Positions 1 through 64,000 of a stretch of 64,000 nucleotides of DNA are shown here, piece by piece. This DNA comes from Fusobacteriota bacterium. Its GTDB lineage: Bacteria; Fusobacteriota; Fusobacteriia; Fusobacteriales; JBNJFI01. The stretch spans positions 5,228 to 69,227 of the forward strand of contig JBNJFI010000003.1 in the NCBI GenBank assembly GCA_051746725.1, read 5' to 3'. The notes beneath the pieces are model-generated. The model did not search any database and was not told the DNA's origin. It worked only from the letters and a program-made list of their open reading frames with translations. A program made the position numbers and the translations under genes. Positions within the stretch are counted from its first letter, which is position 1. The number at the start of each line of letters is the position of its first letter.

Positions 1-2
1 AA

Positions 3-215
3 GCAGAAATAATAAATGCAATACAAAGACCTGTGGGAGCTACTACAGTTGATGGGATTAAAAAGAGATGTAGACCTGGTTCAGGTAGATGTCAAGCTGG
101 ATTTTGCGGACCTCGAATTCAAGAAATTTTAGCCAGAGAATTAGGGAAAGATATGAAAGATATATTAAAGGATAATGATGGGTCATATATTTTAACAGAA
201 AGAACTAAAGAATAA
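3..215 (+). CDS. 3' end (5'-truncated by window) of FAD-dependent oxidoreductase, glycerol-3-phosphate dehydrogenase GlpA/LhgO-like, with C-terminal BFD-like [2Fe-2S] domain
   Basis: Frame is open from the window edge (AEIINAIQRPVGATTVDGIKKRCRPGSGRCQAGFCGP); the R-x-G-x-G-x-CQ-x-G-x-C motif is typical of the BFD-like tail; followed by its usual two partner genes. Confidence 0.8.
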   Translation, partial: AEIINAIQRPVGATTVDGIKKRCRPGSGRCQAGFCGPRIQEILARELGKDMKDILKDNDGSYILTERTKE

Positions 216-258
216 GGGGAAATTATATGATAGGATTTCAAAAAAGAAAGGAGAAATC

Positions 259-1548
259 ATGAAAAATTATGATATTGTAGTTGTTGGTGGTGGGCCAGCA
301 GGCTTGGCAGCAGCTATAGAGGCAAAAAAAAATGGAGCAGATTCTATTTTAGTATTAGAACGAGATATAGAATTAGGCGGGATATTGCAACAGTGTATTC
401 ACAATGGTTTTGGATTACATATATTTAAAGAAGAGTTGACAGGTCCAGAATATGCAGAAAGATTTATAAATGAATTAAAAGAGATGAATATAAATTATAA
501 ATTAGATACAATGGTCCTATCGATAACAGAAAACAAAAAAGTTACAATTATGAACACAAAAGATGGTTTGTCAAATATAGAAGCTAAGGCTATTATTTTA
601 GCAATGGGGTGTCGAGAAAGAACAAGAGGGGCATTATCTATACCGGGATATAGGCCAGCAGGTGTTTTCACAGCTGGGACAGCCCAGCGTTTTATAAATA
701 TGGAAGGGTATATGACAGGCAAGAAGGTTGTGATACTTGGATCAGGAGATATTGGGCTTATCATGGCTAGACGGATGGCTCTAGAAGGAGCCGAAGTAAA
801 AGCAGTAGCTGAAATAATGCCTTTTTCAGGGGGATTAACTAGAAATATAGTTCAGTGTCTTCATGATTATGATATCCCATTATTATTAGAACATACAGTC
901 CAAGAAATAAAAGGGAAAAATAGAGTTGAAAGTGTTATAATTTCAAAGGTAGATAAAAAGAGAAACCCAATCCCTGGAACCCAAAAAGAATATGAATGCG
1001 ATACTCTTTTATTGTCAGTTGGATTAATTCCAGAAAATGAATTATCTTTAGAAGCTGGCATTAAATTGGATTCTAAAACATCTGGTCCCATTGTAAATGA
1101 ATCAATGGAAACTTCAGTAGAGGGAATATTTGCATGTGGGAATGTAGTTCATGTTCATGATCTAGTTGATTTTGTTACTCAAGAGAGTCAAAGAGCGGGA
1201 AAACATGCTGCACGATATGTAGCTGGAGAAATAACAGAAGATACCAGTATTACCAATACAATACCTGGAGCTGGAATCGGATATATAGTGCCGCATAAAT
1301 TGAGAATGGAAAATGTAGAAGAAAAATTAAATTTATTAATGAGAGTTGAAAATATTTATTCAGATACTAAAATATTGATAAAAGGTGATGGCGAAATTAT
1401 AAAGGAAGTCTTTAAAAAACATTTAGCTCCAGGAGAAATGGAAAGTATTATTTTAAGAAGAGAATTAATTGACAAAAAAGGATATAAAAATATCTCTGTA
1501 GAAGTGGAAAGTGAATTAGAAAATATAGACAAAAAAGAGGTGTTATAA
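259..1548 (+). CDS. NAD(P)/FAD-dependent oxidoreductase (pyridine nucleotide-disulfide family), partner of GlpA-like protein
   Basis: N-terminal GGGPAGLAAA Rossmann motif, second GSGDIGL motif, GIFACGNV; RBS AAGGAG. Confidence 0.85.
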   Translation: MKNYDIVVVGGGPAGLAAAIEAKKNGADSILVLERDIELGGILQQCIHNGFGLHIFKEELTGPEYAERFINELKEMNINYKLDTMVLSITENKKVTIMNTKDGLSNIEAKAIILAMGCRERTRGALSIPGYRPAGVFTAGTAQRFINMEGYMTGKKVVILGSGDIGLIMARRMALEGAEVKAVAEIMPFSGGLTRNIVQCLHDYDIPLLLEHTVQEIKGKNRVESVIISKVDKKRNPIPGTQKEYECDTLLLSVGLIPENELSLEAGIKLDSKTSGPIVNESMETSVEGIFACGNVVHVHDLVDFVTQESQRAGKHAARYVAGEITEDTSITNTIPGAGIGYIVPHKLRMENVEEKLNLLMRVENIYSDTKILIKGDGEIIKEVFKKHLAPGEMESIILRRELIDKKGYKNISVEVESELENIDKKEVL

Positions 1549-1549
1549 A

Positions 1550-1927
1550 ATGAAAAAAGAGATGATCTGTATTAGTTGTCCAATTGGTTGTAGATTAACA
1601 GTAATTTCAGATGAAACGGAGGAATCTGGATATAGAGTAGAAGGTAATATATGTCCCCGTGGAAAAGCATATGGAATAAAGGAAATGACTAATCCTACTA
1701 GGATAATACCCACAACAGTAAAAATAGAAGGAGCTCTTTTACCAAGGTTACCTGTTAAAACAGAACAAGGGGTACCTAAAGAAGTTATATTTGATTGTAT
1801 GGATGAAATAAATAAGGTTGAAGTAGAAGCACCAGTAAAATTAGGAGATATTATAATTAAAAATATTTTAGATACAGGAGTAAATATAGTTGCTACTAGA
1901 AGTATGAAAAGAGAAAAAGAAAGTTAA
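1550..1927 (+). CDS. DUF1667 family small Cys-containing (Fe-S/metal) protein
   Basis: CISCPIGC...GNICPRG pattern; third gene of the conserved oxidoreductase trio; starts 1 bp after the upstream stop. Confidence 0.8.
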   Translation: MKKEMICISCPIGCRLTVISDETEESGYRVEGNICPRGKAYGIKEMTNPTRIIPTTVKIEGALLPRLPVKTEQGVPKEVIFDCMDEINKVEVEAPVKLGDIIIKNILDTGVNIVATRSMKREKES

Positions 1928-2010
1928 AATATATAAATTATACGTAAAGATTAGATATAAACTTATTATATGGAAAATTAATATAATAAAAGTTATACGA
2001 AACTAAGAAA

Positions 2011-2050
2011 AAAATGGAAGTCAAAAATTATAATTTTTGACTTCCATTTT
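2011..2050. terminator. Bidirectional intrinsic terminator (perfect 40-bp palindrome) between convergent genes
   Basis: AAAATGGAAGTCAAAAATTA|TAATTTTTGACTTCCATTTT is its own reverse complement; lies between stops at 1927 (+) and 2075 (-). Confidence 0.85.
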
Positions 2051-2074
2051 CAGTATCTATTTAATTTGCTCTAC

Positions 2075-2362
2075 TCATGCACTCACCTCGATACTATTTC
2101 CTTGTAAAAGATTAGTAGCGATAACAGTAGATGCAGATTTTGTGTATTGCTGTGTTTTTTCTAACTTTGTAGCAAGATTTTTGACTTGATCTTGTAAATT
2201 AAAATCAAGTTTACTTTTTCTCGCTTTTTTGGAATCACTTTTTTGAACTTCCACCTTACTTTTTATTACATCTGTCTCCTCTAACCTTTTTTGAGTCTGC
2301 GTTACATTAGTTTGATTACTAGCCAAGCTTGGTCTAGTAATACTTGCTTGAACTAACATCAT
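2075..2362 (-). CDS. Small hypothetical protein (~95 aa), candidate sigma28-regulon member with FlgM-like/YjfB-like features
   Basis: Only credible minus-strand gene; SD AAGGAAGGTGA just upstream of ATG at 2362; has its own promoter and a convergent terminator; low-complexity N-terminus; C-terminus VKNLATKLEK..Y..IATNLLQGNSIEVSA. Confidence 0.7.
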   Translation of the reverse strand: MMLVQASITRPSLASNQTNVTQTQKRLEETDVIKSKVEVQKSDSKKARKSKLDFNLQDQVKNLATKLEKTQQYTKSASTVIATNLLQGNSIEVSA

Positions 2363-2409
2363 AATCACCTTCCTTGGATTTTGTTATACAGTCCCTCCTT
2401 GGACTATAT
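2363..2409 (-). promoter_or_regulatory. Two GGA-loop hairpins in the 5' UTR (CsrA/RsmA-type binding sites)
   Basis: Minus strand: ATATAGTCC-AAGGAG-GGACTGTAT (9-bp stem, 2386-2409) and AATCC-AAGGAA-GGTGATT (bulged stem overlapping the SD, 2363-2380). Confidence 0.55.
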
Positions 2410-2424
2410 TCGATCATATAAAGA

Positions 2425-2451
2425 TTATCGTGAGAAAAGGGAAAAACTTTA
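2425..2451 (-). promoter_or_regulatory. sigma28 (FliA/SigD)-type promoter
   Basis: Minus strand TAAAGTTT-N11-CACGATAA versus consensus TAAAGTTT-N11-GCCGATAA (-35 8/8, -10 6/8, exact spacing). Confidence 0.7.
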
Positions 2452-2459
2452 ATTAAAAC

Positions 2460-2488
2460 TTTACATAAAACTGTAAATTTGATAAAAT
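2460..2488 (+). promoter_or_regulatory. sigma70-type promoter with extended -10 for moxR operon
   Basis: TTTACA-N17-TAAAAT with TG at 2480-2481. Confidence 0.55.
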
Positions 2489-2528
2489 TTAGTAGTAGAA
2501 AATTTAAGTGGGAGGTTTTAAAAATAAA

Positions 2529-3491
2529 ATGGAAGTAGAAGTAATTAATGATAAGGTGTCTAAGTATCAAGGAATGATTGATTTAATTAAAAAAGAAATT
2601 TCTAAAGCTGTAATTGGACAGGAATATATGATTGATCGTATTTTGATTGGTGCATTTACAGGAGGTCATTTATTAATTGAAGGAGTTCCTGGATTGGCAA
2701 AATCGTTAACAGTCAATACAATTTCGAAGGTTTTAAATGCAGAGTTTAAAAGAATTCAATTTACTCCAGATTTATTACCAGCTGACATATTAGGTACACA
2801 GATATATCATCAGAAAACAGGAGATTTTGTTACCAAAAAAGGGCCTCTTTTTAGTAATATTATTTTAGCAGATGAGATAAATAGAGCTCCAGCAAAGGTG
2901 CAGTCAGCTTTATTAGAAGCTATGCAGGAAAAGCAGATAACAATAGGTGATATTACTTACAAATTAAATTCACCTTTTTTGGTATTAGCTACCCAAAATC
3001 CACTGGAACAACAAGGGACTTATCCATTGCCAGAAGCTCAGCAAGATAGATTTATGTTAAAACTAAAAGTAGATTATCCATCTAGAAAAGAGGAAGAAGA
3101 TATTATAAACTTATTAACTGAAAATCAAGATGATAATGAAATTGCTAAAGTTTTAGATAAAGAAACAATATTTGAAATAAGAAAGTTAATAAAAAATATT
3201 TATGTAGATGATAAAATCAAAAAATATGTTTTAGATATAATTTTTAAGACTCGAGAAGATTCTCAGTATATAAATTGTGGAGCCTCTCCTAGAGCTTCTA
3301 TAAATTTAATAGTAGCGGCAAAGGGAAGAGCGTTTTTAGAAGGTAGAGGATATGTTACTCCAGATGATATTAAGGATATAGCATATGATGTATTAAGACA
3401 TAGAATATTACTAACTTATGAAGCTGAAGCAGAAGAAATAAATAAAGAAGAAATGATATCAAGAATATTAGAAGATGTTACTTCACCATAA
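2529..3491 (+). CDS. moxR: MoxR family AAA+ ATPase
   Basis: LIEGVPGLAKS Walker A, RIQFTPDLLPAD, LADEINRAPAK, ATQNP; start moved to ATG 2529 downstream of GGAGG. Confidence 0.93.
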   Translation: MEVEVINDKVSKYQGMIDLIKKEISKAVIGQEYMIDRILIGAFTGGHLLIEGVPGLAKSLTVNTISKVLNAEFKRIQFTPDLLPADILGTQIYHQKTGDFVTKKGPLFSNIILADEINRAPAKVQSALLEAMQEKQITIGDITYKLNSPFLVLATQNPLEQQGTYPLPEAQQDRFMLKLKVDYPSRKEEEDIINLLTENQDDNEIAKVLDKETIFEIRKLIKNIYVDDKIKKYVLDIIFKTREDSQYINCGASPRASINLIVAAKGRAFLEGRGYVTPDDIKDIAYDVLRHRILLTYEAEAEEINKEEMISRILEDVTSP

Positions 3492-3528
3492 ATTAATAAA
3501 ATAATTTTTTTTATAAAAGGGGAGTAAA

Positions 3529-4344
3529 ATGATTTCAAAAGATCTAATAAAAAAAATAAAGAAAATAGAAATAAAATCCAATAAAATAGCAAACACACTT
3601 TTTTCAGGGGAATATCATTCATATTTTAAAGGAAATGGAATGGAATTTGAAGATATAAGAGAATATTATCCAGGAGATGATATTAGAAATATCGATTGGA
3701 ATGTTACTGCAAGACAAGGCAAAGCATATGTAAAACAATATAAAGAGGAACGAGAATTAAATATGTTTTTGCTTGTGGATATATCTAGGTCAAACTTTTT
3801 TGGAAACAAGAAAGATATTATAGCCGAAATAGGCGCTACATTGTCATTTTCTGCCATGAAAAATAATGATAAAATTGGAAGTATTCTTTTTACAGATAAG
3901 ATAGATAAAATTATCCCTTCCAAAAAAGGGAAAAAGCATGTATTATCTATTATAGAAAATATTTTAGATTATAAATCAGAAAATAAAAAAACTGATATAC
4001 AAAATGCACTAGAATATTTTAACCGAATACAAAAAAAACGAAGCATTGTATTTTTAATATCTGACTTTTTAGATTCTGGATATGAAGACCAAATAAAGAT
4101 GATATCAAAAAAGCATGATTTAGTCTTAATTAGAATAATTGATAGAATGGAAGAAAAATTACCCAAAGGTGCTATATTTTCATTTGAAGATTTAGAAACA
4201 GGAGAAGAAATTACTATAGAAAATTTAAAAAAGGATAGAACCTTAAATATAAACAAGAATATTCCTTCTAAAAATTTGATAACTATATATACTGATGAAG
4301 ATTATATAAAACCATTAAAGCTCTTTTTTGAAAAGAGAATATAA
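3529..4344 (+). CDS. DUF58 domain protein (vWA-like, MoxR-associated)
   Basis: GxGMEFEDIREYYPGDDIRNIDWNVTAR, LLVDISRS, FLISDF. Confidence 0.92.
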   Translation: MISKDLIKKIKKIEIKSNKIANTLFSGEYHSYFKGNGMEFEDIREYYPGDDIRNIDWNVTARQGKAYVKQYKEERELNMFLLVDISRSNFFGNKKDIIAEIGATLSFSAMKNNDKIGSILFTDKIDKIIPSKKGKKHVLSIIENILDYKSENKKTDIQNALEYFNRIQKKRSIVFLISDFLDSGYEDQIKMISKKHDLVLIRIIDRMEEKLPKGAIFSFEDLETGEEITIENLKKDRTLNINKNIPSKNLITIYTDEDYIKPLKLFFEKRI

Positions 4345-4395
4345 ATCATAACAAATTAAATTAATAAATTTAATAATTTTAAAGAGGGGAAAACA

Positions 4396-5160
4396 ATGAA
4401 AAAAATAATAATAGCTTTATTTGTTTTAATCGGAATCACAATTTTTTCTCAAAAAATATATATTGGGGATTTAGTTAATTTAAGTATCGAAGGAAAAAAC
4501 ATAACTAAAAATCAAATAGAAGAAAAATTTAAGGGGTTTGAAATAGAAAAATTAGTCAAAAAAGATAATGGATATGAATTATCCATTAGAAGCTTTGAAA
4601 CAGGAACCCATAATATTTCAATTGGAAATACAGATCTTGAAATTATAGTTGAATCTGTTATAGAGGAAAAAGATAAATCAGATCCAAACAAAATATTAGA
4701 TGTTACAGAAAAAGGTCAAATAGAAATTGATCTTTTAAAATCACCTTTGCCAATAACCTATTTTTTAATAGGAATTGCCATTTTTATATTTATGATTATA
4801 ATACTAATTATATTAAAATTCTGTAAATCAAGGAAACACAATAGGGAATCTTCTTTCCAAAGATTTATAAATCAAATTAGAAATATTGAATCAGAGGAAT
4901 ATTTTTTTGAATTAACTAAAATATTTAAAGAGTACATATATAACAGATACAAAATAAAAATATCCGGGAAAACATCCAAAGAAATTTTAAAGGAAGTGCC
5001 TGGTCAGATTGACAAGGAAAAATTAAAAGCATGGCTTGATTTTGCAGATTTATGTAAATTCGGTGGATTAGTTCCCACTCCTGAGGAGAAAGAACTATAT
5101 AAAAATATGCTGGTAGAAATTATACAAAAATCAGAAGAGGAAATATTTGAGGTGGAATAA
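4396..5160 (+). CDS. Exported/membrane protein of the Bat locus (DUF4381/BatD-like)
   Basis: Signal peptide, internal TM helix, C-terminal ADLCKFGG..P motif; position between DUF58 and vWA gene. Confidence 0.6.
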   Translation: MKKIIIALFVLIGITIFSQKIYIGDLVNLSIEGKNITKNQIEEKFKGFEIEKLVKKDNGYELSIRSFETGTHNISIGNTDLEIIVESVIEEKDKSDPNKILDVTEKGQIEIDLLKSPLPITYFLIGIAIFIFMIIILIILKFCKSRKHNRESSFQRFINQIRNIESEEYFFELTKIFKEYIYNRYKIKISGKTSKEILKEVPGQIDKEKLKAWLDFADLCKFGGLVPTPEEKELYKNMLVEIIQKSEEEIFEVE

Positions 5161-6119
5161 TGTTTGAATTTGCTAATATATATTTTTTATTGTTAATACC
5201 AATAGCGTTATTTATTTTTTTAAGAAAAAGGAAAACAAATAATATAAAATTTTCAAGGATTTCTTTATTTAAAGATCAAAACATAAAAAAAACCATAAAA
5301 CATAAAATAGGGCCTTATATTATATTATTAGCTGTTATCTTGTTTATAATAGCTTTGGCTCGTCCAAGAATTTCAACTAAAAACCAAATCATAGAAAGAG
5401 ATGGACTTGATATAATAATAAGTATGGATATTTCTAGAAGTATGGAAGCTCAAGATTTTAAACCTAATCGTTTAGAGGCTGCAAAAAAGGTTGGTATAGA
5501 TTTTGTGGAAAAAAGAGAAAGTGATAGGATAGGTTTTGTTGTGTTTAGTGGAACAGCTTATACAAAGATACCGTTGACTTTAGATCATTTAGTATTAAAA
5601 GAAACTATATCTAGAGTTAATTTCAATGATGTTTCTAAAAGAGGGACTGCAATTGGAATGGGGATATCTGTTGCTTTAAATAGATTAAAGGATAGTAAGT
5701 CAAAATCTAAAGTGATAATTTTATTAACAGATGGAGAAAATAATACTGGGGAGATAAACCCCATAACCGCAATGAATTTAGCAAAAGAATTAGATGTAAA
5801 AATATATACTATTGGAGTTGGAGCTGAGACTATAACTCAAAATACTTTCTTCGGGAAACGTGAGGTTAAAAATACTGCCTTAGATGAAGAACTTTTAGAA
5901 AAAATATCTAGAGAAACTAAAGGTAAGTATTTTAGAGCAAAAGATTTAAAAAGTCTAGAAGAAATTTTTAATAATATTGATAAATTAGAAAAAACAAAAA
6001 TAGAGGATAAAAGTTTTTATAATTATAATGAGTTATATTACGTTCTAGTAAAAATTGGACTACTTTTATTAATTATAGGATTATTTTTTGAAAAAATATT
6101 ATTTTTAAAAATTCCATAA
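5160..6119 (+). CDS. batA: vWA domain membrane protein, BatA-like
   Basis: N-terminal LLLIP BatA-type TM segment, ALARP, MIDAS DISRS / GTAIG / LLTDGENN. Confidence 0.85.
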   Translation: MFEFANIYFLLLIPIALFIFLRKRKTNNIKFSRISLFKDQNIKKTIKHKIGPYIILLAVILFIIALARPRISTKNQIIERDGLDIIISMDISRSMEAQDFKPNRLEAAKKVGIDFVEKRESDRIGFVVFSGTAYTKIPLTLDHLVLKETISRVNFNDVSKRGTAIGMGISVALNRLKDSKSKSKVIILLTDGENNTGEINPITAMNLAKELDVKIYTIGVGAETITQNTFFGKREVKNTALDEELLEKISRETKGKYFRAKDLKSLEEIFNNIDKLEKTKIEDKSFYNYNELYYVLVKIGLLLLIIGLFFEKILFLKIP

Positions 6120-6136
6120 AATAATAATTATAAAAT

Positions 6137-6160
6137 TTTGAGACTTACTTTGAGACTTAC
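6137..6160. repeat. Perfect tandem 12-bp direct repeat
   Basis: TTTGAGACTTAC at 6137-6148 and 6149-6160, just upstream of the RBS of the MBL gene. Confidence 0.9.
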
Positions 6161-6174
6161 AGAGAGGGAGTAAA

Positions 6175-6783
6175 ATGGAAATAAAAAAATTTGTATTAGA
6201 TAATTTAGAATCCAATAGTTATTTATATTATAATCTAAAAAGTAAAGAAACTTTTTTGATAGACATTGGAGGAAAGAACATTAAAGATATTCTTGAGTAT
6301 ATAAAAGCTAATAAACTAAATCTGACAAAACTGATTTTAACCCATGGACATATAGATCATATAGAAGGATTAAAGAGATTAATTCAATATAAAAATGATT
6401 TGCAAATTTATATAGGTCAAGAAGATTTAGAATTTTTATATGACTCCAATCTTAATTTATCAACATATGTAAATGGATATGATTTTAAAATTAGCAAAGA
6501 TATAAATATAAAAACTTATGATTCTAAAAATCCAATTGGAATATTAAACCCAATTGATTCTCCTGGACATACTAATGGGAGTAAGATGTTATATGACAAA
6601 AAAGAAGGGGTTTTATTTTCAGGAGATGTAATATTTAAAAATGGAATAGGAAGAACTGATTTTCCAACAGGATCAATAAAAAAAATGGAAACTACTATGA
6701 AAAAACTTTTAAGTTTTCCAAAGTCAACAGTGGTCTATCCTGGACATGGTCCGAAGTTTAGGTTAGAAGAAAAATTAGATTAA
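6175..6783 (+). CDS. MBL-fold metallo-hydrolase (glyoxalase II-like)
   Basis: THGHIDHI, PGHT, FSGD, PGHG motifs. Confidence 0.9.
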   Translation: MEIKKFVLDNLESNSYLYYNLKSKETFLIDIGGKNIKDILEYIKANKLNLTKLILTHGHIDHIEGLKRLIQYKNDLQIYIGQEDLEFLYDSNLNLSTYVNGYDFKISKDINIKTYDSKNPIGILNPIDSPGHTNGSKMLYDKKEGVLFSGDVIFKNGIGRTDFPTGSIKKMETTMKKLLSFPKSTVVYPGHGPKFRLEEKLD

Positions 6784-6798
6784 TACAAGGGGGAAAAA

Positions 6799-8109
6799 AT
6801 GAAGAAAGCTATATTAATATTTTTATCTTTATCAACATTTATATTTTCGTATGATTCTACTGCAGATGATACTACAGAGTTATCAGTTACGATATATAAT
6901 AATAATTTTGGGGTAGTAAAGGAGAAAAGAAATCTGGACCTAAAAAGAAATGATACCTTAATAAATTATAAAGATGTTGCGCAGCATATTGAAACTGATT
7001 CACTTATTATAAAAGGAGTGAATATATTAGAATCTAATTATGAATATGATTTAGTTAATAAACAAAAACTTTTAAGTCGGTATTTAGGAGAAAAAATATA
7101 TATAATGGATGAAACTCAAAAAAGGGAATATAAGCTATTGAGTGTGAATAATGGAATAGTAGTTCAAAATACAGAAACTCAGGAAATATATCTAGACCCT
7201 AAAGGTCAAATGATATTACCTGAATTGAAAAAAGAGTTACAAATTAAACCATCATTTATATGGGAAATTGAAAGTGGAAGGTCCGATAACTATATAGATG
7301 TCTCATATTTAACTAAAAAAATTAATTGGGAAGCAAATTATGTTTTGAATTTAAAAGATAAAAGACTAGATTTAATAGGTTGGGTAAATATTGAAAATAA
7401 TTCTGGAAAAGATTATAAGAACTCCAACCTAAAATTAATAGCTGGAGATGTAAAAAGAGTTCAAGAAAATCCCAAAATGAAATACTTAGCTTCTAGATCA
7501 AGTGCAAATGCTGAAAGTCAAGTTAAAGAACAATCCTTTTTTGACTACCATATTTATGAGATAAAAAGAAAGACAGATCTAAAAAATAATCAGGATAAAC
7601 AAATTAAATTTATAAAAACAACTAATTCTAAATTTAAAAAATATTATAAATTTAGTAATTATGATCAAAAAGTAAGAATAATGATCCAATTTGAAAACAG
7701 TGAACAAAATCGTTTAGGTTCTCCTTTGCCAAAAGGTAAGGTAAAGGTCTATAAAGAAGAAAAAGATATGAAAGAATTTGTTGGGGAAGATAGAATAGAT
7801 CATACTCCTAAGGACAAAAGCATAAAATTGAATATAGGAACTGCTTTTGACATAGAAGGAGATTTAAAACAAAAAGATTATGACAAGTTAAATCGAAATT
7901 TAAATGAAAAAGAAATGGAATATACATTTAAAAATCATAAAGATGAAGATGCACAAATTCAAGTAGAGCATAATTTAAATGGAGACTGGGAGATAATAAA
8001 TACCAGTGATGAGTATCAAAAAGAAAGCAATCAAAAGGTATTATTTGATATAGAAGTTCCTGCCAATGAAACTAAAAAAATAAACTTTAGATATAGAGTT
8101 GGTAATTGA
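6799..8109 (+). CDS. Exported DUF4139 domain protein
   Basis: Signal peptide; LSVTIYNNNFGVVKEKR, SYLT..INWEANY, LIAGDV, LPKGKVKVY motifs. Confidence 0.75.
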   Translation: MKKAILIFLSLSTFIFSYDSTADDTTELSVTIYNNNFGVVKEKRNLDLKRNDTLINYKDVAQHIETDSLIIKGVNILESNYEYDLVNKQKLLSRYLGEKIYIMDETQKREYKLLSVNNGIVVQNTETQEIYLDPKGQMILPELKKELQIKPSFIWEIESGRSDNYIDVSYLTKKINWEANYVLNLKDKRLDLIGWVNIENNSGKDYKNSNLKLIAGDVKRVQENPKMKYLASRSSANAESQVKEQSFFDYHIYEIKRKTDLKNNQDKQIKFIKTTNSKFKKYYKFSNYDQKVRIMIQFENSEQNRLGSPLPKGKVKVYKEEKDMKEFVGEDRIDHTPKDKSIKLNIGTAFDIEGDLKQKDYDKLNRNLNEKEMEYTFKNHKDEDAQIQVEHNLNGDWEIINTSDEYQKESNQKVLFDIEVPANETKKINFRYRVGN

Positions 8110-8867
8110 TGGGCAAAAAAGTTATATATATTTATATTGTTTTTTCTCTGATAATATCAACGACTATTTTTGGACTTGATTTTGAATATGAAAAAATAAA
8201 TTTAAAAGCTGACTGGAACCGGATAAAAGATATTAACAATCAGAAACTTGAGATCAAAAAAAAAGATATTGGAAAATTTGGGATATTGGTTGGTACTGTT
8301 TTTTTGACAGATAGATATATAGACGAAGCAATTTCCAATATAAAAAACGAATCTTTAGATGAATATACTGACTTAGTTAATCCTCTTGGAGGTCCATTTG
8401 CCGGAAAATTAATATTAGGAAGTTATGCCACAGGAATAATATTGAGAAATGACAGGTTAAAACAGACTTCATTTACCTCATTTGAATCCACTTTATTAGC
8501 AGGAGTTACCACTGGGATTTTAAAACATACTTTTGGTCGTGGAAGACCTGAAATAGAAAAAGAGTCAAATGATAATCCGTATAAATTTAAGCCTTTCGGA
8601 ACTTTTTCAAACAAGGATTATGATTCTTTGCCTTCTGGTCATAGTACTATAGCATGGGCTATGCTTACTCCATTTGCAGAGGAATATACTAGATTAATTT
8701 ATATAGTACCTGCATCTGTTTCCTTTGCGAGGATATATAAAGACAGACATTGGACTTCAGATGTATTAGTAGGTGGTGCTATAGGATTTGGGATAGGCTA
8801 TACTTTATCTAAATGGCATAAAAAAAATATAGAGTTTTATGGAAATGGTATCAAAGTAAGATTTTAA
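8109..8867 (+). CDS. PAP2 superfamily phosphatase
   Basis: KHTFGRGRP, PSGHS, ARIYKDRHWTSDV catalytic motifs; N-terminal hydrophobic segment. Confidence 0.88.
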   Translation: MGKKVIYIYIVFSLIISTTIFGLDFEYEKINLKADWNRIKDINNQKLEIKKKDIGKFGILVGTVFLTDRYIDEAISNIKNESLDEYTDLVNPLGGPFAGKLILGSYATGIILRNDRLKQTSFTSFESTLLAGVTTGILKHTFGRGRPEIEKESNDNPYKFKPFGTFSNKDYDSLPSGHSTIAWAMLTPFAEEYTRLIYIVPASVSFARIYKDRHWTSDVLVGGAIGFGIGYTLSKWHKKNIEFYGNGIKVRF

Positions 8868-8869
8868 GT

Positions 8870-8898
8870 TTGAAACTTTGATTTTAATATGATATAAT
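8870..8898 (+). promoter_or_regulatory. sigma70-type promoter, extended -10
   Basis: TTGAAA-N17-TATAAT with TG at 8890-8891. Confidence 0.75.
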
Positions 8899-8939
8899 AA
8901 CAGAGAAATTAATCAATTTAATATAGAGAGGAGACAAAA

Positions 8940-9281
8940 ATGGTAAGAAAATTAAAAAAGGATAAGGGATCTAAAAATTCGCAAAATATTATGAAACAAG
9001 CTCAAGGAATGCAAAAGAAAATGTTGGAAGTACAAGAGGGATTAAAAGAAAAAGAACTTGAGGCTTCAGTAGGTGGAGGAGCAGTAACAGCAAAAGTTAA
9101 TGGACAAAAGGAATTATTAGGAATAAAATTAAACCCGGAAGTTGTAGATCCCGATGACGTTGAGATGCTTGAAGATTTAGTGACTTCTGCAGTTGTAGAA
9201 GCAATGAGACAGGCAGAAGAATTAGCAGAAAAAGAGATGAATAAAGTTACAGGTGGAATAAACATACCGGGTTTAATATAA
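8940..9281 (+). CDS. YbaB/EbfC family nucleoid-associated protein
   Basis: MKQAQGMQKKM, ASVGGGAV, DPDDVEMLEDLV. Confidence 0.93.
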   Translation: MVRKLKKDKGSKNSQNIMKQAQGMQKKMLEVQEGLKEKELEASVGGGAVTAKVNGQKELLGIKLNPEVVDPDDVEMLEDLVTSAVVEAMRQAEELAEKEMNKVTGGINIPGLI

Positions 9282-9298
9282 ATTAAATCTGAAAAAGT

Positions 9299-9324
9299 TA
9301 AGAGAGAGAGATCTCTCTTTTCTT
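9299..9324 (+). terminator. Probable intrinsic terminator
   Basis: AGAGAG-AGAT-CTCTCT hairpin followed by a T-rich tract, 18 bp after the stop. Confidence 0.6.
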
Positions 9325-9410
9325 ATATTTAAGGAGATAATATCGAAATTGTTTTATGAGTTAAAACGAGATTATTAAAGCATTATATTAAATAAGAATT
9401 AGGAGTAAAA

Positions 9411-10256
9411 ATGAAGGACAAATTGGAAATATATTCTTTTAATTTTGTTAAAAAAATATTATTAATATTACCTAAGGCTTTAAGATACAAACTTGGAGAA
9501 TTATTAGGAATCATAATATATTATACAGTTAAAAGTAGACGTAGAGTAACATATAAAAATTTAAAAATTGCATTTCCAGAAAAAGATAAAAAAGAAATTC
9601 GAGTAATTGCTAAAAAATCTTATGAAAATATAGCAAAATCTTTTTTGGAGATATTATGGTTAGATAAATTAAAAATAGACGTAAAGGGAAAAGAAAACTT
9701 AGATAAAGCTCTTAAAAAAGAAAAAGGTGCTATTTTATTATCGTTACATTTAGATAACTGGGAATTAGCAGGAGCAGCTGTTGCAAAAAAAGGGTATGAT
9801 TTATATGGAGTTGCAAAAAAGCAACATAACGAAGAGTTTAATAAAATAATAAACAAAATTAGAGAAAGTGTTGGAATAAAAATTGTTCAACAGGGAAAAG
9901 GAAGATCCCCTAGAAAATTAATAAAAGCAATTAAGAATAAAGGGGTTATTGGTCTCATATCAGATCAATACGTTGATGATGTGGAAGTGGAATTTTTTTC
10001 AAAAAAGACAAAGGCGCCATCTGGTGCTGCAACCTTTCAAAGAAAATTTGAAATACCGGTAGTTCCAATATATGCCATAAGAAATAAAGATAATTCACAT
10101 ACAGTATATATAGAACCAGAATTAAAGTTAAATAGAAGTGATGATTCCAAAAAAGATATACAAAATAATACTCAAAAATGCATGAATAAAATACAAGAGA
10201 TAATCAAGAAAAAACCTGAACAATGGTTTTGGCAACATAAAAGATGGAGGGATTAA
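9411..10256 (+). CDS. Lipid A biosynthesis lauroyl/myristoyl acyltransferase family (LpxL/HtrB-like)
   Basis: HLDNWE, LISDQ, FFSKKT, PEQWFWQHKRW; adjacent to kdsB. Confidence 0.85.
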   Translation: MKDKLEIYSFNFVKKILLILPKALRYKLGELLGIIIYYTVKSRRRVTYKNLKIAFPEKDKKEIRVIAKKSYENIAKSFLEILWLDKLKIDVKGKENLDKALKKEKGAILLSLHLDNWELAGAAVAKKGYDLYGVAKKQHNEEFNKIINKIRESVGIKIVQQGKGRSPRKLIKAIKNKGVIGLISDQYVDDVEVEFFSKKTKAPSGAATFQRKFEIPVVPIYAIRNKDNSHTVYIEPELKLNRSDDSKKDIQNNTQKCMNKIQEIIKKKPEQWFWQHKRWRD

Positions 10257-10994
10257 ATGAAAAGTTTAGGTATAATTCCAGCTAGATATGGGTCTACTAG
10301 ATTTGAAGGTAAACCTTTAGCTAAAATAGATGGTTTCCCAATGATAGAATGGGTATATAGACGTTCTCTAAAATCAAAATTAGATAGAGTTATTGTTGCA
10401 ACTGATGATAAGAGAATATTAAATGCTGTTCTTGATTTTGGAGGAGAGGCTATGTTAACTGGAAAAGATCATAAAACTGGAACAGATAGAATTAATGAAG
10501 TTGCAAAAAAGTTTAAAGATTATAAAATAATACTAAACATTCAAGGTGATGAACCTTTAATTTATCCTGAGATGATAAATGATCTTCTAGATGGAATGAA
10601 TGAATCAAAAGTTTTAATGGGGAGCTTAAAACATAAAATTAATTCTAAAAAAGATATCGAAAATCCCAATATTGTAAAAGTTATAACAGATAAAAATGGA
10701 AATGCTTTATATTTCAGTAGAAGTCAAATTCCATATAATAGAGGTAATGAAGATATTGATTATTATAAACACATAGGAATATATGGATATAAAAGAAAGT
10801 TTTTATTAAATTATAATAAGATGGAGCCAACAAAATTAGAAAAATCTGAAAGTTTAGAACAGTTAAGAGTTCTTGAAAATGGATATGACATAAAGATGAT
10901 TGAAAGTGAATATGAAGTAATAGGAGTAGATACGCCTGAAGATTTACACGAAGTTAAGAGAATTATAAAACAACAAGATATAAGTTTAAAATAA
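10257..10994 (+). CDS. kdsB: 3-deoxy-manno-octulosonate cytidylyltransferase
   Basis: IIPARYGSTRFEGKPL, TGTDRI, NIQGDEP, LEQLRVLENG, GVDTPEDL. Confidence 0.96.
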   Translation: MKSLGIIPARYGSTRFEGKPLAKIDGFPMIEWVYRRSLKSKLDRVIVATDDKRILNAVLDFGGEAMLTGKDHKTGTDRINEVAKKFKDYKIILNIQGDEPLIYPEMINDLLDGMNESKVLMGSLKHKINSKKDIENPNIVKVITDKNGNALYFSRSQIPYNRGNEDIDYYKHIGIYGYKRKFLLNYNKMEPTKLEKSESLEQLRVLENGYDIKMIESEYEVIGVDTPEDLHEVKRIIKQQDISLK

Positions 10995-11002
10995 TATATT
11001 TT

Positions 11003-11030
11003 AGTAAGAATAAAATCAGTAAGAATAAAA
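11003..11030. repeat. 13-bp direct repeat (15-bp period) upstream of decarboxylase gene
   Basis: AGTAAGAATAAAA at 11003-11015 and 11018-11030. Confidence 0.8.
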
Positions 11031-11072
11031 GAGAATTAAAGCATAAAACTTAAAGGAGAAAAACTAAAAAAA

Positions 11073-12248
11073 ATGAAAAACCGAAAAATTCAAAATTATA
11101 TTTTTGAAGATTATAAAAATGATTTTAAAGAAAAAAAGACGCCTTTTTTGTATATGGACATGTCAAAAATAGAAAATAATTATATTGAAATGAAAGAATC
11201 ATTAGAAAATACTGAGATTTTTTATGCTATTAAGGCAAACTCTAATCGAAAAATTTTACGAAAATTAAAAATTCTAGGATCCTCTTTTGATATAGCTTCA
11301 AAAGGTGAATTAAATATACTTTTAGAAGAAGGTGTAGACCCAGATAAGATAAGTTTCGGAAATACAATAAAAAAAGAAGAAGATATAAAATATGCTTATG
11401 AAAATGGAATTAGACTTTTCGTCGTAGATGAGTTTGCAGAAATGGAAAAAGTTGCAAGAGTTGCCAAAGGAAGTAAAGTTTTTATTAGATTATCAGTCGA
11501 TAATGACAATACTGATTGGCCTTTAACAGAAAAATTTGGATGCAACAGAGAAAAGGCAGTTGAAATATTAGAAAAGGCAAAAGAAAAAGGTCTGATTCCC
11601 TATGGAATTTCCTTCCATGTTGGATCTCAATGTTATAATAAGTTTGCCTGGAGAAATGCTCTAGAGCAAGTCCGAGAAATTTTTGATAATTTAAAAAATA
11701 AAGGAATAAACTTAAAATTTATAAATTTAGGTGGTGGAATTCCAGTTCAACATATCAAAAAGATTCCAACTGTAAAGGAAATATCAGAAATCATCAATGA
11801 AACCATCAAAAAAGAATTTAAAGATTATGATGATTTAAAAATAGCTTCCGAACCTGGAAGATCTTTAGTTGGAGATGCAGGGACACTTATAACAAAAGTT
11901 ATACTGAAATCCCAAAGAAAAAAAACATGGTTATATTTAGATACAGGGATTTTTCATGGATTATTTGAAACCATTCAAAATTTTAGATACGAAATCATAT
12001 CAGAAAGTGAACTTTTAAAATTAGATGATCAAGATACAAAAAGTTATACACTCTCTGGTCCTACCTGTGACAGTATAGATACAATGTATAAAGACATAAA
12101 TTTACCTGCGGATATAGAAATAGGCGACTATTTATTTATAAAAAATGCAGGGGCTTATACTACAGCCTATGCTACAAATTTTAATGGCATTAAAGCTCCA
12201 AAAATTTATTTTAAAGGAGATGATTATGGACCGAGCAAAAAAGTATAA
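11073..12248 (+). CDS. PLP-dependent ornithine/lysine decarboxylase, fold type III (group IV)
   Basis: FYAIKAN (PLP lysine), FDIAS, SFHVGSQ, NLGGG, EPGR, GPTCDSID, GAYT. Confidence 0.9.
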   Translation: MKNRKIQNYIFEDYKNDFKEKKTPFLYMDMSKIENNYIEMKESLENTEIFYAIKANSNRKILRKLKILGSSFDIASKGELNILLEEGVDPDKISFGNTIKKEEDIKYAYENGIRLFVVDEFAEMEKVARVAKGSKVFIRLSVDNDNTDWPLTEKFGCNREKAVEILEKAKEKGLIPYGISFHVGSQCYNKFAWRNALEQVREIFDNLKNKGINLKFINLGGGIPVQHIKKIPTVKEISEIINETIKKEFKDYDDLKIASEPGRSLVGDAGTLITKVILKSQRKKTWLYLDTGIFHGLFETIQNFRYEIISESELLKLDDQDTKSYTLSGPTCDSIDTMYKDINLPADIEIGDYLFIKNAGAYTTAYATNFNGIKAPKIYFKGDDYGPSKKV

Positions 12249-13293
12249 TAATACGAAATTAGTTTTTAATATAATAAGTATATTTCTAAACTTATTTTTA
12301 CTTTATATTTTAGGTTTTTCTAAATTAGGTAATTATATTCAAGATGTCGCTAAAAATTCAACAAATAATAATATGGTTAATATTATTTTATATAGTATAT
12401 TGACTATAACTCTTATCTTTTTTGCAAATTCAATTTTATCTTTTTACACAGGTTATATTTTAGAAAAAAAGTATGATCTATCCAATGAAGATATATTTGG
12501 ATGGCTAAAAAAACAACTAAAAACTTTTTTGATAAGTCTAATATTTGGAGTTATAATTATATTAGCAATGCATGTGATTTTATCTAAAACAAAAGGTGAT
12601 TGGTGGATATATCTATTTAGTTTTTTAGTAATATTTAATTTAATTTTAGGAACTTTAGCTCCAGTTATAATTTTTCCGATCTTTTATGATTTTACAGATA
12701 TAGAAAATGGAGAATTAAAAGAAAAAATATTAGATTTGTGCAAAAAAGGAAATTTAAAAATAAAAGGAATTTTTAAGTTTAATATGAGTAAAGATACTAA
12801 AAAATCCAATGCAGCTTTTACAGGGCTAGGAAAAACTAAAAGAGTTCTTTTGGCAGATAATCTTCTAGACAAATTCACAGATAGAGAGATTTTATCGGTA
12901 TTCGCCCATGAATTAGGACATTTTAAGAAAAAACATATATGGAAAATGATGATTTTTTCTTTTATAATACTTTTGATATCTTTATATTTGATTTCTAGTA
13001 ATATAAATATAGAAAATCATTCTAAATATATAATTATATTTCAAATAGCATTTTATTTATCTATTTTGCAAAATATTACTATGGTTTTGGATAATATATA
13101 TTCAAGAAAAAATGAATATGAAGCTGATAATTATGCAAAAAAGATGATGGGGACTGGAGAAGAATTGATTTCAGCATTAAAAAAATTAAAAGAAGAAAAT
13201 CTAGCTGATGAAAATCCAAATGCAGTTGCAGAATTTATATTTTATTCACATCCATCGATAACAAAAAGAATAAAAAATTTGAAAGGGGATTAA
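12226..13293 (+). CDS. M48 family (Ste24-like) membrane zinc metalloprotease
   Basis: NAAFTGLGKTKRVLL, FAHELGH (HExxH), EYEAD, YSHP; start moved to ATG 12226 after AAGGAG. Confidence 0.9.
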   Translation: MDRAKKYNNTKLVFNIISIFLNLFLLYILGFSKLGNYIQDVAKNSTNNNMVNIILYSILTITLIFFANSILSFYTGYILEKKYDLSNEDIFGWLKKQLKTFLISLIFGVIIILAMHVILSKTKGDWWIYLFSFLVIFNLILGTLAPVIIFPIFYDFTDIENGELKEKILDLCKKGNLKIKGIFKFNMSKDTKKSNAAFTGLGKTKRVLLADNLLDKFTDREILSVFAHELGHFKKKHIWKMMIFSFIILLISLYLISSNINIENHSKYIIIFQIAFYLSILQNITMVLDNIYSRKNEYEADNYAKKMMGTGEELISALKKLKEENLADENPNAVAEFIFYSHPSITKRIKNLKGD

Positions 13294-13294
13294 A

Positions 13295-13882
13295 ATGATA
13301 AAATTCATATTAATGGCAATATCATATATTTTAGGAAGTGTTCCAAATGGCGTTATTTTTGGAAAAGTATTAAAAGGAAAAGATATAAGAAATTATGGAA
13401 GTAAAAATACAGGTGCAACAAATGCCTATAGAGTTTTTGGAAAAGGAATAGGTATTACTGTACTGATAGGAGATATATTAAAAGGGGCTGCTCCAGTATT
13501 AATAGGAAAATATTTTGAAATGCCTGATTTATATCTTGTTTTAATAGGAGCTTTTGCAATATTAGGACATACAAATTCAATTTTTTTGAAATTTAAAGGT
13601 GGAAAAGGTGTTGCAACTAGTTTAGGAGTGTTTTTAGTTTTGATTCCTAAAGTTGTTTTGGCATTAATTATAGTATTTATAGGGATTGTATATTTTTCAA
13701 GATATGTGTCACTTGCTTCGATTACAGTTGCAGCTTTAATGCCAATTTTAGAATTGATTTTCTATGGAAGTCAAAGAATTTCAATTTTTATTTTTACAGT
13801 TATTATGGCAGCTTATGTAATATATAGACATAAAGCAAATATTAAGAGATTAATAAATGGAGAAGAAAATAGATTTAAATAA
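13295..13882 (+). CDS. plsY: Glycerol-3-phosphate acyltransferase
   Basis: YILGSVP, DIRNYGSKNTGATN, DILKG, GGKGVAT, HKANIKRL. Confidence 0.96.
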   Translation: MIKFILMAISYILGSVPNGVIFGKVLKGKDIRNYGSKNTGATNAYRVFGKGIGITVLIGDILKGAAPVLIGKYFEMPDLYLVLIGAFAILGHTNSIFLKFKGGKGVATSLGVFLVLIPKVVLALIIVFIGIVYFSRYVSLASITVAALMPILELIFYGSQRISIFIFTVIMAAYVIYRHKANIKRLINGEENRFK

Positions 13883-13891
13883 GGAGGAATT

Positions 13892-14905
13892 ATGAGTCCT
13901 AAGAATAAAATTGTAGTAATGGGCGCCGGTAGTTGGGGAACAACCTTGGCTATTTTATTAGCTAAAAAAGGAAATGATGTAACTCTATGGGAATATATGC
14001 CAGAAGTTGCTGAAAAACTAAAAAAAGACAGAGAAAATAAAACATATTTAAAAGGTGTAAAATTTCCAGATAACCTAAAAGTAACTAATAATACAGAAAA
14101 CTTGTTAAGTGATGTTAATTATTTAGTCTTTTCTGTTCCGTCGCAATATTTACGAAATATTGTAAAATTAGTAGCTTCTCAAATGAGAGAAGAGCTTACA
14201 ATTGTTGATACAGGAAAAGGAATAGAGATTGATACTCAAAAAAGGTTATCTCAAGTTATTGAAGATGAAATCGAGGAAAAATATCATAATAACATCGTAG
14301 TTCTGTCTGGACCTACTCATGCAGAGGAAGTTGCAAAAAAGAAGCCATCTGCAATAGTTGCTGCAGCTAAAGAGAGATATATTGCCAAAAAAGTACAGGG
14401 CTTATTTAGTACTAGTTATTTCCGAGTATATTCAAATACTGATATAGTTGGAGTTGAGTTGGCAGGTGCCTTAAAAAATTGTATAGCAATAGCATCTGGT
14501 GTATCAGATGGTATGAACTATGGAGATAATACAAAGGCCGCTTTAATAACTAGAGGTTTACAAGAGATGGTGAGATTTGGTCGTGAATTTGGAGCTAATG
14601 AGAAAACTTTTTCAGGATTATCTGGAATAGGGGATCTAATAACTACATGTACAAGTAAACATAGTAGAAATAGGTATTTCGGAGAAGAACTAGGAAAGGG
14701 TAAAAAAAAGGATCAAATTTTAGAAAATATGGTTATGGTTGCAGAAGGAGTACCTACTGTTAAAGCGGTATATGAAATTGCAAAATCAAGATCTATTTCA
14801 ATGCCAGTTGTTGAAGGCCTGTATGATATCATTTATAATGAAAAAGCTCCAGAAAAAATTTTATCAAAACTCATGAATCGGGAACTAAAGGATGAATTTT
14901 ATTAA
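13892..14905 (+). CDS. gpsA: NAD(P)H-dependent glycerol-3-phosphate dehydrogenase
   Basis: GAGSWGT, SGPTHAEEV, GALKN, GLSGIGDLITTC, VAEGV. Confidence 0.96.
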   Translation: MSPKNKIVVMGAGSWGTTLAILLAKKGNDVTLWEYMPEVAEKLKKDRENKTYLKGVKFPDNLKVTNNTENLLSDVNYLVFSVPSQYLRNIVKLVASQMREELTIVDTGKGIEIDTQKRLSQVIEDEIEEKYHNNIVVLSGPTHAEEVAKKKPSAIVAAAKERYIAKKVQGLFSTSYFRVYSNTDIVGVELAGALKNCIAIASGVSDGMNYGDNTKAALITRGLQEMVRFGREFGANEKTFSGLSGIGDLITTCTSKHSRNRYFGEELGKGKKKDQILENMVMVAEGVPTVKAVYEIAKSRSISMPVVEGLYDIIYNEKAPEKILSKLMNRELKDEFY

Positions 14906-14911
14906 AAAATC

Positions 14912-14940
14912 TTGAAAATTTTAAAAATAAAAGGTATAAT
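14912..14940 (+). promoter_or_regulatory. sigma70-type promoter
   Basis: TTGAAA-N17-TATAAT. Confidence 0.7.
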
Positions 14941-14989
14941 AAATTAAGAAATAAAATAAAAATTGATATTTAGATGATAGGAGGAAATT

Positions 14990-15328
14990 ATGAAGTTAGA
15001 TATGACAAAAGAAGAAAATGGTATAAAATTAGTATCCATTGAAGGTGAAATAGATGTATATACTTCTTTAGAAATAAAAAAAGATTTAAATCAAATAATT
15101 GATGAAGATGGATTAAAATTAGTTATAGATTTAGATCAAGTTACTTACATAGACAGTTCAGGGCTAGGAGTATTTGTTACAATTTTAAAAAAGATTAACA
15201 AAAAAGGTGGTAATATGAAACTTATAAACTTACAACCTAGTGTAGAGAAAATTTTTGAAATAACAAGGCTTAAAAAGTTTTTTGAGATTTATGAAAATAA
15301 AGAAGAGGCAATAAAAAGTTTTAATTAA
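14990..15328 (+). CDS. STAS-domain anti-sigma factor antagonist (SpoIIAA/RsbV-like)
   Basis: IEGEIDVYT, IDLDQVTYIDSSGLG with the conserved phosphorylatable Ser. Confidence 0.92.
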   Translation: MKLDMTKEENGIKLVSIEGEIDVYTSLEIKKDLNQIIDEDGLKLVIDLDQVTYIDSSGLGVFVTILKKINKKGGNMKLINLQPSVEKIFEITRLKKFFEIYENKEEAIKSFN

Positions 15329-15336
15329 TCAGGAGG

Positions 15337-16476
15337 ATGGATAGAAATATGCTTAATATAAAAATAGATAGAGAAGCTTTTTTGAAAGGACTTAAAGTTG
15401 TAGAAAATGCAATTAATGAAAATAAGATAAGACCAGTTATTTCTGGAGTTTATCTTAAAACAGAAAATAATCAAATTATTTTAAAGGGAACAGACCTTGA
15501 ACTTACAATTGATATTACAGTAGAAGGAGAAATAATAGAAGAAGGAGCAATTGTATTTTCTCATAAATTAGTTGAAGAATATGTAAAAGAGATAAACACA
15601 GAAAAATTAGAATTAATTGAAAAAAATGGAGAATTAAAAATCCAAACTTCTGATTCTGTATCAAAATTTTCCTTATATGAAGCTGAAGAATACCCAGTTA
15701 TTCAAGAGTTAGATAATGGAAAGGAATTTTATATAGATAAGAAAAAATTTCAAACTTCTCTTGAGAATACAAGAATTGCAGCTGCGGAATCAACAGAAAA
15801 TTTAGCAATAAATTGTGTTAGATTAGAAATAACGGATGATAAAATAAAAATGATATCTTCCGACAGTTTTAGAATGGCATATAATGAATTAGAAATAGAA
15901 AATGAAGAAAATAAAGGTAAAAATCTTAAAATAAGTATACCATTGAAAACAGTAGATAGTTTTTTAAAAGTTATAAAATTAGATGAAAGTAAGAGTGTCA
16001 ACCTGAGATATGAAGGAAGTCAAGTTTATTTTAGAATAGGAAACATATCTATTTTAAGTAGAACAATAGACTTGTCTTTTCCAGATTATGAAGCTATATT
16101 AGGGAATGCCGTTTATAATAAAAAAGTTTTATCTAACAAAAAAGAATTAAAAGCTATATTACGTAGGGTATTAATTTTTGTAAGAAATAATACTGAAACT
16201 AAAAATAGTGGAATCTTTAACTTTGTTGGAAATGAATTATTAATAAAAGGTGTGTCTGATAGAGCAAAGGTAAATGAAAAAGTAGAAACATTAAAAACAG
16301 GTGATGATCTGAAGATATCACTGAATGTAAAGTATTTATTAGATTTTATTAATCGATTAGATAGTGAAAATATTGAAATGGAGTTACAAAATGCCAGTAG
16401 TGCTGTTTTATTACACGGTGAAGATGATAAAAGTTATAAATACCTTACAATGCCTTTGGCTTTAAGAGAAGAATAA
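15337..16476 (+). CDS. dnaN: DNA polymerase III beta sliding clamp (start possibly 15349)
   Basis: KGTDLELTI, SSDSFRMA, SRTIDLSFPDYE, ISLNVKYLLD, YLTMPL; ~375 aa. Confidence 0.92.
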   Translation: MDRNMLNIKIDREAFLKGLKVVENAINENKIRPVISGVYLKTENNQIILKGTDLELTIDITVEGEIIEEGAIVFSHKLVEEYVKEINTEKLELIEKNGELKIQTSDSVSKFSLYEAEEYPVIQELDNGKEFYIDKKKFQTSLENTRIAAAESTENLAINCVRLEITDDKIKMISSDSFRMAYNELEIENEENKGKNLKISIPLKTVDSFLKVIKLDESKSVNLRYEGSQVYFRIGNISILSRTIDLSFPDYEAILGNAVYNKKVLSNKKELKAILRRVLIFVRNNTETKNSGIFNFVGNELLIKGVSDRAKVNEKVETLKTGDDLKISLNVKYLLDFINRLDSENIEMELQNASSAVLLHGEDDKSYKYLTMPLALREE

Positions 16477-16501
16477 AACGAAGAAAATAAAGGGGGAAAA
16501 G

Positions 16502-18685
16502 ATGGCAGTAATAAGAAAAGATGAATTAAATTCAATTTTAAATGCTAATACTAAAGATCCATTTCATTTTCTAGGATTAAGAAAAACTGAAAATGGAAAA
16601 TCTATAATTAGAGTTTGTCACCCAGGTGCAAAAAAGGTGGAAATAATCTCAGATGAATTAGACGGATATAGAGAAATAACTAAAATTCATAAAGATGGTT
16701 TTTTTGAAGAGCAGTTAGATGAAGATATATCAAAATATACACTACGATATACAAACTTTTTTGGGGATACATGGGAATCAAAGGATCCTTATTCTTTTTT
16801 GCCAGTTTTAACTGATTATGATATTCATTTATTTAGTGAAGGTAACCACCACAGGATTTATGAGAAAATGGGAGCACACATTATTGAACATGAAGGTATA
16901 ACAGGAGTACATTTTTCTATTTGGGCCCCTAATGCCCAGAGAGTAAGCGTAATAGGAGATTTTAACGCTTGGGATGGTAGAGTTCATCAAATGAGAATGC
17001 TTGGTTCCTCTGGAATTTGGGAGATATTTATTCCAGGAATTAAAGAAGGAGATAAATATAGATTTGAAATAAAATCTGTACAAGGAAATATCTTATTAAA
17101 ATCTGATCCATATGCTTTTTATTCAGAGGTAAGGCCTGCGAATGCTTCTATTGTTTATGACATAAATGAAAAACATGAATGGAATGATAAATTATGGATG
17201 AAAAATAGATCTCAAACTAATTGGTTGGAAGAACCTATCTCTACATATGAGGTACATTTAGGATCTTGGGCCAGAAAAGCAGGAAATGAATTTTTAACTT
17301 ACAAAGAAATGGCAGATAAATTAGTTAAATATGTTTCAGATAATAATTATACTCATATTGAGTTAATGCCAGTTGCAGAACATCCTTTGGATGAATCTTG
17401 GGGATATCAGGTTACAGGTTTTTTCTCTGTAAATAGTCGATTTGGAAAACCTGAAGAATTAATGTATCTGATAGATGAATTTCATAAACATAATATTGGA
17501 GTTATAATGGATTGGGTACCAGGGCATTTTCCAAAGGATCCCCATGGATTGGGAAGATTAGATGGAAGTGGTGTTTACGAACATGTAGATCCTAAACAAG
17601 GAGAGCATCCTGATTGGGGAACATATATATTTAATTATGGCCGAAATGAAGTTACTAACTTTTTAATAACAAATGCTCTATATTGGTTAGATAAGTTTCA
17701 CATTGATGGACTGCGAGTAGATGCAGTTGCATCTATGTTATATCTTGATTATAGTAAAGAAGAAGGTCAATGGGTACCAAATAAACATGGAGGAAGAGAA
17801 AACTTAGAAGCAATAGAATTTTTACAATATTTTAATTCTATTTCTCATAAATATTATCCAGGAATTTTAACAATTGCAGAAGAATCGACTTCTTTTAGTG
17901 GGGTTTCTCAGCCTACTTATTTAGGTGGATTAGGTTTTTCTATGAAATGGAATATGGGATGGATGAATGATTCTCTTGAATATATAAAGAAAGATCCGAT
18001 ATATAGAAAATATCATCAAGGTAGTTTAACTTTTTCACTTATATACGCATTTTCTGAAAATTTCAAATTAGTAATATCGCATGATGAAGTAGTTCATGGA
18101 AAAGGTTCAATGTTAGATAAAATGCCAGGGGATAATTGGCAAAAATTTGCAAACTTAAGATTATTTTATTCATATATGTATGCACATCCAGGGAAAAAGT
18201 TGTTATTTATGGGTGGTGAATTTGGACAATGGAAAGAATGGACTTGTAAAAATAGTCTAGATTGGCATTTATTAGAATATGAACCACATCGAAAGCTTTT
18301 GGATTTTACTAGAGATCTAAATGGATTATATAAAAATGAAGAAGCTTTATATGAAGTTGATTTTGATGGAAAGGGATTTGAATGGATTGACTTTACAGAT
18401 AGTGATAATAGCATAATATCTTTTATTAGAAAATCAAAAGATGAAAGTGAAATAATAGTATGTGTATTTAATTTTACTCCTATGACACATGAAAACTATC
18501 GAATAGGTGTAAATAAACCAGGTTTTTATGAAGAAATTTTTAATTCGGATTCGCAGAGGTATTGGGGAAGCAATTTTGGAAATTATGGAGGATTGTGGAG
18601 TGAAGATCTTCCGTGGCAAGGAAAGCAACATTCATTAAAAATTAATATTCCTCCATTATCAGGAGTGTATTTTAAATTAAAATAA
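16502..18685 (+). CDS. glgB: 1,4-alpha-glucan branching enzyme (GH13)
   Basis: WAPNAQRVSV, YEVHLGSW, SWGYQVTG, GLRVDAVASMLY, IAEEST, SHDEVVHGK. Confidence 0.97.
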   Translation: MAVIRKDELNSILNANTKDPFHFLGLRKTENGKSIIRVCHPGAKKVEIISDELDGYREITKIHKDGFFEEQLDEDISKYTLRYTNFFGDTWESKDPYSFLPVLTDYDIHLFSEGNHHRIYEKMGAHIIEHEGITGVHFSIWAPNAQRVSVIGDFNAWDGRVHQMRMLGSSGIWEIFIPGIKEGDKYRFEIKSVQGNILLKSDPYAFYSEVRPANASIVYDINEKHEWNDKLWMKNRSQTNWLEEPISTYEVHLGSWARKAGNEFLTYKEMADKLVKYVSDNNYTHIELMPVAEHPLDESWGYQVTGFFSVNSRFGKPEELMYLIDEFHKHNIGVIMDWVPGHFPKDPHGLGRLDGSGVYEHVDPKQGEHPDWGTYIFNYGRNEVTNFLITNALYWLDKFHIDGLRVDAVASMLYLDYSKEEGQWVPNKHGGRENLEAIEFLQYFNSISHKYYPGILTIAEESTSFSGVSQPTYLGGLGFSMKWNMGWMNDSLEYIKKDPIYRKYHQGSLTFSLIYAFSENFKLVISHDEVVHGKGSMLDKMPGDNWQKFANLRLFYSYMYAHPGKKLLFMGGEFGQWKEWTCKNSLDWHLLEYEPHRKLLDFTRDLNGLYKNEEALYEVDFDGKGFEWIDFTDSDNSIISFIRKSKDESEIIVCVFNFTPMTHENYRIGVNKPGFYEEIFNSDSQRYWGSNFGNYGGLWSEDLPWQGKQHSLKINIPPLSGVYFKLK

Positions 18686-18688
18686 TAT

Positions 18689-18720
18689 AAGAGAGAGTCT
18701 GTATTAAGCAGGCTCTTTTC
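18689..18720 (+). terminator. Intrinsic terminator after glgB
   Basis: AGAGTCTG-TATTAAG-CAGGCTCT stem-loop followed by TTTC. Confidence 0.7.
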
Positions 18721-18730
18721 ATATTTATGA

Positions 18731-18759
18731 TTGAATTCATGTTCTTTTTATGGTATACT
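18731..18759 (+). promoter_or_regulatory. sigma70-type promoter, extended -10
   Basis: TTGAAT-N17-TATACT with TG at 18751-18752. Confidence 0.65.
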
Positions 18760-18803
18760 ATAATATGATAATTACAAAGTAAATTTTAGAAATAGGAGGA
18801 GAG

Positions 18804-19412
18804 ATGGAGACAATATTTGTAGGGGTAGCAGGTGGTACTGGCTCCGGGAAAACCACCGTCGCTCGTAATATAGTTAGAAACTTTAACCAAGAAGTTACCA
18901 TAATAAAACAGGATTCTTATTATAAAGATTTATCAGATTTGCCATTTAATGAGAGAAAAGAAATGAATTTTGATCATCCCGATGCAATTGATTTTAAATT
19001 ATTGATTAATCATCTGAAAAAATTAAAAAAAAGTATAAAAATAAAAAAACCTAAGTACAATTTTAAAACTCATTTACGAGAATTAGAAGGGGAAATGGTA
19101 GAACCTAAAAAGATTATTATAGTTGAGGGGATTTTAATTTTTGCTATTCCTGAATTAATGAAATTATTTGATATGAAATTATTTGTAGATACAGATGAAG
19201 ATATAAGGCTACTTAGACGAATTGGTCGTGATATAGATGAAAGAGATAGAACATTTGAAAGTATAAAAAAACAATATTTAACAACTGTTAAGCCAATGTA
19301 TCTTGAATTTGTAGAGCCAAGTAAAAGATATGCTGATATTATAATACCTCGTGGAGGAAAGAATAAAATAGCAATAAAGATGGTTGTAGCCAAGTTAAAA
19401 AGTCTACTATAA
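18804..19412 (+). CDS. udk: Uridine kinase
   Basis: GVAGGTGSGKTT, QDSYYKD, NFDHPDA, IIVEGIL, FVEPSKRYAD. Confidence 0.95.
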   Translation: METIFVGVAGGTGSGKTTVARNIVRNFNQEVTIIKQDSYYKDLSDLPFNERKEMNFDHPDAIDFKLLINHLKKLKKSIKIKKPKYNFKTHLRELEGEMVEPKKIIIVEGILIFAIPELMKLFDMKLFVDTDEDIRLLRRIGRDIDERDRTFESIKKQYLTTVKPMYLEFVEPSKRYADIIIPRGGKNKIAIKMVVAKLKSLL

Positions 19413-19442
19413 AAATCCATTATGATAGAAAGGTAATAAAGT

Positions 19443-19994
19443 ATGAAAAAAATTATGATATATATAGGAAAATTTATTTTAACTTTAAAAGTGATATATG
19501 TTTTAATCCGGGGAAGATTTAATAAAAATAGTGATTATCAGGATAGTGATATTTCAAAAAAGTTTGTAAAAAAAAATAATAAACGAGTTTTAAAAAAACT
19601 TAAAAAAATGAAAATTTCAAGAGAAGACATAGTTATTTTATTACCCCATTGTATCCAAGATTATAACTGTAATATAAAAATAACTTCTAATATAGATAAT
19701 TGTAAACAATGTGGAATTTGTGAGATTGGAGATATATTGGAAATTCAAAAAAGGTTCGGTATAGATGTAAAAGTTGCAACTGGTGGGACCCTTGCAAGAA
19801 TCTATTTGAAAAAACGAAAACCTAAATTGGTTATTGCAGTTGCGTGTGAGCGTGACTTGGTAACTGGGATATATGATGCCTATCCATTGTTGGTATATGG
19901 CATATTTAATCTAAGAATTAATGGACCATGTTATAATACTAAAATAGATTTCAGGGAAATTGAAAAGGTTTTAAAAAAGATAATAGGAGGTTAG
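19443..19994 (+). CDS. DUF116 domain protein
   Basis: ILLPHCIQ, CKQCGIC, VATGGTLA, AVACERDL, NGPC. Confidence 0.85.
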   Translation: MKKIMIYIGKFILTLKVIYVLIRGRFNKNSDYQDSDISKKFVKKNNKRVLKKLKKMKISREDIVILLPHCIQDYNCNIKITSNIDNCKQCGICEIGDILEIQKRFGIDVKVATGGTLARIYLKKRKPKLVIAVACERDLVTGIYDAYPLLVYGIFNLRINGPCYNTKIDFREIEKVLKKIIGG

Positions 19995-19997
19995 AAA

Positions 19998-22832
19998 ATG
20001 AGTAAAAAAATTTTGACTATAATTAGTTTGGTTTTAATTATAAACTCCCATATTTTAGCAGGTGAAAGAGAAGACATAAAATATATTAATCGCCTAAATA
20101 AAGAGGGGTATTCAGAAGAACTAGTTGTTGAAGGGGAAAAATTTTTAAAAAAATATCCAGATTCAGAAATTAGAAATTCTATAATAAATTTAGTAGCGTA
20201 TAATCATTACAAATTAGGAAATTACAATAAGGCCTATGGAGGGTTTTCAAAACTTACAGATAGTGAGTTTAAAAATGAGGCACACTATTTTTTACTGCAA
20301 ATATCTTTAAGAAAAGGTGAATTATATAATATTGATAAGCATCTTGCAAATATTGATTCAAAAAATATATTAAAAAATAATGCTCTATATTATGTTGGGA
20401 ACTTTTTTTATAAAAGAAAAGATTATAATGAATCTAAAAAATATTTTAGAGAACTTTTAAAAGTAGAAGGAGATTATACAAATTTAGCTTTTAAAAAATT
20501 AGGGTTAATTTACTATCAAAACAAAGAATATATAAAAGCTACAATTGTTTTAGAAGAATATATTAATAATACAGAAAATCATGACGATGAAGATCTTCCA
20601 GTTATATATTATGTATTAGGGAGATCTTATGAAAGGACTAAAGAATATGATTCTGCTATAAAAAACTATGATAAATTAAGTGAATTCCCAGAAAATCAAT
20701 ACAGTGACGTAGCTTTATATAGAAAAGCTGTAATATACAGTCAGACAAATGAACCTGATATGATAGCTAGTTTGGTTTTGAAACTAGAAGGCACAGAATA
20801 TTTTGAGAAAACTTTGCTACTGTTGGCAAAAGAAGAATATAATAATGAAAACTACTCTAAGGCAGAAAAAACATTTAGGAAAGTTTTAGAAAATGATATT
20901 GAAAATAAAGATAAAATTAAATATGAATTAATAATGTCTCTGTTAAAACAGAAAAAATACGATGCAGCCATGGTTGAATTAAAGGAGTTAAAAAATACAA
21001 AATATCATGGAGAATATGTTTATTACACAAGTTATATTTTAAATAGCCAAAATGAATATGCAGCTATTTTAGAATTTGAAAAAAACTTAAATTTAGAAAA
21101 TGTTAGTGATGAATATAAAAAGGATACTTATATATCTTTTGCCGAAGCTGCTTATAAAAATAAAGAATATAATAAGGCATTAGAATATTTAAATAAACTA
21201 GAAGGACTAAAATATATTTATAGGAAAATAGATATATATATAAAACAGGAAAACACTTCTAAAGTTATCGAAACCATGGATGAATATGCAAAAAAATATA
21301 AAGACGATAACACATATAAAAAAGAAATAGTCAATATGGTAGGAGAATTTTTGATAAGAGTTGAAAAATATTCATTGGCAGAAAAATATTATAGAGATTA
21401 CCTTGAAAAATATAAAGATGAAGATGTTGCCAATAATCTCGTATATGCATTATATGAGCAAGATAAATATAATGAAATGATAACTTTTTTGAATAGCCAA
21501 AGAATTACTGAGGAAAATTTATATGTAAAGGGACTTGCATTTTTAGGACTTCAAGATTATGAAAATGCAGAGATAGTTTTTCGAAACCTATTAAAAAGAG
21601 ATGAGTTAAAAAAGAAACAAAGAGTATATGAAAAATTAATTACTGTATTATATAATCAAGAAAAATATAAAAATCAAATAAAGATTACTGATGAATATAT
21701 TGCTGAGGTAAATGATGCGGATATCGTATGGGCGTTAGACAAAAAAGGGCAAGCCTATTTTAAGCTAGAAGAATACGATGATGCAATCTCAGTATATGAA
21801 AAATTGAAAAAATATGATTCTGTAAAAGATTATGCTTTTTTGAAATTAGCTCAAATCCAATATAACTTAGGAAATGATGATAAAGCACTATCTAATTACA
21901 AACATATTTTAAATAATTTTCCAAGCTCAGAATATCATAAACAAAGTTTATATTGGATAATAACTATAAATTGGCAACTTAATAAGGATGATGAAGCAGT
22001 TGAATATATTAATTGGTTCCTCAAAAACTATGATACAGATGATGAATATTCAGGAGATATAATTTATTATTTAGGGAATATATACTTGAAGAAAGATAAA
22101 CCAAAATTAGCTATTGCAGAATATGAGAAAGTCATAGATAAAGTTCAGGATGAAGGAACTAAAAATCGAGTGAGACGAGAACTACTAAAGTTGTATTATG
22201 ACTTAGAAGAATTCGCAGAAGCTCTTAGTTTGATTGATAATTTTGAAGATGAAAATTTCCAAAATTATTGGAAAGCTCTAGTATATAAAAAACAAAATAA
22301 GATGGATTTAGCAATTGAAAATTTCAAATCTTTATTGAAAACTGAGGATTTTGGAGATAGAGCAAGTTATAATCTAGGGATCATATATTTTGAAAAGCAA
22401 AATTATAGCTTAGCGAGAGAATATCTATCAAGTGTTTTAGATTATGATGTATCAAATTATAAAGATAGAGCAGCTTTGCATATAGGTCTAAGTTATGGAA
22501 GGGAAGGCAAATATCAAGAAGCTATAAATGTGCTACTTAAGATAAGACTAATATATGTAAACAGTGATCTTCAAGATATAGCATTAATAAAAATTGCAGA
22601 GAATTACGAAAAAATGGGGGAAATACAAAAAAGTATACAAAGCTATATTGAATTTTACAATGAATTCAAAGATAGTCAATACTATGGTACCGTTTTAGAG
22701 CGATTAGTTCAACATTATTTAGAGGCTGAAAATATAAATGAAGCTCAAAAATACTACAATGATTTAATCGATGTGAAACCAGAAAAAGAAGAAATTTATG
22801 AAAATCATTTTGAAAACCAAGGAGGGAATTGA
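19998..22832 (+). CDS. Large exported tetratricopeptide-repeat protein
   Basis: Signal peptide followed by many TPR-like units (ALYYVG, LGLIYY, KGQAYFKLEEYDDAI, YNLGIIYF). Confidence 0.88.
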   Translation: MSKKILTIISLVLIINSHILAGEREDIKYINRLNKEGYSEELVVEGEKFLKKYPDSEIRNSIINLVAYNHYKLGNYNKAYGGFSKLTDSEFKNEAHYFLLQISLRKGELYNIDKHLANIDSKNILKNNALYYVGNFFYKRKDYNESKKYFRELLKVEGDYTNLAFKKLGLIYYQNKEYIKATIVLEEYINNTENHDDEDLPVIYYVLGRSYERTKEYDSAIKNYDKLSEFPENQYSDVALYRKAVIYSQTNEPDMIASLVLKLEGTEYFEKTLLLLAKEEYNNENYSKAEKTFRKVLENDIENKDKIKYELIMSLLKQKKYDAAMVELKELKNTKYHGEYVYYTSYILNSQNEYAAILEFEKNLNLENVSDEYKKDTYISFAEAAYKNKEYNKALEYLNKLEGLKYIYRKIDIYIKQENTSKVIETMDEYAKKYKDDNTYKKEIVNMVGEFLIRVEKYSLAEKYYRDYLEKYKDEDVANNLVYALYEQDKYNEMITFLNSQRITEENLYVKGLAFLGLQDYENAEIVFRNLLKRDELKKKQRVYEKLITVLYNQEKYKNQIKITDEYIAEVNDADIVWALDKKGQAYFKLEEYDDAISVYEKLKKYDSVKDYAFLKLAQIQYNLGNDDKALSNYKHILNNFPSSEYHKQSLYWIITINWQLNKDDEAVEYINWFLKNYDTDDEYSGDIIYYLGNIYLKKDKPKLAIAEYEKVIDKVQDEGTKNRVRRELLKLYYDLEEFAEALSLIDNFEDENFQNYWKALVYKKQNKMDLAIENFKSLLKTEDFGDRASYNLGIIYFEKQNYSLAREYLSSVLDYDVSNYKDRAALHIGLSYGREGKYQEAINVLLKIRLIYVNSDLQDIALIKIAENYEKMGEIQKSIQSYIEFYNEFKDSQYYGTVLERLVQHYLEAENINEAQKYYNDLIDVKPEKEEIYENHFENQGGN

Positions 22833-24526
22833 TGAGAAATAAGATGTTAAGAGTTCTATTTATTTTTATAATTTTAACAACCTCTTTATTAGGTCAAGAT
22901 GAATATGATTTAGGGGAAAAAGAAGTTATAGGGGTAGATGAAAGAGAATATAAAGAAGAGATTGAATTATCTGAATACGATCCAGATTCAGAAGAGTTAA
23001 TTTTAAATGAAGAGTTAAAAGTTGAAGAAGATTTGGAAAACGATGAATATGAAATTGCAACTGATAGTATTGATATAGAAACAAATGACAGGGAATATAA
23101 ATTAAATTACAATATTAATTTATATTCAAAACCTAAAAATGCAAACGTTATAGTTCAAGATCGTGAAAGTATGAAAGGTAACCATCTAACTTTTGCTTTA
23201 GGGGGATATGATAAAATAGATGCTTTTAAATATATTTTTGATTATACAAGAAGAGAATCCGATGATTTTACATACTTTTTACATATAGGAAGAGAAATTA
23301 AAGGAGAAGATCGACCAAACGATGATCAAAGTATAGATAATTATTATGGACAATTTTGGTATAAAAAATTAAATACTTCGATATCTCATACTATTGATGA
23401 TGAAAAATTACCAGGAATAGCAGGAGAAGATGTAGATAGTTCTTATAAAAAATCAAAGGACACAACGCTTCAGCTTAACTATAAAGCATTGGATCAAGAT
23501 TTGGTTTTGAATTCTATGATACAAAATCTAACAGTAAATAGCAATGAGTCAAAACGACAATATGACAAGTATACTTTTAATGGAGGCATAGAGTATAATG
23601 TTTCTCCATACGAAGTAGATATCTTAGATGGGATGGAAAACAGATTAACTTTAAATTTTGATTACCATATTGATCGAATCGATACAACTCAAATAAGTTC
23701 TTTAAAATTAGTTTTGGATGATAAATTTAAAGTCAACAGATTCGAAAAATGGGATGCTAACCTTAAAGTTGGGTTAGAAATGCTAATCGATAATAAGAAT
23801 GATCAAAATCATTTAGTTCAGATTGATTTAAACAGATCTATTAAGGATGATTTTAATTTTAACTTTGGAATAAAAAATGAAAGATTTTATAAAGACAGTA
23901 GTTATAAACTAGAAGCATTTACAATTGATAATGATATATTAACTGATAATTTATTAGATTTAGAGATGGAAGAAAATTTTGAAATTAAAGCAGGTATTGA
24001 GTATACCAAGAATGATTATTATGTAAACGGGAATTTAAGACATATAATTTCTAAAGATAAAATCATTTATTACCAGGATGCTATTGATACAGATTCTGAT
24101 GGAACAGATGAAGAAACAGTTATTAGAGTTGATAATGCAAATGGAAAAGAGGCTTATCAGGAACTAGAATTAGTTGGAGGGTATACATATAATCAATATA
24201 GAGGTAAATTTACTTATACATTTAATACTTTATCAGACTTACCTTTTTTGCCTCAAAATAAAGTAAAACTAAATCTAATATACGAACAAGATAAGTTAAA
24301 AATGGATTTAGAAGGAGAATATGTTTCTGAAATGTACGGAAATAAAGGTGAAACTGAAAAGTTAAAAGGCTATAAAGAACTCAATCTTTATAATTCCTAT
24401 GCAGTAAATGATAGAATGACATTAAAATTAGACTTTTTTAATTTACTTAATGTAACAGAGGATATCAAAAAAGGTTATCCAAAACCATCTAGAAAAATTA
24501 TGATGGAAATAAAAATCAAATATTAA
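22829..24526 (+). CDS. Outer-membrane beta-barrel, TonB-dependent receptor-like (compact)
   Basis: Signal peptide; TonB-box-like LGEKEVIG; alternating beta-strand patterns; TBDR-style C-terminus (GY..LNL..SY.....L.L...NLLN.....GYP...R......Y). Confidence 0.65.
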   Translation: MMRNKMLRVLFIFIILTTSLLGQDEYDLGEKEVIGVDEREYKEEIELSEYDPDSEELILNEELKVEEDLENDEYEIATDSIDIETNDREYKLNYNINLYSKPKNANVIVQDRESMKGNHLTFALGGYDKIDAFKYIFDYTRRESDDFTYFLHIGREIKGEDRPNDDQSIDNYYGQFWYKKLNTSISHTIDDEKLPGIAGEDVDSSYKKSKDTTLQLNYKALDQDLVLNSMIQNLTVNSNESKRQYDKYTFNGGIEYNVSPYEVDILDGMENRLTLNFDYHIDRIDTTQISSLKLVLDDKFKVNRFEKWDANLKVGLEMLIDNKNDQNHLVQIDLNRSIKDDFNFNFGIKNERFYKDSSYKLEAFTIDNDILTDNLLDLEMEENFEIKAGIEYTKNDYYVNGNLRHIISKDKIIYYQDAIDTDSDGTDEETVIRVDNANGKEAYQELELVGGYTYNQYRGKFTYTFNTLSDLPFLPQNKVKLNLIYEQDKLKMDLEGEYVSEMYGNKGETEKLKGYKELNLYNSYAVNDRMTLKLDFFNLLNVTEDIKKGYPKPSRKIMMEIKIKY

Positions 24527-24540
24527 AGGGGAGTGAAAAT

Positions 24541-25143
24541 ATGTTAGAAATAATTTCAGCAGGTGGTTTTTTAGTTTATATAATAATACTTTTTTCAATT
24601 TTAGGTTTGGGTGTTGTAATCGAAAGAGTTATATACTTTTCTTGGGTAGAAACTGGGAATTACGATGGATTAAAAGAAGAGGTAAAAGATCTTATTGCAG
24701 TAAATGATTTTGAATCTGCAGAGATAGTTTGCCAAAATCATGATAGTTCTGTGTCAAAAATCATAGAAACTGTTATTTCAAATAGAAACAGGAAGAAGGA
24801 AGTTTTAGATGATAAGATAAAAGAGGTTGCATTGGATCAAATTCCTGTTTTAGAAAAATTTATGTGGATATTATCAACAACGGCGCATGTTACTCCATTA
24901 ATTGGGCTATTGGGAACAGTAACTGGTATGATAAAAGCTTTTAATGTTATTGCTATCCAGGGAGTGGGAAAACCAGAAATGTTAGCCGAAGGAATTTCTC
25001 AAGCATTAATTACAACAGCGGCAGGTCTTACTGTTGCAATACCGGCTTTAGTTTGTTATAATTTTTTAAACAAAAAGATTGATTCTATTATAAATGAAAT
25101 GGAGAAATCTTCTGTTGAGTTTCTTGATCTGTTGGGGCGGTGA
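24541..25143 (+). CDS. exbB: MotA/TolQ/ExbB proton channel protein
   Basis: TPLIGLLGTVTGMIKAF, GISQALITTAAGLTVAIPA. Confidence 0.92.
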   Translation: MLEIISAGGFLVYIIILFSILGLGVVIERVIYFSWVETGNYDGLKEEVKDLIAVNDFESAEIVCQNHDSSVSKIIETVISNRNRKKEVLDDKIKEVALDQIPVLEKFMWILSTTAHVTPLIGLLGTVTGMIKAFNVIAIQGVGKPEMLAEGISQALITTAAGLTVAIPALVCYNFLNKKIDSIINEMEKSSVEFLDLLGR

Positions 25144-25559
25144 ATATAGTGAAATTTAGAAAAATAAAAAGGAGAACCGGTGGAGATATATTTCTAGAGT
25201 TAACACCATTAATAGATGTTGTGTTTTTATTATTAATATTTTTCATGGTAAGCACAACTTTTGTAGATATTAATACAGGAATCAATATTGTCCTGCCTCA
25301 TTCAACTGTGAACGAAATATCGCAGTCCAGAGAAGTTATAATCACAGTTACAGAAAAGGAAAAGATATATGTTAATAAAGAACAAGTAGATATTAATGAA
25401 TTACAATTCAAAATAGAGGAAGTCCTTATGGAAAATAAAAAGGACAATGTGATTATAAAGGCAGATAAAAATTTGTCTCATGGATTAATTGTTGATATAA
25501 TGACTAAATCTAAAAATGCAGGAGCAACAGAAATTGATATAGCAACGCAAGAGAAGTAG
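25140..25559 (+). CDS. exbD: ExbD/TolR family protein
   Basis: LTPLIDVVFLLLIFFMV, IIKADK..G.IVDIM. Confidence 0.93.
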   Translation: MNIVKFRKIKRRTGGDIFLELTPLIDVVFLLLIFFMVSTTFVDINTGINIVLPHSTVNEISQSREVIITVTEKEKIYVNKEQVDINELQFKIEEVLMENKKDNVIIKADKNLSHGLIVDIMTKSKNAGATEIDIATQEK

Positions 25560-26459
25560 GTGGGATTTATGCTAGGAAAAGAAGATAAGATATATATATA
25601 TGCAATAATAGTTTCTTTTATTGTGCATATTATATTGATAAATATATTACCTGGATTAAGGAGTTTAGAAATTGATTCAAAAGAAGAAGAAATTAAATCG
25701 GTTAAAACAAGATTTATAAAATTAAAAAAAAATAGTACCTCTGATTCAGAAGTAAAACGGGATACTCAAAAAAGTAAGATAGAAACAGAAGAATCTGGAG
25801 ATAAATTGGAGCAAGAAGAATCTCAAGTAGTCTCTGGAGAAACAGAAGAAGTTGAATTTACAGATACAATGCCAGAAGTGGATCTTTCTGCACAAAATGT
25901 AATACGGAGAGAAAATACCAGAGATATTATATTAACTAAAGAGGATGATACTACTTTCAAAAAAGGTCAAGAAGAAGTTGATTTTAAAAATAGTGATTTA
26001 AAGTTTGATTCGAATAAGAATCTTGACGAAGAAGTAGAAAATATTGAAGATAAAATACCAGTAAAAATTGAAGAAGATTTTGAAAATGGAGAAATCGCAA
26101 TCAATGTTGATGATATTGAAAATGTAGGATCAATTACAGATGTCGAAATGCCTGATGGAATAAAAAAAATTGAAGTAGAAGGAAAAGGTAGAATAACAAG
26201 CTTTGTTGGAAGGAACCCTGAATACCCAGATTTAGCTAGAAAAAGAGGATGGGAAGGGCAAGTGCATCTGGAATTTATTGTTACCGAAAATTCTGAAGTT
26301 GAAAGAGTAAATATTAAGAAAAAAAGTGGTTATGATATTTTGGATATTGAGGCCAAAAAAGAGATTTCTAATTGGCAACTACAAATTGTAAACAACGGGA
26401 TGCAAATTAGAGGAAAAGTTAATGTTATTATTGACTTTAGATTAGAATCAAAAAATTAA
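25560..26459 (+). CDS. tonB: TonB family energy transducer with acidic (non-proline-rich) linker
   Basis: N-terminal S.IVH TM anchor; C-terminal PEYPDLARKRGWEGQV...SGYDILD.EA TonB_C domain. Confidence 0.85.
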   Translation: MGFMLGKEDKIYIYAIIVSFIVHIILINILPGLRSLEIDSKEEEIKSVKTRFIKLKKNSTSDSEVKRDTQKSKIETEESGDKLEQEESQVVSGETEEVEFTDTMPEVDLSAQNVIRRENTRDIILTKEDDTTFKKGQEEVDFKNSDLKFDSNKNLDEEVENIEDKIPVKIEEDFENGEIAINVDDIENVGSITDVEMPDGIKKIEVEGKGRITSFVGRNPEYPDLARKRGWEGQVHLEFIVTENSEVERVNIKKKSGYDILDIEAKKEISNWQLQIVNNGMQIRGKVNVIIDFRLESKN

Positions 26460-26483
26460 ATTTACCATACGAGAGGAGAAACA

Positions 26484-27884
26484 GTGAAAAGTTTAGCAGT
26501 TAGAATTAAAAAAAATGCAACTAAGAAATTACAAAAGACGTTTAAGAAACATGATTATGAAATTAATTTTATAGATGAATTAGAAGAAATGTTTAATATA
26601 ATTGAAGATGGGAATACTGATGTTGTTATTTTAGATGGGGATCATTATAAATATGCAGAATTAATTGAAATAATAAAAAAAATAAAAACAGCTTCAAAAA
26701 AGGTTATAGTACTTGTTATAGGAGAACGAAGTTCTTTTAAAATTGTAGCTGGTTCAATTAAAAATGGAGCATATGATTATATATTAAAACCTATTGACTC
26801 TGTAAAAATCATGAAAATAGCTGAAAGAGCTATTAAAAACCAAAAGATTAAATCGGAAAAAGTTAAAGGCGAAAATATGATTTTAAAAGAAGATAAAATC
26901 ATTGGAACCACAAAAGAAATGGTTAATATATATAAATTAATAGGAAAAGTTTCAGAAAGCAGCATAACTACTTTAATTAATGGTGAAAGTGGTACAGGAA
27001 AGGAATTAATAGCAAAAGCTATACATAATTTTAGTGCTAATAAAAATATGCCTTTTGTTAAGATGAATTGCACATCAACGACAATGAAATCTTTCGAAAA
27101 AGAACTTTTTGGATATAAAACGGATGAGCATAACCAAAAATTAAGTAAATTTGAACTTGCTTATGGAGGAACTTTATTTTTAGAAGAGGTTTGTAATCTT
27201 GATTTGGAAATGCAATCTAAGCTATTAGAAACTATACAAAAAAATACGTTTCATAGAATCGGAGATACAAAGGAAAGAAAGCTTAATACAAGGATCATAG
27301 CATCATCAACTAAAAACTTAGAAGATATGATAGTAGAAGGAACTTTTAGAGATGATCTTTATCATAGATTAAAAGTAGTAGAATTTAACCTGCCTCCTTT
27401 AAGAGAAAGAAAAGATGATATAACACTTTTGATTAATTATTGGAGAAATTACTTTAATGATGTTTTAGAAAAAGATATTAAAGGTGTATCAAAATCAGCT
27501 ATGAAAAAAATGATGAGATATGATTGGCCTGGAAATATAAGTGAACTAAAAAATGCAGTAAAAAGCGCAATGGCAATTTGTAGAGGGGATACAATATTAA
27601 TTGAAGATCTTCCTGCTAATGTTATTAAAGCAAAGATTGCAAAGCGACATGGAGATATGCAAGACTGGGTATTAGCTGATTGGATAGAAGGAGAGATTAG
27701 TATATTAGAACAACAAGATACAGATGAACCTAATTATTACAATGGAGTAATTTCGAGGGTTGAACGTGAAGTTATTAGACAAACATTAGAAATTGCAAAT
27801 GGGAAAAAAGTAGAAACTGCTAGATTATTAGGAATAACGAGAAATACTTTGAGGTCAAAAATGAATAAATATGGTTTAGAGTAA
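26484..27884 (+). CDS. NtrC-like receiver-AAA+-Fis HTH regulator with degenerate motifs
   Basis: GAYDYILKP, GESGTGKE, FRDDLYHRL, WPGN, C-terminal ETARLLGITRNTLRSKM; lacks GAFTGA. Confidence 0.88.
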   Translation: MKSLAVRIKKNATKKLQKTFKKHDYEINFIDELEEMFNIIEDGNTDVVILDGDHYKYAELIEIIKKIKTASKKVIVLVIGERSSFKIVAGSIKNGAYDYILKPIDSVKIMKIAERAIKNQKIKSEKVKGENMILKEDKIIGTTKEMVNIYKLIGKVSESSITTLINGESGTGKELIAKAIHNFSANKNMPFVKMNCTSTTMKSFEKELFGYKTDEHNQKLSKFELAYGGTLFLEEVCNLDLEMQSKLLETIQKNTFHRIGDTKERKLNTRIIASSTKNLEDMIVEGTFRDDLYHRLKVVEFNLPPLRERKDDITLLINYWRNYFNDVLEKDIKGVSKSAMKKMMRYDWPGNISELKNAVKSAMAICRGDTILIEDLPANVIKAKIAKRHGDMQDWVLADWIEGEISILEQQDTDEPNYYNGVISRVEREVIRQTLEIANGKKVETARLLGITRNTLRSKMNKYGLE

Positions 27885-27896
27885 AGGAGCTACGTA

Positions 27897-29372
27897 ATGT
27901 ATAAAACATTATATAGAAAATATAGGCCTAAAAATTTTAATGAGATATATGGAGAAGATGATATAATAAGGGCTTTACAAAATAGTTTGAAAAATGATCA
28001 AACATCACATGCTTACTTATTTACAGGTCCAAGAGGAATAGGGAAAACTACAACTGCTCGACTAATGGCAAAGGCTTTAAACTGTGAAACAGGAGTAACA
28101 GATTCTCCTTGCAATAAGTGTAAAAATTGCAAAGGAATTGACAATGGAAACTTTTTTGATCTAATTGAAATTGATGCTGCATCCAATCGAGGAATTGATA
28201 AAATTAGAGAATTAAAAGAAAAAGTTAATTATAAACCTGTAGAAGGAAGAAAAAAAGTTTATATAATAGATGAGGTTCATATGCTTACAAAGGAAGCTTT
28301 TAATGCTCTTTTAAAAACTTTGGAAGAACCTCCTGAATATGTTGTGTTTGTTTTAGCAACAACAGAACCTTCAAAAATATTAGATACTATTATATCAAGA
28401 TGCCAAAGATATGATTTTAAACCTTTAAGCCAGGAAAAAACAGTTGAAGCATTAATGGAAATAAGCAAAAAAGAAAATATTAATATCGATATAGAAAGCC
28501 TGGAATTGATTCATATAAAATCTGGTGGAAGTTTGAGAGATGGAATCTCGATATTAGAAAAAGTTATTGCTTTTTATTATTCAGAAGATATTGATATTAC
28601 AAAGACAGAAAAAGCATTAGGGGTTATACCGAGAAAAAAGCTGGAAGAGTTTTTTGGAATAATCCAGGATAAAACAAAAACAGAAGGCTTATCATTTTTA
28701 GATAAGCTTTGGAGTGAAGGCATAGATATAGAAGAATTTTTAAAGGATTTTTCATTTTATATAAAAAATAAGATGATCAAATCTGAAGATGAATTAGAAA
28801 TAGAATTATATATTGAAATGATAGAAAATATTTATGGAGTTATCGATAAATTTAAATATGAGGAAGATAAAAGGTTATTAGGATATTTAATATTATATAA
28901 ATTAATGAGAGATAATAAAAATATTGAAAACCAAAAAAAAGTTACTTCACAGATCAACAGACAAGTTCAGCAAGAATCTCAAATAGAGGAAAGTCCTGTT
29001 GAAACTAAAAAAAATAATGTTAATATTCAGACTCCAATAAAGAACATAAAGAAAAAATGGGATGGTGTTTTAAAAGAGCTTAAGTCTCAAAAAATCTCTC
29101 TTTATGCTTTTTTGAATTCTGCATATCCAGATAGAATTCAAGACTCAAAGTTAGTTATTATTTTTCCATTTGAAAATAAATTTCATAAAACTTCCATGGA
29201 AAAGAGGAAAAATTATGATATTTTTTTAAAAATACTAGAAGACTTTTTTGGTGAAAGAATACAAGTAGAGTTTGAAATTGAAAATGGAAATTTAAAAAAG
29301 AAAAAAACTGATAATAAAATTTTAGATGATATAATAGACTTTTTTGATGGTGAAATCGTTGATATGAAATAG
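27897..29372 (+). CDS. dnaX: DNA polymerase III subunit gamma/tau
   Basis: LYRKYRP, GPRGIGKTT, Cys4 zinc motif, EIDAASNRG, IIDEVHML, SRCQ. Confidence 0.97.
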   Translation: MYKTLYRKYRPKNFNEIYGEDDIIRALQNSLKNDQTSHAYLFTGPRGIGKTTTARLMAKALNCETGVTDSPCNKCKNCKGIDNGNFFDLIEIDAASNRGIDKIRELKEKVNYKPVEGRKKVYIIDEVHMLTKEAFNALLKTLEEPPEYVVFVLATTEPSKILDTIISRCQRYDFKPLSQEKTVEALMEISKKENINIDIESLELIHIKSGGSLRDGISILEKVIAFYYSEDIDITKTEKALGVIPRKKLEEFFGIIQDKTKTEGLSFLDKLWSEGIDIEEFLKDFSFYIKNKMIKSEDELEIELYIEMIENIYGVIDKFKYEEDKRLLGYLILYKLMRDNKNIENQKKVTSQINRQVQQESQIEESPVETKKNNVNIQTPIKNIKKKWDGVLKELKSQKISLYAFLNSAYPDRIQDSKLVIIFPFENKFHKTSMEKRKNYDIFLKILEDFFGERIQVEFEIENGNLKKKKTDNKILDDIIDFFDGEIVDMK

Positions 29373-29390
29373 GTTTCAAAAAAGGGGGAG

Positions 29391-31088
29391 ATGAAAATGG
29401 GATCTTATATGGAATATATGTATTTAGAAAATTTAAGTACAAGGATGAGTTTGGATGAAAAGCTAAATGACATAAAACAGTTAGGAAAGTTAAGAAGTAA
29501 AGTTGCCATTCCAAAGTTAACAGAGTTAGCAAAAAATCCAGATCAAACTAAACAGATCAGAACTACTTCAATTTTAGCTTTAATTGAAATTGGAGATCAC
29601 TCTTTTCTAAAGGAGTTTGTGCCTTTTTCTGAGATCGAGGATCAAGATATTTTGGAATTACTTATAATAGCAATAGGTAAATTACATGCAATAGAACTTT
29701 TACCAGAATATAGTTCATTTATAGACTCTAAAAATAAAGATTTAAAACTTAAAATCCTAGATATTTTAAAGGGATTTGAAGATATTATAGCTGTAAAAGT
29801 TCTATTAGAATTTGTAAAAGATAAAGATTCCGAAATAAGAAATATCGCTAAAAACATTTTAAAGGAATCTAAAACTTTTCAAAATTATGTAACCCAATTA
29901 GATGAAACAGAAACACTTAATGTTATTACGTTAATTCCCAAACGTGAAGCTGAAAAATTAATTAATAAAATGATAAAAGAGACAGAAGACAAAAGAATTT
30001 TAAAAATATTGATTTCAGCTATAGGAGATTTGAAGTTAGAACATTCATTTAATTTATTAAAGAATTTATATAAAGTTCATGATATAAAAAGTCTGAGGCT
30101 TCATATAATAGATGCCTTAAATAAAACTAAAGATTTAAGGCATAAAGAATTTTACCTAGATTTACTTAATGCTCCAAATATAAATAGAGAGATTAAAGCA
30201 AAATTAATTTTTGCTTTAGAAAAATATCTTGATGATAGAGTAGTAGTAGAAGAAATTTTTGAAATAATCGAGAACAGTTCTCAATGGTGGATGTTAAGAA
30301 AAGTCTCTATCTTAGTCTTATCTAATAATTTAAATAAGAAAGATCTAGATAGGTTATTAGAAATATTGGAGACTGAAAAAGATAGTAGAGTTATTAGAAC
30401 TCTTATTGAAGTCATGGGAGAAGCTGGCGTATTTGAAGAAGAAAAATATATTAATATTGGTAGAAAATATTTAGATTCAGAAAGCAGTAGTGTCAAAAAA
30501 GTTACGATATTAGCTCTTTCAAAATTAGGAGATAAAAGTGTATTGGAAATTTTATTAAGAGATGAAAAGCTTCGAATTCAAATGTTGCCAGATTCTTTAA
30601 AAGCACTTACTAATTTTAATGATCCTAGAATAATTGAGATTCTTTTAGATAATTTAAATTCAGATGATGATGAATTAATAAAAATTTCAATTAATGGTTT
30701 GGCTCAATATAATGACAAAAAAATTGAAGAAAAGTTAATTAGATTTATACAAAAAGATGATACTAAAAGAGAATATAAAACAAAATTAATTATGATATTA
30801 TCTAATTATAAAACTGAAAAAGTTTCTAAGCTCTTCAAAAATATTTTGAATGATGAATCAGCATGGTGGATGCTAAAAAAAGTAGTAATTATAGCCATTG
30901 GAGAGCAAGAAAACTATAATTTGATAAAATCTATAATAAAGCACACTAAAAATTTAGATTCTCGAATATCAAAAAATGCAAAATATGTAGCAAAGCAATT
31001 TTATACAAATAAGTTATTAAGTGAGATAAAAGATAAAAAAAATCTTTATAATTTTGCCAAGGAATATATAGAAATATTTTCGTCATAA
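29391..31088 (+). CDS. HEAT-repeat protein
   Basis: Repeated HEAT-like units (SILALIEIGD, IIAIGKL, ILALSKLGD, IIAIGE) and a duplicated WWML motif. Confidence 0.8.
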   Translation: MKMGSYMEYMYLENLSTRMSLDEKLNDIKQLGKLRSKVAIPKLTELAKNPDQTKQIRTTSILALIEIGDHSFLKEFVPFSEIEDQDILELLIIAIGKLHAIELLPEYSSFIDSKNKDLKLKILDILKGFEDIIAVKVLLEFVKDKDSEIRNIAKNILKESKTFQNYVTQLDETETLNVITLIPKREAEKLINKMIKETEDKRILKILISAIGDLKLEHSFNLLKNLYKVHDIKSLRLHIIDALNKTKDLRHKEFYLDLLNAPNINREIKAKLIFALEKYLDDRVVVEEIFEIIENSSQWWMLRKVSILVLSNNLNKKDLDRLLEILETEKDSRVIRTLIEVMGEAGVFEEEKYINIGRKYLDSESSSVKKVTILALSKLGDKSVLEILLRDEKLRIQMLPDSLKALTNFNDPRIIEILLDNLNSDDDELIKISINGLAQYNDKKIEEKLIRFIQKDDTKREYKTKLIMILSNYKTEKVSKLFKNILNDESAWWMLKKVVIIAIGEQENYNLIKSIIKHTKNLDSRISKNAKYVAKQFYTNKLLSEIKDKKNLYNFAKEYIEIFSS

Positions 31089-31109
31089 ATAAAAATAATA
31101 CAGGGGGTA

Positions 31110-32804
31110 ATGATGACTGAATTAATTATTTTGATTATTGTTTTGATAGTAGTTTTATACTCAATTAAGTTGCTAAAGCAAAAAAGAAATCTCCACCAAA
31201 ACCTAGAAGAGTTAAAAGAAGAAAATCGAAAATTAGAAAAAGGGATATCAGCTTTTCATGATAAAGCCGCCTCTTCTATTAATAAAATTAGAAATTTAAA
31301 AAATGAAAGTGATTTAGAGACTTTTCAAGAAACAATGCTTGAAATGCTTATCGATTTAGACTTTGCTGAGGGAGGATATCTTTTAGAAAATAAAAATGGT
31401 AAACTAGAACTTTTTTCTCAAAAAGGAGATTTAGAGATATCAGATAAAATATTAAATTTAAACGCAAAAGATAATACGGATGCATGGGAATATTTAAAAA
31501 GAAATGAAGTGATACGCTTAAATGATCAAGATGAAAAAATACTTGATTTCATTTTGCAAGAGATAAATGATGGATATTTAATTACGTTAAAAGAAAGTCA
31601 AATTGACAAAAAAGATATTTTTAGCATAATTATAATATATGGTTCCCAAATGACAAGTACTTATTTAGAAAGCGATACCCTTTTTATGGAGTTTATCGTA
31701 ACAGAATTAGAATTAATGATTAATAATATTTTAAAGAATAAAGAATTGGAAAAAAGTAATAAAAAATTAACTGAAAAACTGTATAATCTTATGTCGCTTA
31801 ATTTTGCAGCAAAAATGATATCTTCGGAATTAGAATTTAAAGATATTTTTAAAAATTCTATAGATATGTTTATGGAAATAGGTGGTGCATATTCAGGAGC
31901 CTTTATGTATAGCAACGAAGATAAAAATCAACTCATAATAAAAAGTATAGCTGGCGATTTAGATAAAAAATATAAAAATCAAGAAGTCAAACTTTCAGAT
32001 GAGACTAAGAAGAAATTAAAAAATGTAAAAGATATTATAATTTTTAATAAAGATGCTGATATGGAATTATCTGAAGTTAAAAATAATGAAATCATAAAAA
32101 ATATAAAGGCAAAAATATATATTCCTATTTTTATAAAAGATTCTTTTTTAGGGGCAATTTTATTAGGAGAAAAACAAAATGAGCAGCCATATTCAAAAGA
32201 TAATATTGAATTATTAAATACGCTTTCGACTCAAGTGGGAGTTTCTTTAAATAATGCAAGGCTGTATAATTCAGCAATTCGAGATGGTATGACTAAATTA
32301 TATTTAAATACATACTTTAAAAGTCGGTTAGCTTCAGAAATTTACAGAAGTAGAAGATATGATAGTAATTTATCATTAATAATGATTGATATAGATCATT
32401 TTAAAAATTTCAATGATACTTATGGTCATCAAACAGGTGATAAAGTTTTAATTGAAGTTGCGAACATTTTAAAAGAAAATACAAGAAGTAGTGATATTGT
32501 TTCAAGATATGGAGGAGAAGAGTTTGCCATAATTCTTCCTGAAACGGGTATGGATTCTAGTAAAATAGTAGCTGAAAATATACGAAAAAAAGTCGAATCA
32601 AAAAAGATTAAAGATAAATCAAAGATACTTAGTGTAACAATTAGTTTAGGCATATTTACTTTAGAATCTGGGGAAAGTGAAATATCCGGGCAAGAATTCA
32701 TAGAAAATGCGGATAAAACCCTGTATTATTCAAAAGAAAATGGAAGAAATCAATTTAATCATTACGATGATGTAAAGGAGAAATTGGATGGAAAAGATTC
32801 TTAA
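31110..32804 (+). CDS. Membrane-anchored GAF-containing diguanylate cyclase
   Basis: N-terminal TM and coiled coil; GAF (LGAILLGEK...IELLNTLSTQVGVSLNNARLY); DIDHFKNFNDTYGH; I-site RSSD; GGEEF. Confidence 0.93.
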   Translation: MMTELIILIIVLIVVLYSIKLLKQKRNLHQNLEELKEENRKLEKGISAFHDKAASSINKIRNLKNESDLETFQETMLEMLIDLDFAEGGYLLENKNGKLELFSQKGDLEISDKILNLNAKDNTDAWEYLKRNEVIRLNDQDEKILDFILQEINDGYLITLKESQIDKKDIFSIIIIYGSQMTSTYLESDTLFMEFIVTELELMINNILKNKELEKSNKKLTEKLYNLMSLNFAAKMISSELEFKDIFKNSIDMFMEIGGAYSGAFMYSNEDKNQLIIKSIAGDLDKKYKNQEVKLSDETKKKLKNVKDIIIFNKDADMELSEVKNNEIIKNIKAKIYIPIFIKDSFLGAILLGEKQNEQPYSKDNIELLNTLSTQVGVSLNNARLYNSAIRDGMTKLYLNTYFKSRLASEIYRSRRYDSNLSLIMIDIDHFKNFNDTYGHQTGDKVLIEVANILKENTRSSDIVSRYGGEEFAIILPETGMDSSKIVAENIRKKVESKKIKDKSKILSVTISLGIFTLESGESEISGQEFIENADKTLYYSKENGRNQFNHYDDVKEKLDGKDS

Positions 32805-33849
32805 TAAAGGAGAAGAGGAAATATTAAAACAAATTAAAACCATAACAGAGTTAACGGCTGTTCCTGGAAATGAGATAAAGCGAGCTCAATATATCCAAAA
32901 GTTATTTTTTGAATATGGTAGCGAGCCACCTATTATTGATGTTCAAGGAAATGTTATAGGGAAATTATCTTCTAAAAGTTCCAAAGACCCGTTAATTTTA
33001 TTTGCTCATCTAGATAGTCATGAAAATACAAAAAAAGTAAAAATAACTCATACTCAATTAATAGGAGATGGACTTTTATCCAATGCAATTGGCTTATATA
33101 ATTTAGCGCTTATGATTAACGCCTTAAAAGATAAAGAAATATCTAGAGATATTTTTTTTATTGGAACTACTGGAGGCTTAACTAATTATAATGGGATAAA
33201 ATACTTTTTGAAAAACTTCAAAAAAGATATCAAGTCAATTATAAATATAAAAGGAAGTAGTTTAGGAGAATATCATAATGCAACAAATGCTTCTATGGAA
33301 ATTAAAGTTGAATTTGAAAAAGATGAGAGCTACCTTAAAAATAATGTTGTTTTAGGAATTGCAAACTTTATAAATAAAATAAAAGAAGAAGAATTTAATA
33401 AGGATTTATATTATCATATTAATAACATACGTACTGATTTAGAACATATAAATATACCGAATACAGGATCGATGACTCTTCGGTTAGAGGGAAAAACTTT
33501 GGAAATGATCAAAAGAAGTGAGTTAATACTCAAAAACATAAAAGAAGGAGTTTCACAAGAAGATAATATTGAAATATATTTTACAGAAAAAAATATACAT
33601 GGGGAAGTACTTGCAACTAATAATAAATTGCGAGATTACTATATTGAAGTTTTAAAAGGATTCAAAGTGAATTCAAAAAAAATTCTAAATTCAAATGAAA
33701 TTGAAATTCCTTTACAGAATGAAATTGATTCCATTTCGATCGGAGTTGCAAATGGGGGATATACTAGAGATGGAGAAGAGACTCTTGAAATAAAATCTAT
33801 ATACACAGGAACCAAAATTTTATATAAATATCTAGATAAATTACTTTAA
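32788..33849 (+). CDS. M20/M28 peptidase-fold protein, probably catalytically degenerate
   Basis: QGNVIG, FAHLD retained; the usual second Asp and Glu-Glu motif appear replaced (LSNAIG; TTGGL). Confidence 0.6.
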   Translation: MEKILNKGEEEILKQIKTITELTAVPGNEIKRAQYIQKLFFEYGSEPPIIDVQGNVIGKLSSKSSKDPLILFAHLDSHENTKKVKITHTQLIGDGLLSNAIGLYNLALMINALKDKEISRDIFFIGTTGGLTNYNGIKYFLKNFKKDIKSIINIKGSSLGEYHNATNASMEIKVEFEKDESYLKNNVVLGIANFINKIKEEEFNKDLYYHINNIRTDLEHINIPNTGSMTLRLEGKTLEMIKRSELILKNIKEGVSQEDNIEIYFTEKNIHGEVLATNNKLRDYYIEVLKGFKVNSKKILNSNEIEIPLQNEIDSISIGVANGGYTRDGEETLEIKSIYTGTKILYKYLDKLL

Positions 33850-33879
33850 TAAATGATTAGAAATGAGGAGTTGGATTAG

Positions 33880-34353
33880 TTGAATAATGTAAAAATATTA
33901 GAAGAAATCCAAAAAGACATAAACAATGATAATGCTTTAAAAGGGTTAGAAAAACTAGCAAATTATACTGATGAAAATGGTCCTATTGATTTTCAAGACA
34001 TAAAAAAAATTATATTTCCATTATTTGAAAGTGATAATAAATTTGTTAGAATTAAATTAACTGAAATTGCTCAAAGCTATAAAAGTAATGAAATATTACT
34101 TAAGTTAATAAAACTCATGAAAGAAGATGAAGATTACTTTGTCAGAGGTTTTGCTGCTAAAACTCTTGGAATGTTAGGTAATATAAGTGCTAAACCAGCT
34201 TTACAAGAGGCTTTAAATGATGATGAAAAATTTGTAACAGAATTTGCACAAAAATCATTGGAAAAATTAACAACAAAAGTTTCATTTAATAATAAAATTG
34301 CCTCTTTAAGGGCAAAGATGCAAGAAAAAAAGAAGATGAGTAAAAATGATTAA
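33880..34353 (+). CDS. Small HEAT-repeat protein
   Basis: DEDYFVRGFAAKTLGMLG, ALNDDEKFVTEFAQKSL. Confidence 0.8.
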   Translation: MNNVKILEEIQKDINNDNALKGLEKLANYTDENGPIDFQDIKKIIFPLFESDNKFVRIKLTEIAQSYKSNEILLKLIKLMKEDEDYFVRGFAAKTLGMLGNISAKPALQEALNDDEKFVTEFAQKSLEKLTTKVSFNNKIASLRAKMQEKKKMSKND

Positions 34354-35167
34354 TTTTGTAATGAAAAGTTTTTTAATGTATATAGTTTCAATGTTTTTTC
34401 CAATAATAGGGTTTTTTATCCCTATAATTGGAATAAAGGAGTTTAGGTCTAATAAAAAGAATAATATTCTAGTTGGTCATTTAATAATCTCTTTTTTGAT
34501 ATTATTATTATTCAATTTAAATTTTGTGATTCATTATATTTTTATTTATGTTGGAATGGAAATTATATTTATTTTTCTAGATAAAAAAAATAATTTTAAT
34601 ATATATCAAAAAGTGATAATAACTTCCTTAGTATTTACTATTTTCATAGGACTTTATATAAAAATAAATATTAATCAGATGGAACAAATATTAAATGAAA
34701 CCCAAAATATATATGTATCAAATTTTGGTTTTGATAAGGAAAATATAGAATTAGTAATGCAAACTCTGGAAAAATATTTTTTAAGCATAATTTTTATATA
34801 CTTCTTTTTTGAAAACTATATGATTTATTTTATTCTCAAAAAAGATCAGAAGAGTCAGTGGGATTTTAATTATTATTTATTACTCATATATATTTTAGTA
34901 TTTTTTCTAAAGAATATATTGCAATATAATAATAATTATATAATAAATATTTTACTAATATTGAAAATACCATATATTTTTTATGGTATAAGAAAAAGTT
35001 ATGAAAAACTAGAAAAAGTTATAAAAAATAAATTTCTAAGGTCATTGATGGTTATATCAGTTACGATGATATCTTATAATATTATGTTTATTATAGGGAG
35101 TATTATAAGTTTTAAAATTTTTAAGGAGGGAATTGAAGATGAAAGTAATATTACAAAAAGACATTAA
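34346..35167 (+). CDS. Multi-pass membrane protein (YybS/DUF2232-like)
   Basis: Multiple TM segments; overlaps the start of rplI as yybS-type genes do. Confidence 0.5.
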
Positions 35168-35588
35168 GGGAACTGGAAAAAAAGGTGAAATTGTTACTGC
35201 AAAAGAAGGATATGCTAGAAATTATTTAATTCCAAAAGGTTTAGCTAAGCAAGCAACTGATGGGAATTTAAAAAAATTTAAAAATAAGAAAAAAATGAAG
35301 AAGCAAAAAAAGAAAAGAATCAGACAGGAAGCAAAGGAACAAGCAGAAAATTTAAATGGTAAACAAGTCAAATTAAGATTAAAAGCTGGTAAAAATGGAA
35401 AAACATTTGGATCAGTAAGTAACAAAGATGTTGCAAGTCGTTTAAAAAAAGAATATGGAATCAAGATAGATAAGAAAAAAATTGAATTAGAAGAATCTCA
35501 TCTGAAAAATATAGGAACTTATGATGCAATAATAAAATTACACCCTGATGTAGAAACAAAGATAAAAGTTGTAATTGAAAGTGTTTAA
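35139..35588 (+). CDS. rplI: 50S ribosomal protein L9
   Basis: [44 protein letters not shown]; ATG 35139 after AAGGAGG. Confidence 0.97.
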
Positions 35589-35617
35589 ACAGGAAAGTTA
35601 AGAAATTAGGAGGAAAA

Positions 35618-36943
35618 ATGGAAAAAGTAAAAACTCTGCCATATAATTTAGAAGCTGAAGAATCAATACTAGGAGGAATATTACTAAAACCAGATTCAAT
35701 TGCCAGAGTTTTAGAAATTCTCAAAAAAGATGATTTTTATAAATTAGCACATAAAATCATATATGAAACTATGCTAAAAACATATGAACAAGGAGAAGTA
35801 ATAGACACAGTTTTGCTAATAGATAAAATAAAAAAAGAAAATAATATCGATAAAATTGGTGGCGAAGAACGTATATTTGAATTGTTAAATTCTGTTCCTA
35901 TGGCTGCAAATATTATAAATTATGCAAAAATTGTAAAGGAAAAGTCAATATTACGAAGTGTAATCGAAGTTGGAACTGAAGTAGTAGAAATGGCTTATGA
36001 AGGAACAGAAGGAGTAGATAAGATACTCGACAAAGCAGAAAATATGATATTTGGGGTTTCGGAACAAAAAGAGAAAAAAGAGGTAGTATCATTAAAAGAT
36101 TTAGTAGATGATGAATTTGATAGATTAGAACAGGTATATGAAAATAAAGGAGATGTTACTGGAATTGGGTCAGGATTTACTCAATTTGATGAGATGACTT
36201 CTGGATTTCATCCGTCAGATTTAGTTATATTAGCTGCTAGACCAAGTATGGGGAAAACAGCTTTTGCTCTTAATTTAGCTTTAAATGCTGGATTGAAGCA
36301 AGATAAAAGTGTTTTGATATTTAGTTTAGAAATGTCAAATTCTCAAATATTTCAAAGATTAATATCTTCAGAATCTCAAGTACCTTTGAATAAATTACGT
36401 AATGGTTATTTAGGATCAGAAGAATGGACTAAAGTTGGACTCTCTACTGGTAGATTAGCAGAAGCTTCTATTCATGTAGCTGATATGCCTAATATAACTG
36501 TCATGGAGATTAGAGCTATTAGTAGAAGGCTCAAAGCTGAAAATAAATTAGATTTAATATTAATAGATTATTTGCAATTAATACAGGGAAGTGGTCGTGA
36601 TAGCAGACAACAAGAAATCTCTGAAATATCTAGAAGTTTAAAGGGATTAGCAAGGGAACTTGATGTCCCCGTTCTTTCTTTATCTCAATTATCCAGAGCC
36701 CCTGAACAACGATCAGATAGACGGCCGATTTTATCTGATTTAAGAGATTCAGGTGCAATAGAACAAGATGCAGATGTTGTTGTATTTTTATATAGAGATG
36801 ATTATTATGATGAAGATAGTGAAGAAAAAGGAATAGCAGAGATTATAATAGGAAAACAAAGAAATGGTCCTGTTGGAACAGTTAAATTGCGATTTTTCCA
36901 TGAAATTACTAAGTTTGGAAATCTTACAAGGAGAGAGAGGTAG
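35618..36943 (+). CDS. dnaB: Replicative DNA helicase
   Basis: LPYNLEAEES, LAARPSMGKT, FSLEM, DYLQL, SQLSRAPE, SGAIEQDAD, KQRNGPVG; no intein. Confidence 0.98.
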   Translation: MEKVKTLPYNLEAEESILGGILLKPDSIARVLEILKKDDFYKLAHKIIYETMLKTYEQGEVIDTVLLIDKIKKENNIDKIGGEERIFELLNSVPMAANIINYAKIVKEKSILRSVIEVGTEVVEMAYEGTEGVDKILDKAENMIFGVSEQKEKKEVVSLKDLVDDEFDRLEQVYENKGDVTGIGSGFTQFDEMTSGFHPSDLVILAARPSMGKTAFALNLALNAGLKQDKSVLIFSLEMSNSQIFQRLISSESQVPLNKLRNGYLGSEEWTKVGLSTGRLAEASIHVADMPNITVMEIRAISRRLKAENKLDLILIDYLQLIQGSGRDSRQQEISEISRSLKGLARELDVPVLSLSQLSRAPEQRSDRRPILSDLRDSGAIEQDADVVVFLYRDDYYDEDSEEKGIAEIIIGKQRNGPVGTVKLRFFHEITKFGNLTRRER

Positions 36944-36948
36944 GATAA

Positions 36949-38952
36949 ATGTCTCGAGAATTGGTATTGGGGAATAATAATTTCTTATTAACATATGACT
37001 TAAATTTAAATATTAGAGATATTTATTTTCCACATGTCGGAGATGAAAATCATTTAGAATCAGATAAAAACAGATTGGGATTTTGGGTTGATAATAAGTT
37101 TTCGTGGGTGGACGAAGAATGGGAAAAAAAAATAAAATATAAAAAAAATTCATTAATCTCTGATGTTTATGCTAAATCTGAGTATCTAAAACTACAAATA
37201 AAAGAACAAGCAGCAATCGTTCATAATAAAGATATATATATAAGAAAAATAAAGGTCAAGAATTTAAATGAAGACAAAAAAACAGTACGTTTGTTTTTTC
37301 ATAATAATCTAAAATTATATGGCAAAAAAGTAAGAAATACAGCTTTATATGATCCAGAAAATGATGTGATAATTCATTATAAAAAAAATCGATATTTTCT
37401 TTTCAATGGTTCCGTTGATCAGAAAGGGATTTACGAATATAATGTTGATAAAACTAGGGTTGGAAAAGAACCTAATTATAAAGATGCAGAAGATGGAAGG
37501 TTAGAAAAAAACACAATTGCTCAAGGACGAGTTAACAGCATGATTAGTTTAAATGCTGAAATAGATTCTCAAGAAGAAAAAACTTTTTATTATTGGATAG
37601 CTGCTGGGAAAAACTTTGATGATATAAAAAGATTAAATAATTATGTCAAAAAAATTGGGATAGACAATATATTAGAAACAACGGATATATTGTGGGATAG
37701 TTGGTTAAACAAAAGGAACCTCAATTTTGGAGATATAAAAGAAGATTTAAAAACCCAATATAAAAATAATTTAAAGGTAATAAAAAGTCATATAAATAAT
37801 AATGGTTCAATAATAACTTCAGTTGATTCTGAGCATGTTCAGTTTAATAGAGATAATTATAATTATATTTGGCCTAGAGATGGAAGTATCACTGCAATGG
37901 CTCTAGATGAAGCTGGTTATACCGAGGTTTCCAGGAACTTTTTTAGATTTTTAAATGAAATTATTGAAAGAAGAGGATTTTTTTGGCCAAAATATTATCC
38001 CGATGGAGCTTTGGCTTCTACTTGGCATTCATGGCATAATAAAAACCACGAAGAACAATTGCCAATTCAGGAAGATCAAACAGCAATTGTCTTGATTGCT
38101 CTATATAATCACTATGATATTTCTAAAGATTTTCAATTTCTAGAAGAGATATATGAAAATTTAATTAAAAGAGCAGTGAGTTTTTTGCTGGGATATATGA
38201 ATCCTAAAACAGAGTTACCATATAGTTCCTATGACATTTGGGAAGATAAAGAAGGAGTACATTTTTTTACTGTAGTCGCTGTATATGAATCATTATTTTT
38301 ATCAAAAAAATTATTAGAATTATTTGGAAATGATTTTCTTTTAAAAAAAATAGATGAAAAATTAAATACTTTAGAAGAATCAATAGATAAATACTTTTGG
38401 AATGATAAACAAAAAAGATATATTCCAAGTATAATTATTGATAAAAATGGAGATCTCAAAAAAGATGATACAGAAGAAATCGACAAAGAGGAACATGAAA
38501 AATATGATAGCAGCATACTTTTATTGACCTTTTTTGATAATTTCTATCAAAAAAACAAAGAAAAAGTAGTAACTACTATAGATAAAACGATATCAAATTT
38601 ATGGATTGAAACTGACATAGGTGGATGTGCTAGATTTACAGATGATAGATACCATCAACTCACTAGAGATATAAAAAAAATCCCTGGTAATCCGTGGATA
38701 TTTACAACTTTACTTGTGGGGAATTATTATATCAAAGAAGGAAATCTAGAAGGCGGAAAAAAGATATTAGAGTGGGCACAGGAAAAAAGTCTCGATTCTG
38801 GATTACTTCCAGAACAGATTCATCCATATGCAGGAAATCCCATATCTATATCCCCTCATATATTATCACATTCAATGTATAATTTGGTTTTGAATAGATT
38901 TTTAGATAAAAAAGATATAAAATTAATTAAGAATAAAGGTGGAAAAAAATGA
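36949..38952 (+). CDS. Glycoside hydrolase family 15 (glucoamylase-like)
   Basis: YIWPRDG, QEDQT, DIWED, GNPW, GLLPEQ. Confidence 0.85.
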   Translation: MSRELVLGNNNFLLTYDLNLNIRDIYFPHVGDENHLESDKNRLGFWVDNKFSWVDEEWEKKIKYKKNSLISDVYAKSEYLKLQIKEQAAIVHNKDIYIRKIKVKNLNEDKKTVRLFFHNNLKLYGKKVRNTALYDPENDVIIHYKKNRYFLFNGSVDQKGIYEYNVDKTRVGKEPNYKDAEDGRLEKNTIAQGRVNSMISLNAEIDSQEEKTFYYWIAAGKNFDDIKRLNNYVKKIGIDNILETTDILWDSWLNKRNLNFGDIKEDLKTQYKNNLKVIKSHINNNGSIITSVDSEHVQFNRDNYNYIWPRDGSITAMALDEAGYTEVSRNFFRFLNEIIERRGFFWPKYYPDGALASTWHSWHNKNHEEQLPIQEDQTAIVLIALYNHYDISKDFQFLEEIYENLIKRAVSFLLGYMNPKTELPYSSYDIWEDKEGVHFFTVVAVYESLFLSKKLLELFGNDFLLKKIDEKLNTLEESIDKYFWNDKQKRYIPSIIIDKNGDLKKDDTEEIDKEEHEKYDSSILLLTFFDNFYQKNKEKVVTTIDKTISNLWIETDIGGCARFTDDRYHQLTRDIKKIPGNPWIFTTLLVGNYYIKEGNLEGGKKILEWAQEKSLDSGLLPEQIHPYAGNPISISPHILSHSMYNLVLNRFLDKKDIKLIKNKGGKK

Positions 38953-40754
38953 AACAAAATGAAATTTCATTAAAAGAATATATAAAAAAAAATGGGAAAC
39001 TTATAACTGATGGAGCTATGGGAACTTATTATTCTATAAAAAGTAATAATAAAAGTACTATTTCAGAATTAGCAAATATTGAAGATCCCAGACTTATAAA
39101 AGAAATCCATAAAGAGTACATTGATGCAGGTGCAAAGTTAATTAGAACTAATACTTTTTTAGCAAATTGTATTGCACTTGACATTTCAGAAGAAAAACGT
39201 ACAAAATTATTAAAAGAAGCATATAAAATAGCTAAAGATGCCACAGGAGATAAAGATATATTTATAGCTGCAAGTATTGGTCCAATAAATACAACAGCAG
39301 ATTATACAAAAAAAGATATTGAAAAAGAATATAAAGCAATAATTAATACTTTTTTGGATTTAGGAGTTAATATTTTTCTTTTCGAAACTTTTAGTAGTTT
39401 AGATGATATTAAAACAATTTTAAAATATCTGAAAACCAAAAAAGAAAATTCTCAAGTAATTGTTCAATTTGCCCTTATGACTACTGGTCAGACTAGAAGG
39501 GGAATATCTGGAGAAAAATTAGTCAAAAAAGCTAAAAAAATGAAGGAAATCGACATATATGGATTTAATTGTGGAACAGGACCAGTTCATATGTATAATA
39601 ATATTAAAAATATTGATTTTGAAGATGATATAGTGTCAGCCTTACCCAATGCTGGATTTCCAGAAATAATAGATAGAAAAACAGTATATAGTGAAAATGC
39701 AGATTATTTTGGAGATCGGATGGAGATTTTATTTAGAAATGGAGTTAAAATTCTAGGAGGTTGTTGTGGAACAACGCCTGAACACATAAGAGTTTTAAAT
39801 ACAAAACTAAAGGATTTGTCTATATCAAAAGATAAAAAAAATAAACCATTTAAAGTTAAAACCTCTGGAATTGAAATTATGTCAAAAAAGGGAGAATTTA
39901 GAAAAAAATTAGATGATGATAAATTTATTATTGCTGCAGAACTTGATCCTCCTTTTAGCACAGATATTAATAAGCTTATGAAGGCTGCAAAGATATTAAA
40001 AAGAAGCAATGTCGATTTAATTACAGTTGCTGATTCTCCAATAGGAAAACCAAGAGTTAATTCAGTTACAATTTCTGCAAAGATAAAAAGAGAGATAGGG
40101 ATTGATGTTGTTCCACATATTTGTTGCAGAGATCGAAACATAATAGCTTTAAAATCAGATTTATTAGGGGGACATGTTGAAAATATTAGAAATTTACTTT
40201 TAGTAACTGGAGACCCCATATCTAGTTCTGATCGAAGTGAAATAAAAAGTGTTTTTAATTTTAATTCTGTGGGATTGATGAAATTGGTATCATCTATGAA
40301 TAAAGAAACTTTCAAAGATAATCCATATAATTTCGGAGGAGCTTTAGATTTAAATGCTAGAAATATAAAACACGAATTAGAAAAAATGTATAAAAAAATT
40401 GAAGCTGGAGCAGAATTTTTTCTGACTCAGCCAATTTATGAGGAAAAACCGATAAAGCAACTAAAAAAACTAAAAAAGAAAAAGGGTTTTAAAATTTTTG
40501 CAGGTGTCATGCCACTGGTAAGTTACAGAAATGTTCAATTTTTGAATAACGAGTTACCTGGTATAAATATTCCTTCTAAGTATTCTGAAAGATTCAAAAA
40601 AGATATGTCTAGAGAAGCAGCAGAAAGAGTGGGAATAGATATTGCAGTAGATTTGGCAAATCAAATAAAACCTTATGCAGATGGTTTTTATTTTATAACC
40701 CCTTTTAATAGAGCAACGATGATAGAAAAAATTTTATTAAAATTAAATTTATAA
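38949..40754 (+). CDS. Bifunctional homocysteine S-methyltransferase / methylenetetrahydrofolate reductase (YitJ-like)
   Basis: DGAMGT, AGAKLIRTNTF, GFNCGTGP, GGCCGTTPEHI; then ELDPP, ITVADSP, VTGDP, GAEFFLTQP. Confidence 0.93.
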   Translation: MKQNEISLKEYIKKNGKLITDGAMGTYYSIKSNNKSTISELANIEDPRLIKEIHKEYIDAGAKLIRTNTFLANCIALDISEEKRTKLLKEAYKIAKDATGDKDIFIAASIGPINTTADYTKKDIEKEYKAIINTFLDLGVNIFLFETFSSLDDIKTILKYLKTKKENSQVIVQFALMTTGQTRRGISGEKLVKKAKKMKEIDIYGFNCGTGPVHMYNNIKNIDFEDDIVSALPNAGFPEIIDRKTVYSENADYFGDRMEILFRNGVKILGGCCGTTPEHIRVLNTKLKDLSISKDKKNKPFKVKTSGIEIMSKKGEFRKKLDDDKFIIAAELDPPFSTDINKLMKAAKILKRSNVDLITVADSPIGKPRVNSVTISAKIKREIGIDVVPHICCRDRNIIALKSDLLGGHVENIRNLLLVTGDPISSSDRSEIKSVFNFNSVGLMKLVSSMNKETFKDNPYNFGGALDLNARNIKHELEKMYKKIEAGAEFFLTQPIYEEKPIKQLKKLKKKKGFKIFAGVMPLVSYRNVQFLNNELPGINIPSKYSERFKKDMSREAAERVGIDIAVDLANQIKPYADGFYFITPFNRATMIEKILLKLNL

Positions 40755-40773
40755 GGAATAAAGAGGAGAATTT

Positions 40774-42003
40774 ATGAAAAAAACAGAGCTTTTGTCGCCA
40801 GCTGGAAATATGGAAAAATTAAAAATGGTCTTGCATTACGGAGCTGATGGTGTTTATTTAGGTGGAGAACAATTTAATTTAAGATCATTAGCAGATAATT
40901 TTAATAAAAAGAAATTAAAAGAGGCAGTTGACTATGTTCATAATCTAAATAAAAAAATATATATAACTCTTAATATTATCCCACACAACCGAGAATTAAA
41001 GGGTATGGTAAAATATGTAAAGTATCTAGAAGAAATCGAAGTTGATGGAGTTATTGTAGCAGATTTAGGAGTATTTGAAATAGTATCTTCAAATACTAAT
41101 TTAAATATAAACATAAGTACTCAGGCTAATAATACTAATTGGCAAAGTGTAAAAATGTGGAAAAAATTAGGAGCTAAAAGAGTTATTTTAGCAAGAGAGC
41201 TTTCGCTAGAAGAAATTAAAGAGATAAGAGAAAAAGTTCCAGATATAGAACTTGAGGTATTTATTCATGGTGCTATGTGTATGGCAATATCTGGAAGATG
41301 TCTATTAAGTAATTATATGACAAACAGAGATGCCAATAGAGGAACTTGTGCCCAATCCTGTAGATGGAAGTATCATTTAATGGAAGAAAAAAGGCCAGGA
41401 GAATATTTTCCAGTTTTTGAAGATGAAAGAGGAACTCACATATTTAATTCAAAAGATTTATGTTCTATAAAATTTATAGATGAAATATTAGATATTGGAT
41501 TAGATAGTTTAAAAATTGAAGGAAGAATGAAGGGGATCTATTATGCTGCCATAGTTACAAAAATTTATAGAAATGCCATAGATAAATATTATTCAAAAGA
41601 AGGATATAGATATAATGAGGACTGGTTAACAGAATTAGAAACTACTAGTCATCGAAAATTTACTTCGGGATTTTACTATGGTCGTGGTTCAGAAAATATG
41701 CAAAATTATGATAGGCGGAATTCATATAGTAGAACTCATAAACTAATTGCAAAAGTTTTGAAAAAAACTGATGATAATACTTATGAATTTGGTATTAGAA
41801 ATAGAATTAGAAAAGGGACTCCAATTGAAATTGTAAGTACCGATAATAAAATAATAAAAATTGTTATGCCCACAATGATTGATATTTCTACTGATGAAGA
41901 GATATTAACTGCTCATCCAAATACAACTATTAGAGTTAAGATAAAAAAAGAAAATTTACAGGAAATGGATATAATCCGAGTTAGACTGGACGACGAAAAA
42001 TAA
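40774..42003 (+). CDS. U32 family protein (TrhP/YegQ-like, tRNA hydroxylation-type)
   Basis: ELLSPAGN, LARELSL, HGAMCMAISGRC, CAQSCR, SLKIEGRMK. Confidence 0.92.
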   Translation: MKKTELLSPAGNMEKLKMVLHYGADGVYLGGEQFNLRSLADNFNKKKLKEAVDYVHNLNKKIYITLNIIPHNRELKGMVKYVKYLEEIEVDGVIVADLGVFEIVSSNTNLNINISTQANNTNWQSVKMWKKLGAKRVILARELSLEEIKEIREKVPDIELEVFIHGAMCMAISGRCLLSNYMTNRDANRGTCAQSCRWKYHLMEEKRPGEYFPVFEDERGTHIFNSKDLCSIKFIDEILDIGLDSLKIEGRMKGIYYAAIVTKIYRNAIDKYYSKEGYRYNEDWLTELETTSHRKFTSGFYYGRGSENMQNYDRRNSYSRTHKLIAKVLKKTDDNTYEFGIRNRIRKGTPIEIVSTDNKIIKIVMPTMIDISTDEEILTAHPNTTIRVKIKKENLQEMDIIRVRLDDEK

Positions 42004-42012
42004 GAAACTAAA

Positions 42013-43143
42013 GTGAAGGAGGAAGAAATGATTAATCAAAAAAGAATAATAAAAAATTTCATTGAAATGGCTGAGATATCTTCTCCCTCTTTAAATGAAA
42101 AAGAGATGGCCGAATATTTATTACAAAAATTGAAGAGTTTAGACTTAGAAATATTAGAAGATGGATCTAATAAAATACCAAATGGAAACTGCGGAAATAT
42201 AATCGCCAGGTTACCAGGATCTGGAGATTCCATAATGTTTAGTGCTCATCTGGATACAGTAACTCCCTGTGAAAACATTAAAGCAATAGAAAATAAAAAT
42301 ATAATCCAATCTAAAGGAGATACAATATTAGGGGGAGATGATAAAGCAGGAATTGCTGCTATTATCGAAATGATAGAAGTAATAAGGGAAAACGATATAC
42401 CTCACCCCGATATATTTTTAGTATTTAGTGTTGCAGAAGAAATTGGATTAAAAGGTGCTAGGGAAATAGAACTAGAAAAATATAGTGATATTAAATATGG
42501 CTTTGTGCTAGATGCATCAGGTTCTCCTGGAACAGTCGCAATTCAAGCTCCTTACCAAGATGAAATAAAATTAAGATTTATAGGGAAAGCAGCTCATGCA
42601 GGAATAGAACCTGAAAAAGGTATAAATGCTTTATATATGGCTTCTAAAGCGATATCAAAATTAGAAATGGGACAAATAGATGAATTATCTACTCTGAATC
42701 TCGGAATAGTAAAAGGTGGTTCAGCCACAAATATCGTAATGGAAGAACTTTTTATAAAAGGTGAAAGTCGTAGTTTTTCTGAAAAAAGGTTAGGTGAAAA
42801 TGTTGAAAAAGTTATTGAAATTTCTAGAAATACTGCTGAAAAATTTGGCGGGAATTTAGATTATGAGATAACCAGGCAATATAATGGGTTCAAATTAAAA
42901 GAAGATAGCAAAATATTAAAGTTAATAAAAAAATCATCTCAAAATATAAATTTAGATTTTATAACTGAAAAGTCTGGTGGTGGAAGCGATACTAATATAT
43001 ATAATGAGTTAGGGATTCCAACGGCAAATCTAGGAATTGGAATGAAAAAGGTTCATTCAACTGAAGAGAATATATTAAAAAAAGATTTAATTGATTCATC
43101 AAGATTAATATTAGAAATAACAAAAGAGTATTATAAGCAATGA
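42013..43143 (+). CDS. M20/M25/M40 family metallopeptidase (peptidase T-like)
   Basis: AHLDTV, GGDDKAG, VAEEIG, LD, AHAG, GGSD, VHSTEE: complete metal-ligand set. Confidence 0.92.
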   Translation: MKEEEMINQKRIIKNFIEMAEISSPSLNEKEMAEYLLQKLKSLDLEILEDGSNKIPNGNCGNIIARLPGSGDSIMFSAHLDTVTPCENIKAIENKNIIQSKGDTILGGDDKAGIAAIIEMIEVIRENDIPHPDIFLVFSVAEEIGLKGAREIELEKYSDIKYGFVLDASGSPGTVAIQAPYQDEIKLRFIGKAAHAGIEPEKGINALYMASKAISKLEMGQIDELSTLNLGIVKGGSATNIVMEELFIKGESRSFSEKRLGENVEKVIEISRNTAEKFGGNLDYEITRQYNGFKLKEDSKILKLIKKSSQNINLDFITEKSGGGSDTNIYNELGIPTANLGIGMKKVHSTEENILKKDLIDSSRLILEITKEYYKQ

Positions 43144-43955
43144 AGTTAAATAAAAAAAAATCAGAGAGAAGAATTTATTATATAATATTTGTTGTAATAA
43201 TCATTTTATTTTTTGCAAAAAATAATTTAGATAATATTGAAAATTTTATAAATAAATTATTCTATCCGATTAAAACTAAAATATATAAATTAAATAAAGA
43301 AACGCGAAATGAATTAAATGATCTCATATACATAAAAAAAGTTATACTTGAAAATAAAAAACTGAGATATGAAAATTATATTTTGAAACTTGAAAAACTA
43401 AAATTAGAAAAGTTAAAAGAAGAAAATGAAAGATTAAAAGAGATATTAAATTTGAAAAAAGAAAGTGATATGAATTTTATTGTAGCAAATGTTGTATATA
43501 GAGAATCTATGGATATATACAGGGAATTAATCATTGATAAAGGTAAAAAAGATTCTATTAAAATTAATATGCCGGTATTACATAAGGATGCAATCATTGG
43601 AAGAGTAACAGATGTATATGAAGAGTCCTCAAAAGTATCTTTAATTACAAAACATAATTTTAAAATAAGTGTTTTAACTGAAAATGAAAAAAATCTAGGT
43701 ATATTAAAAGGAAACAATGGAAAAAAGTTGAGTTTACAAAATATTATCATAGATTCTAAAATCAAAAAAGGTGATAAATTAATATCTTCTGGAATGAGTA
43801 ATATATATCCTAAAGGCATTTCAGTTGGGATAGTTGATAATGTGGAAGATGATGAAAACAATATTTTCAAAGAGATAGAAGTTAGATTACCTTATAATAT
43901 ATTAGATCTAAATGAAGTAATGATACTTACGAAGGGAGAAAATGAGAATGATTAA
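43140..43955 (+). CDS. mreC: Rod shape-determining protein MreC
   Basis: TM anchor, coiled coil ENERLKEIL, IIDKG.KD.IK.NMPV, SSGMS.IYPKGISVG. Confidence 0.9.
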   Translation: MKLNKKKSERRIYYIIFVVIIILFFAKNNLDNIENFINKLFYPIKTKIYKLNKETRNELNDLIYIKKVILENKKLRYENYILKLEKLKLEKLKEENERLKEILNLKKESDMNFIVANVVYRESMDIYRELIIDKGKKDSIKINMPVLHKDAIIGRVTDVYEESSKVSLITKHNFKISVLTENEKNLGILKGNNGKKLSLQNIIIDSKIKKGDKLISSGMSNIYPKGISVGIVDNVEDDENNIFKEIEVRLPYNILDLNEVMILTKGENEND

Positions 43956-44487
43956 AAAACATATAATAATATTTTTTCTAGTCATAAGTTCTTTTTTACT
44001 AGGGAATCAGTTTAAAGAAGTAGAATCATTTAATGCAAAAACAACTGAAACTACTTTAAAAAACAATAAAACCACAGTTACTAAATATAAATTAAAACTA
44101 AAATTCCCTGATATGGTTTATAAGGAAATAACTTATCCAGAAATGAACAGGGGAGAAGTGTACCTGTATGTAGAAAATGAGAAAAAAATTTATTATCCAC
44201 TTTTAGAACAAATAATTACTCAGGAAATAGATGAAAATGAAAATCAAATTCTCGGAGTTTTAAGAGATCTCAAGGAATCTGAAAAAACAGAAGAGATTAA
44301 ATTTTTAGAATATGAAAACGGAACTAAAATTTTATTTAATAATTATAAAAAAATAAATGGAATTAATTTTCCTACTACAGTAAAGATATATGAAGAGAAT
44401 AATTTGATTTCAAAACTAGAGTTTTCTGATATCAAAATCAATAGTAAATTAAATAAAAAAGATTTCCAAATTGATATAAAGGAATAA
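43942..44487 (+). CDS. Exported LolA-like protein
   Basis: Signal peptide; P...Y.E..YP...GE..LY....K.IYYP.L.Q pattern; C-terminal FSDIKIN..L....F. Confidence 0.5.
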   Translation: MRMIKKHIIIFFLVISSFLLGNQFKEVESFNAKTTETTLKNNKTTVTKYKLKLKFPDMVYKEITYPEMNRGEVYLYVENEKKIYYPLLEQIITQEIDENENQILGVLRDLKESEKTEEIKFLEYENGTKILFNNYKKINGINFPTTVKIYEENNLISKLEFSDIKINSKLNKKDFQIDIKE

Positions 44488-44488
44488 T

Positions 44489-45205
44489 ATGAAAATAAGT
44501 AAAATTAAAGGATTGGTTATCAAAAAAGTTGATTATAAAGATGCAGATAGATTATTAATTGTATTTTCACCAACTTTTGGAAAACAAACTTTGTCGATAA
44601 AAGGAATTCGTAAATCTAAGAAAAGAGAAAAAATAGCAGCAGATATATTGACTATATCAGAATTTGTTATTTATGAAAATAAATGGAAAACAATTTCAGA
44701 TATACAGTTGATAAATTCATTTGATAATATTAGAGGTTCTTTAAATAAAATATTATATGGGTCATATATCTTGAAGTTAATTGATTTAGTTTTGATGGAA
44801 GAAGAAGAAAGAGAAGATTTATATAAATTAACAATCAGAGTTTTAAAATATATAAATAAAATCGATACCGAAGTTAAAATATTATATACGATTTTTAATT
44901 TTTTATTAGAAATAATTAAACAAGAAGGATTGGAAATAAAAAAAACTACGAAAACATCTGAAAAAAACTTTTATTTTGGCTTAGAGTATGGTAAAATAGA
45001 GTATAGGGAAATAAAAAAAGCAATAAAAATGAATAAAGGAGTTTTTAATATTTTTGACACTGTTTTAAGAAAAAAAACTCAAAAATTATTTAAAGAAAAA
45101 ATAGACAAACAAGACATTTTTAGATCAATAGAAATTTTAGAAAATTATTTGCAATATCAATTAGATATTAAAATAAAATTAAAAGACTTATTAGGGAGGA
45201 TTTAG
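44489..45205 (+). CDS. recO: DNA repair protein RecO
   Basis: GLVIKKVDYKDADRLL.VFS..FGK...KGIRKSK. Confidence 0.85.
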   Translation: MKISKIKGLVIKKVDYKDADRLLIVFSPTFGKQTLSIKGIRKSKKREKIAADILTISEFVIYENKWKTISDIQLINSFDNIRGSLNKILYGSYILKLIDLVLMEEEEREDLYKLTIRVLKYINKIDTEVKILYTIFNFLLEIIKQEGLEIKKTTKTSEKNFYFGLEYGKIEYREIKKAIKMNKGVFNIFDTVLRKKTQKLFKEKIDKQDIFRSIEILENYLQYQLDIKIKLKDLLGRI

Positions 45206-45208
45206 GAA

Positions 45209-45673
45209 ATGGACGTTCTTAAAATTACAGACTTTATATCAGAAGAATTAATATCATTAGATTTAAAAGCTAAAAACAAAGAAGAGGTATTAAGTGAATT
45301 AGTCGACTTAATGGATAAGTCAGAAAACATAACAGATAAAAAAGAGTGTTATAATGCCTTAGTTGAAAGAGAAAAATTAGGTAGTACAGGAATTGGAAAA
45401 CAAGTTGCAATTCCACATGCTAAAACAACTCACGCCAAAAAGTTAACAATTGGCTTTGGGATATCAAAAAAGGGAATTGAATTTGATTCTTTAGATGAAT
45501 TAGATACGAAAATATTTTTTGTTTTTGCATCTCCAGAAAAAGATAGTCATAAATACTTAAAAATATTAGCAAGAATTTCTAGATTAATAAGAAATAAATC
45601 TTTTAGAAAAAATTTATTAGAGGCAGAAACTGAAAAAGAAATTTTAGATTTGATAAGTGAAAAAGAAATATAA
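45209..45673 (+). CDS. PTS EIIA component (Fru/Ntr family)
   Basis: EREKLGSTGIGKQVAIPHAK with the phospho-His. Confidence 0.93.
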   Translation: MDVLKITDFISEELISLDLKAKNKEEVLSELVDLMDKSENITDKKECYNALVEREKLGSTGIGKQVAIPHAKTTHAKKLTIGFGISKKGIEFDSLDELDTKIFFVFASPEKDSHKYLKILARISRLIRNKSFRKNLLEAETEKEILDLISEKEI

Positions 45674-45715
45674 TTAATTATAAAATATATATTGTATTGG
45701 TAGGTAGGTGATATA

Positions 45716-46183
45716 ATGAGATGCCCATTTTGTGACGGAGATAATATAAAAGTAATTGACAGCAGAAATTTGTCAAATGGACGTGCAATTCGCCGAAGAC
45801 GAGAATGTAGTGATTGCCAAAAAAGATTTACTACATATGAAAGAATGGAAAAAACTCCTATAATGGTTATCAAAAAAGATAATAGACGAGAAAGATTAGA
45901 TTCTGAAAAGATTTTAAATGGATTATTAAGAGCAACAGAGAAAAGAAATTTTAGTAGAGAAGAACTAGAAAGTATTGTATTAGATATCGAAAAAGATATT
46001 TCCGATAGAAGTCTAAAAGGAGAAATAAAAACAGATGAAGTTGGAAATATAATTTTGGAAAGATTAAAGGAGTTAGATGAAGTAGCCTATATCAGGTTTG
46101 CTTCTGTTTATAAAGACTTTCAAGATGTAGAAGGATTCTTGAAAGAGATTGAAGATATCAGAGAAAAAATAAGTTCAAACTGA
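45716..46183 (+). CDS. nrdR: Transcriptional repressor NrdR
   Basis: MRCPFC, RRRRECSDC, RFTTYE, ATP-cone, DEVAYIRFASVY. Confidence 0.97.
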   Translation: MRCPFCDGDNIKVIDSRNLSNGRAIRRRRECSDCQKRFTTYERMEKTPIMVIKKDNRRERLDSEKILNGLLRATEKRNFSREELESIVLDIEKDISDRSLKGEIKTDEVGNIILERLKELDEVAYIRFASVYKDFQDVEGFLKEIEDIREKISSN

Positions 46184-46197
46184 TATTTGTGTAGGGG

Positions 46198-46869
46198 ATG
46201 ATAATTATGATTTCAGTCGAGGAAGTACAAAAAAATGAAGATGTAAAAACTTTAATTAAAAGAGCGGATTTATGTATGGAGGCAATTGGATATACAGAGC
46301 ATGGATTCCGGCATACCAAAATTGTTTCTAAAGTTTCAAAGAGAATTTTAGAAGAATTAGGTTATGATGAACGAAGTTGTGAATTAGCTGCTATAGCAGG
46401 TTATTTACACGATATAGGAAATGGAATTAATAGAGTGAATCATCCACATTATGGAGCTCTATTGAGTAAGGATATATTATCTGACATTGGAATGGGAATG
46501 GAAGAAATTTCATTAGTAATGTCAAGTATAGGAAGTCATGATGAAAGTTTTGGTGGGGAACCAGTAAGTCCGATTTCAGCGGCTTTAATATTAGCAGATA
46601 AAAGTGATGTGCATAGATCTAGAGTTAGGAGCACTGATCAATTATCTTTCGATATTCATGATAGAGTAAATTACGCAGTTATACATTCTAGGTTGAAAAT
46701 AAATAAAGAATCAAAAATAATAACACTAAAGTTATCTATAGATACTCAAATATCTCAAGTTATGGAGTATTTTGAAATATTTTTGTCTAGAATGGTTATT
46801 TCCAAAAAAGCAGCAGATTATCTAGGATGTAAGTTTAAATTAGAAATAAATGAGTCTAGTTTATTATAA
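46198..46869 (+). CDS. HD domain phosphohydrolase
   Basis: YTEHGFRH, LHDIGN, ILADKSD, HDRVNYAV. Confidence 0.88.
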   Translation: MIIMISVEEVQKNEDVKTLIKRADLCMEAIGYTEHGFRHTKIVSKVSKRILEELGYDERSCELAAIAGYLHDIGNGINRVNHPHYGALLSKDILSDIGMGMEEISLVMSSIGSHDESFGGEPVSPISAALILADKSDVHRSRVRSTDQLSFDIHDRVNYAVIHSRLKINKESKIITLKLSIDTQISQVMEYFEIFLSRMVISKKAADYLGCKFKLEINESSLL

Positions 46870-46898
46870 TTTTAATTAATTAAAATTTAGGAGGAACG

Positions 46899-47339
46899 AT
46901 GGAAGTACTTATTATAAATGGTGTTAACCTGAACCTTTTAGGAATTAGAGAACCTGATGTATATGGAACATTAAATCTAAAACAAATGGAATCAAAGATT
47001 AATGATCATGCTGAAAAATTAGGAATCGATTTAAAAACTTATCAAGGAAATACCGAAGGTGAAATAATAAAAAAAATTCATAAAGCTTATGAGGAAAAAA
47101 TCGATTATATAATAATAAACCCAGCAGCACATACTCATTATAGCATTGCAATTAGAGATGCATTATCTGGAGTTGATATTCCAACAATTGAAGTACATAT
47201 ATCAAATGTTTATAATAGAGAAGAGTTTAGAAAAAAATCGGTAATTGCTCCAGTATGCATAGGACAAATAACAGGCTTTTCTTATTATGGGTATTTAATG
47301 GCTCTTGATTATATAAATATGATTAACAAAACTAAATAA
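46899..47339 (+). CDS. aroQ: Type II 3-dehydroquinate dehydratase
   Basis: NLNLLGIREPDVYG, INPAAHTH, EVHISN...REEFR. Confidence 0.96.
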   Translation: MEVLIINGVNLNLLGIREPDVYGTLNLKQMESKINDHAEKLGIDLKTYQGNTEGEIIKKIHKAYEEKIDYIIINPAAHTHYSIAIRDALSGVDIPTIEVHISNVYNREEFRKKSVIAPVCIGQITGFSYYGYLMALDYINMINKTK

Positions 47340-47366
47340 ATACGATTAATAAAAAAAGAAAGAGGA

Positions 47367-48215
47367 TTGGATTTGAAAAATATTAAAAACATATCTTTAA
47401 ATATTCTCAATGGAATTATAATAGGAGGGGCTAATGTTATTCCAGGTGTTTCAGGAGGGACTTTAGCTTTTATTTTAGGAATATATGAACAATTAACTGA
47501 GTCAATAGGGGAGTTTTTTCAAAATAAATCAAAGCGAAAAGAATATATAAAATTTTTAGTTCAAATTTCTATTGGTGGAGTAATAGGGATTTTTTTATTT
47601 GCTAAAGTAATTGGTTTTTTATATTCTAATTATTCAGAATTTACTAATTTCTTTTTTGTTGGACTAATAATGTCTTCAATTCCATTTATAATAAAATCAA
47701 ATAAAAACATGGAAATAACGAAAGGGAAGTTTCTTTCTTTTTTGATAGGATTTTCTATAATAATTTTAATTAGTTATTCTAAATCAGATAATACTGATAT
47801 GATACATGCAAAAAATCCAGATTTTATAATTGATAATTTATATTTGCTGAAATTATTTTTTTGTGGTTGGATTGCAGCTGGAGCAATGGTTATACCTGGA
47901 ATTTCTGGATCTTTGTTATTGATTTTACTAGGTGAATATCAAAATATAATTTATTTTGTGAATTCTAGAAAATTTATTCCGATAATATTTATAGCTATAG
48001 GAGCAATCTTTGGAGTTTTATTTTTAGCTAAAATAATTGATAAATTATTAAAAAATCATCATTCATTAACCTTGTATTTTATAATAGGTCTTATAATTGC
48101 TTCTATTGGAGAAATATGGCCTAAAAATATAAATTGGGGTATTAATATATTTTTTGATATTATTTTGGTTCTTGTTGGTTTTGGAGTGGCATATTTATTA
48201 GAAAACCTAAATTAA
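47367..48215 (+). CDS. DUF368 domain membrane protein
   Basis: GGANVIPGVSGGTLA, AMVIPGISGS. Confidence 0.9.
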   Translation: MDLKNIKNISLNILNGIIIGGANVIPGVSGGTLAFILGIYEQLTESIGEFFQNKSKRKEYIKFLVQISIGGVIGIFLFAKVIGFLYSNYSEFTNFFFVGLIMSSIPFIIKSNKNMEITKGKFLSFLIGFSIIILISYSKSDNTDMIHAKNPDFIIDNLYLLKLFFCGWIAAGAMVIPGISGSLLLILLGEYQNIIYFVNSRKFIPIIFIAIGAIFGVLFLAKIIDKLLKNHHSLTLYFIIGLIIASIGEIWPKNINWGINIFFDIILVLVGFGVAYLLENLN

Positions 48216-48226
48216 AAGGAGGAAGT

Positions 48227-48640
48227 ATGAAACTTTTTAATAATAATATAACAGCTTTGGAAAAAAGTTTAGATGCATATTCTAAAAGATCAGACTTATT
48301 AGCAAATAATATAGCAAACGTAAATACTCCTAATTACAAAAGACAGGATATTCAATTTGAGAATATATTAAGTGATGCCATTTCTTCTGATGAAGGAGCC
48401 ACTATTTCGGGAAATGTAACTCAAAAAGGACATATTTCTATAAATCCAGAAACAAATTTAGAAAATGTTAAACCAAAATTAATTACAGAGCAAAACACAA
48501 AGATGCGAAATGATAAAAATAACGTAGATATTGAAAAAGAGCAGGCAGAATTTGCAAAGAATAATATCCGATATAAATTTGCAACAGGAAGATTAACTCA
48601 GGAATTTAGAATATTAAATACAGTAATTAAAACTAAATAA
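48227..48640 (+). CDS. flgB: Flagellar basal-body rod protein FlgB
   Basis: LANNIANVNTPNYKRQD, RNDKNNVDIEKE. Confidence 0.95.
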   Translation: MKLFNNNITALEKSLDAYSKRSDLLANNIANVNTPNYKRQDIQFENILSDAISSDEGATISGNVTQKGHISINPETNLENVKPKLITEQNTKMRNDKNNVDIEKEQAEFAKNNIRYKFATGRLTQEFRILNTVIKTK

Positions 48641-48665
48641 TTCTTTTGAAAAGGTGGTGATCTAA

Positions 48666-49109
48666 GTGGGAGTTTTTGATATGATGAATATAAGCTCATC
48701 AGGTTTAACTGCAGAAAGATTGAGAATGGATGTAATATCTGAGAATATTGCAAATGCTGATACCACAGTGACAGAAAGTGGAGAACCTTATAGAAAAAAA
48801 AATGTGGTTTTTGAGCAAAGAACTAAAAAAAGTTTTCAAATTCCAATGAATGATAATTCTTCTAAGGAAATGCAAGTAGGAAATGGTGTTCGAGTAAAAA
48901 AAATAGTTGAGGACAAGTCTCCTTTCAAAAAAGAATACAATCCAGGACATCCCAATGCAAATGAAGATGGATATGTAATGAAACCGAATGTTAGTGTAGT
49001 AAAAGAAATGACTGATATGATTACAGCTAGTAGAGCTTATGAAGCAAATGTAACAGTATTAAATAATGCAAAGGGAATGGCTAACGCGGCTTTGAATATA
49101 GGTAAATAA
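48666..49109 (+). CDS. flgC: Flagellar basal-body rod protein FlgC
   Basis: SGLTAERLRMDVISENIANADT, YNPGHPNA..GYV..PNV, ASRAYEAN. Confidence 0.96.
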   Translation: MGVFDMMNISSSGLTAERLRMDVISENIANADTTVTESGEPYRKKNVVFEQRTKKSFQIPMNDNSSKEMQVGNGVRVKKIVEDKSPFKKEYNPGHPNANEDGYVMKPNVSVVKEMTDMITASRAYEANVTVLNNAKGMANAALNIGK

Positions 49110-49150
49110 ATAATAATAGGTTTTATAAAAAGTAGGGGGGATAAGATCTA

Positions 49151-49441
49151 ATGAAGATAAACAACCTTGGAATTCAGGACCTAGTAAAATTAAATCAAAA
49201 AAAGAACGTTAAAAAAAATGATGAAAATTTTGGTGATATTTTAAATAATGAATTAGAAAGTGCTAATAATTTGAAAAAATCGGCAAATAAGGCCAATCAA
49301 GCATTTCTAACTGGAAAATCTAATAACTTACATGAAGTGATGATTGCAGGGCAGAAAGCTGAAACCGCAATCTCTTTTGTGGTTGAAGTAAAAAATAGAA
49401 TTGTAGATGCATATAAGGAATTTGCAAGAATGCAAGTTTAA
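49151..49441 (+). CDS. fliE: Flagellar hook-basal body protein FliE
   Basis: LHEVMIA.QKA......EVKNRIVDAYKEF.RMQV. Confidence 0.93.
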   Translation: MKINNLGIQDLVKLNQKKNVKKNDENFGDILNNELESANNLKKSANKANQAFLTGKSNNLHEVMIAGQKAETAISFVVEVKNRIVDAYKEFARMQV

Positions 49442-49455
49442 TTTGGAGGAGTTAA

Positions 49456-51051
49456 ATGGAATGGTTTGAGAAGATAAAAAAAAGTTTTTTAGAAATATGG
49501 AATAAACTAAATAAAGCTCAAAAGATCATAATTTCTGCTGGGGTAGGATTATTTTTAATTTTTGTAATTATTTTATCTATAGCTTCTAACCGAGTAAATT
49601 ATGTTCCTTTGTTTACAGAATTAACAGCACAAGATGCAGCTAAAGTAAGGGAAAATTTGGATAAATCAGGGATACCATATAAATTTTCTGGTTCAACAAT
49701 TGAAGTTCCAGAGGAGCAGAAATATTCGGCAAGACTGGACTTAGCTAGAGATGGTGCTCTGCCTACAGGGGGAAGTGTAGGATTTGAAATTTTTGATAAT
49801 ACTAAAATAGGAGCTACAAAATTTGATAAAGAGATGATGTTTTTGCGGGCTCAAAAAGGAGAACTAGAAAAAACTATATCTAATTTGAGTAAAATAAAGC
49901 GAACTTCTGTGACAATAACACCTTCCAATGGATCAGTTTTTGCAGAAGAAAAGACTGATGCTAAAGCATCGATTTTAGTTCAATTAGAACCATTTGAATC
50001 TTTGAAACCTGAGAACGTTAAAAGTATTATGTTATTGGCTTTAAGTGCAGTTGAAGATCTTCATACAGATAATATAGAGGTTATTGATACAGAAGGAAAT
50101 GTTTTATCTGATCAGGTTGAGTTTGAAGAAGATAGCAGTGTTGAAGCTTCTAATAAAAAGTTAGATTTACAAAAAAATATAGAAAAAGAGTTAGAAAGAA
50201 ATATCAAAGGAGTTTTAAGTGCTCTTGGTGGTGGGAATTATAGGGTGAAAGTTTCAGCAGAACTGGATTTTGATAAACAATCTATGGTCAAAGAAGAATA
50301 TACTACCCCTACTATATCTGGAGATCAAATAGCTCAAGGTTTAATTCGGAGTCAACAGGTTGAAAAAGAGGAAGTTAGAAGTGATACAGATGAGAATTCT
50401 CAAGGAGTTCCTGGGACTGATTCCAATGTCCCTGGGTATGTAGGTGAAGATTCTGAAGATGGAGAAAACGGATACTCTAAAGAAAAAAACACAGTAAACT
50501 ATGAGATGAATAAAACTAACACAACTTTTGAAAAATCAACAGGTGTCATAAAAAGATTAACAACCTCAATAGTTTTAAACAAAAAAGCAAATTATTTTAA
50601 TAATAGCGAATTTACTGAGGAAGTAAAAGTAAATTTTGAAAATATGGTAAAAAATGCAATAAATTTTAATGAAAATAGAGGAGATTCAATTAATGTTACA
50701 GCTATAGAATTTAATACTGAAACAATAGATAGATTTCAAGAAGAGATTGAAAGTAGAGAAAAATTACAACAAAGGATATTGCTTGGTGTAGTTATAATAA
50801 TTGGGTTAGCTGTTTTATTTGGATTAATTACATTTATTAGAAGAAAAATTGCTGAAAAGAAATTAAGAGAAAGAGAGAAACGTGAAATGGAAGAGATGAT
50901 TCCAGACTTTGAAACAGAAGGAATATTAGGCGAACAGTTATCCGTTGAAGAGCAAGAACGAAAAGAACAAGAAGAAGGTATAAAAGGATTAGCAAAAAAA
51001 CAACCAGAAGATGTTGCTAATTTAATACAAACGTGGTTGACTGAAGAATAA
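49456..51051 (+). CDS. fliF: Flagellar MS-ring protein FliF
   Basis: Two TM segments; GSVGFEIFD, GELEKTI, VPG..SNVPGY, NYE, RGDSINV, WLTE. Confidence 0.93.
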   Translation: MEWFEKIKKSFLEIWNKLNKAQKIIISAGVGLFLIFVIILSIASNRVNYVPLFTELTAQDAAKVRENLDKSGIPYKFSGSTIEVPEEQKYSARLDLARDGALPTGGSVGFEIFDNTKIGATKFDKEMMFLRAQKGELEKTISNLSKIKRTSVTITPSNGSVFAEEKTDAKASILVQLEPFESLKPENVKSIMLLALSAVEDLHTDNIEVIDTEGNVLSDQVEFEEDSSVEASNKKLDLQKNIEKELERNIKGVLSALGGGNYRVKVSAELDFDKQSMVKEEYTTPTISGDQIAQGLIRSQQVEKEEVRSDTDENSQGVPGTDSNVPGYVGEDSEDGENGYSKEKNTVNYEMNKTNTTFEKSTGVIKRLTTSIVLNKKANYFNNSEFTEEVKVNFENMVKNAINFNENRGDSINVTAIEFNTETIDRFQEEIESREKLQQRILLGVVIIIGLAVLFGLITFIRRKIAEKKLREREKREMEEMIPDFETEGILGEQLSVEEQERKEQEEGIKGLAKKQPEDVANLIQTWLTEE

Positions 51052-51068
51052 GGAAATGGAGTGAAATT

Positions 51069-52082
51069 ATGGCAAAAAAGAATGATACTCTAACAGGAAA
51101 ACAAAAATCCGCAATATTATTGATATCATTAGGTCAGGATATTGCTTCTGAAGTTTTTAAACACTTAGAGGAAGATCAAATAGAACAATTAACATTAGAA
51201 ATTGCAAGATTACATAAAATTGACTCTGAAACAAAAGATAAAGTTTTTGAAGAATTTAATGAATTAATGGTTGCTCAACAATATATTTCTCAAGGTGGAA
51301 TAAGTTATGCTAAAGATATTTTAGAAAAAGCCATGGGAGAAGATAGAGCTTTAAGTGTAATAAAAAAATTAACTAGTTCTCTTCAAGTTAAACCATTTGA
51401 TTTTATTCAAAGAACCGAATCAAGACAGATTTTAAACTTTATATCTGGAGAACATCCGCAAACAATTGCTCTGATAATTTCTTATCTATCAGCTGAAAAG
51501 GCTGCTCAGATAATATCGGAAATACCTGAGGATAAACAATCTGAAATTGCTAAAAGGATTGCATTAATGGATAGAACTTCTCCCGAAATGATCCGTGAAG
51601 TGGAAAGAGTATTGGAAAGAAAAATTTCATCTATTGCTGGAGAAGATTATACTTCAACAGGTGGCTTAGAATCAGTTGTTGATATATTGAATAATGTAGA
51701 TAGAGGAACGGAAAAAACTATTTTGGAATCTCTAGAAGATCAAGAGCCAGAATTAGCAGAAGAAATCAAAAAACAGATGTTTGTATTTGAAGATATCACT
51801 TTATTGGATGATCCTGGAATTCAACTTGTATTACGTAAGGTAGAAAATAAAGATCTTTCGCTAGCTCTTAAAGGCTCTAGTGAGGAAGTTAAAGAAAAAA
51901 TACTTGCAAATATGTCCAAGAATGCGTCTGAAAGGCTTAGAGATGACATGGAATATATGGGTCCTGTGAGAGTTAAAGATGTAGAAGAAGCTCAACAAAA
52001 AATTGTAAATTCTATCAGAAAATTAGAAGATCAGGGTGAAATCGTTATTGCAAGAGGAAATGAGGATGAGATGATTGTTTAA
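51069..52082 (+). CDS. fliG: Flagellar motor switch protein FliG
   Basis: LTGKQKSAILL, GGISYA, EHPQTIA, MFVFED, MGPVRVKDVEEAQQ. Confidence 0.97.
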   Translation: MAKKNDTLTGKQKSAILLISLGQDIASEVFKHLEEDQIEQLTLEIARLHKIDSETKDKVFEEFNELMVAQQYISQGGISYAKDILEKAMGEDRALSVIKKLTSSLQVKPFDFIQRTESRQILNFISGEHPQTIALIISYLSAEKAAQIISEIPEDKQSEIAKRIALMDRTSPEMIREVERVLERKISSIAGEDYTSTGGLESVVDILNNVDRGTEKTILESLEDQEPELAEEIKKQMFVFEDITLLDDPGIQLVLRKVENKDLSLALKGSSEEVKEKILANMSKNASERLRDDMEYMGPVRVKDVEEAQQKIVNSIRKLEDQGEIVIARGNEDEMIV

Positions 52083-52890
52083 TGTAATTAAAGGGGAACT
52101 TGTAAAAACATCAGATCCTGTAATGATAAAAAATGGTAAAAAACAAGAAGTTGATAAAGAGAAAAATGATAGAGAAAAAGAAAAAACAATAGATAAACTA
52201 CAAAGGAAAATAGAAAAAAAAGAAAAAGAGTTAAAGGAAAAGTCAAAAAAGCTTTCAGAAATAGAAAAACAAATTTCTAATAAAACACAAGAAAATCAAA
52301 AAAAAGCTCAGCAAATATTAGATGATGCCCAAGAAAAAATTAAGTATGAAAAAGAGGTCAATCAAAAAAGGGGATATCAAGATGGATATCAAGAAGGAAT
52401 AAAAAAAGGAGAAGAAGAAGTAATAGAAAAGGGACAACAATTATTTATCCGCGCTCAATCTATAATAGATGAAGCGCTAAATATAAAGAAAAAGGTTTTA
52501 GAAGATAACAGTAAAGACATTTTAGAACTGGCACTAAAAATTGCAAAAAAGATAATAAAAAAAGAAGTAGAAAAAGATCGAGATATAGTTCAAAGGAATT
52601 TAGATGAAGCTATAAAGAAAATCCCTATAAGTAAAAAAATAACTATAATTTTAAATTGGGAAGATTTAGAGTATATTAAAGAAATCAAAGATGATTTGAT
52701 TTCTAAGATACAAGGAGTAGATGAAATTGATATCACAGAGGATCCATCTTTAAATAAAGGAGGCTGCATTTTGGAAACGAGCATTGGGACTATTGATGCT
52801 TCAATTAATTCTCAAATGGAAATTTTATATAATAAATTATTAAATATAGAAAAAAATGAAAATAAGAAAACTGAGGATGGAAGTGAATAA
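52075..52890 (+). CDS. fliH: Flagellar assembly protein FliH
   Basis: GYQDGYQEGIKKG repeats, GGCILETSIGTIDAS; position between fliG and fliI. Confidence 0.9.
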   Translation: MFNVIKGELVKTSDPVMIKNGKKQEVDKEKNDREKEKTIDKLQRKIEKKEKELKEKSKKLSEIEKQISNKTQENQKKAQQILDDAQEKIKYEKEVNQKRGYQDGYQEGIKKGEEEVIEKGQQLFIRAQSIIDEALNIKKKVLEDNSKDILELALKIAKKIIKKEVEKDRDIVQRNLDEAIKKIPISKKITIILNWEDLEYIKEIKDDLISKIQGVDEIDITEDPSLNKGGCILETSIGTIDASINSQMEILYNKLLNIEKNENKKTEDGSE

Positions 52891-52893
52891 TAC

Positions 52894-54207
52894 TTGGATA
52901 TTACAAAATATATTAAGGCTATTGAAGAGATAGATACAATTCATATGAATGGAAAAGTTGTAAGAGTCATAGGATTAATAATAGAATCAGAAGGACCAAT
53001 AGTGAAACTTGGAGAACATTGTTATATTAAAATGTTAAATAAAGATGAACATATTGATGCTGAAGTAGTTGGGTTTAGCTCGGACAAAATATTACTTATG
53101 CCACTGGGAGAAATGACCGGTATAGGTCACGGGTGTGAAGTCGTAGCTACAGGAAAACAACTTCAGATACCAGTTAGTGAAAAATTACTAGGAAGAGTGC
53201 TAGATGGTTTAGGTAGACCTATAGATAGCAAAGGACAAATAATGACATCTGATACTGCAAAATTGGAAAGCCCTCCTCCTAATCCTTTGGATAGAGATAG
53301 AATTTCTAAACCATTATCGATAGGAGTAAAAGCTATTGATGGATTATTAACCTGTGGAAAAGGTCAAAGATTAGGTATTTTTGCAGGAAGTGGTGTTGGA
53401 AAAAGTACATTACTTGGGATGATTGCAAGAAATAGCTCGGCAGATATAAATGTAATAGGATTGATTGGAGAGAGAGGCCGAGAAGTGCGTGAGTTTATTG
53501 AAAAAGATTTAGGAGAAGAAGGATTAAAAAAATCAGTAGTGGTAGTAGCGACTTCCGATCAGCCTGCATTAGTGAGATTAAAGGGAGCTTTAACAGCAAC
53601 TGCAATTGCGGAGTATTTTAGAGATCAAGGAAAAGATGTTATGCTAATGATGGATTCACTAACAAGATTTGCAATGGCACAGAGAGAAGTGGGGCTTGCT
53701 ACAGGAGAGCCTCCAACAACTAAAGGTTATACTCCATCGGTATTTGCTTTACTTCCTAAGTTACTAGAAAGGAGCGGAAATTCTGATAAGGGAACTATTA
53801 CTGGATTATATACTGTTTTAGTGGAAGGTGATGATATGGATGAGCCTATTGCTGATGCTGTTAGAGGTATTTTAGATGGACATATTGTTTTATCAAGAAA
53901 GTTAGCTTCAAAAGGACACTATCCTGCTATAGATGTATTAGAAAGTGTTTCTAGAGTCATGCCACAGATAATATCAGATGAACATTTAAAAAATTCTCAA
54001 CAAATACGAGAAATATTAGCTAATTATGATGAAGTTGAGGATCTTTTGAATATAGGAGCTTATCAAAAAGGGAATAATCCCAAGGCAGATTATGCTGTTG
54101 AAAATATTGGAAAAGTAAAGAATTTTTTAACTCAAGATGTAATGAAAAAAACTGAATTAAATGATACAGAGGATAAGATGAATAAATTATTAAAAAAAGA
54201 GGAGTAG
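52894..54207 (+). CDS. fliI: Flagellar export ATPase FliI
   Basis: GIFAGSGVGKSTLLGM, LIGERGREV, MDSLTRFAMAQREV, LDGHIVLSR. Confidence 0.97.
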   Translation: MDITKYIKAIEEIDTIHMNGKVVRVIGLIIESEGPIVKLGEHCYIKMLNKDEHIDAEVVGFSSDKILLMPLGEMTGIGHGCEVVATGKQLQIPVSEKLLGRVLDGLGRPIDSKGQIMTSDTAKLESPPPNPLDRDRISKPLSIGVKAIDGLLTCGKGQRLGIFAGSGVGKSTLLGMIARNSSADINVIGLIGERGREVREFIEKDLGEEGLKKSVVVVATSDQPALVRLKGALTATAIAEYFRDQGKDVMLMMDSLTRFAMAQREVGLATGEPPTTKGYTPSVFALLPKLLERSGNSDKGTITGLYTVLVEGDDMDEPIADAVRGILDGHIVLSRKLASKGHYPAIDVLESVSRVMPQIISDEHLKNSQQIREILANYDEVEDLLNIGAYQKGNNPKADYAVENIGKVKNFLTQDVMKKTELNDTEDKMNKLLKKEE

Positions 54208-54210
54208 ATT

Positions 54211-56109
54211 ATGAAAAAAATCATGTTAGGAATAGCTTTAGTGTTTTTTATATTTGGATGTAGTAATGACCCAATAACAACTAAAGAACAGGTAAAACAA
54301 GTAAATCAGAAAGATAATTTATCCCAAAATGAATATAAAGAACTTATAGATATATTTAGAGGTGAAAATTATGAGCAGGATTTAAGATTGCTAGCTATGA
54401 ATACACTAAAGAATCATAATTATCCTAAAATGAAAGAATTAATTGAAAATTCTTTGAAAAGTTCTAATAATAAATTAAAATCTGAATTAATAGAGGAAAG
54501 CTTAAATTATGATAATTTTGATTATGAAAAAAAAATAAAAAATGAAATATTGTATAAATTAATTGAAAATAAAAATTATAAAGATTTTTTTAGAATATAT
54601 TCCAATGAAGAATTGGATCTGACTCATGAACAACTGAAGAAGTTATTTGAAAATGTCGCTTTCAAAAAAGATCTAAAAAATATACTAAACTTAATTAATT
54701 TTAATAAAGATTATGAGATATTTTTTGAAAGTTTAAATAAATATTTTGATTTAACATATGATTACTTTGAAACCTTAGATCATGAATGGTTAAGACGATC
54801 TTTATCTAACAATTTTAAATTATTAGATAACTATATTTCTAAAATTAATGAAGAAAATTATGAAAAATATAAAACTTTTTTGTTAAAAGGCATAAATAGT
54901 CTATCGAGAAATAATCAAAAAAGATTAGCAGACTTGATATGTAAATATGACTCTCCAAAGGAGTTTTTATTATCAGACAACTATTTTTTGCAGAAAAAAG
55001 CCATTGGAGAATTTGGACGTAAAGAAAGTTTAAAATTTTATAATAATATACAAAATGATAGTTATGAAAAATATAGAGGATTAATATTATTAGGAGAAGC
55101 CGAATACGAAGATGTTTTAACAGCATTTCGAAAAAACAATGAAATTGAATACCTTAGTTTAATTATTTTTTTAAGTAGTGAAAATATAGAAGAAATTTTA
55201 GAAAAGTCTCTTCATAAATTATCATTAGCTGAAAAAAAACAAGCAATTAAAATGATGCATAATAGCAAAATTGATGATCAAAAATTAGCAGAAGTATTAT
55301 TTATTGCTTTAGATATAGAAGAAAATATAGAGGCTAGAATTATATATGAAAGTGTAATTTTAGAAATTAGTCCTGATAATCTTCTAAGATTATTTAGAAA
55401 AATAATGATGGAAGATAAGTATTCGAATTTAGAAAAATCTAATATAATGCAATATTTAGTTAATATAGAAAATGAAAATTTAAAATCTAGATTATTAAAA
55501 ATTGGAGAGCATAACATATATTCTTTGACTCGAGAAAAAGAAGATGAGATACTATTATTATCTAAAAAAGTTAAATTATGGAAAGATTATTTATCTGAAA
55601 TTCCAAATAGTTCTTATGAAAGCGAGATCCAAAATAAGATACAAAAATATAAATCAAGATTAGAAGATATCAAAAAAGAAATTGATCTATCAACTAACAT
55701 AAATCATCTTGATGAAAAAATATTTGAACTTCAAGAATCGATTTTCAATGAAGAAGATACAAAGAAGAAAAAGGTCTATAGATCGCAACTAGAACAACTA
55801 AAGTTGGAAAAAGAAAAATATTTAAAAAAGAAAAATCAGTCAATAGAAGAAAGACTAGAAAATTTAGAAGAAGAGTATATATATTATAAAGAAAAAGTTA
55901 GTGGAATAAATCAGGAAATATATTACGCAAGAATCGAAGAAGATGAAGAACTATTAGATAGCTTGAAAAAACAAAAAACAAAAAATATGATTAAAATGCA
56001 AACCAGTCTAGAAAAATTAAGATATTTATATGGAGAATATTTAGAAACAGATATTGATCCAATGGAAATATTAGATCTTGATACTATTAATGCGTTAAAA
56101 GGAAGATAA
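54211..56109 (+). CDS. Unknown lipoprotein (helical repeats plus C-terminal coiled coil) inside flagellar operon
   Basis: Lipobox IFG-C17 after MKK plus hydrophobic core; alpha-helical K/E/L-rich body; abuts fliI (3 bp) and fliJ (0 bp). Confidence 0.8.
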   Translation: MKKIMLGIALVFFIFGCSNDPITTKEQVKQVNQKDNLSQNEYKELIDIFRGENYEQDLRLLAMNTLKNHNYPKMKELIENSLKSSNNKLKSELIEESLNYDNFDYEKKIKNEILYKLIENKNYKDFFRIYSNEELDLTHEQLKKLFENVAFKKDLKNILNLINFNKDYEIFFESLNKYFDLTYDYFETLDHEWLRRSLSNNFKLLDNYISKINEENYEKYKTFLLKGINSLSRNNQKRLADLICKYDSPKEFLLSDNYFLQKKAIGEFGRKESLKFYNNIQNDSYEKYRGLILLGEAEYEDVLTAFRKNNEIEYLSLIIFLSSENIEEILEKSLHKLSLAEKKQAIKMMHNSKIDDQKLAEVLFIALDIEENIEARIIYESVILEISPDNLLRLFRKIMMEDKYSNLEKSNIMQYLVNIENENLKSRLLKIGEHNIYSLTREKEDEILLLSKKVKLWKDYLSEIPNSSYESEIQNKIQKYKSRLEDIKKEIDLSTNINHLDEKIFELQESIFNEEDTKKKKVYRSQLEQLKLEKEKYLKKKNQSIEERLENLEEEYIYYKEKVSGINQEIYYARIEEDEELLDSLKKQKTKNMIKMQTSLEKLRYLYGEYLETDIDPMEILDLDTINALKGR

Positions 56110-56556
56110 ATGTTCAAATTTAAATATTCAAAGGCATTAGAAATTAAAGAGAAAAAAAAGAAAAAAACCAGACTTGAGTTAGAAAAGATTAATTCTAAGT
56201 TACTAAAGGAGAAATCTAAACTAAAAAATAACAAAATGGAATATCAAAATTATTTAAAAAAATCTAAAAAATTAAAAAAAGGAAAACTTGATATTCAATC
56301 TTTAAAACAAGGTGAAAATGTAAGAAAAAGATATAAAAAAGAGAATTTAAGGATTACAAACGAAATAAATAAGTTAGATAAAAAATATTCTGAGGTAAAG
56401 GAAAAACTAATTAAAGCCAATAAAGAAGAAAAAATATTTAAAAAATTAAAAGAAAAAGATTATAATAAGTATAAAGAAAAACAGAAAAAGAAAGAACAAA
56501 CTTTTTTGGATGAAATAAATACAAGTAAATATAATAGGAGTAATGACAATGGCTAA
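56110..56556 (+). CDS. fliJ: Flagellar export protein FliJ
   Basis: MFKFKYSKAL.IKE, coiled coil, EEKIFKKLKEK, EQ.FLDE; ~148 aa; position in operon. Confidence 0.8.
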   Translation: MFKFKYSKALEIKEKKKKKTRLELEKINSKLLKEKSKLKNNKMEYQNYLKKSKKLKKGKLDIQSLKQGENVRKRYKKENLRITNEINKLDKKYSEVKEKLIKANKEEKIFKKLKEKDYNKYKEKQKKKEQTFLDEINTSKYNRSNDNG

Positions 56557-57190
56557 AAATAAAAAAGGTTATTTTTTATATACAATATTTTTGTTTATTA
56601 TGTTTATAATAACACTATTAAGTGCAGTTGTGTTTTTAGATATAATAGGTATATTAAATATAGGAAATTCAATTCCTGCTGATTCATCAGTGGGAAGATT
56701 GCCATATGTTGGACAATATTTAAAATATAGCCGAACTTTACATATGTCAGAAGAAGATAGGTTAGAAGCTAGAACTTCACAATATCAAGAGATATTAGAA
56801 ACTCAAAAAAGAAAACTAATCATCCAAGAAGAAAATCTAAAGGAACTAAAGGCAGAAATACAAGAAAGGTCCAAAGAATTAGATGAAAAGGAAAAAGAAC
56901 TAAAAGAAAGAGAAGAAGAACTAGAAGAAAGTCAAAAAGAATTAGAAGAATTTAAATTTGATTATGAGGCCAAGGAAGAAAATATAAATAAATTTGCTCA
57001 AATTTATTCTGAGATGGAGGCTGAAAAAGCGGCCAATATAATGAAAAATATAGATAATGAAATTGTAGCTAAAGTTTTAGAGAATATGGATACAGAGAAT
57101 ATTGCACCAATTTTAGAATTTTTATCGGATATTGATATGGAAAAAACTAAAAATATAACTGAAATGATGACTAGTAAAGAGGGAGAATGA
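56543..57190 (+). CDS. FlbB/YlxF/MotE-like flagellar protein (TM, coiled coil, MgtE_N-like domain)
   Basis: TM ending FLDIIGIL; long coiled coil; KFAQIYSEMEAEKAANIM...LENMD...IAPIL; directly after fliJ. Confidence 0.75.
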   Translation: MTMAKNKKGYFLYTIFLFIMFIITLLSAVVFLDIIGILNIGNSIPADSSVGRLPYVGQYLKYSRTLHMSEEDRLEARTSQYQEILETQKRKLIIQEENLKELKAEIQERSKELDEKEKELKEREEELEESQKELEEFKFDYEAKEENINKFAQIYSEMEAEKAANIMKNIDNEIVAKVLENMDTENIAPILEFLSDIDMEKTKNITEMMTSKEGE

Positions 57191-57191
57191 A

Positions 57192-57509
57192 ATGAATACT
57201 AAACAAAAAAAACTTTTTATAATATTAAATATTTTAATAGTTATATTTGTTATCCATATTGCTTTTGATACGTTATTGATATATAAAGATTTGAGAAATA
57301 ACAAAATTACCATAGAAAAGAAACAACAAAATATAAAAAAATTGGAGGAGAGAAAAGAAAATTTAGAAAAAAATTTGAAAAATATCAAGAAATTAGATAT
57401 AATGGAAGAGATAGCACGGGAAAAATTATATATGGTTAAAGAAAACGAAAAAATTTATCGTGTTTTGAAAACAAAAAAAGAAGATTCTGAAGGGAGAGAA
57501 AAAAGGTAA
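57192..57509 (+). CDS. Septum formation initiator (FtsB/DivIC family)
   Basis: Single TM, coiled coil, EEIAREKLYMVKENEKIY. Confidence 0.85.
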   Translation: MNTKQKKLFIILNILIVIFVIHIAFDTLLIYKDLRNNKITIEKKQQNIKKLEERKENLEKNLKNIKKLDIMEEIAREKLYMVKENEKIYRVLKTKKEDSEGREKR

Positions 57510-57893
57510 ATGGCAATTAAAAAAGGTGATATTGTAAAGGGTAAAGTTGAAAAGTTAACTAACTTTGGTGCATTTGTAAATTTAGGAAATAACAGAACAG
57601 GGTTGGTTCATATTTCTGAAGTAGATTCTTCATATGTTGAAGATATCTCAGATTTTTTAAAAGAGGGACAAAAGATTAAGGTTAAGGTTTTAGCAATTAA
57701 AGATGGAGGGAAAATTGATTTATCTATTAAAGCTATAAAGAAAAAGAAAAAAAAGAAAAAAATAACCGGATCTTTAAATCTTGAAAGTCAAAAACATGAC
57801 TCTGGAAAATTTGAAGATAAAATTACGAACTTTTTAAAAAGTAGTGAAGAAAGACAAAATGCTATAAATAAAAGGTTAAATGATAGAAAATAA
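57510..57893 (+). CDS. S1 RNA-binding domain protein (YabR/YugI-like)
   Basis: GKVEKLTNFGAFV, GLVHISEV, GKIDLSIK, FEDKI..FLKSSEER. Confidence 0.92.
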   Translation: MAIKKGDIVKGKVEKLTNFGAFVNLGNNRTGLVHISEVDSSYVEDISDFLKEGQKIKVKVLAIKDGGKIDLSIKAIKKKKKKKKITGSLNLESQKHDSGKFEDKITNFLKSSEERQNAINKRLNDRK

Positions 57894-57912
57894 TTAGGAG
57901 GAATTCATAATA

Positions 57913-58932
57913 ATGAAAAGAAATTTAGCACTTGAATTTGCTAGAGTTACAGAAGTTGCAGCTTTAGCCTCGGAGCAATGGATTGGGCGTGGAGATAAAG
58001 AAAGTGCAGACCAAGCAGCTGTAAATGCTATGAGGTCAATGCTCAATAAAATTGATGTCGATGGAAAAGTTGTAATTGGTGAAGGAGAAATTGATGAAGC
58101 TCCTATGTTATTTATAGGAGAAGAGGTGGGAAAAAAAGGTGCTAAAACTAAAATAGATATCGCTGTTGATCCTATTGAAGGGACTAAAATGACAGCAAAA
58201 GGACAGCCAAATGCATTGGCTGTTATGGCAGTTGCAAATCGAGGAAGTTTTTTAGAGGCTCCTGATATGTATATGGAAAAATTAATAGTTGGTTCAAATG
58301 CTAGAGGAGCTATAGATTTAAATTTACCATTAGAGGATAATATAAATAATATTTCAAAAAAAATAGGAAAAGATCTCAGAGATATGTCTGTTGTTATTTT
58401 AGATAAACCGAGACATTCACAAGTTATAAGAGATCTACAAAATATGGGGTTAAAAGTTATGGCATTTACCGATGGAGATGTTGCTGGATCTATATTAGCT
58501 GCTTTAGAGACCTCGGATGTAGATCTCTTATATGGGATTGGAGGAGCTCCTGAAGGCGTCATTTCTGCAGCTGCAATGCGTGCTCTTGATGGCGATATGC
58601 AGGCCAGGTTAAAGACTCGTAGTGAAGTCAAAGGGATATCTTTAGAAAATGATAAGATATCTAATACAGAAATTTCTAGATGCAAAGATATGGGAATTGA
58701 AGTAAATAAAGTTTTGAAACTAGATGACTTAGTTAAAGATGAGCAAGTTGTTTTTGTAGCTACTGGAATAACCAATGGAGATTTATTAAAAGGAATGAAG
58801 AAAAGTGGAGATATAATAACAACGTATTCACTACTAATACGAGGGAAAACACGTACAGTTAGATATATAAAATCAAAACATAATATAAAGCACAAGCCTG
58901 AAGAAACAAAAAAATGTATAATTGGAGGATAG
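57913..58932 (+). CDS. glpX: Class II fructose-1,6-bisphosphatase
   Basis: RVTEVAAL, VIGEGEIDEAPML, DPIEGT, DGDV, GGAPEGV, ATGITNGDLL. Confidence 0.97.
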   Translation: MKRNLALEFARVTEVAALASEQWIGRGDKESADQAAVNAMRSMLNKIDVDGKVVIGEGEIDEAPMLFIGEEVGKKGAKTKIDIAVDPIEGTKMTAKGQPNALAVMAVANRGSFLEAPDMYMEKLIVGSNARGAIDLNLPLEDNINNISKKIGKDLRDMSVVILDKPRHSQVIRDLQNMGLKVMAFTDGDVAGSILAALETSDVDLLYGIGGAPEGVISAAAMRALDGDMQARLKTRSEVKGISLENDKISNTEISRCKDMGIEVNKVLKLDDLVKDEQVVFVATGITNGDLLKGMKKSGDIITTYSLLIRGKTRTVRYIKSKHNIKHKPEETKKCIIGG

Positions 58933-60480
58933 ATGCATAAAAATAGTATATTAATTTTAGATTTCGGTTCACAGTATAATCAACTCATAGCTAGAAGAAT
59001 TAGGGAAATGGGAGTATATGCTGAAATAGTTCCTTATAATTTATCGTTGGTAGAAATAAAAAAAAGGGATCCAAAAGCTATTATTTTATCTGGAGGTCCT
59101 GCGTCTGTATATGGCAAAGATTCTCCAAATATTTCAAAAGAAATTTATGATATTGGCATACCTATATTAGGGATTTGTTATGGAATGCAACTTATAACTG
59201 ATCATATGGGTGGAAAGGTCAAAAAAGCTTTAAAAAAAGAGTTTGGAAGAGCAAAATTAAAAATAAATAAAGATAAACAAGAGATACCTTTTTTGAAAGG
59301 CGTACAAAGTGATTCTCAAATCTGGATGAGTCACGGAGATCATGTTACAGATATGCCTAATAATTTTGAAATATTAGGATATACTGAAAATTCTCCCATT
59401 GCAATAATGGGAAATATCAATAAAAATATTTATGCGGTTCAATTTCATCCTGAAGTTACACATTCAACTTATGGAGATCAATTATTAAAAAACTTTGTTT
59501 TTAATATTGCTAATGCCAAAGCTAATTGGTCTATGGAAAACTTTGTTGAAAATGAAGTGAAAAGGATAAAAGAAAAAGTTGGAAATAAGAATGTTATTTT
59601 GGGATTATCTGGTGGTGTTGATTCTTCTGTTGCTGCTGTTTTAATACATAAAGCTATTGGAGATCAATTAACATGTATTTTTGTGGATACTGGGTTAATG
59701 AGAAAAGATGAGGCCAAAAAAGTTATGGAGACTTACGGCAATCATTTTGATATAAATATAGATATGGTTGATGCTAAGTCTCGATTTTTTGATAAACTTG
59801 AAGGAGTAACAGATCCAGAAAAAAAGAGAAAAATAATTGGGAATGAATTTGTAGAAATTTTTGATGAAGAGGCAAAAAAGATAGAAAATGCAACATTTTT
59901 AGCCCAAGGAACAATATATCCAGATGTGATCGAATCTCAATCTGTAAAAGGACCTTCGGCAACGATTAAAAGTCATCACAATGTTGGAGGATTACCTGAA
60001 GAGATGAATTTGAAGTTATTAGAGCCTCTTAGAGAGCTATTTAAAGATGAAGTTAGAAAAGTAGGACGAGAGTTAGGAATCGACCAGGAAATGGTTGATA
60101 GACATCCATTTCCTGGTCCTGGTTTGGGGATTAGGATTTTAGGCGCTGTGGATAGAGAAAAAGTAGAAATTTTACAAAATGCCGATGATATTTTTATAAA
60201 AGAATTATGGAAATCGGATCTATATAATAAAGTTAGTCAAGCATTTGTAGTGCTGCTTCCCATAAAATCAGTTGGAGTAATGGGCGATGAGAGAACTTAT
60301 GAATATACAGCAGTAGTAAGATCAGCTGATACTACTGATTTTATGACAGCTACGTGGTCTAAATTGCCATACGATTTACTAGAAAGAGTTTCTAATAGAA
60401 TTATAAATGAAGTAGAAGGAATAAATAGAGTGGCTTATGATATAAGTTCAAAACCACCAGCGACAATAGAGTGGGAATAA
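58933..60480 (+). CDS. guaA: GMP synthase (glutamine-hydrolysing)
   Basis: LDFGSQY, GICYGMQ, QFHPEV, SGGVDS, IKSHHNV, RHPFPGPGL, KPPATIEWE. Confidence 0.98.
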   Translation: MHKNSILILDFGSQYNQLIARRIREMGVYAEIVPYNLSLVEIKKRDPKAIILSGGPASVYGKDSPNISKEIYDIGIPILGICYGMQLITDHMGGKVKKALKKEFGRAKLKINKDKQEIPFLKGVQSDSQIWMSHGDHVTDMPNNFEILGYTENSPIAIMGNINKNIYAVQFHPEVTHSTYGDQLLKNFVFNIANAKANWSMENFVENEVKRIKEKVGNKNVILGLSGGVDSSVAAVLIHKAIGDQLTCIFVDTGLMRKDEAKKVMETYGNHFDINIDMVDAKSRFFDKLEGVTDPEKKRKIIGNEFVEIFDEEAKKIENATFLAQGTIYPDVIESQSVKGPSATIKSHHNVGGLPEEMNLKLLEPLRELFKDEVRKVGRELGIDQEMVDRHPFPGPGLGIRILGAVDREKVEILQNADDIFIKELWKSDLYNKVSQAFVVLLPIKSVGVMGDERTYEYTAVVRSADTTDFMTATWSKLPYDLLERVSNRIINEVEGINRVAYDISSKPPATIEWE

Positions 60481-60514
60481 AAGAGGAGGGGACGTATATA
60501 CGGCCCCTTCTTTT
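60481..60514 (+). terminator. Intrinsic terminator after guaA
   Basis: GGAGGGG-A-CGT-ATAT-ACG-G-CCCCTTC stem followed by TTTT. Confidence 0.8.
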
Positions 60515-60530
60515 AGTATAGGAGGGAATA

Positions 60531-61028
60531 ATGTTTTTTAAACGATTTAAAAAAAAATTAAGAAATAAAGAAATCAATATCTCGAAAAAAAAATATAAAT
60601 TTGGTTTGAATTTTAGAAAGAAATTTTTATGGGCAGTTGTCGGTATAAATTTATTATTACTAGGGAGCTTTTATTTTTATAAGAATATGGAAAATGGTTC
60701 AAGATTTATGGCTTTGGTATCAATATTAATTATCTTTTTTGGATTGTCTTTTTTATATATGATTTTTGAATATAAAATAGTAATTGATTTAGAAAATAGA
60801 AAAATTTTATATAAAAAAGTGGAGATAGAATTAGATAATATAAAAAAGGTTACCTTAAAACATATGTTGCCTCCTGGAATGAAGACCCCAACTACATCTC
60901 TTGAAATAATAACAAATGATAAAATAAGAATAATAATACCACTAATTATGCATAAAAATGTTGACTTTGCTGCTATTGTCCAAAAAACTTTGGAAAATAG
61001 ATTTCATATAGATAAAACAACTGACTGA
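60531..61028 (+). CDS. Hypothetical membrane protein (two TM helices plus small soluble domain)
   Basis: RBS GGAGGG, two hydrophobic segments, basic N-terminus. Confidence 0.7.
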   Translation: MFFKRFKKKLRNKEINISKKKYKFGLNFRKKFLWAVVGINLLLLGSFYFYKNMENGSRFMALVSILIIFFGLSFLYMIFEYKIVIDLENRKILYKKVEIELDNIKKVTLKHMLPPGMKTPTTSLEIITNDKIRIIIPLIMHKNVDFAAIVQKTLENRFHIDKTTD

Positions 61029-61069
61029 GTTTAAATACAGATTTTAAATACAGAGAAAGAAGGATTTAG

Positions 61070-62014
61070 ATGATATATTTTTTAGTAGGTGATAAAAATA
61101 GAAAAATCAAATATGATAAACTGACATCAAAAATTAAAAAAAATAATCCAGGTTTAATAAAAAAAGTATATGATGTTTCTCAAGGGGAGGAAGAAGACTT
61201 TATAGAAGAGATTTCAACTGATTCTATATTTGGTGGAAAAAAATTTCTGATATTAAAGCGAACAGAAAAAATAAAAAAAATAACAGGTTTTTTAAAAGGA
61301 TTGGAAAAGTTTAATTTTAACAACAAAGAAGTTATCATAGATTTTTCCACCGAAAATAAAAAGTTTTCTAAATATGCTGTAAAAAGAGCAAAGAAATTAG
61401 GTAAAATAATAGAAGTTAAAAATGATAAAAAAAATTTCGAAGTAATTAATTTTATAAAATCTGAGTTAAAAATAACAAGCCCCCAAGCTCATGATTTAAT
61501 GGAAATGATAGGAACAGATATAACTAATATAAAAACAGAAATAAAAAAAATTCAAAATTATTTAGATGGAGAAAAATTTAAAATAGATAAAATTAAAAAC
61601 ATTATAAATATCAGTGTAGAATATAGTATATTTGAACTTATAGATAACATGTTAAAAGGAAAGAAAAATGGTTTAATCTCTTTTTTAAGACAAGAAAAAA
61701 GTTATATGTTATTTTTGTACCTTTTTTTTAAAAAGATGAAAATGTCGTTAAAGCTAAAGTTATTACAAGATCAAGGATTGATTCAAAGGACATATAAATA
61801 CAATGTTTATCAGAATAAATATTATCCTGAAATAAAAAAATATATATCTGGACATCCTTATGCTATATTTATGGCTTTAAAATCATTAGATAAAACCATG
61901 GAGATTCAAGATTACCAGAGAATTTTATATGATCTATTAAAAGTAGAGTTATCTATAAAATCAGGAAAAATTGATATAGAAACTGCCATGGAAATATTTA
62001 TAATGAAATTTTAA
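61070..62014 (+). CDS. holA: DNA polymerase III subunit delta
   Basis: MIYFLVG start, DSIFGGKK, SIFELID, C-terminal GHPYA...LLKVELSIKSG pattern; ~314 aa. Confidence 0.7.
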   Translation: MIYFLVGDKNRKIKYDKLTSKIKKNNPGLIKKVYDVSQGEEEDFIEEISTDSIFGGKKFLILKRTEKIKKITGFLKGLEKFNFNNKEVIIDFSTENKKFSKYAVKRAKKLGKIIEVKNDKKNFEVINFIKSELKITSPQAHDLMEMIGTDITNIKTEIKKIQNYLDGEKFKIDKIKNIINISVEYSIFELIDNMLKGKKNGLISFLRQEKSYMLFLYLFFKKMKMSLKLKLLQDQGLIQRTYKYNVYQNKYYPEIKKYISGHPYAIFMALKSLDKTMEIQDYQRILYDLLKVELSIKSGKIDIETAMEIFIMKF

Positions 62015-62031
62015 ATTTCTAAATAGAATAA

Positions 62032-62060
62032 TTGACAAAAAAGGTTATCTTAGTTATAAT
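62032..62060 (+). promoter_or_regulatory. Perfect-consensus sigma70 promoter for metK
   Basis: TTGACA-N17-TATAAT. Confidence 0.88.
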
Positions 62061-62163
62061 ATTGTTGTTAATTTAAATAAAGATGATTTAAATAAATGAG
62101 AATTAAGTAAAAGTAGATTAGATGAAAGTGAATTAAATAAGAAAATTTTTTGGAGGGATATGA

Positions 62164-63378
62164 ATGAAAGAAGATAGAGTTTTATTTACATCAGAATCTG
62201 TAACAGAAGGTCATCCAGATAAAATGGCTGATCAGATATCTGATGCAATATTAGATGCAATATTAGAAAAAGATCCAAAGGCAAGAGTTGCCTGCGAAAC
62301 TTTTTTGACAACAGGTCTAGTAATGGTCGGAGGAGAAATAAGAACAGAATGTTATGTTGATATACAGGAAATAGTAAGAAAAACAGTTAAAGAAATAGGA
62401 TATACCAGAGCAAAATATGGTTTTGATTATGAAACCTGTGCTATATTAAATTCCATTCACTCTCAATCTCCTGATATAGCTCAAGGAGTAGATGAAGCTT
62501 TGGAATCTAAAGAAGGAAAAATGGACGATGATGATATTGAGGCTTTAGGAGCAGGAGATCAAGGACTTATGTTTGGTTATGCAGTTAATGAAACAGAAGA
62601 GTATATGCCGTTGCCAATAATTTTAGCTCATAAATTAGCTAGACGTTTAGCCTTTGTGAGAAAAAATAAACTCCTGGATTATTTACGACCTGATGGAAAG
62701 ACTCAGGTAACAATTGAGTATGAAAATGGAAAACCGATTAAAGTAGATGCAGTTGTTGTTTCAACTCAGCATAGCAAAAGAGTAAAACAAGATCAAATCA
62801 AAAAAGATATTATAGAAAAAGTTATAAATCCGATTATACCCAAAAAGTATGATAAAGGCGATATTAAATATTATATTAATCCAACTGGAAGATTTGTTGT
62901 AGGCGGACCTAAAGGAGATGCTGGTTTAACTGGTAGAAAGATAATAGTTGACACCTATGGTGGAGTTGGAAGACATGGTGGTGGTGCTTTTTCTGGAAAA
63001 GATGCTACTAAAGTAGATAGATCTGGAACTTATGCTGCTAGATGGGTAGCTAAAAATATTGTAGCAGCTGAATTAGCAGATAGATGTGAAGTTCAACTTG
63101 CGTATGCTATAGGTGTTGCAGAGCCAGTATCTGTATCAATAAATACTCATGGGACTGAAAAGGTAAGCTCAAAAAAGATAGAAGAAGCGGTTAGAAAAAT
63201 TTTTGATTTAAGACCTGGAGCTATAATTAGAGATTTAGATTTACAGAGTCCTATTTATAGAAAAACTGCAGCATATGGACATTTTGGAAGAACGGATATT
63301 GATCTACCTTGGGAAAGATTGGATAAAGTTGAAGAGTTAAAAAAAGAATTAACAGAATTAAATATAAAAAAAAATTAA
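62164..63378 (+). CDS. metK: S-adenosylmethionine synthetase
   Basis: [49 protein letters not shown]. Confidence 0.98.
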
Positions 63379-63391
63379 ATGGAGGTATATT

Positions 63392-64000
63392 ATGAAAAAG
63401 AAAATTTTAGGAATCACATTATTAATGATTTTCTCAACATTGAGTTTTTCTGCAGGTAAATATGGAGCAAAGGCCCATGCAATGGGAGGAGCTTTCACAG
63501 CTATTGCAGATGATTCTAGTGCTTTGTATTGGAATCCAGCTGGACTTACTCAAACTAGTTTATTAGGACTAAATGTTAATCTAGGTGGACAAGTTAACCC
63601 AGAAGAGTTAACTCAGATTTCAGATTTTATTGATACAGTTAATGAATTAGAAGATGAAGAAGATTCTATCAAAAAAGCTGAAAAATTAAGTGAATTGGAA
63701 CTTCCAGAAAATATGAATGCACGGGTAAATGGTATGTTATCTTTAAATTTATCACGTTTTGCGGCAGGAGTTATTTTAGATAATGAATTTTCCATAAATT
63801 CTTCAAGAGTAGATAGAACTACTAGTGAAGGATCTTTCAGTATTCCTGCGGGAACGGCTAATAATAAATTATTAGCTCAAGGCTTATTTGGAAGTGGATT
63901 TGAAGTTTTTGATCCACCAGTTTTAGGAAGTATATCATTAGGAGTTACAGGAAAATATTTATATGCTAAAGAAGACATAGCAAATGTATCTATAAATGAT
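63392..64000 (+). CDS. Outer-membrane protein, FadL/PorV/UPF0164/TraF_2-like (3'-truncated by window; absent from the ORF track)
   Basis: GGAGG RBS, ATG 63392, signal peptide, then GAKAHAMGGAFTAIADDSSALYWNPAGL; open to the window end. Confidence 0.75.
   Translation, partial: MKKKILGITLLMIFSTLSFSAGKYGAKAHAMGGAFTAIADDSSALYWNPAGLTQTSLLGLNVNLGGQVNPEELTQISDFIDTVNELEDEEDSIKKAEKLSELELPENMNARVNGMLSLNLSRFAAGVILDNEFSINSSRVDRTTSEGSFSIPAGTANNKLLAQGLFGSGFEVFDPPVLGSISLGVTGKYLYAKEDIANVSIND

What the first reader, a model, noticed from the sequence alone, without database searches (positions are those of the whole stretch)
2075..2451. Lone antisense-oriented orphan gene with a sigma28 promoter: candidate divergent FlgM or YjfB-like flagellar late protein
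Seen: this is the only credible minus-strand gene in 64 kb. It has a promoter TAAAGTTT-N11-CACGATAA, a good SD, its own terminator, no signal peptide, and a disordered-looking Q/T/S/K-rich N-terminus. Known: TAAAGTTT-N11-GCCGATAA is the FliA consensus. FlgM is ~95 aa with an unfolded N-terminus and a C-terminal V..L...I..G.Y....IA..LL pattern, and YjfB-type motility proteins end in G..ID..A. Inference: the C-terminus QVKNLATKLEKTQQYTKSASTVIATNLL-QGNSIEVSA loosely fits both (the FlgM Gly is missing). It may be an unrecognised anti-sigma or exported flagellar late protein, 46 kb from the basal-body operon.
Basis: partly seen in the sequence, partly recalled or inferred. Interest (0 to 1): 0.8.

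Follow-up and report, generated by a model that had tools for sequence, protein, structure and literature searches.

The report
New sigma-28/CsrA-controlled small flagellar gene
This lone minus-strand gene is real and founds a tiny, unannotated protein family found only in the rare flagellated Fusobacteria; it appears to be switched on like flagellin (a FliA/sigma-28 promoter plus CsrA binding sites), but it is not a detectable FlgM, YjfB or FlaG.

Summary
Window 2362..2075 (-) encodes a 95-aa protein. It has an exact TAAAGTTT-N11-CACGATAA motif (2451..2425), a strong SD and its own terminator (2051..2010). It is the only credible minus-strand gene in the window.

I found 8 homologues, making 9 members at 7 independent loci. 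Among 121 genomes of the order the gene occurs only in flagellated ones: the window's genome, Haliovirga abyssi, G004 and G119. Every locus keeps a sigma-28-type promoter while the flanking DNA and neighbouring genes differ. Five of the seven also keep a flagellin-style leader, with one CANGGANG in a hairpin loop and a second over the SD. The genome's own flagellin genes have the same design.

The genome encodes fliA, fliW and csrA. It also has a canonical flgM-flgN-flgK cluster, and flgM, fliD and a rod gene carry the same promoter motif.

Homology to FlgM, YjfB, FlaG or flagellin is not supported (Pfam, hhalign probability 0.5% or less, scores no better than shuffles). AlphaFold gives a disordered N-terminal ~55 residues and a C-terminal helix-turn-helix.

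Best reading: a new late flagellar gene, FliA-transcribed and CsrA/FliW-gated. Its product is probably an exported regulator or substrate. The regulation is well supported; the biochemical role is inferred.

The parts
2444..2451 (-). sigma-28 (FliA) -35 element TAAAGTTT. A second TAAAGTTT copy lies 13 nt upstream at 2457..2464 without a -10 partner.
   Evidence: The -35 element is kept with 0-2 mismatches at all 7 homologous loci.
2425..2432 (-). sigma-28 -10 element CACGATAA. The CGATA core is invariant across the homologues, and the spacer here is 11 nt.
   Evidence: The same motif precedes flgM, fliD, a flgF/G-like rod gene and the flagellin region in this genome.
2363..2419 (-). Predicted 5' UTR of about 55 nt. 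The TSS is inferred at about 2417-2419 and has not been mapped.
   Evidence: Inference from the position of the -10 element. RNA fold (z = -2.25).
2386..2409 (-). Leader hairpin 1: a 9-bp stem with hexaloop AAGGAG (GGA at 2398..2396), which reads CANGGANG together with its closing C-G pair. Candidate CsrA site 1.
   Evidence: The hairpin is kept, with changed stem pairs (GTCC/GGAC versus GCTC/GAGC), in L016, L021, G002 and G119.
2368..2378 (-). UCCAAGGAAGG: the second CANGGANG motif, overlapping the Shine-Dalgarno (GGA at 2373..2371), 25 nt after the first GGA. Candidate CsrA site 2.
   Evidence: AATCCAAGGA(A/G)GG is the same in four leaders (G000, L016, L021, G002), and G119 has GTCCAAGGAGGG. 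The same design is found on the genome's own flagellin genes.
2075..2362 (-). CDS of 95 aa plus stop. Residues 1-55 are predicted disordered. Helix 56-71, turn YTK, helix 75-87, tail ..IEVSA.
2010..2051 (-). Intrinsic terminator: 19-pair stem and a T-run. It lies between the orphan and the convergent DUF1667 gene.

Best explanation
The gene encodes the founding member of a small, previously unrecognised protein family, confined to the few flagellated lineages of Fusobacteriales. It belongs to the late (class III) flagellar regulon.

Proposed mechanism:
1. After the hook-basal body is complete and FlgM has been exported, free FliA (sigma-28) transcribes the gene as a monocistronic mRNA from TAAAGTTT-N11-CACGATAA.
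2. A CsrA dimer bridges two CANGGANG sites in the ~55-nt leader, one in a hairpin loop and one over the SD, and blocks ribosome binding.
3. When flagellin is being exported, FliW is free to bind CsrA and translation is released. The protein is therefore made in step with flagellin.
4. The product is a basic protein of about 90 aa, with a disordered N-terminal half and a conserved C-terminal amphipathic helix-turn-helix (Q-I-x-x-L-A-x-x-I-E-x-x-Q-x-Y-T-K-x-A-S-x-x-I-A-x-x-L-L). It most likely acts by binding a partner in the late export/regulation circuit (FliA, FliS, FliW or the FlhA docking platform). It may itself be exported through the flagellar type III system, as FlgM and FlaG are.

What is shown: the promoter and leader anatomy, their conservation, the phyletic restriction, and the presence of fliA, fliW, csrA and flgM.

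What is inferred: actual FliA and CsrA dependence, export, and the binding partner.

The confidence of 0.6 is a blend. I put about 0.8 on the regulatory reading (a FliA-dependent late flagellar gene, CsrA-gated in most lineages) and about 0.4 on the exported or partner-binding role of the protein.
For: Promoter:
- It is an exact match, and one of 5 such sites in the genome.
- All 7 independent loci keep it although the flanks and neighbouring genes differ. The sites are: G002 TAAAGTTT-N11-TCCGATAT; L016 TAAAGTGT-N11-TACGATAA; L021 TAAAGTTT-N12-TTCGATAT; L020 TACAGTTA-N11-TTCGATAA; G004 TAAAGTTT-N11-TACGATAA; G119 TAAAGTTT-N11-TCCGATAA.
- The motif is validated within this genome. It precedes flgM, fliD, a flgF/G-like rod gene and the csrA-flagellin junction.
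- fliA is present at 274 bits.

Leader:
- A GGA hexaloop hairpin plus a GGA over the SD is found in 5 of 7 loci, with stem covariation.
- The same design sits on the genome's own flagellin genes at C21:16845 and 17866.
- csrA (91 bits) and fliW (141 bits) lie between flgL and the flagellins.
- The design matches the C. jejuni flaA leader: two ANGGA loops, the second over the RBS, 21-nt spacing. CsrA also binds the flaG leader there (PMC4894983).

Phyletic pattern:
- fliA occurs in 4 of 121 genomes of the order.
- The family occurs in 4 of 121 (G000, G002, G004, G119), all of which have flagellins.
- Only 6 true protein clusters, the window's own included, turned up across the searches of 5.8 and 1.84 billion sequences.

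Protein:
- Coding constraint is shown.
- AF2 gives a disordered N-terminus plus helices 56-71 and 75-87, with pLDDT 73-89 in the helical blocks.
Against:
- Two lineages (G004, L020) lack the dual-GGA leader, so CsrA control is not universal in the family.
- G119 has the gene and the promoter but no FliA above cut-off in a 93%-complete assembly.
- The flagellated G007 (85% complete) shows no homologue.
- The gene is never linked to flagellar genes, except for an MCP gene downstream in L020.
- There is no detectable similarity to any characterised flagellar protein, so the molecular role is conjecture.
- The N-terminal resemblance to flagellin export regions is not above shuffles.
Confidence: 0.6

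Rival explanations
1. It is a very divergent FlgM paralogue: a second anti-sigma-28 factor that binds FliA through its C-terminal helices and is exported to relieve inhibition.
For: - Size, basic pI and build are the same as FlgM: about 90-100 aa, a disordered N-terminus and C-terminal helices.
- It is sigma-28-driven, as flgM is in this genome.
- The best hhalign path lines up QI..LA..iE..Q.Y...AS..IA..LL with kV..ik..i..G.Y.vd...VA..iL at the extreme C-termini of both families.
- The G119 member has the Gly (EIGLY).
Against: - hhalign probability is 0.3-0.5%.
- A FlgM HMM run with --max scores family members no better than shuffled sequences, and the reverse test gives the same result.
- No member hits PF04316.
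- The alignment needs two indels, and the invariant FlgM Gly is absent in 8 of 9 members.
- The model has only two helices spanning 32 residues (56-87), against three C-terminal helices spanning 57 residues (44-100) in the FlgM model.
- Every flagellated relative already has a canonical FlgM.
Confidence: 0.2
2. It is a functional analogue of FlaG: a small protein co-expressed with flagellin and secreted by the fT3SS, which competes with FliS-flagellin at FlhA and so limits filament length.
For: - No FlaG (PF03646) above cut-off is found in this 97%-complete genome.
- fliD has its own sigma-28 promoter with no flaG upstream.
- In C. jejuni, FlaG is sigma-28-dependent, is secreted, and acts at FlhA (PMC11536152). 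Its leader is bound by CsrA (PMC4894983).
- The orphan is regulated like flagellin.
Against: - There is no sequence similarity to FlaG.
- Many flagellates lack FlaG without any replacement (my own knowledge).
- The structured part is much smaller than the 101-position FlaG profile.
- There are no interaction data.
Confidence: 0.15
3. The main product is the RNA. A sigma-28-driven transcript with two high-affinity CsrA sites would titrate CsrA away from flagellin mRNAs, as the flaA leader does in C. jejuni. The ORF would then be secondary.
For: - Both sites match CANGGANG, and the 25-nt spacing suits a CsrA dimer.
- Titration by an mRNA has a precedent (PMC4894983).
- A second small sigma-28/dual-GGA transcript exists at C8 in the same genome.
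Against: - The C-terminal 35 residues are conserved at protein level, with most changes at the third codon position.
- G004 and L020 keep the promoter and the protein but not the GGA pair, so the protein is the conserved element.
Confidence: 0.07
4. It is a chance AT-rich promoter look-alike in front of a lineage-specific gene unrelated to motility.
For: - The genome is 28% G+C, so TAAAGTTT-like words are common. In 11% of window shuffles there is a match with up to 1 mismatch.
- Exact motifs also precede a NUDIX gene and other non-flagellar genes.
- The gene's neighbours are non-flagellar.
Against: - The motif is kept at 7 of 7 loci while the surrounding sequence is not.
- The relaxed motif occurs only 35 times on both strands of the genome. 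That is about 1e-3 expected per 150-nt upstream region (my arithmetic).
- The gene occurs only in flagellated genomes.
Confidence: 0.03

Closest known systems
FlgM (anti-sigma-28 factor, PF04316)
   Same: About 95 aa and basic, with a disordered N-terminal half and C-terminal amphipathic helices. Driven by a sigma-28 promoter. The C-terminal pattern hydrophobic-x2-L-x3-I-x3-x-Y-...-IA-x2-LL is loosely shared.
   Different: No significant profile or HMM similarity. Two helices instead of three or four. The invariant Gly is missing in 8 of 9 members. A canonical flgM coexists in every genome. The CsrA-type leader is not a known FlgM feature (my own knowledge).
Flagellin genes hag/flaA as CsrA-FliW targets (B. 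subtilis, C. jejuni; PMC6529632, PMC4894983)
   Same: A sigma-28/SigD promoter plus a short leader with two GGA sites, one in a hairpin loop and one over the SD. fliW and csrA are encoded in the genome. The layout is the same as on this genome's own flagellin genes.
   Different: The product is a 95-aa protein that is mostly disordered, not a flagellin (hhalign probability 0.1%).
FlaG (PF03646)
   Same: A small late flagellar protein co-expressed with flagellin. In C. jejuni it is secreted, and its mRNA is bound by CsrA.
   Different: No sequence similarity. FlaG normally sits in the flaG-fliD-fliS operon (my own knowledge), whereas this gene is solitary.
YjfB (PF14070), a small B. subtilis motility-associated protein reported as SigD-dependent (my own knowledge)
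   Same: A small, solitary gene dependent on the flagellar sigma factor, of unknown function. The C-terminal tail resembles G-x-x-I-(D/E)-x-x-A.
   Different: No hit to PF14070, either for any member or in the six-frame genome search. This family is longer and has a different conserved core (YTKxAS).

Membership tests
FlgM (PF04316) | Significant match to the FlgM profile | tested here: not met
   No hit at E<=10 for any of the 8 members scanned. hhalign probability 0.3-0.5%. hmmsearch --max scores are no better than shuffles.
FlgM (PF04316) | C-terminal sigma-28-binding region of 3-4 helices with a conserved I-x-x-G-x-Y turn | tested here: not met
   The AF2 model has two helices (56-71, 75-87). 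The FlgM model has helices at 44-64, 70-81 and 89-100. Gly is present only in the G119 member.
FlgM (PF04316) | Binds FliA and is exported by the fT3SS | not testable with these tools
   Complex prediction and experiments were not available.
YjfB (PF14070) | Significant match to the YjfB_motility profile | tested here: not met
   (no member hits). (no six-frame match in the genome at E<=10).
FlaG (PF03646) | Significant match to the FlaG profile | tested here: not met
   (no member hits). (best genome match 14 bits, inside a 444-aa ORF elsewhere).
FliA/sigma-28 (class III) regulon | TAAA(GTTT)-N11-(GC)CGATAA promoter at a suitable distance upstream of the start codon | tested here: met
   The exact motif ends 62 nt before the ATG. 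It is conserved at all 7 loci.
FliA/sigma-28 (class III) regulon | fliA is present, and the motif is used by known late genes in the same genome | tested here: met
   fliA at 274 bits. The motif precedes flgM, fliD, a rod gene and the flagellin region.
FliA/sigma-28 (class III) regulon | A FliA-dependent transcription start site | not testable with these tools
CsrA-repressed mRNA of the hag/flaA type | Two GGA motifs, one in a hairpin loop and one overlapping the SD, about 18-25 nt apart | tested here: met
   a 9-bp stem, AAGGAG hexaloop, second GGA in the SD, 25-nt spacing. Kept in 5 of 7 loci with changed stem pairs.
CsrA-repressed mRNA of the hag/flaA type | csrA and its antagonist fliW are encoded in the genome | tested here: met
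CsrA-repressed mRNA of the hag/flaA type | CsrA binds the leader and represses translation | not testable with these tools
   Needs EMSA, toeprinting or reporter assays.

The most novel reading that the evidence does not exclude
The family is a new kind of late-checkpoint protein. It would be exported by the fT3SS and would bind a partner (an anti-sigma-28 or an FlhA/FliS gatekeeper), without homology to FlgM or FlaG. Its synthesis would be locked to flagellin export by the CsrA-FliW switch. That would give these diderm Fusobacteria a second feedback layer on filament assembly, in place of the missing FlaG.
Probability: 0.3. Interest if true: 0.7.

Novelty: new variant of a known kind. Interest (0 to 1): 0.52.

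Why it matters
To my knowledge, flagella in Fusobacteriota are almost unstudied; the well-known genera are non-motile. Only about 4% of the sampled genomes of the order carry fliA.

This gene is a conserved, lineage-specific addition to an otherwise Firmicute/Thermotoga-like flagellar regulon. In the surveyed leaders of this genome, the only genes sharing the flagellin control logic (sigma-28 plus a dual CsrA site) are the flagellins, this gene and one other small ORF.

If it proves to be an exported regulator, it would be a new family of flagellar checkpoint proteins. It would also be a non-flagellin protein gated by the CsrA-FliW switch.

Haliovirga abyssi has a homologue and, to my knowledge, is cultured, so the idea can be tested directly. 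On a practical level, the family shows that conserved promoter and leader signatures can pull functional small orphan genes out of MAGs.

Tried and rejected
1. Pfam and NCBIfam scans of the protein, and Pfam scans of 8 members. Only noise came back: DUF3450, and a Prp19 coiled coil at E = 0.006.
2. A PDB sequence-profile search. The best hit was the Prp19 coiled coil at E = 0.045, judged to be chance.
3. Foldseek of the AF2 model against PDB. Nothing scored below E = 2.5, and a two-helix hairpin is uninformative anyway.
4. hhalign against the genome's own FlgM, against 4 fusobacterial FlgMs and against 22 FlgMs. Probability was 0.5% or less. HMM-versus-shuffle tests in both directions were negative.
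5. hhalign against flagellin, testing whether the C-terminus mimics the flagellin D0 helix. Probability was 0.1%.
6. By eye, the N-terminus resembles the flagellin N-terminus (MIINHNISAxNSYRNL against MYIANNISTNQNHYNNF). An HMM of 14 flagellin N-termini scored family members no better than composition-matched shuffles, so I rejected this as evidence for an export signal.
7. The phmmer hits P0002 and P0004 (over 1600 aa, repeat proteins) are compositional false positives.
8. The search for related loci in genome contigs found nothing.
9. Order-wide hits at E of about 0.006-0.009 lie inside large ORFs or contain stop codons, so I treated them as noise.
11. The neighbourhood is not conserved. Flanking genes differ at every locus (MoxR/DUF58 here, a SufC-like gene in G002, chorismate synthase in L016, an MCP in L020), so gene context gave no functional clue.

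Full report
**1. The observation**

- On the minus strand of window 2075..2368 there is an open frame. The GTG at 2368 overlaps the Shine-Dalgarno, so the likely start is the ATG at 2362. That gives MMLVQASITRP...NLLQGNSIEVSA, 95 aa.
- With up to one mismatch this is the only match in the window, against 0.12 expected from shuffles.
- The exact form TAAAGTTT-N11-NNCGATAA occurs only five times on both strands of the 2.18-Mb, 28% G+C genome.
- A 19-pair terminator with a T-run follows at 2051..2010.
- The other long minus-strand ORFs are shadows of plus-strand genes or sit inside one (glpX, uridine kinase, DUF58). This is therefore the only credible minus-strand gene in the window.
- The basal-body operon flgB-flgC-fliE-fliF-fliG-...-fliI is at 48227..54207.

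**2. A real gene with a tiny family**

- A word-based search of 5.8 billion proteins found only the query itself.
- An exhaustive phmmer search of 1.84 billion representatives added three true relatives of 87-105 aa, plus two repeat-protein artefacts.
- A profile search added two more relatives.
- Six-frame genome searches found unannotated copies in G002, G004 and G119.
- G002 is Haliovirga abyssi. Its FlgM carries that name and sits on a contig of the same length as G002:C1.
- The nine members share an invariant L, Y and A, and the block Q-I/V-x-x-L-A-x-x-I/L-E-x-x-Q-x-Y-T-K-x-A-S-x-x-I/V-A-x-x-L-L-x-G-x-I-E-x-x-A. Their N-terminal halves are variable.
- Over the conserved block, pairwise DNA differences fall 236/146/337 on codon positions 1/2/3. 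This shows selection on the protein.

**3. Promoter conservation**

All seven independent loci carry a sigma-28-type promoter, with the -10 element ending 35-104 nt upstream of the start codon (distances; the 104 nt for L021 is counted):

| Locus | Promoter |
|---|---|
| Window (G000) | TAAAGTTT-N11-CACGATAA |
| G002 | TAAAGTTT-N11-TCCGATAT |
| L016 | TAAAGTGT-N11-TACGATAA |
| L021 | TAAAGTTT-N12-TTCGATAT |
| L020 | TACAGTTA-N11-TTCGATAA |
| G004 | TAAAGTTT-N11-TACGATAA |
| G119 | TAAAGTTT-N11-TCCGATAA |

- In the DNA alignment, the columns of TA.AGT and CGATA are invariant while the spacer and flanks are not.
- Gene neighbourhoods differ at every locus. The motif therefore travels with the gene.
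- A relaxed form of the motif occurs 35 times on both strands of the genome. By my arithmetic that is about 1e-3 expected per 150-nt upstream region.

**4. The motif is meaningful in this genome**

- fliA is present at 274 bits.
- Sites with spacer 11 and no more than one mismatch lie in front of:
  - flgM (C21:11272);
  - fliD (C21:20947);
  - a flgF/G-like rod gene (C14:5505);
  - the region directly after csrA, ahead of the four tandem flagellin genes (C21:16341).
  
- Some exact sites precede non-flagellar genes: a NUDIX hydrolase, a secreted protein without a Pfam hit, and a HEAT-like protein. The motif alone is therefore not proof.

**5. A flagellin-style leader**

- The predicted 55-nt leader folds with z = -2.25. 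It forms a 9-bp hairpin whose hexaloop is AAGGAG, closed by a C-G pair (2409..2386).
- A second CAAGGAAG overlaps the SD (2378..2368). The two GGA triplets are 25 nt apart.
- AATCCAAGGA(A/G)GG is the same in four leaders (G000, L016, L021, G002); G119 has GTCCAAGGAGGG.
- The hairpin is kept with changed pairs: GTCC/GGAC in the window and L016, GCTC/GAGC in L021, and a related stem in G002. G119 has a shifted 7-bp stem around AGGAG.
- A genome-wide scan looked for (C/T)AAGGA(A/G)G SDs preceded by A-N-GGA and gave 22 hits. Those with a CAAGGA-type SD include two flagellin genes, a flagellin-family gene, the orphan and one 45-aa ORF at C8. That ORF also has a sigma-28-like promoter.
- csrA and fliW lie between flgL and the flagellins.
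- This is the architecture shown experimentally for C. jejuni flaA: two ANGGA loops, the second over the RBS, 21-nt spacing, CANGGANG-like hexaloops. CsrA also binds the flaG leader there (PMC4894983). The FliW-CsrA-flagellin switch of B. subtilis is described in PMC6529632.
- G004 and L020 lack the GGA pair, so this layer is not universal in the family.

**6. Phyletic pattern**

- Of 121 genomes sampled across the order, fliA is present in four: G000, G002, G004 and G007.
- The family is also in four: G000, G002, G004 and G119.
- G119 has eight flagellin matches, so it is flagellated. No FliA was found in its 93%-complete assembly.
- G007 (85% complete, 530 contigs) has fliA, flgM and flagellins but no detected homologue.
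- No non-flagellated genome has a credible hit.

**7. What the protein is not**

- A canonical flgM (57 bits), followed by flgN and flgK and preceded by a Zn-ribbon ORF that I did not scan against any library, lies on contig C21. G002, G004 and G007 have one too.
- No family member hits PF04316, PF14070 or PF03646.
- hhalign against FlgM alignments of 1, 4 and 22 sequences gives probability 0.3-0.5%. It sits at the C-terminus of both families and needs two 1-residue gaps.
- HMM scores in both directions are within the range of shuffled sequences.
- Similarity to flagellin, at either the C-terminus or the N-terminus, is not above chance.
- PDB sequence and fold searches gave nothing.

**8. Structure**

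- AlphaFold2 with the family alignment predicts residues 1-55 without structure, helix 56-71, a YTK turn, helix 75-87 and a short tail. The block-mean pLDDT is 73-89 over residues 51-90, and the overall mean is 63.
- The genome's FlgM modelled the same way gives three C-terminal helices (44-64, 70-81, 89-100).
- The two proteins share a general build (basic, about 95-100 aa, a floppy N-terminus and a helical C-terminus). The orphan's folded part is about half the size.

**9. Interpretation**

- The regulatory reading is well supported by comparative evidence: a late gene transcribed by FliA, and in most lineages gated by CsrA-FliW together with flagellin.
- The biochemical role is inferred. 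A small, disordered protein with a conserved amphipathic hairpin, made only while flagellin is being exported, is most simply a partner-binding regulator or an exported substrate of the late flagellar circuit.
- No FlaG is detectable in the genome. FlaG is secreted, sigma-28-dependent and acts at FlhA (PMC11536152). A FlaG-like role is therefore as plausible as a FlgM-like one.
- A pure RNA-sponge role is unlikely, because the protein is the conserved element where the GGA sites are missing.

**10. Verdict**

- The proposed identity as a divergent FlgM or YjfB is not supported.
- This is a new, very narrowly distributed family within a known regulatory scheme.
- It is moderately interesting, and testable in Haliovirga abyssi.

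Noticed in passing
own genome, contig C8 about 880-1100 (+), outside the window: A 45-aa ORF (MGKTNIKKEIEEMIIKYTKCEQDSF...) has TAAAGAAA-N11-AACGATAA upstream. Its leader has the hairpin GATGT-AAAGGATG-ACATC plus a TCAAGGAGGA SD. This is the same sigma-28 plus dual-GGA design as the flagellins and the orphan. It has no Pfam hit.
   Followed up: partly
own genome, contig C21:16341-16845 (+), outside the window: Two sigma-28-like promoters follow csrA, at 16341 and about 16476. Between them and the first flagellin start (16845) lie roughly 350-480 nt containing a strong terminator-like hairpin (about 16640-16700). This could be a small RNA or an attenuator ahead of the four tandem flagellin genes.
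   Followed up: no
own genome, C4:15791(-), C86:6751(-), C94:4141(-): Exact or near-exact sigma-28 motifs precede three non-flagellar genes. These are a 341-aa signal-peptide protein with no Pfam hit, a NUDIX hydrolase (with GCCGATAA) and a 730-aa HEAT-like repeat protein. They may be extra FliA regulon members or chance sites.
   Followed up: partly
own genome (whole), and C21:23029-23634: No FlaG (PF03646) above cut-off is found in the 97%-complete genome. fliD is followed by a 201-aa acidic ORF without any Pfam hit, where fliS or fliT would be expected. I did not search for FliS.
   Followed up: partly
G119 (L037 1495-1713, minus; contigs C17, C26): A genome in family f2, whose other sampled members lack fliA, has 8 flagellin matches and the orphan homologue with a perfect sigma-28 promoter. 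No FliA above cut-off was found in its 93%-complete assembly.
   Followed up: partly
window 2457-2464 (-): A second TAAAGTTT copy lies 13 nt upstream of the promoter's -35 element (gTAAAGTTTtaatTAAAGTTT), without a matching -10. A sigma-70-like promoter for the divergent MoxR gene (TTTACA-17-TAAAAT, plus strand 2460..2488) partly overlaps this upstream copy and lies back to back with the orphan's promoter.
   Followed up: no
window 57894-58895 (-): A 333-aa antisense ORF lies entirely opposite glpX (57913..58932 +, 443 bits to FBPase_glpX). It has no Pfam hit and is a shadow ORF.
   Followed up: yes
window 2508-6119 (+): The divergent neighbour begins with a MoxR AAA+ ATPase gene (2508..3491) and a DUF58/VWA gene (3529..4344), both confirmed by Pfam. 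By eye, the ORFs that follow up to 6119 look like a Bat-type (BatA-like) operon; I did not scan them. None of this is related to the orphan.
   Followed up: partly

Follow-up and report, generated by a model that had tools for sequence, protein, structure and literature searches.

The closest described systems are the CsrA-controlled flagellar genes of Bacillus subtilis and Campylobacter jejuni. The flagellin gene hag of B. subtilis carries two CsrA sites, one of them over the Shine-Dalgarno sequence, and FliW relieves the control that they exert (Yakhnin 2007 and Mukherjee 2011, summarised in PMC7652899 and PMC6529632). In C. jejuni, two CANGGANG-like hexaloops lie 21 nt apart in flaA, the sigma-28-dependent gene flaG is a further target of CsrA control, and the titration of CsrA by a leader has a precedent (Dugar et al. 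2016, PMC4894983). The CsrA consensus obtained by SELEX is RUACARGGAUGU, with the GGA in a hairpin loop of mostly 6 nt and, in most ligands, stems of 4 bp or less; a single CsrA dimer can bridge two sites that lie 10–63 nt apart (PMC7652899).

The locus compared here with these systems is an orphan gene on the minus strand of the window (the whole stretch of 64,000 nt that was analysed), which belongs to a genome (G000) of 2.18 Mb with 28.4% G+C; matches of the neighbouring genes place it in an order that is probably Fusobacteriales. An earlier note had claimed a CsrA/RsmA architecture of the hag type for its leader, and this agrees point by point with the published descriptions in the CAAGGAGG hexaloop, in the CCAAGGAAGG overlapping the Shine-Dalgarno sequence and in the spacing of 25 nt. 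For this reason, the leader is probably a two-site translational operator for CsrA, relieved by FliW, on a class-3 flagellar gene. Like hag, which has a sigma-D/sigma-28 promoter, the orphan has its upstream site in a hairpin loop and its downstream site over the Shine-Dalgarno sequence, and, as in B. subtilis, fliW-csrA adjoins a flagellin gene and CsrA has a C-terminal extension. It differs from hag in its target, a non-flagellin of 94–95 aa, in the loop of the first site, A(N)GGAG closed by C-G, and in phylum, which is probably Fusobacteriota, and its circuit is a prediction from sequence. With C. jejuni flaA it shares two GGA motifs in CANGGANG-type hexaloops and FliW as the antagonist, while flaG is a direct precedent for dual control of a non-flagellin gene by sigma-28 and CsrA, although the orphan protein is unrelated to FlaG (no PF03646 match). 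The non-flagellin targets of C. jejuni have a lower affinity than flaA, whereas the sites of the orphan match the consensus at least as well as those of the flagellin leaders.

Transcription unit and promoter of the orphan gene

The features of the locus are collected in Table 1. The promoter fits the TAAA-N15-NNCGATAA spacing, with a spacer of 11 nt between TAAAGTTT and caCGATAA, and the same consensus stands 5′ of flgM, fliD and a flgG-like gene in this genome, indicating that it is in use in the organism. The genome also carries fliA (274 bits for FliA, where the cut-off is 189.6), which, with the match to TAAA-N15-GCCGATAA, assigns the promoter to the sigma-28 (FliA/SigD) class-3 type. The leader of about 55 nt that had been claimed earlier is consistent with TAAA-N15-caCGATAA at 2451-2425: transcription would start at about 2418, giving a predicted leader of about 55–56 nt, and about 15 nt separate the −10 element from hairpin 1. 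Sigma-28-like elements of the form TAA(A/G)-N16-18-CGATA lie upstream of all members of the protein family that have enough upstream DNA.

Table 1. Features of the orphan locus, with positions counted from the first letter of the window
Feature	Position	Strand	Details
Sigma-28 (FliA)-type promoter	2425..2451	minus	−35 TAAAGTTT at 2451-2444; −10 caCGATAA, with CGATAA at 2430-2425
Hairpin 1, putative CsrA site BS1	2386..2409	minus	9-bp stem ATATAGTCC/GGACTGTAT (arms 2409-2401 and 2394-2386, one G-U pair); hexaloop AAGGAG at 2400-2395
Shine-Dalgarno sequence and putative CsrA site BS2	2368..2378	minus	TCCAAGGAAGG; sequence reading
Orphan ORF	2075..2362	minus	95 aa from ATG 2362, or 94 aa from ATG 2359; stop codon 2077-2075; from the ORF list
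Bidirectional intrinsic terminator	2008..2050	both	serves the orphan and the convergent DUF1667 gene; stem TGGAAGTCAAAAAT/ATTTTTGACTTCCA at 2015-2046 with T/A runs on either side (sequence reading)

The four flagellin genes of the same genome (C21:16700-20010) present a different picture, since none of them has a clean TAAA-N15-NNCGATAA placed so as to include the leader hairpin. Their upstream regions hold only partial TAAAGTT or GCCGGTGATAA-like elements, whereas flgM, fliD and the small orphans have textbook promoter matches.

On the minus strand, TGATT and then two in-frame ATGs (2362 and 2359) follow directly 3′ of TCCAAGGAAGG, and the alignment of homologues favours the second ATG as the start. 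Of the neighbours of the orphan, a DUF1667/FAD-oxidoreductase pair is convergent with it and a MoxR-DUF58-BatA operon divergent from it; with a terminator of its own, the orphan thus forms a stand-alone, monocistronic unit; given the position of the terminator, its mRNA should be about 370–400 nt long. The divergent operon, of the MoxR (AAA_3)-DUF58-BatA type, adjoins the orphan and occupies positions 2508-6119 of the window. A metagenomic homologue (P0012, L124:127-1104) likewise diverges from a MoxR gene, and the other homologues have unrelated neighbours.

Fold, conservation and rarity of the two-site leader

As the earlier note had read it, TCCAAGGA is present twice in the leader, at 2403-2396 and at 2378-2371 of the minus strand. 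The first copy does sit in a 9-bp stem with an AAGGAG hexaloop; this hairpin appears in both the minimum free energy (MFE) and the centroid folds, has −10.6 kcal/mol on its own, and reads CAAGGAGG across its loop and closing pair. It is joined to TCCAAGGAAGG by ATAACAAAA, and the distance from the GGA of BS1 to that of BS2 is 25 nt. The Shine-Dalgarno sequence in BS2 lies 5 and 8 nt 5′ of the ATGs at 2362 and 2359, so that the overlap claimed for the second copy holds. The bulged stem claimed with it is not supported: RNAfold and RNAalifold both predict hairpin 1 and leave the second copy with just a 2-bp CC/GG clamp. This clamp is invariant by RNAalifold, which found no covariation support for a BS2 stem in the homologous leaders. 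The MFE of the whole leader is ordinary compared with shuffled sequences (z = −0.86; 46 of 200 shuffles fold as well), and for this reason thermodynamics alone would not carry the claim.

The MFE structure of 2359-2418 (minus strand) contains a long-range helix between the beginning of the leader (UAUGAUCG) and UGAUUAUG, a segment that spans the first AUG. This helix is not visible in the homologous leaders.

Sixteen homologous leaders were read, taken from the contigs encoding the matches of a profile search (next section) and from two further genomic homologues. A GGA-loop hairpin with a GGA Shine-Dalgarno sequence 22–29 nt downstream was found in 12 of the 16, and in 11 of these the Shine-Dalgarno sequence reads (T)CCA(A/G)GGA(G/A)GG, that of L120 being AAAAGGAG. 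The CACAAGGATGTG hairpin of L119 abuts a Shine-Dalgarno sequence without GGA, and L095, L121 and L127 have no hairpin; L095 also lacks the GGA in its Shine-Dalgarno sequence, although its genome (G004) has csrA. The three family members without a hairpin, and the absence of the Shine-Dalgarno GGA in L095 and L119, stand against a CsrA operator. The loops of the family read A(A/C)GGA(G/A) or AGGAG, with A(N)GGA constant and G, A or T after the GGA. In L113 the loop is ACGGAA, and the hairpins of L119 and L120 are of the flagellin type ACAAGGATGT, the core of the SELEX consensus RUACARGGAUGU.

The stems vary in sequence (AGTCC/GGACT, GCTC/GAGC, CTAGCTC/GAGCTAG, ATCC/GGAT, GCCC/GGGC, ATTCA/TGAAT), and the hairpin is kept among the homologous leaders through compensatory changes, a check on which the earlier reading came out well. 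In an alignment of nine leaders, four of the five alignable pairs of hairpin 1 show such two-sided changes, 86.7% of the cells are paired compared with at most 51% in slid-partner controls, and the covariation score was reached by none of 500 shuffles. RNAalifold independently predicts the helix of hairpin 1. The covariation support from these nine related sequences may be called good but not statistically rigorous.

The motif is also rare. Counted over both strands, the 2.18-Mb genome has only eight copies of the 10-mer CCANGGANGG; the pair in the orphan leader, 25 nt apart, makes up two of them, and the other six are isolated, being located within coding regions or at an internal Shine-Dalgarno sequence. 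A strict genome scan (CANGGA-N12-28-CANGGA-N4-12-start, followed by an open frame) matched only the orphan, three flagellin genes, one terminator-like case and one site at a contig end, where the frame could not be judged; the fourth flagellin gene falls outside the scanned spacing by 1 nt. A gene-aware scan, which covered the 850 genes whose upstream spacer is 55 nt or longer, agreed with this after terminators had been set aside, and a loose hairpin scan returned mostly internal starts and terminators. The two-copy arrangement exceeds chance, and its rarity carries weight.

These results bear on the idea that the leader has another ligand, perhaps a different RNA-binding protein or a small RNA whose seed is anti-GGA (UCC), or that the Shine-Dalgarno sequence was duplicated by chance and has no regulatory role. 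In favour of this idea, the MFE of the whole leader is not significant against shuffles. Chance is nevertheless excluded, both by the rarity of the motif in the genome and by a conservation with covariation that extends over at least four families in the order and over metagenomic relatives. That the design co-occurs with flagellin leaders and with fliW-csrA points to CsrA rather than to a different ligand, leaving the idea as a whole quite improbable.

STAB-SD elements and 5′-hairpin stabilisers exist in Bacillus mRNAs, and the hairpin with AAGGAG(G) might accordingly be a CsrA-independent mRNA stabiliser or a ribosome standby site, which holds the 30S subunit or blocks 5′ exonucleolytic decay. 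CAAGGAGG is a perfect Shine-Dalgarno-like sequence, the predicted 5′ end is no more than about 10 nt away from hairpin 1, and stabilising 5′ structures are frequent on short late-gene mRNAs. We consider this unlikely, however, as the conserved core is A(N)GGA and not GGAGG. The ACGGAA of L113 and the ACAAGGATGT of L119 and L120 are poor Shine-Dalgarno sequences but good CsrA sites; nor are the AGGA(T) loops of the flagellin leaders Shine-Dalgarno sequences, and the GGA is held in a small loop. For a stabiliser, moreover, the constant spacing of 19–29 nt to the real Shine-Dalgarno sequence would be superfluous. Two properties of hairpin 1 still count against an operator for CsrA: its 9-bp stem is very stable and may be suboptimal for this protein, and AAGGAGG, being a perfect Shine-Dalgarno-like sequence, makes the ribosome an alternative ligand.

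The protein family

The orphan protein has no sequence match in Pfam, NCBIfam or PDB. Word-index protein searches returned the query itself only, a search for related loci with the single orphan protein gave no match in the named genomes, and a degenerate DNA pattern for YTKxASxxIAE gave nothing beyond chance matches, among others in Bacteroidales. Weak homologues in two relatives made a profile search possible; run against 1.84 billion representative proteins, it gave 14 matches of 77–105 aa. The family has a conserved C-terminus, KLAxKIxxTQLYTK(D/E)ASKVIAENLLxGxxExVA, and a variable, polar N-terminal half. The 15 family members, compared with Pfam at E up to 10, showed no match to FlgM, FlaG (PF03646) or YjfB-type motility proteins.

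The gene for CsrA is present in only 10 of 187 species representatives of the order, and the family occurs in five of these ten csrA-positive, flagellated genomes, with no credible match in the other 177. An AlphaFold2 model made with the family alignment has disordered residues 1–51 and helices at 52–71 and 75–86 with pLDDT above 90, which together form a confident helix-turn-helix (residues 52–86).

The protein resembles FlgM (PF04316) in its size of about 95 aa, its sigma-28 promoter, its disordered N-terminal half and its helical C-terminus, the last of which looks FlgM-like by eye. A FlgM paralogue was rejected: Pfam returned nothing at E up to 10, hhalign gives a probability of 0.3% against the FlgM proteins of the order, and a canonical flgM-flgN pair is found elsewhere in the genome, upstream of the fliW-csrA-flagellin cluster. 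A replacement for FlaG was also rejected: G000, G114 and G115 have no FlaG, but G002 and G004 have it together with the family. A third candidate, a mimic of flagellin, was set aside at an hhalign value of 0.5% against the four flagellins, and the local resemblance of KLAxKIxxTQLYTK to EIDRIAxxTEFNTK carries no weight. As a tentative suggestion, the orphan protein could be a late flagellar export substrate or an assembly-coupled regulator.

The database representative of the homologue in G004 (P0002) is truncated and fused to ...EIGRASCRERV. This tail looks like a translated sequencing-adapter or contig-end artefact, and not like real protein.

CsrA, FliW and other genes with this leader type

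A search of the genome found both csrA and fliW, adjacent to each other and directly upstream of four tandem flagellin genes, a result in favour of the earlier reading, which the absence of csrA would have contradicted. The csrA gene (PF02599, 91.1 bits) lies at G000:C21:16098-16253, with fliW (PF02623, 141 bits) immediately upstream, and the encoded CsrA carries the motifs MLVLSRK...GIKAP...VHRSEVY as well as its C-terminal extension. The leaders of all four flagellin genes have a hairpin of the type xCA(A/G)GGATGx and, 19–23 nt on, a CA(N)GGAGG Shine-Dalgarno sequence; the hairpins are CGACA-AGGA-TGTCG, TCA-AGGA-TGA, TGGTCA-AGGA-TGGCCA and AAAAGCA-GGGA-TGCTTTT. The flagellin-style leader claimed for the orphan thus has the same two-site design as the flagellin leaders of its own genome. 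The distances between sites, 25 nt in the orphan, 22–29 nt in its family and 19–23 nt in the flagellin leaders, all lie within the 10–63 nt that a CsrA dimer can bridge, and the orphan combines a genome with csrA and FliW, an A(N)GGA in a hairpin loop, a GGA in the Shine-Dalgarno sequence and a bridging distance.

A covariance model (R1) was built from nine leaders of the orphan family, with no flagellin leaders included, and was used to search the ten csrA-positive genomes. It finds flagellin leaders in eight of the ten flagellated genomes of the order, the orphan's own and seven relatives (G000, G002, G007, G041, G042, G114 and G115 are those named). In the orphan's own genome, the next-best matches after the orphan family are the leaders of the flagellin genes fla3 (34.7 bits, E 4e-5) and fla1 (29.5 bits), and the matches checked in the other six named genomes lie ahead of MIINHN... 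flagellin genes.

Weak R1 matches were also seen directly upstream of csrA, in the 3′ end of fliW, in G007 (L183, G007:C1:2370-2440, 25.7 bits) and in G004 (G004:C141:10828-10897, 18.7 bits). As read, the match in L183 rests mainly on its CTCAGGGAGGAG Shine-Dalgarno sequence. Autoregulation of CsrA behind these two matches is possible but unsupported.

The promoter, the presence of csrA, fliW and fliA, the conserved leaders and the R1 matches together support the dual control by sigma-28 and CsrA that the earlier note had suggested for a non-flagellin gene. That note had also offered the alternative of an mRNA acting as a CsrA sponge, so that the transcript, as a sponge or a dual-function mRNA like C. 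jejuni flaA, would mainly titrate CsrA and the ORF would be secondary. Two high-consensus sites at a good bridging distance would suit this, and a leader that titrates CsrA has its precedent in C. jejuni (PMC4894983), but nothing specific was found in its favour. With two sites only, each RNA would take up one dimer, and conservation of the ORF as a protein, its C-terminal motif being invariant, extends over families of the order and into metagenomes. The four flagellin mRNAs, which have the same sites, would titrate CsrA far more abundantly. Rfam gave only sub-threshold hairpin matches in 2000-2600, at the terminator stem, and none on the leader at E up to 10, Csr/Rsm small RNAs included. A transcript that serves mainly as a sponge has very little probability.

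In the preferred reading, that of a translational operator, the place where transcription starts, the binding of CsrA, the repression and its relief by FliW are inferred, as is any function of the protein, and the steps would be as follows. After completion of the hook-basal body, RNA polymerase with FliA would start about 8 nt 5′ of hairpin 1. One CsrA dimer would bridge hairpin 1, at its A(N)GGA hexaloop, and the Shine-Dalgarno GGA 25 nt downstream, and the bridging would block binding of the 30S subunit. Export of flagellin would free FliW, which would bind CsrA and lift the block, and the small protein would then be translated in step with flagellin, only during filament assembly. The flagellin-type two-site leader, taken together with the sigma-28-type promoter, makes it most likely that the orphan protein is produced solely during construction of the filament.

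The control device is already known in kind; what is new is its target, an unannotated family of small proteins, and with it a second such family. Outside C. jejuni, CsrA of the FliW type is usually treated as a single-target regulator of flagellin. Since R1 finds further genes with such leaders, the orphan appears to be one of a small conserved set that shares the leader design of flagellin.

A second stand-alone small gene was seen in the same genome outside the window (contig C8, about 860-1085), with a 45-aa ORF (MGKTNIKKEIEEMIIKYTKC...) and a terminator. Its leader has TAAAGAAA-N11-aaCGATAA, the hairpin TAGATGT-AAAGGATG-ACATCTA and the Shine-Dalgarno sequence TCAAGGAGG, and homologues of 41 aa and 36 aa with the same leader type are present in G002 (L173) and G007 (L174). 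In this 36–45-aa family, the GGA hairpin and GGA Shine-Dalgarno sequence occur in all three genomes (G000, G002, G007), and a clear sigma-28 promoter in two of them (G000, G002). The 45-aa ORF has no Pfam match, and a relationship to the 95-aa family was rejected (hhalign probability 1.2%).

The conserved operators, with their covariation, mark both families of small proteins as probably regulated together with flagellin, in a lineage that rarely has flagella, and they supply a short, concrete and testable list of candidates for new late flagellar factors. They also provide a clean natural set of putative CsrA sites, with the A(N)GGAG hexaloop closed by C-G, for studies of recognition by FliW-type CsrA. 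It is conceivable, at what we judge a rather low probability, that in the few flagellated members of the order the FliW-CsrA checkpoint of flagellin governs a small conserved regulon in which the 77–105-aa and 36–45-aa families are new late flagellar components. Synthesis of both families would then be locked to filament growth by the operator of flagellin, and their members could serve, for instance, as substrates of type-III export or as partner-switch regulators of FliW, FliS or FliA.

A further leader of this type was seen in G115, ahead of a lipoprotein gene (L171:1440-1560; G115:C1:116409-116472) whose signal peptide ends in LASC. It has an ATCC-ACGGAG-GGAT hairpin and a TCAAGGAGGG Shine-Dalgarno sequence behind a sigma-28-like element, and scores 43.6 bits with R1.

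What the first reader, a model, noticed from the sequence alone, without database searches (positions are those of the whole stretch)
29391..34353. Four-gene c-di-GMP module: HEAT scaffold, GAF-GGDEF cyclase, pseudo-peptidase, small HEAT protein
Seen: four closely spaced or overlapping genes between dnaX and the yybS-like/rplI/dnaB block. The cyclase is membrane-anchored with an intact GGEEF and RxxD I-site. It is flanked by two HEAT-repeat proteins and overlaps (17 bp) an M20-fold gene lacking catalytic residues. From memory of fusobacterial gene order, dnaX normally adjoins the membrane gene-rplI-dnaB block, so this looks like an inserted unit (unverified). I know of no described system with this composition. 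Inference: a localised signalling complex in which the dead peptidase senses a ligand and HEAT proteins scaffold the cyclase, plausibly controlling the flagellum encoded 15 kb downstream.
Basis: partly seen in the sequence, partly recalled or inferred. Interest (0 to 1): 0.75.

Follow-up and report, generated by a model that had tools for sequence, protein, structure and literature searches.

The report
Flagellum-linked fusobacterial c-di-GMP cyclase cluster
Four tightly packed genes (a large HEAT-repeat protein, a GAF-GGDEF c-di-GMP cyclase, a catalytically dead M20 peptidase-fold protein and a small HEAT protein) form an old, vertically inherited cluster in the rare flagellated Fusobacteriales, but only the cyclase tracks the flagellum, and the other three are dispensable or separable add-ons rather than parts of an obligate four-protein machine.

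Summary
Four co-directional ORFs (29391-34353) lie between dnaX and a YybS-like membrane gene, rplI and dnaB. Domains and motifs are as described: GGEEF, RxxD I-site, one N-terminal TM helix, and an M20 fold without its catalytic residues.

The window is from an uncultured Fusobacteriales genome. The same cluster sits in the same slot in Haliovirga abyssi and in other families, so it is ancestral and was eroded stepwise, not inserted.

A census of 187 Fusobacteriales genomes shows nested occurrence:
- Cyclase: 10 genomes in 7 genera.
- HEAT565: 6 genomes.
- HEAT157: 4 genomes.
- Pseudo-M20: those 6 plus 3 genomes of a non-flagellate genus, where it stands alone under purifying selection (dN/dS 0.06).

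The cyclase's distribution equals that of FlhA (9 genomes plus one 70%-complete genome). It matches exactly that of the genome's only PilZ protein, a YcgR-type protein. Yet 85 of the 187 genomes carry GGDEF proteins.

The most likely reading is a motility-dedicated cyclase feeding a YcgR-type flagellar brake, with lineage-variable partner proteins. Two caveats apply. The co-occurrence needs only about two independent losses, and no interaction was tested. I class it as a new variant of a known kind, of moderate interest.

The parts
27897..29372 (+). dnaX (clamp-loader tau/gamma). Upstream anchor of the conserved slot.
   Evidence: Pfam DNA_pol3_delta2 at 185 bits plus DnaX_C. It flanks the cluster in every genome examined.
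29391..31088 (+). HEAT565: a 565-aa cytoplasmic all-HEAT (PBS-lyase-type) repeat protein with two conserved WWM(L/I)(K/R)K motifs.
   Evidence: HEAT_2 100 bits in 3 stretches, plus HEAT_PBS. No TM helix or signal peptide. Orthologues at 35-42% identity occur only in 6 of 187 Fusobacteriales genomes, always next to the cyclase. Only 9 clusters were found in 5.8 billion proteins, and the three that carry a source name are Fusobacteriia, including Haliovirga abyssi.
31110..32804 (+). Membrane-anchored diguanylate cyclase: TM helix (1-25), coiled coil, GAF-like domain (~65-215), long helix, GAF (242-380), GGDEF (389-548).
   Evidence: GGDEF 156 bits and GAF_2 31.6 bits. GGEEF at 468 and RxxD at 459. 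GGEEF, RxxD and the DxD metal site are invariant in 8 orthologues. The secondary-structure pattern of a low-confidence AF2 model (pLDDT 67.5) fits this architecture.
32788..33849 (+). Pseudo-M20: an M20/M28-fold protein (catalytic plus lid/dimerisation domain) without the metal-binding and catalytic residues. It overlaps the cyclase gene by 17 nt.
   Evidence: AF2 pLDDT 84. Foldseek: PahZ2 7LJH E=8e-26, PepT, DapE. The profile hits 7LJH at E=1e-19. The EE motif and C-terminal His are absent in 13 of 13 family members. The family has only about 14 representatives among 1.84 billion.
33880..34353 (+). HEAT157: a small cytoplasmic HEAT_2 protein that overlaps the next gene by 8 nt.
   Evidence: HEAT_2 40.7 bits. 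Orthologues occur in only 4 genomes, those of families f1, f3 and f5, plus metagenomic contigs L040 and L041. It is not a copy of part of HEAT565.
34346..35167 (+). YybS-like multi-pass membrane protein. It belongs to the conserved backbone, not to the variable module.
   Evidence: About 6 hydrophobic segments. Two orthologues give only sub-threshold full-length matches to DUF2232 (E=0.26 and 0.065). It is present between dnaX and rplI even where the module is absent, but absent in f5 and f4.
35139..36943 (+). rplI and dnaB. Downstream anchor of the slot.
   Evidence: ORFs. rplI orthologues were found in all 10 genomes queried. DnaB is 47-74% identical across the order.

Best explanation
The locus is an ancestral, vertically inherited gene cluster of the order Fusobacteriales. 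It occupies a fixed slot between dnaX and (yybS-like)-rplI-dnaB.

Its core is a catalytically competent tandem-GAF diguanylate cyclase with product feedback through an I-site. This cyclase is kept only in the lineages that still have a flagellum and a YcgR-type PilZ protein. I infer that it supplies the c-di-GMP that the YcgR-like brake reads at the flagellar motor, so the GAF-sensed input slows or stops swimming.

HEAT565, the pseudo-M20 and HEAT157 are lineage-variable accessory proteins, co-transcribed and partly translationally coupled with the cyclase. I infer that they act as partner or adaptor proteins that localise or modulate the membrane-anchored cyclase in the deep-branching families. 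They are not required for it. The pseudo-M20 also has a function of its own.

What is shown: the anatomy, the intact motifs, the dead M20 site, conserved synteny, nested occurrence, the shared phyletic pattern with FlhA and YcgR, and purifying selection on the orphan pseudo-M20.

What is inferred: enzymatic activity, the route through YcgR, and any protein-protein contact.
For: Anatomy and motifs.

The same cluster and flanks occur in Haliovirga abyssi (f3), two f5 MAGs, genus g18 and four metagenomic contigs.

Census of 187 genomes:
- The cyclase sensor region (aa 1-385) is in 10 genomes of 7 genera.
- FlhA is in 9 of those 10 genomes and nowhere else. The tenth is a 70%-complete genome of a FlhA-positive genus.
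- The YcgR-type PilZNR+PilZ protein, the only PilZ in this genome, is in exactly the same 10 genomes.
- GGDEF proteins in general occur in 85 of 187 genomes, including many non-flagellate genera with up to 18 or more copies. The pattern is therefore specific to this cyclase.

In g16 and g21 the slot holds the cyclase alone, 32% identical over its full length. HEAT565 occurs in 6 genomes and HEAT157 in 4, always with the cyclase.

The cyclase/pseudo-M20 junction overlaps or is at most 4 nt in 4 of 5 lineages. No + strand terminator lies between 24 and 41 kb.

The DnaX+DnaB tree places the non-flagellate Fusobacteriaceae clade inside the carriers. Its earliest branch, g20, retains a relic of the cluster.
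Against: - On the 11-genome tree the perfect co-occurrence needs only 2 independent loss events. With phylogeny taken into account the statistical support is weak, and any gene lost together with motility would show the same pattern.
- The whole neighbourhood (tonB, sigma-54 activator, dnaX, rplI, dnaB, GH15) is syntenic across the order. Conserved adjacency of the four genes therefore does not by itself prove functional coupling.
- The genome has 16 other GGDEF proteins that could equally feed YcgR.
- The pseudo-M20 is maintained without the cyclase in g20 (dN/dS 0.063).
- fliF is not linked to the cluster in other genomes.
- No expression, interaction or activity data exist.
- The cyclase structure model is of low confidence.
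Confidence: 0.5

Rival explanations
1. One reading: an obligate four-protein signalling complex. The dead peptidase binds a ligand and the two HEAT proteins scaffold the cyclase at a defined site, the whole controlling the flagellum.
For: All four genes occur together in f1, f3 and f5 with overlapping or near-abutting reading frames. HEAT157 co-occurs perfectly with the TM-anchored form of the cyclase, 4 of 4 against 0 of 6. Polar residues around the former M20 active site (D76, N153, D314, E331) are invariant in 7 family members, which would fit a retained binding pocket. One g20 copy of the orphan pseudo-M20 is frameshifted.
Against: The cyclase stands alone in the flagellate genera g16 and g21. 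HEAT157 is absent in g18. The pseudo-M20 persists alone under strong purifying selection in g20. No interaction was tested. The co-occurrence of the TM anchor with HEAT157 may reflect a single event at the base of Fusobacteriaceae.
Confidence: 0.15
2. Neighbours by history only. The four genes are functionally unrelated passengers of a very stable chromosomal backbone (tonB to dnaB), and each has been lost independently as lifestyles changed. The pseudo-M20 may work with the YybS-like membrane protein or in envelope or replication-linked housekeeping. The HEAT proteins would have unrelated roles.
For: Synteny extends over 12 or more genes of unrelated function. The pseudo-M20 is retained and constrained without the others, and overlaps the membrane gene by 8 nt in g20. 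Occurrence of the four genes is not all-or-none. Only 2 loss events are needed to explain the flagellar correlation.
Against: HEAT565 is never found without the cyclase, and HEAT157 is never found without the other three. Both HEAT families and the pseudo-M20 family appear essentially confined to this slot. About 14 pseudo-M20 representatives exist in 1.84 billion proteins, and every context examined is this locus. Reading-frame overlaps between the cyclase and pseudo-M20, and between pseudo-M20 and HEAT157, are conserved.
Confidence: 0.25
3. A horizontally acquired island, either mobile or an anti-phage defence unit with a nucleotide cyclase plus effector-like partners, inserted between dnaX and rplI.
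For: Fusobacterium-like genera have dnaX directly next to membrane gene-rplI-dnaB. A cyclase plus a peptidase-fold protein superficially recalls signalling defence systems. There are weak PADLOC hits to HEAT-repeat segments.
Against: G+C is 0.245-0.268, like the rest of the window. No tRNA genes were found in the window. No defence-family hit for the cyclase or the pseudo-M20. The same slot and order occur in 4 of 5 families, with 30-40% protein identity, as expected for vertical descent. Lineages that lack it are nested among carriers.
Confidence: 0.03

Closest known systems
Myxococcus xanthus DmxA (TMD, two GAF domains, GGDEF diguanylate cyclase; PMC11255338)
   Same: A membrane-anchored cyclase with two GAF-type domains before an active GGDEF with an I-site. 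DmxA affects motility behaviour, and its membrane part determines where it acts.
   Different: DmxA has six TM helices and is recruited to the divisome. It controls type IV pilus and gliding polarity, not a flagellum. No HEAT or M20-fold neighbours are described for it. No sequence-level orthology was tested or claimed.
Enterobacterial and Bacillus c-di-GMP motor braking: DGCs feeding YcgR or MotI (PilZNR+PilZ) at the flagellar motor (e.g. PMC12713396, PMC3913639)
   Same: The genome encodes a single YcgR-type protein with RxxxR and DxSxxG motifs. That protein, the flagellar export gate FlhA and this cyclase share one phyletic pattern.
   Different: In model organisms several DGCs feed YcgR, and none has a dedicated conserved locus with HEAT or pseudo-peptidase neighbours. 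The functional link here is inferred from co-occurrence only.
NCBIfam NF041606, diguanylate cyclase DgcA (GAF-GGDEF, 340-position model)
   Same: Best full-architecture profile match. It covers residues 222-548, i.e. GAF plus GGDEF (E=1e-55, 189 bits).
   Different: The score is far below the equivalog cut-off of 370. The window protein also has a TM helix, a coiled coil and a first GAF-like domain of about 220 residues.
M20 dinuclear metallopeptidases and amidohydrolases (PahZ2 7LJH, PepT, DapE)
   Same: Same two-domain fold (TM-score 0.75 to 7LJH) and recognisable sequence homology (E=1e-19).
   Different: The catalytic Glu-Glu and the C-terminal His ligand are missing in every family member, and the other ligands in most. 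It is a pseudoenzyme family. An intact M20 paralogue lies 8 kb downstream at 42013-43143.
PBS-lyase-type HEAT proteins (CpcE/CpcF, NblB, E. coli YibA-like)
   Same: HEAT_2 and HEAT_PBS repeats. Weak NblB and CpcE profile matches, far below cut-off.
   Different: There are no phycobiliproteins in Fusobacteria, and scores are 60 against a cut-off of 300, and 28 against 330. The resemblance is in repeat type only.
Firmicutes yybS-gdpP(yybT)-rplI-dnaC neighbourhood (from my own knowledge of the Bacillus subtilis gene order)
   Same: A YybS-like membrane gene, rplI and the replicative helicase are adjacent, with a GGDEF-domain cyclic-dinucleotide enzyme encoded next to them.
   Different: GdpP is a c-di-AMP phosphodiesterase with a degenerate GGDEF domain, and it lies between yybS and rplI. 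Here an active-looking c-di-GMP cyclase lies upstream of the membrane gene. The DUF2232 match is sub-threshold.

Membership tests
GGDEF diguanylate cyclases (PF00990 / TIGR00254) | GGDEF domain above the curated cut-off | tested here: met
   PF00990 at 155.8 bits (cut-off 23.8); TIGR00254 at 175 bits (cut-off 37.4).
GGDEF diguanylate cyclases (PF00990 / TIGR00254) | Intact GG(D/E)EF active-site motif and metal-binding Asp residues | tested here: met
   GGEEF at 468-472. D427, D429, N435, D444 and GGEEF are invariant in 8 orthologues.
GGDEF diguanylate cyclases (PF00990 / TIGR00254) | RxxD inhibitory site five residues upstream of GGDEF (a feature of product-inhibited DGCs, not of all) | tested here: met
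   R459-S-S-D462. R459 and D462 are invariant.
GGDEF diguanylate cyclases (PF00990 / TIGR00254) | Synthesis of c-di-GMP from GTP | not testable with these tools
   Needs an enzyme assay.
DgcA equivalog (NF041606) | Score at or above the equivalog cut-off (370 bits) | tested here: not met
   189 bits. It is not filed as DgcA.
M20 metallopeptidases (PF01546 / MEROPS M20) | Two-domain M20 fold | tested here: met
   AF2 pLDDT 84. Foldseek hits to PahZ2, PepT and DapE at E of 1e-20 to 1e-26.
M20 metallopeptidases (PF01546 / MEROPS M20) | Five metal ligands (His, bridging Asp, Glu, Asp/Glu, His) and the catalytic Glu of the EE motif | tested here: not met
   The window protein keeps only H74 and D76. 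EE is replaced by GG, the bridging Asp by Ser, the third acidic ligand by Lys and the C-terminal His by Arg. EE and the C-terminal His are absent in 13 of 13 family members. It is therefore a pseudoenzyme, not an M20 peptidase.
HEAT_2 repeat proteins (PF13646) | Repeat profile above the gathering score | tested here: met
   100.1 bits (565-aa protein) and 40.7 bits (157-aa protein), against a cut-off of 27.7.
Phycobilin lyase / NblB equivalogs | Score at or above the NCBIfam cut-off | tested here: not met
   59.9 against 300 for NblB; 28.5 against 330 for CpcE.
YcgR/MotI-type c-di-GMP flagellar brake (the proposed effector, encoded elsewhere in the genome) | PilZNR plus PilZ domains with RxxxR and (D/N)xSxxG motifs | tested here: met
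   PF12945 at 56 bits and PF07238 at 55 bits. The sequence shows RRNFVR and DLSGGG. Binding and braking were not tested.
YybS / DUF2232 membrane proteins (PF09991) | Profile match above the gathering score (27.8) | tested here: not met
   10.9 and 12.8 bits, though the matches span the full length. Only 'YybS-like' can be said.
Anti-phage defence systems (PADLOC) | Hits to defence-system protein models for the cyclase or effector | tested here: not met
   Only generic HEAT-repeat similarity for the two HEAT proteins. No hit for the cyclase or the pseudo-M20.

The most novel reading that the evidence does not exclude
In deep-branching flagellated Fusobacteriota, a membrane-anchored tandem-GAF cyclase is assembled with a 565-aa HEAT solenoid, a small HEAT adaptor and a ligand-binding pseudo-M20 into a localised c-di-GMP 'signalosome'. 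It sits at or near the flagellar motor and drives a YcgR-type brake. This would be a previously undescribed way of giving one of about 17 cyclases a private output, and a new job for the M20 fold as a sensor.
Probability: 0.15. Interest if true: 0.65.

Novelty: new variant of a known kind. Interest (0 to 1): 0.42.

Why it matters
How one diguanylate cyclase among many gets a specific output is a standing problem in c-di-GMP biology. This locus offers a natural series for that question. The same cyclase occurs with 0, 2 or 3 dedicated neighbours in related genomes, and one of the carriers, Haliovirga abyssi, is cultured.

The result also defines two very small, lineage-restricted protein families: a pseudo-M20 with about 14 representatives in 1.84 billion proteins, and a 560-aa HEAT protein. 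It adds a regulatory component to the barely studied flagellum of Fusobacteriota.

If the neighbours turn out to be unrelated passengers, the finding reduces to an ordinary GAF-GGDEF cyclase in a conserved syntenic block.

Tried and rejected
- Word-indexed homology searches with the pseudo-M20 and with the cyclase sensor region returned almost nothing beyond the query. The full HMMER scan was needed instead.
- The genome-contig scan found only two named MAGs.
- Long M20 relatives were checked for fusions to signalling domains and none was found.
- More distant degenerate M20 relatives (P0016, P0019) were examined in case they sit beside HEAT or GGDEF genes in other phyla. Their contexts are unrelated.
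- The weak M20 hit 6 kb from rplI in g22 was tested as a possible active ancestor in the slot. It is an ordinary M20 peptidase outside the slot.
- HEAT157 was tested as a duplicate of part of HEAT565 and is not one.
- The intact M20 paralogue at 42013-43143 was tested as a recent source of the pseudo-M20. Identity is only 28% over the N-terminal 150 residues.
- Promoter and terminator scans gave no signal above shuffled controls.
- The defence-system reading was rejected.
- Literature searches for HEAT plus DGC plus flagellum, and for c-di-GMP in Fusobacteria, found nothing relevant.
- Loci from genomes other than the window's own are not available in the Python box, so synteny was read through the ORF listing.

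Full report
**1. Observation**

- HEAT565: 29391-31088
- Cyclase: 31110-32804
- M20-fold protein: 32788-33849
- HEAT157: 33880-34353

All are on the + strand. Intergenic distances are +21, -17 and +30 nt, with 18 nt after dnaX and an 8-nt overlap into the next gene.

Pfam and NCBIfam confirm HEAT_2 repeats in both HEAT proteins. They confirm GAF plus GGDEF in the cyclase and a weak Peptidase_M28 match in the third protein.

The cyclase has one N-terminal hydrophobic helix (1-25) followed by basic residues. It carries GGEEF at 468 and RSSD five residues upstream of it. None of the other three has a TM segment or signal peptide, so all are cytoplasmic.

The G+C of the region (0.245-0.268) does not differ from the rest of the window. 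The window has no tRNA genes.

**2. The pseudo-peptidase**

A profile of four orthologues hits poly(aspartic acid) hydrolase PahZ2 (7LJH) at E=1e-19. An AlphaFold model built on 7 sequences has pLDDT 84. It superposes on PahZ2, PepT, DapE and other M20 enzymes, with Foldseek E of 1e-20 to 1e-26 and TM-score up to 0.77.

Against active relatives, the window protein keeps only H74 and D76. The bridging Asp is Ser, the Glu-Glu motif is Gly-Gly, the third acidic ligand is Lys and the C-terminal His is Arg.

Across the 13 members of the core family, the EE motif and the C-terminal His are absent in all. The first His survives in 3. This is an old pseudoenzyme family, not a recently broken gene.

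An exhaustive HMMER scan of 1.84 billion representatives finds only about 14 members at E<1e-30. After that there is a sharp drop to ordinary M20 proteins.

**3. Where the window comes from, and conservation**

The window is contig C3 of a 2.18-Mb assembly that forms its own family within Fusobacteriales.

The same four genes occur in the same order, between tonB-sigma54 activator-dnaX and (membrane gene)-rplI-dnaB, in three further genomes:
- G002, which is Haliovirga abyssi
- G004 (family f5)
- G007 (family f5). Its contig breaks inside the cyclase gene, and HEAT565 lies on another contig.

Metagenomic contigs carrying other family members show the same arrangement. Protein identities to the window are 35-42% for HEAT565, about 38% for the cyclase, 29-32% for the pseudo-M20 and 39-45% for HEAT157.

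**4. Census of the order (187 genomes)**

| Component | Genomes holding it |
|---|---|
| Cyclase sensor region (aa 1-385, excluding GGDEF) | 10 genomes in 7 genera |
| HEAT565 | 6 of those 10 |
| HEAT157 | 4 of those 10 |
| Pseudo-M20 | the same 6 as HEAT565, plus 3 genomes of genus g20 |

The slot between dnaX and rplI takes every intermediate form:
- Nothing at all: f4, where dnaX directly adjoins rplI.
- Membrane gene only: g2, g17 and g22.
- Pseudo-M20 plus membrane gene: g20.
- Cyclase plus membrane gene: g16 and g21.
- HEAT565, cyclase, pseudo-M20 and membrane gene: g18 and contig L043.
- All four plus membrane gene: f1 and f3.
- All four without the membrane gene: f5.

A DnaX+DnaB maximum-likelihood tree of 11 representatives splits Fusobacteriaceae in two. 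One clade is flagellate: (g18,(g16,g21)). The other is non-flagellate: (g20,(g17,(g2,g22))). Genus g20, the one with the relic, branches first within the non-flagellate clade.

The cluster is therefore ancestral and was eroded stepwise. 'Inserted unit' is not supported.

**5. Link to the flagellum**

FlhA is found in 9 genomes, all among the 10 that have the cyclase. The tenth is a 70%-complete genome of a FlhA-positive genus.

The window's genome has a single PilZ protein of 229 aa. It has PilZNR and PilZ domains and the RRNFVR and DLSGGG motifs, so it is a YcgR/MotI-type protein. Its orthologues occur in exactly the same 10 genomes as the cyclase.

By contrast, GGDEF proteins in general occur in 85 of 187 genomes, including non-flagellate genera with many copies. 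The window's genome has 17. The phyletic pattern is thus specific to this one cyclase.

This is the best evidence for function: the cyclase, the YcgR-type effector and the flagellum are kept and lost together.

Two cautions apply:
- On the 11-genome tree the pattern needs only two loss events.
- The 14-kb proximity to the flagellar operon in this window is not conserved. fliF is 565 kb from the cluster in Haliovirga and on different contigs elsewhere.

**6. Are the four a unit?**

For coupling:
- HEAT565 never occurs without the cyclase.
- HEAT157 never occurs without the other three.
- The three accessory families appear essentially confined to this slot.
- The cyclase/pseudo-M20 junction overlaps or is at most 4 nt in four of five lineages.
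- No + strand terminator occurs between 24 and 41 kb.
- The N-terminal TM helix of the cyclase is present only in the lineages that also have HEAT157.

Against an obligate complex:
- The cyclase stands alone in two flagellate genera.
- In g20 the pseudo-M20 survives without the cyclase, either HEAT protein, FlhA or YcgR.
- Two g20 species differ by 50 synonymous but only 15 non-synonymous changes in the pseudo-M20. That gives dN/dS 0.063, so it has a function of its own.
- A third g20 copy is frameshifted. This could be real decay or an assembly error.
- The whole region, including unrelated housekeeping genes, is syntenic across the order, which weakens inference from adjacency alone.

**7. 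Mechanism proposed**

What is shown: an active-looking, product-inhibitable cyclase. Its predicted layout is TM helix, coiled coil, GAF-like domain, helix, GAF, GGDEF. Only a low-confidence model supports the first GAF-like domain.

What is inferred: an unknown cytoplasmic signal acts on the GAF domains. The cyclase then raises c-di-GMP, which the YcgR-type protein reads at the motor to slow swimming. HEAT565, HEAT157 and the pseudo-M20 act as adaptors or modulators of the membrane-anchored form in the deep families. The pseudo-M20 may use the conserved polar remnants of the old active site (D76, N153, D314, E331) to bind a ligand or a partner.

I put about 0.5 on this package. The ancestral-locus and active-cyclase parts are much more secure than the partner part.

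**8. Comparison with known systems**

The closest architecture is M. xanthus DmxA: a TM domain, two GAF domains and GGDEF with an I-site, localised through its membrane part (PMC11255338). DmxA serves a different motility system and has no such neighbours.

The closest logic is c-di-GMP braking through YcgR or MotI. The best profile match, DgcA NF041606, is far below its cut-off. No paper in the searchable library describes a cyclase with HEAT and pseudo-M20 partners. Defence-system and mobile-element readings are rejected.

**9. Verdict**

This is a real, conserved, lineage-restricted cluster whose core is an ordinary type of enzyme with an unusual, variable entourage. I class it as a new variant of a known kind, with interest 0.42.

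Noticed in passing
window 42013-43143 (+): An intact M20/M42-type peptidase paralogue (Peptidase_M20, M20_dimer, M42) lies 8 kb downstream of the pseudo-M20. It is only 28% identical over the N-terminal ~150 residues, and its HxD, bridging-D and EE motifs are visible in that alignment. It is not a recent duplicate.
   Followed up: partly
window 34346-35167 (+) with rplI and dnaB: The membrane gene gives sub-threshold but full-length matches to DUF2232 (YybS). The arrangement YybS-like, rplI, replicative helicase next to a GGDEF-domain enzyme echoes yybS-gdpP-rplI-dnaC of Firmicutes. This could be an ancient link between this neighbourhood and cyclic-dinucleotide enzymes, or coincidence.
   Followed up: partly
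G000:C23:1612-2301 (-), outside the window: This is the genome's only PilZ protein. It is a 229-aa YcgR/MotI-type protein (PilZNR+PilZ, RRNFVR and DLSGGG motifs). In the order it is confined to the same 10 genomes as the cyclase.
   Followed up: yes
L010:5876-7789 (Haliovirga), L028:11135-13051 (g18), L043:10603-12540: A Lon-like AAA+ protease (~640 aa, Lon_C plus Sigma54_activat/AAA) is inserted between rplI and dnaB in Haliovirga, g18 and f5 (G007). It is absent from that position in the window.
   Followed up: no
L023 (G122:C1:29957-30946): The g20 copy of the pseudo-M20 in G122 is broken by several frameshifts, which read as 23 stops when read through. Its two congeners are intact and constrained. 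This is either real decay or assembly error.
   Followed up: partly
window 19998-27884 and the same genes in L010, L011, L027, L043, L049: The TPR protein, barrel, ExbB, ExbD, TonB and an NtrC-type sigma-54 activator upstream of dnaX are syntenic across the order, in flagellate and non-flagellate genera alike. In g18 and g21 the activator gene is missing between tonB and dnaX.
   Followed up: no
window 1-64000: Essentially every credible gene in 64 kb is on the + strand and GC skew is strongly positive throughout (0.16-0.38). Co-directionality therefore carries no operon information here.
   Followed up: no
P0016, P0019, P0022 (metagenomic proteins; loci L050-L052): A second, more distant set of M20-fold proteins of about 390 aa also lacks the EE motif. 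They have unrelated contexts: a glycosyltransferase and a chemoreceptor in one case, a sulfatase in another. Dead M20 proteins have therefore arisen more than once.
   Followed up: partly
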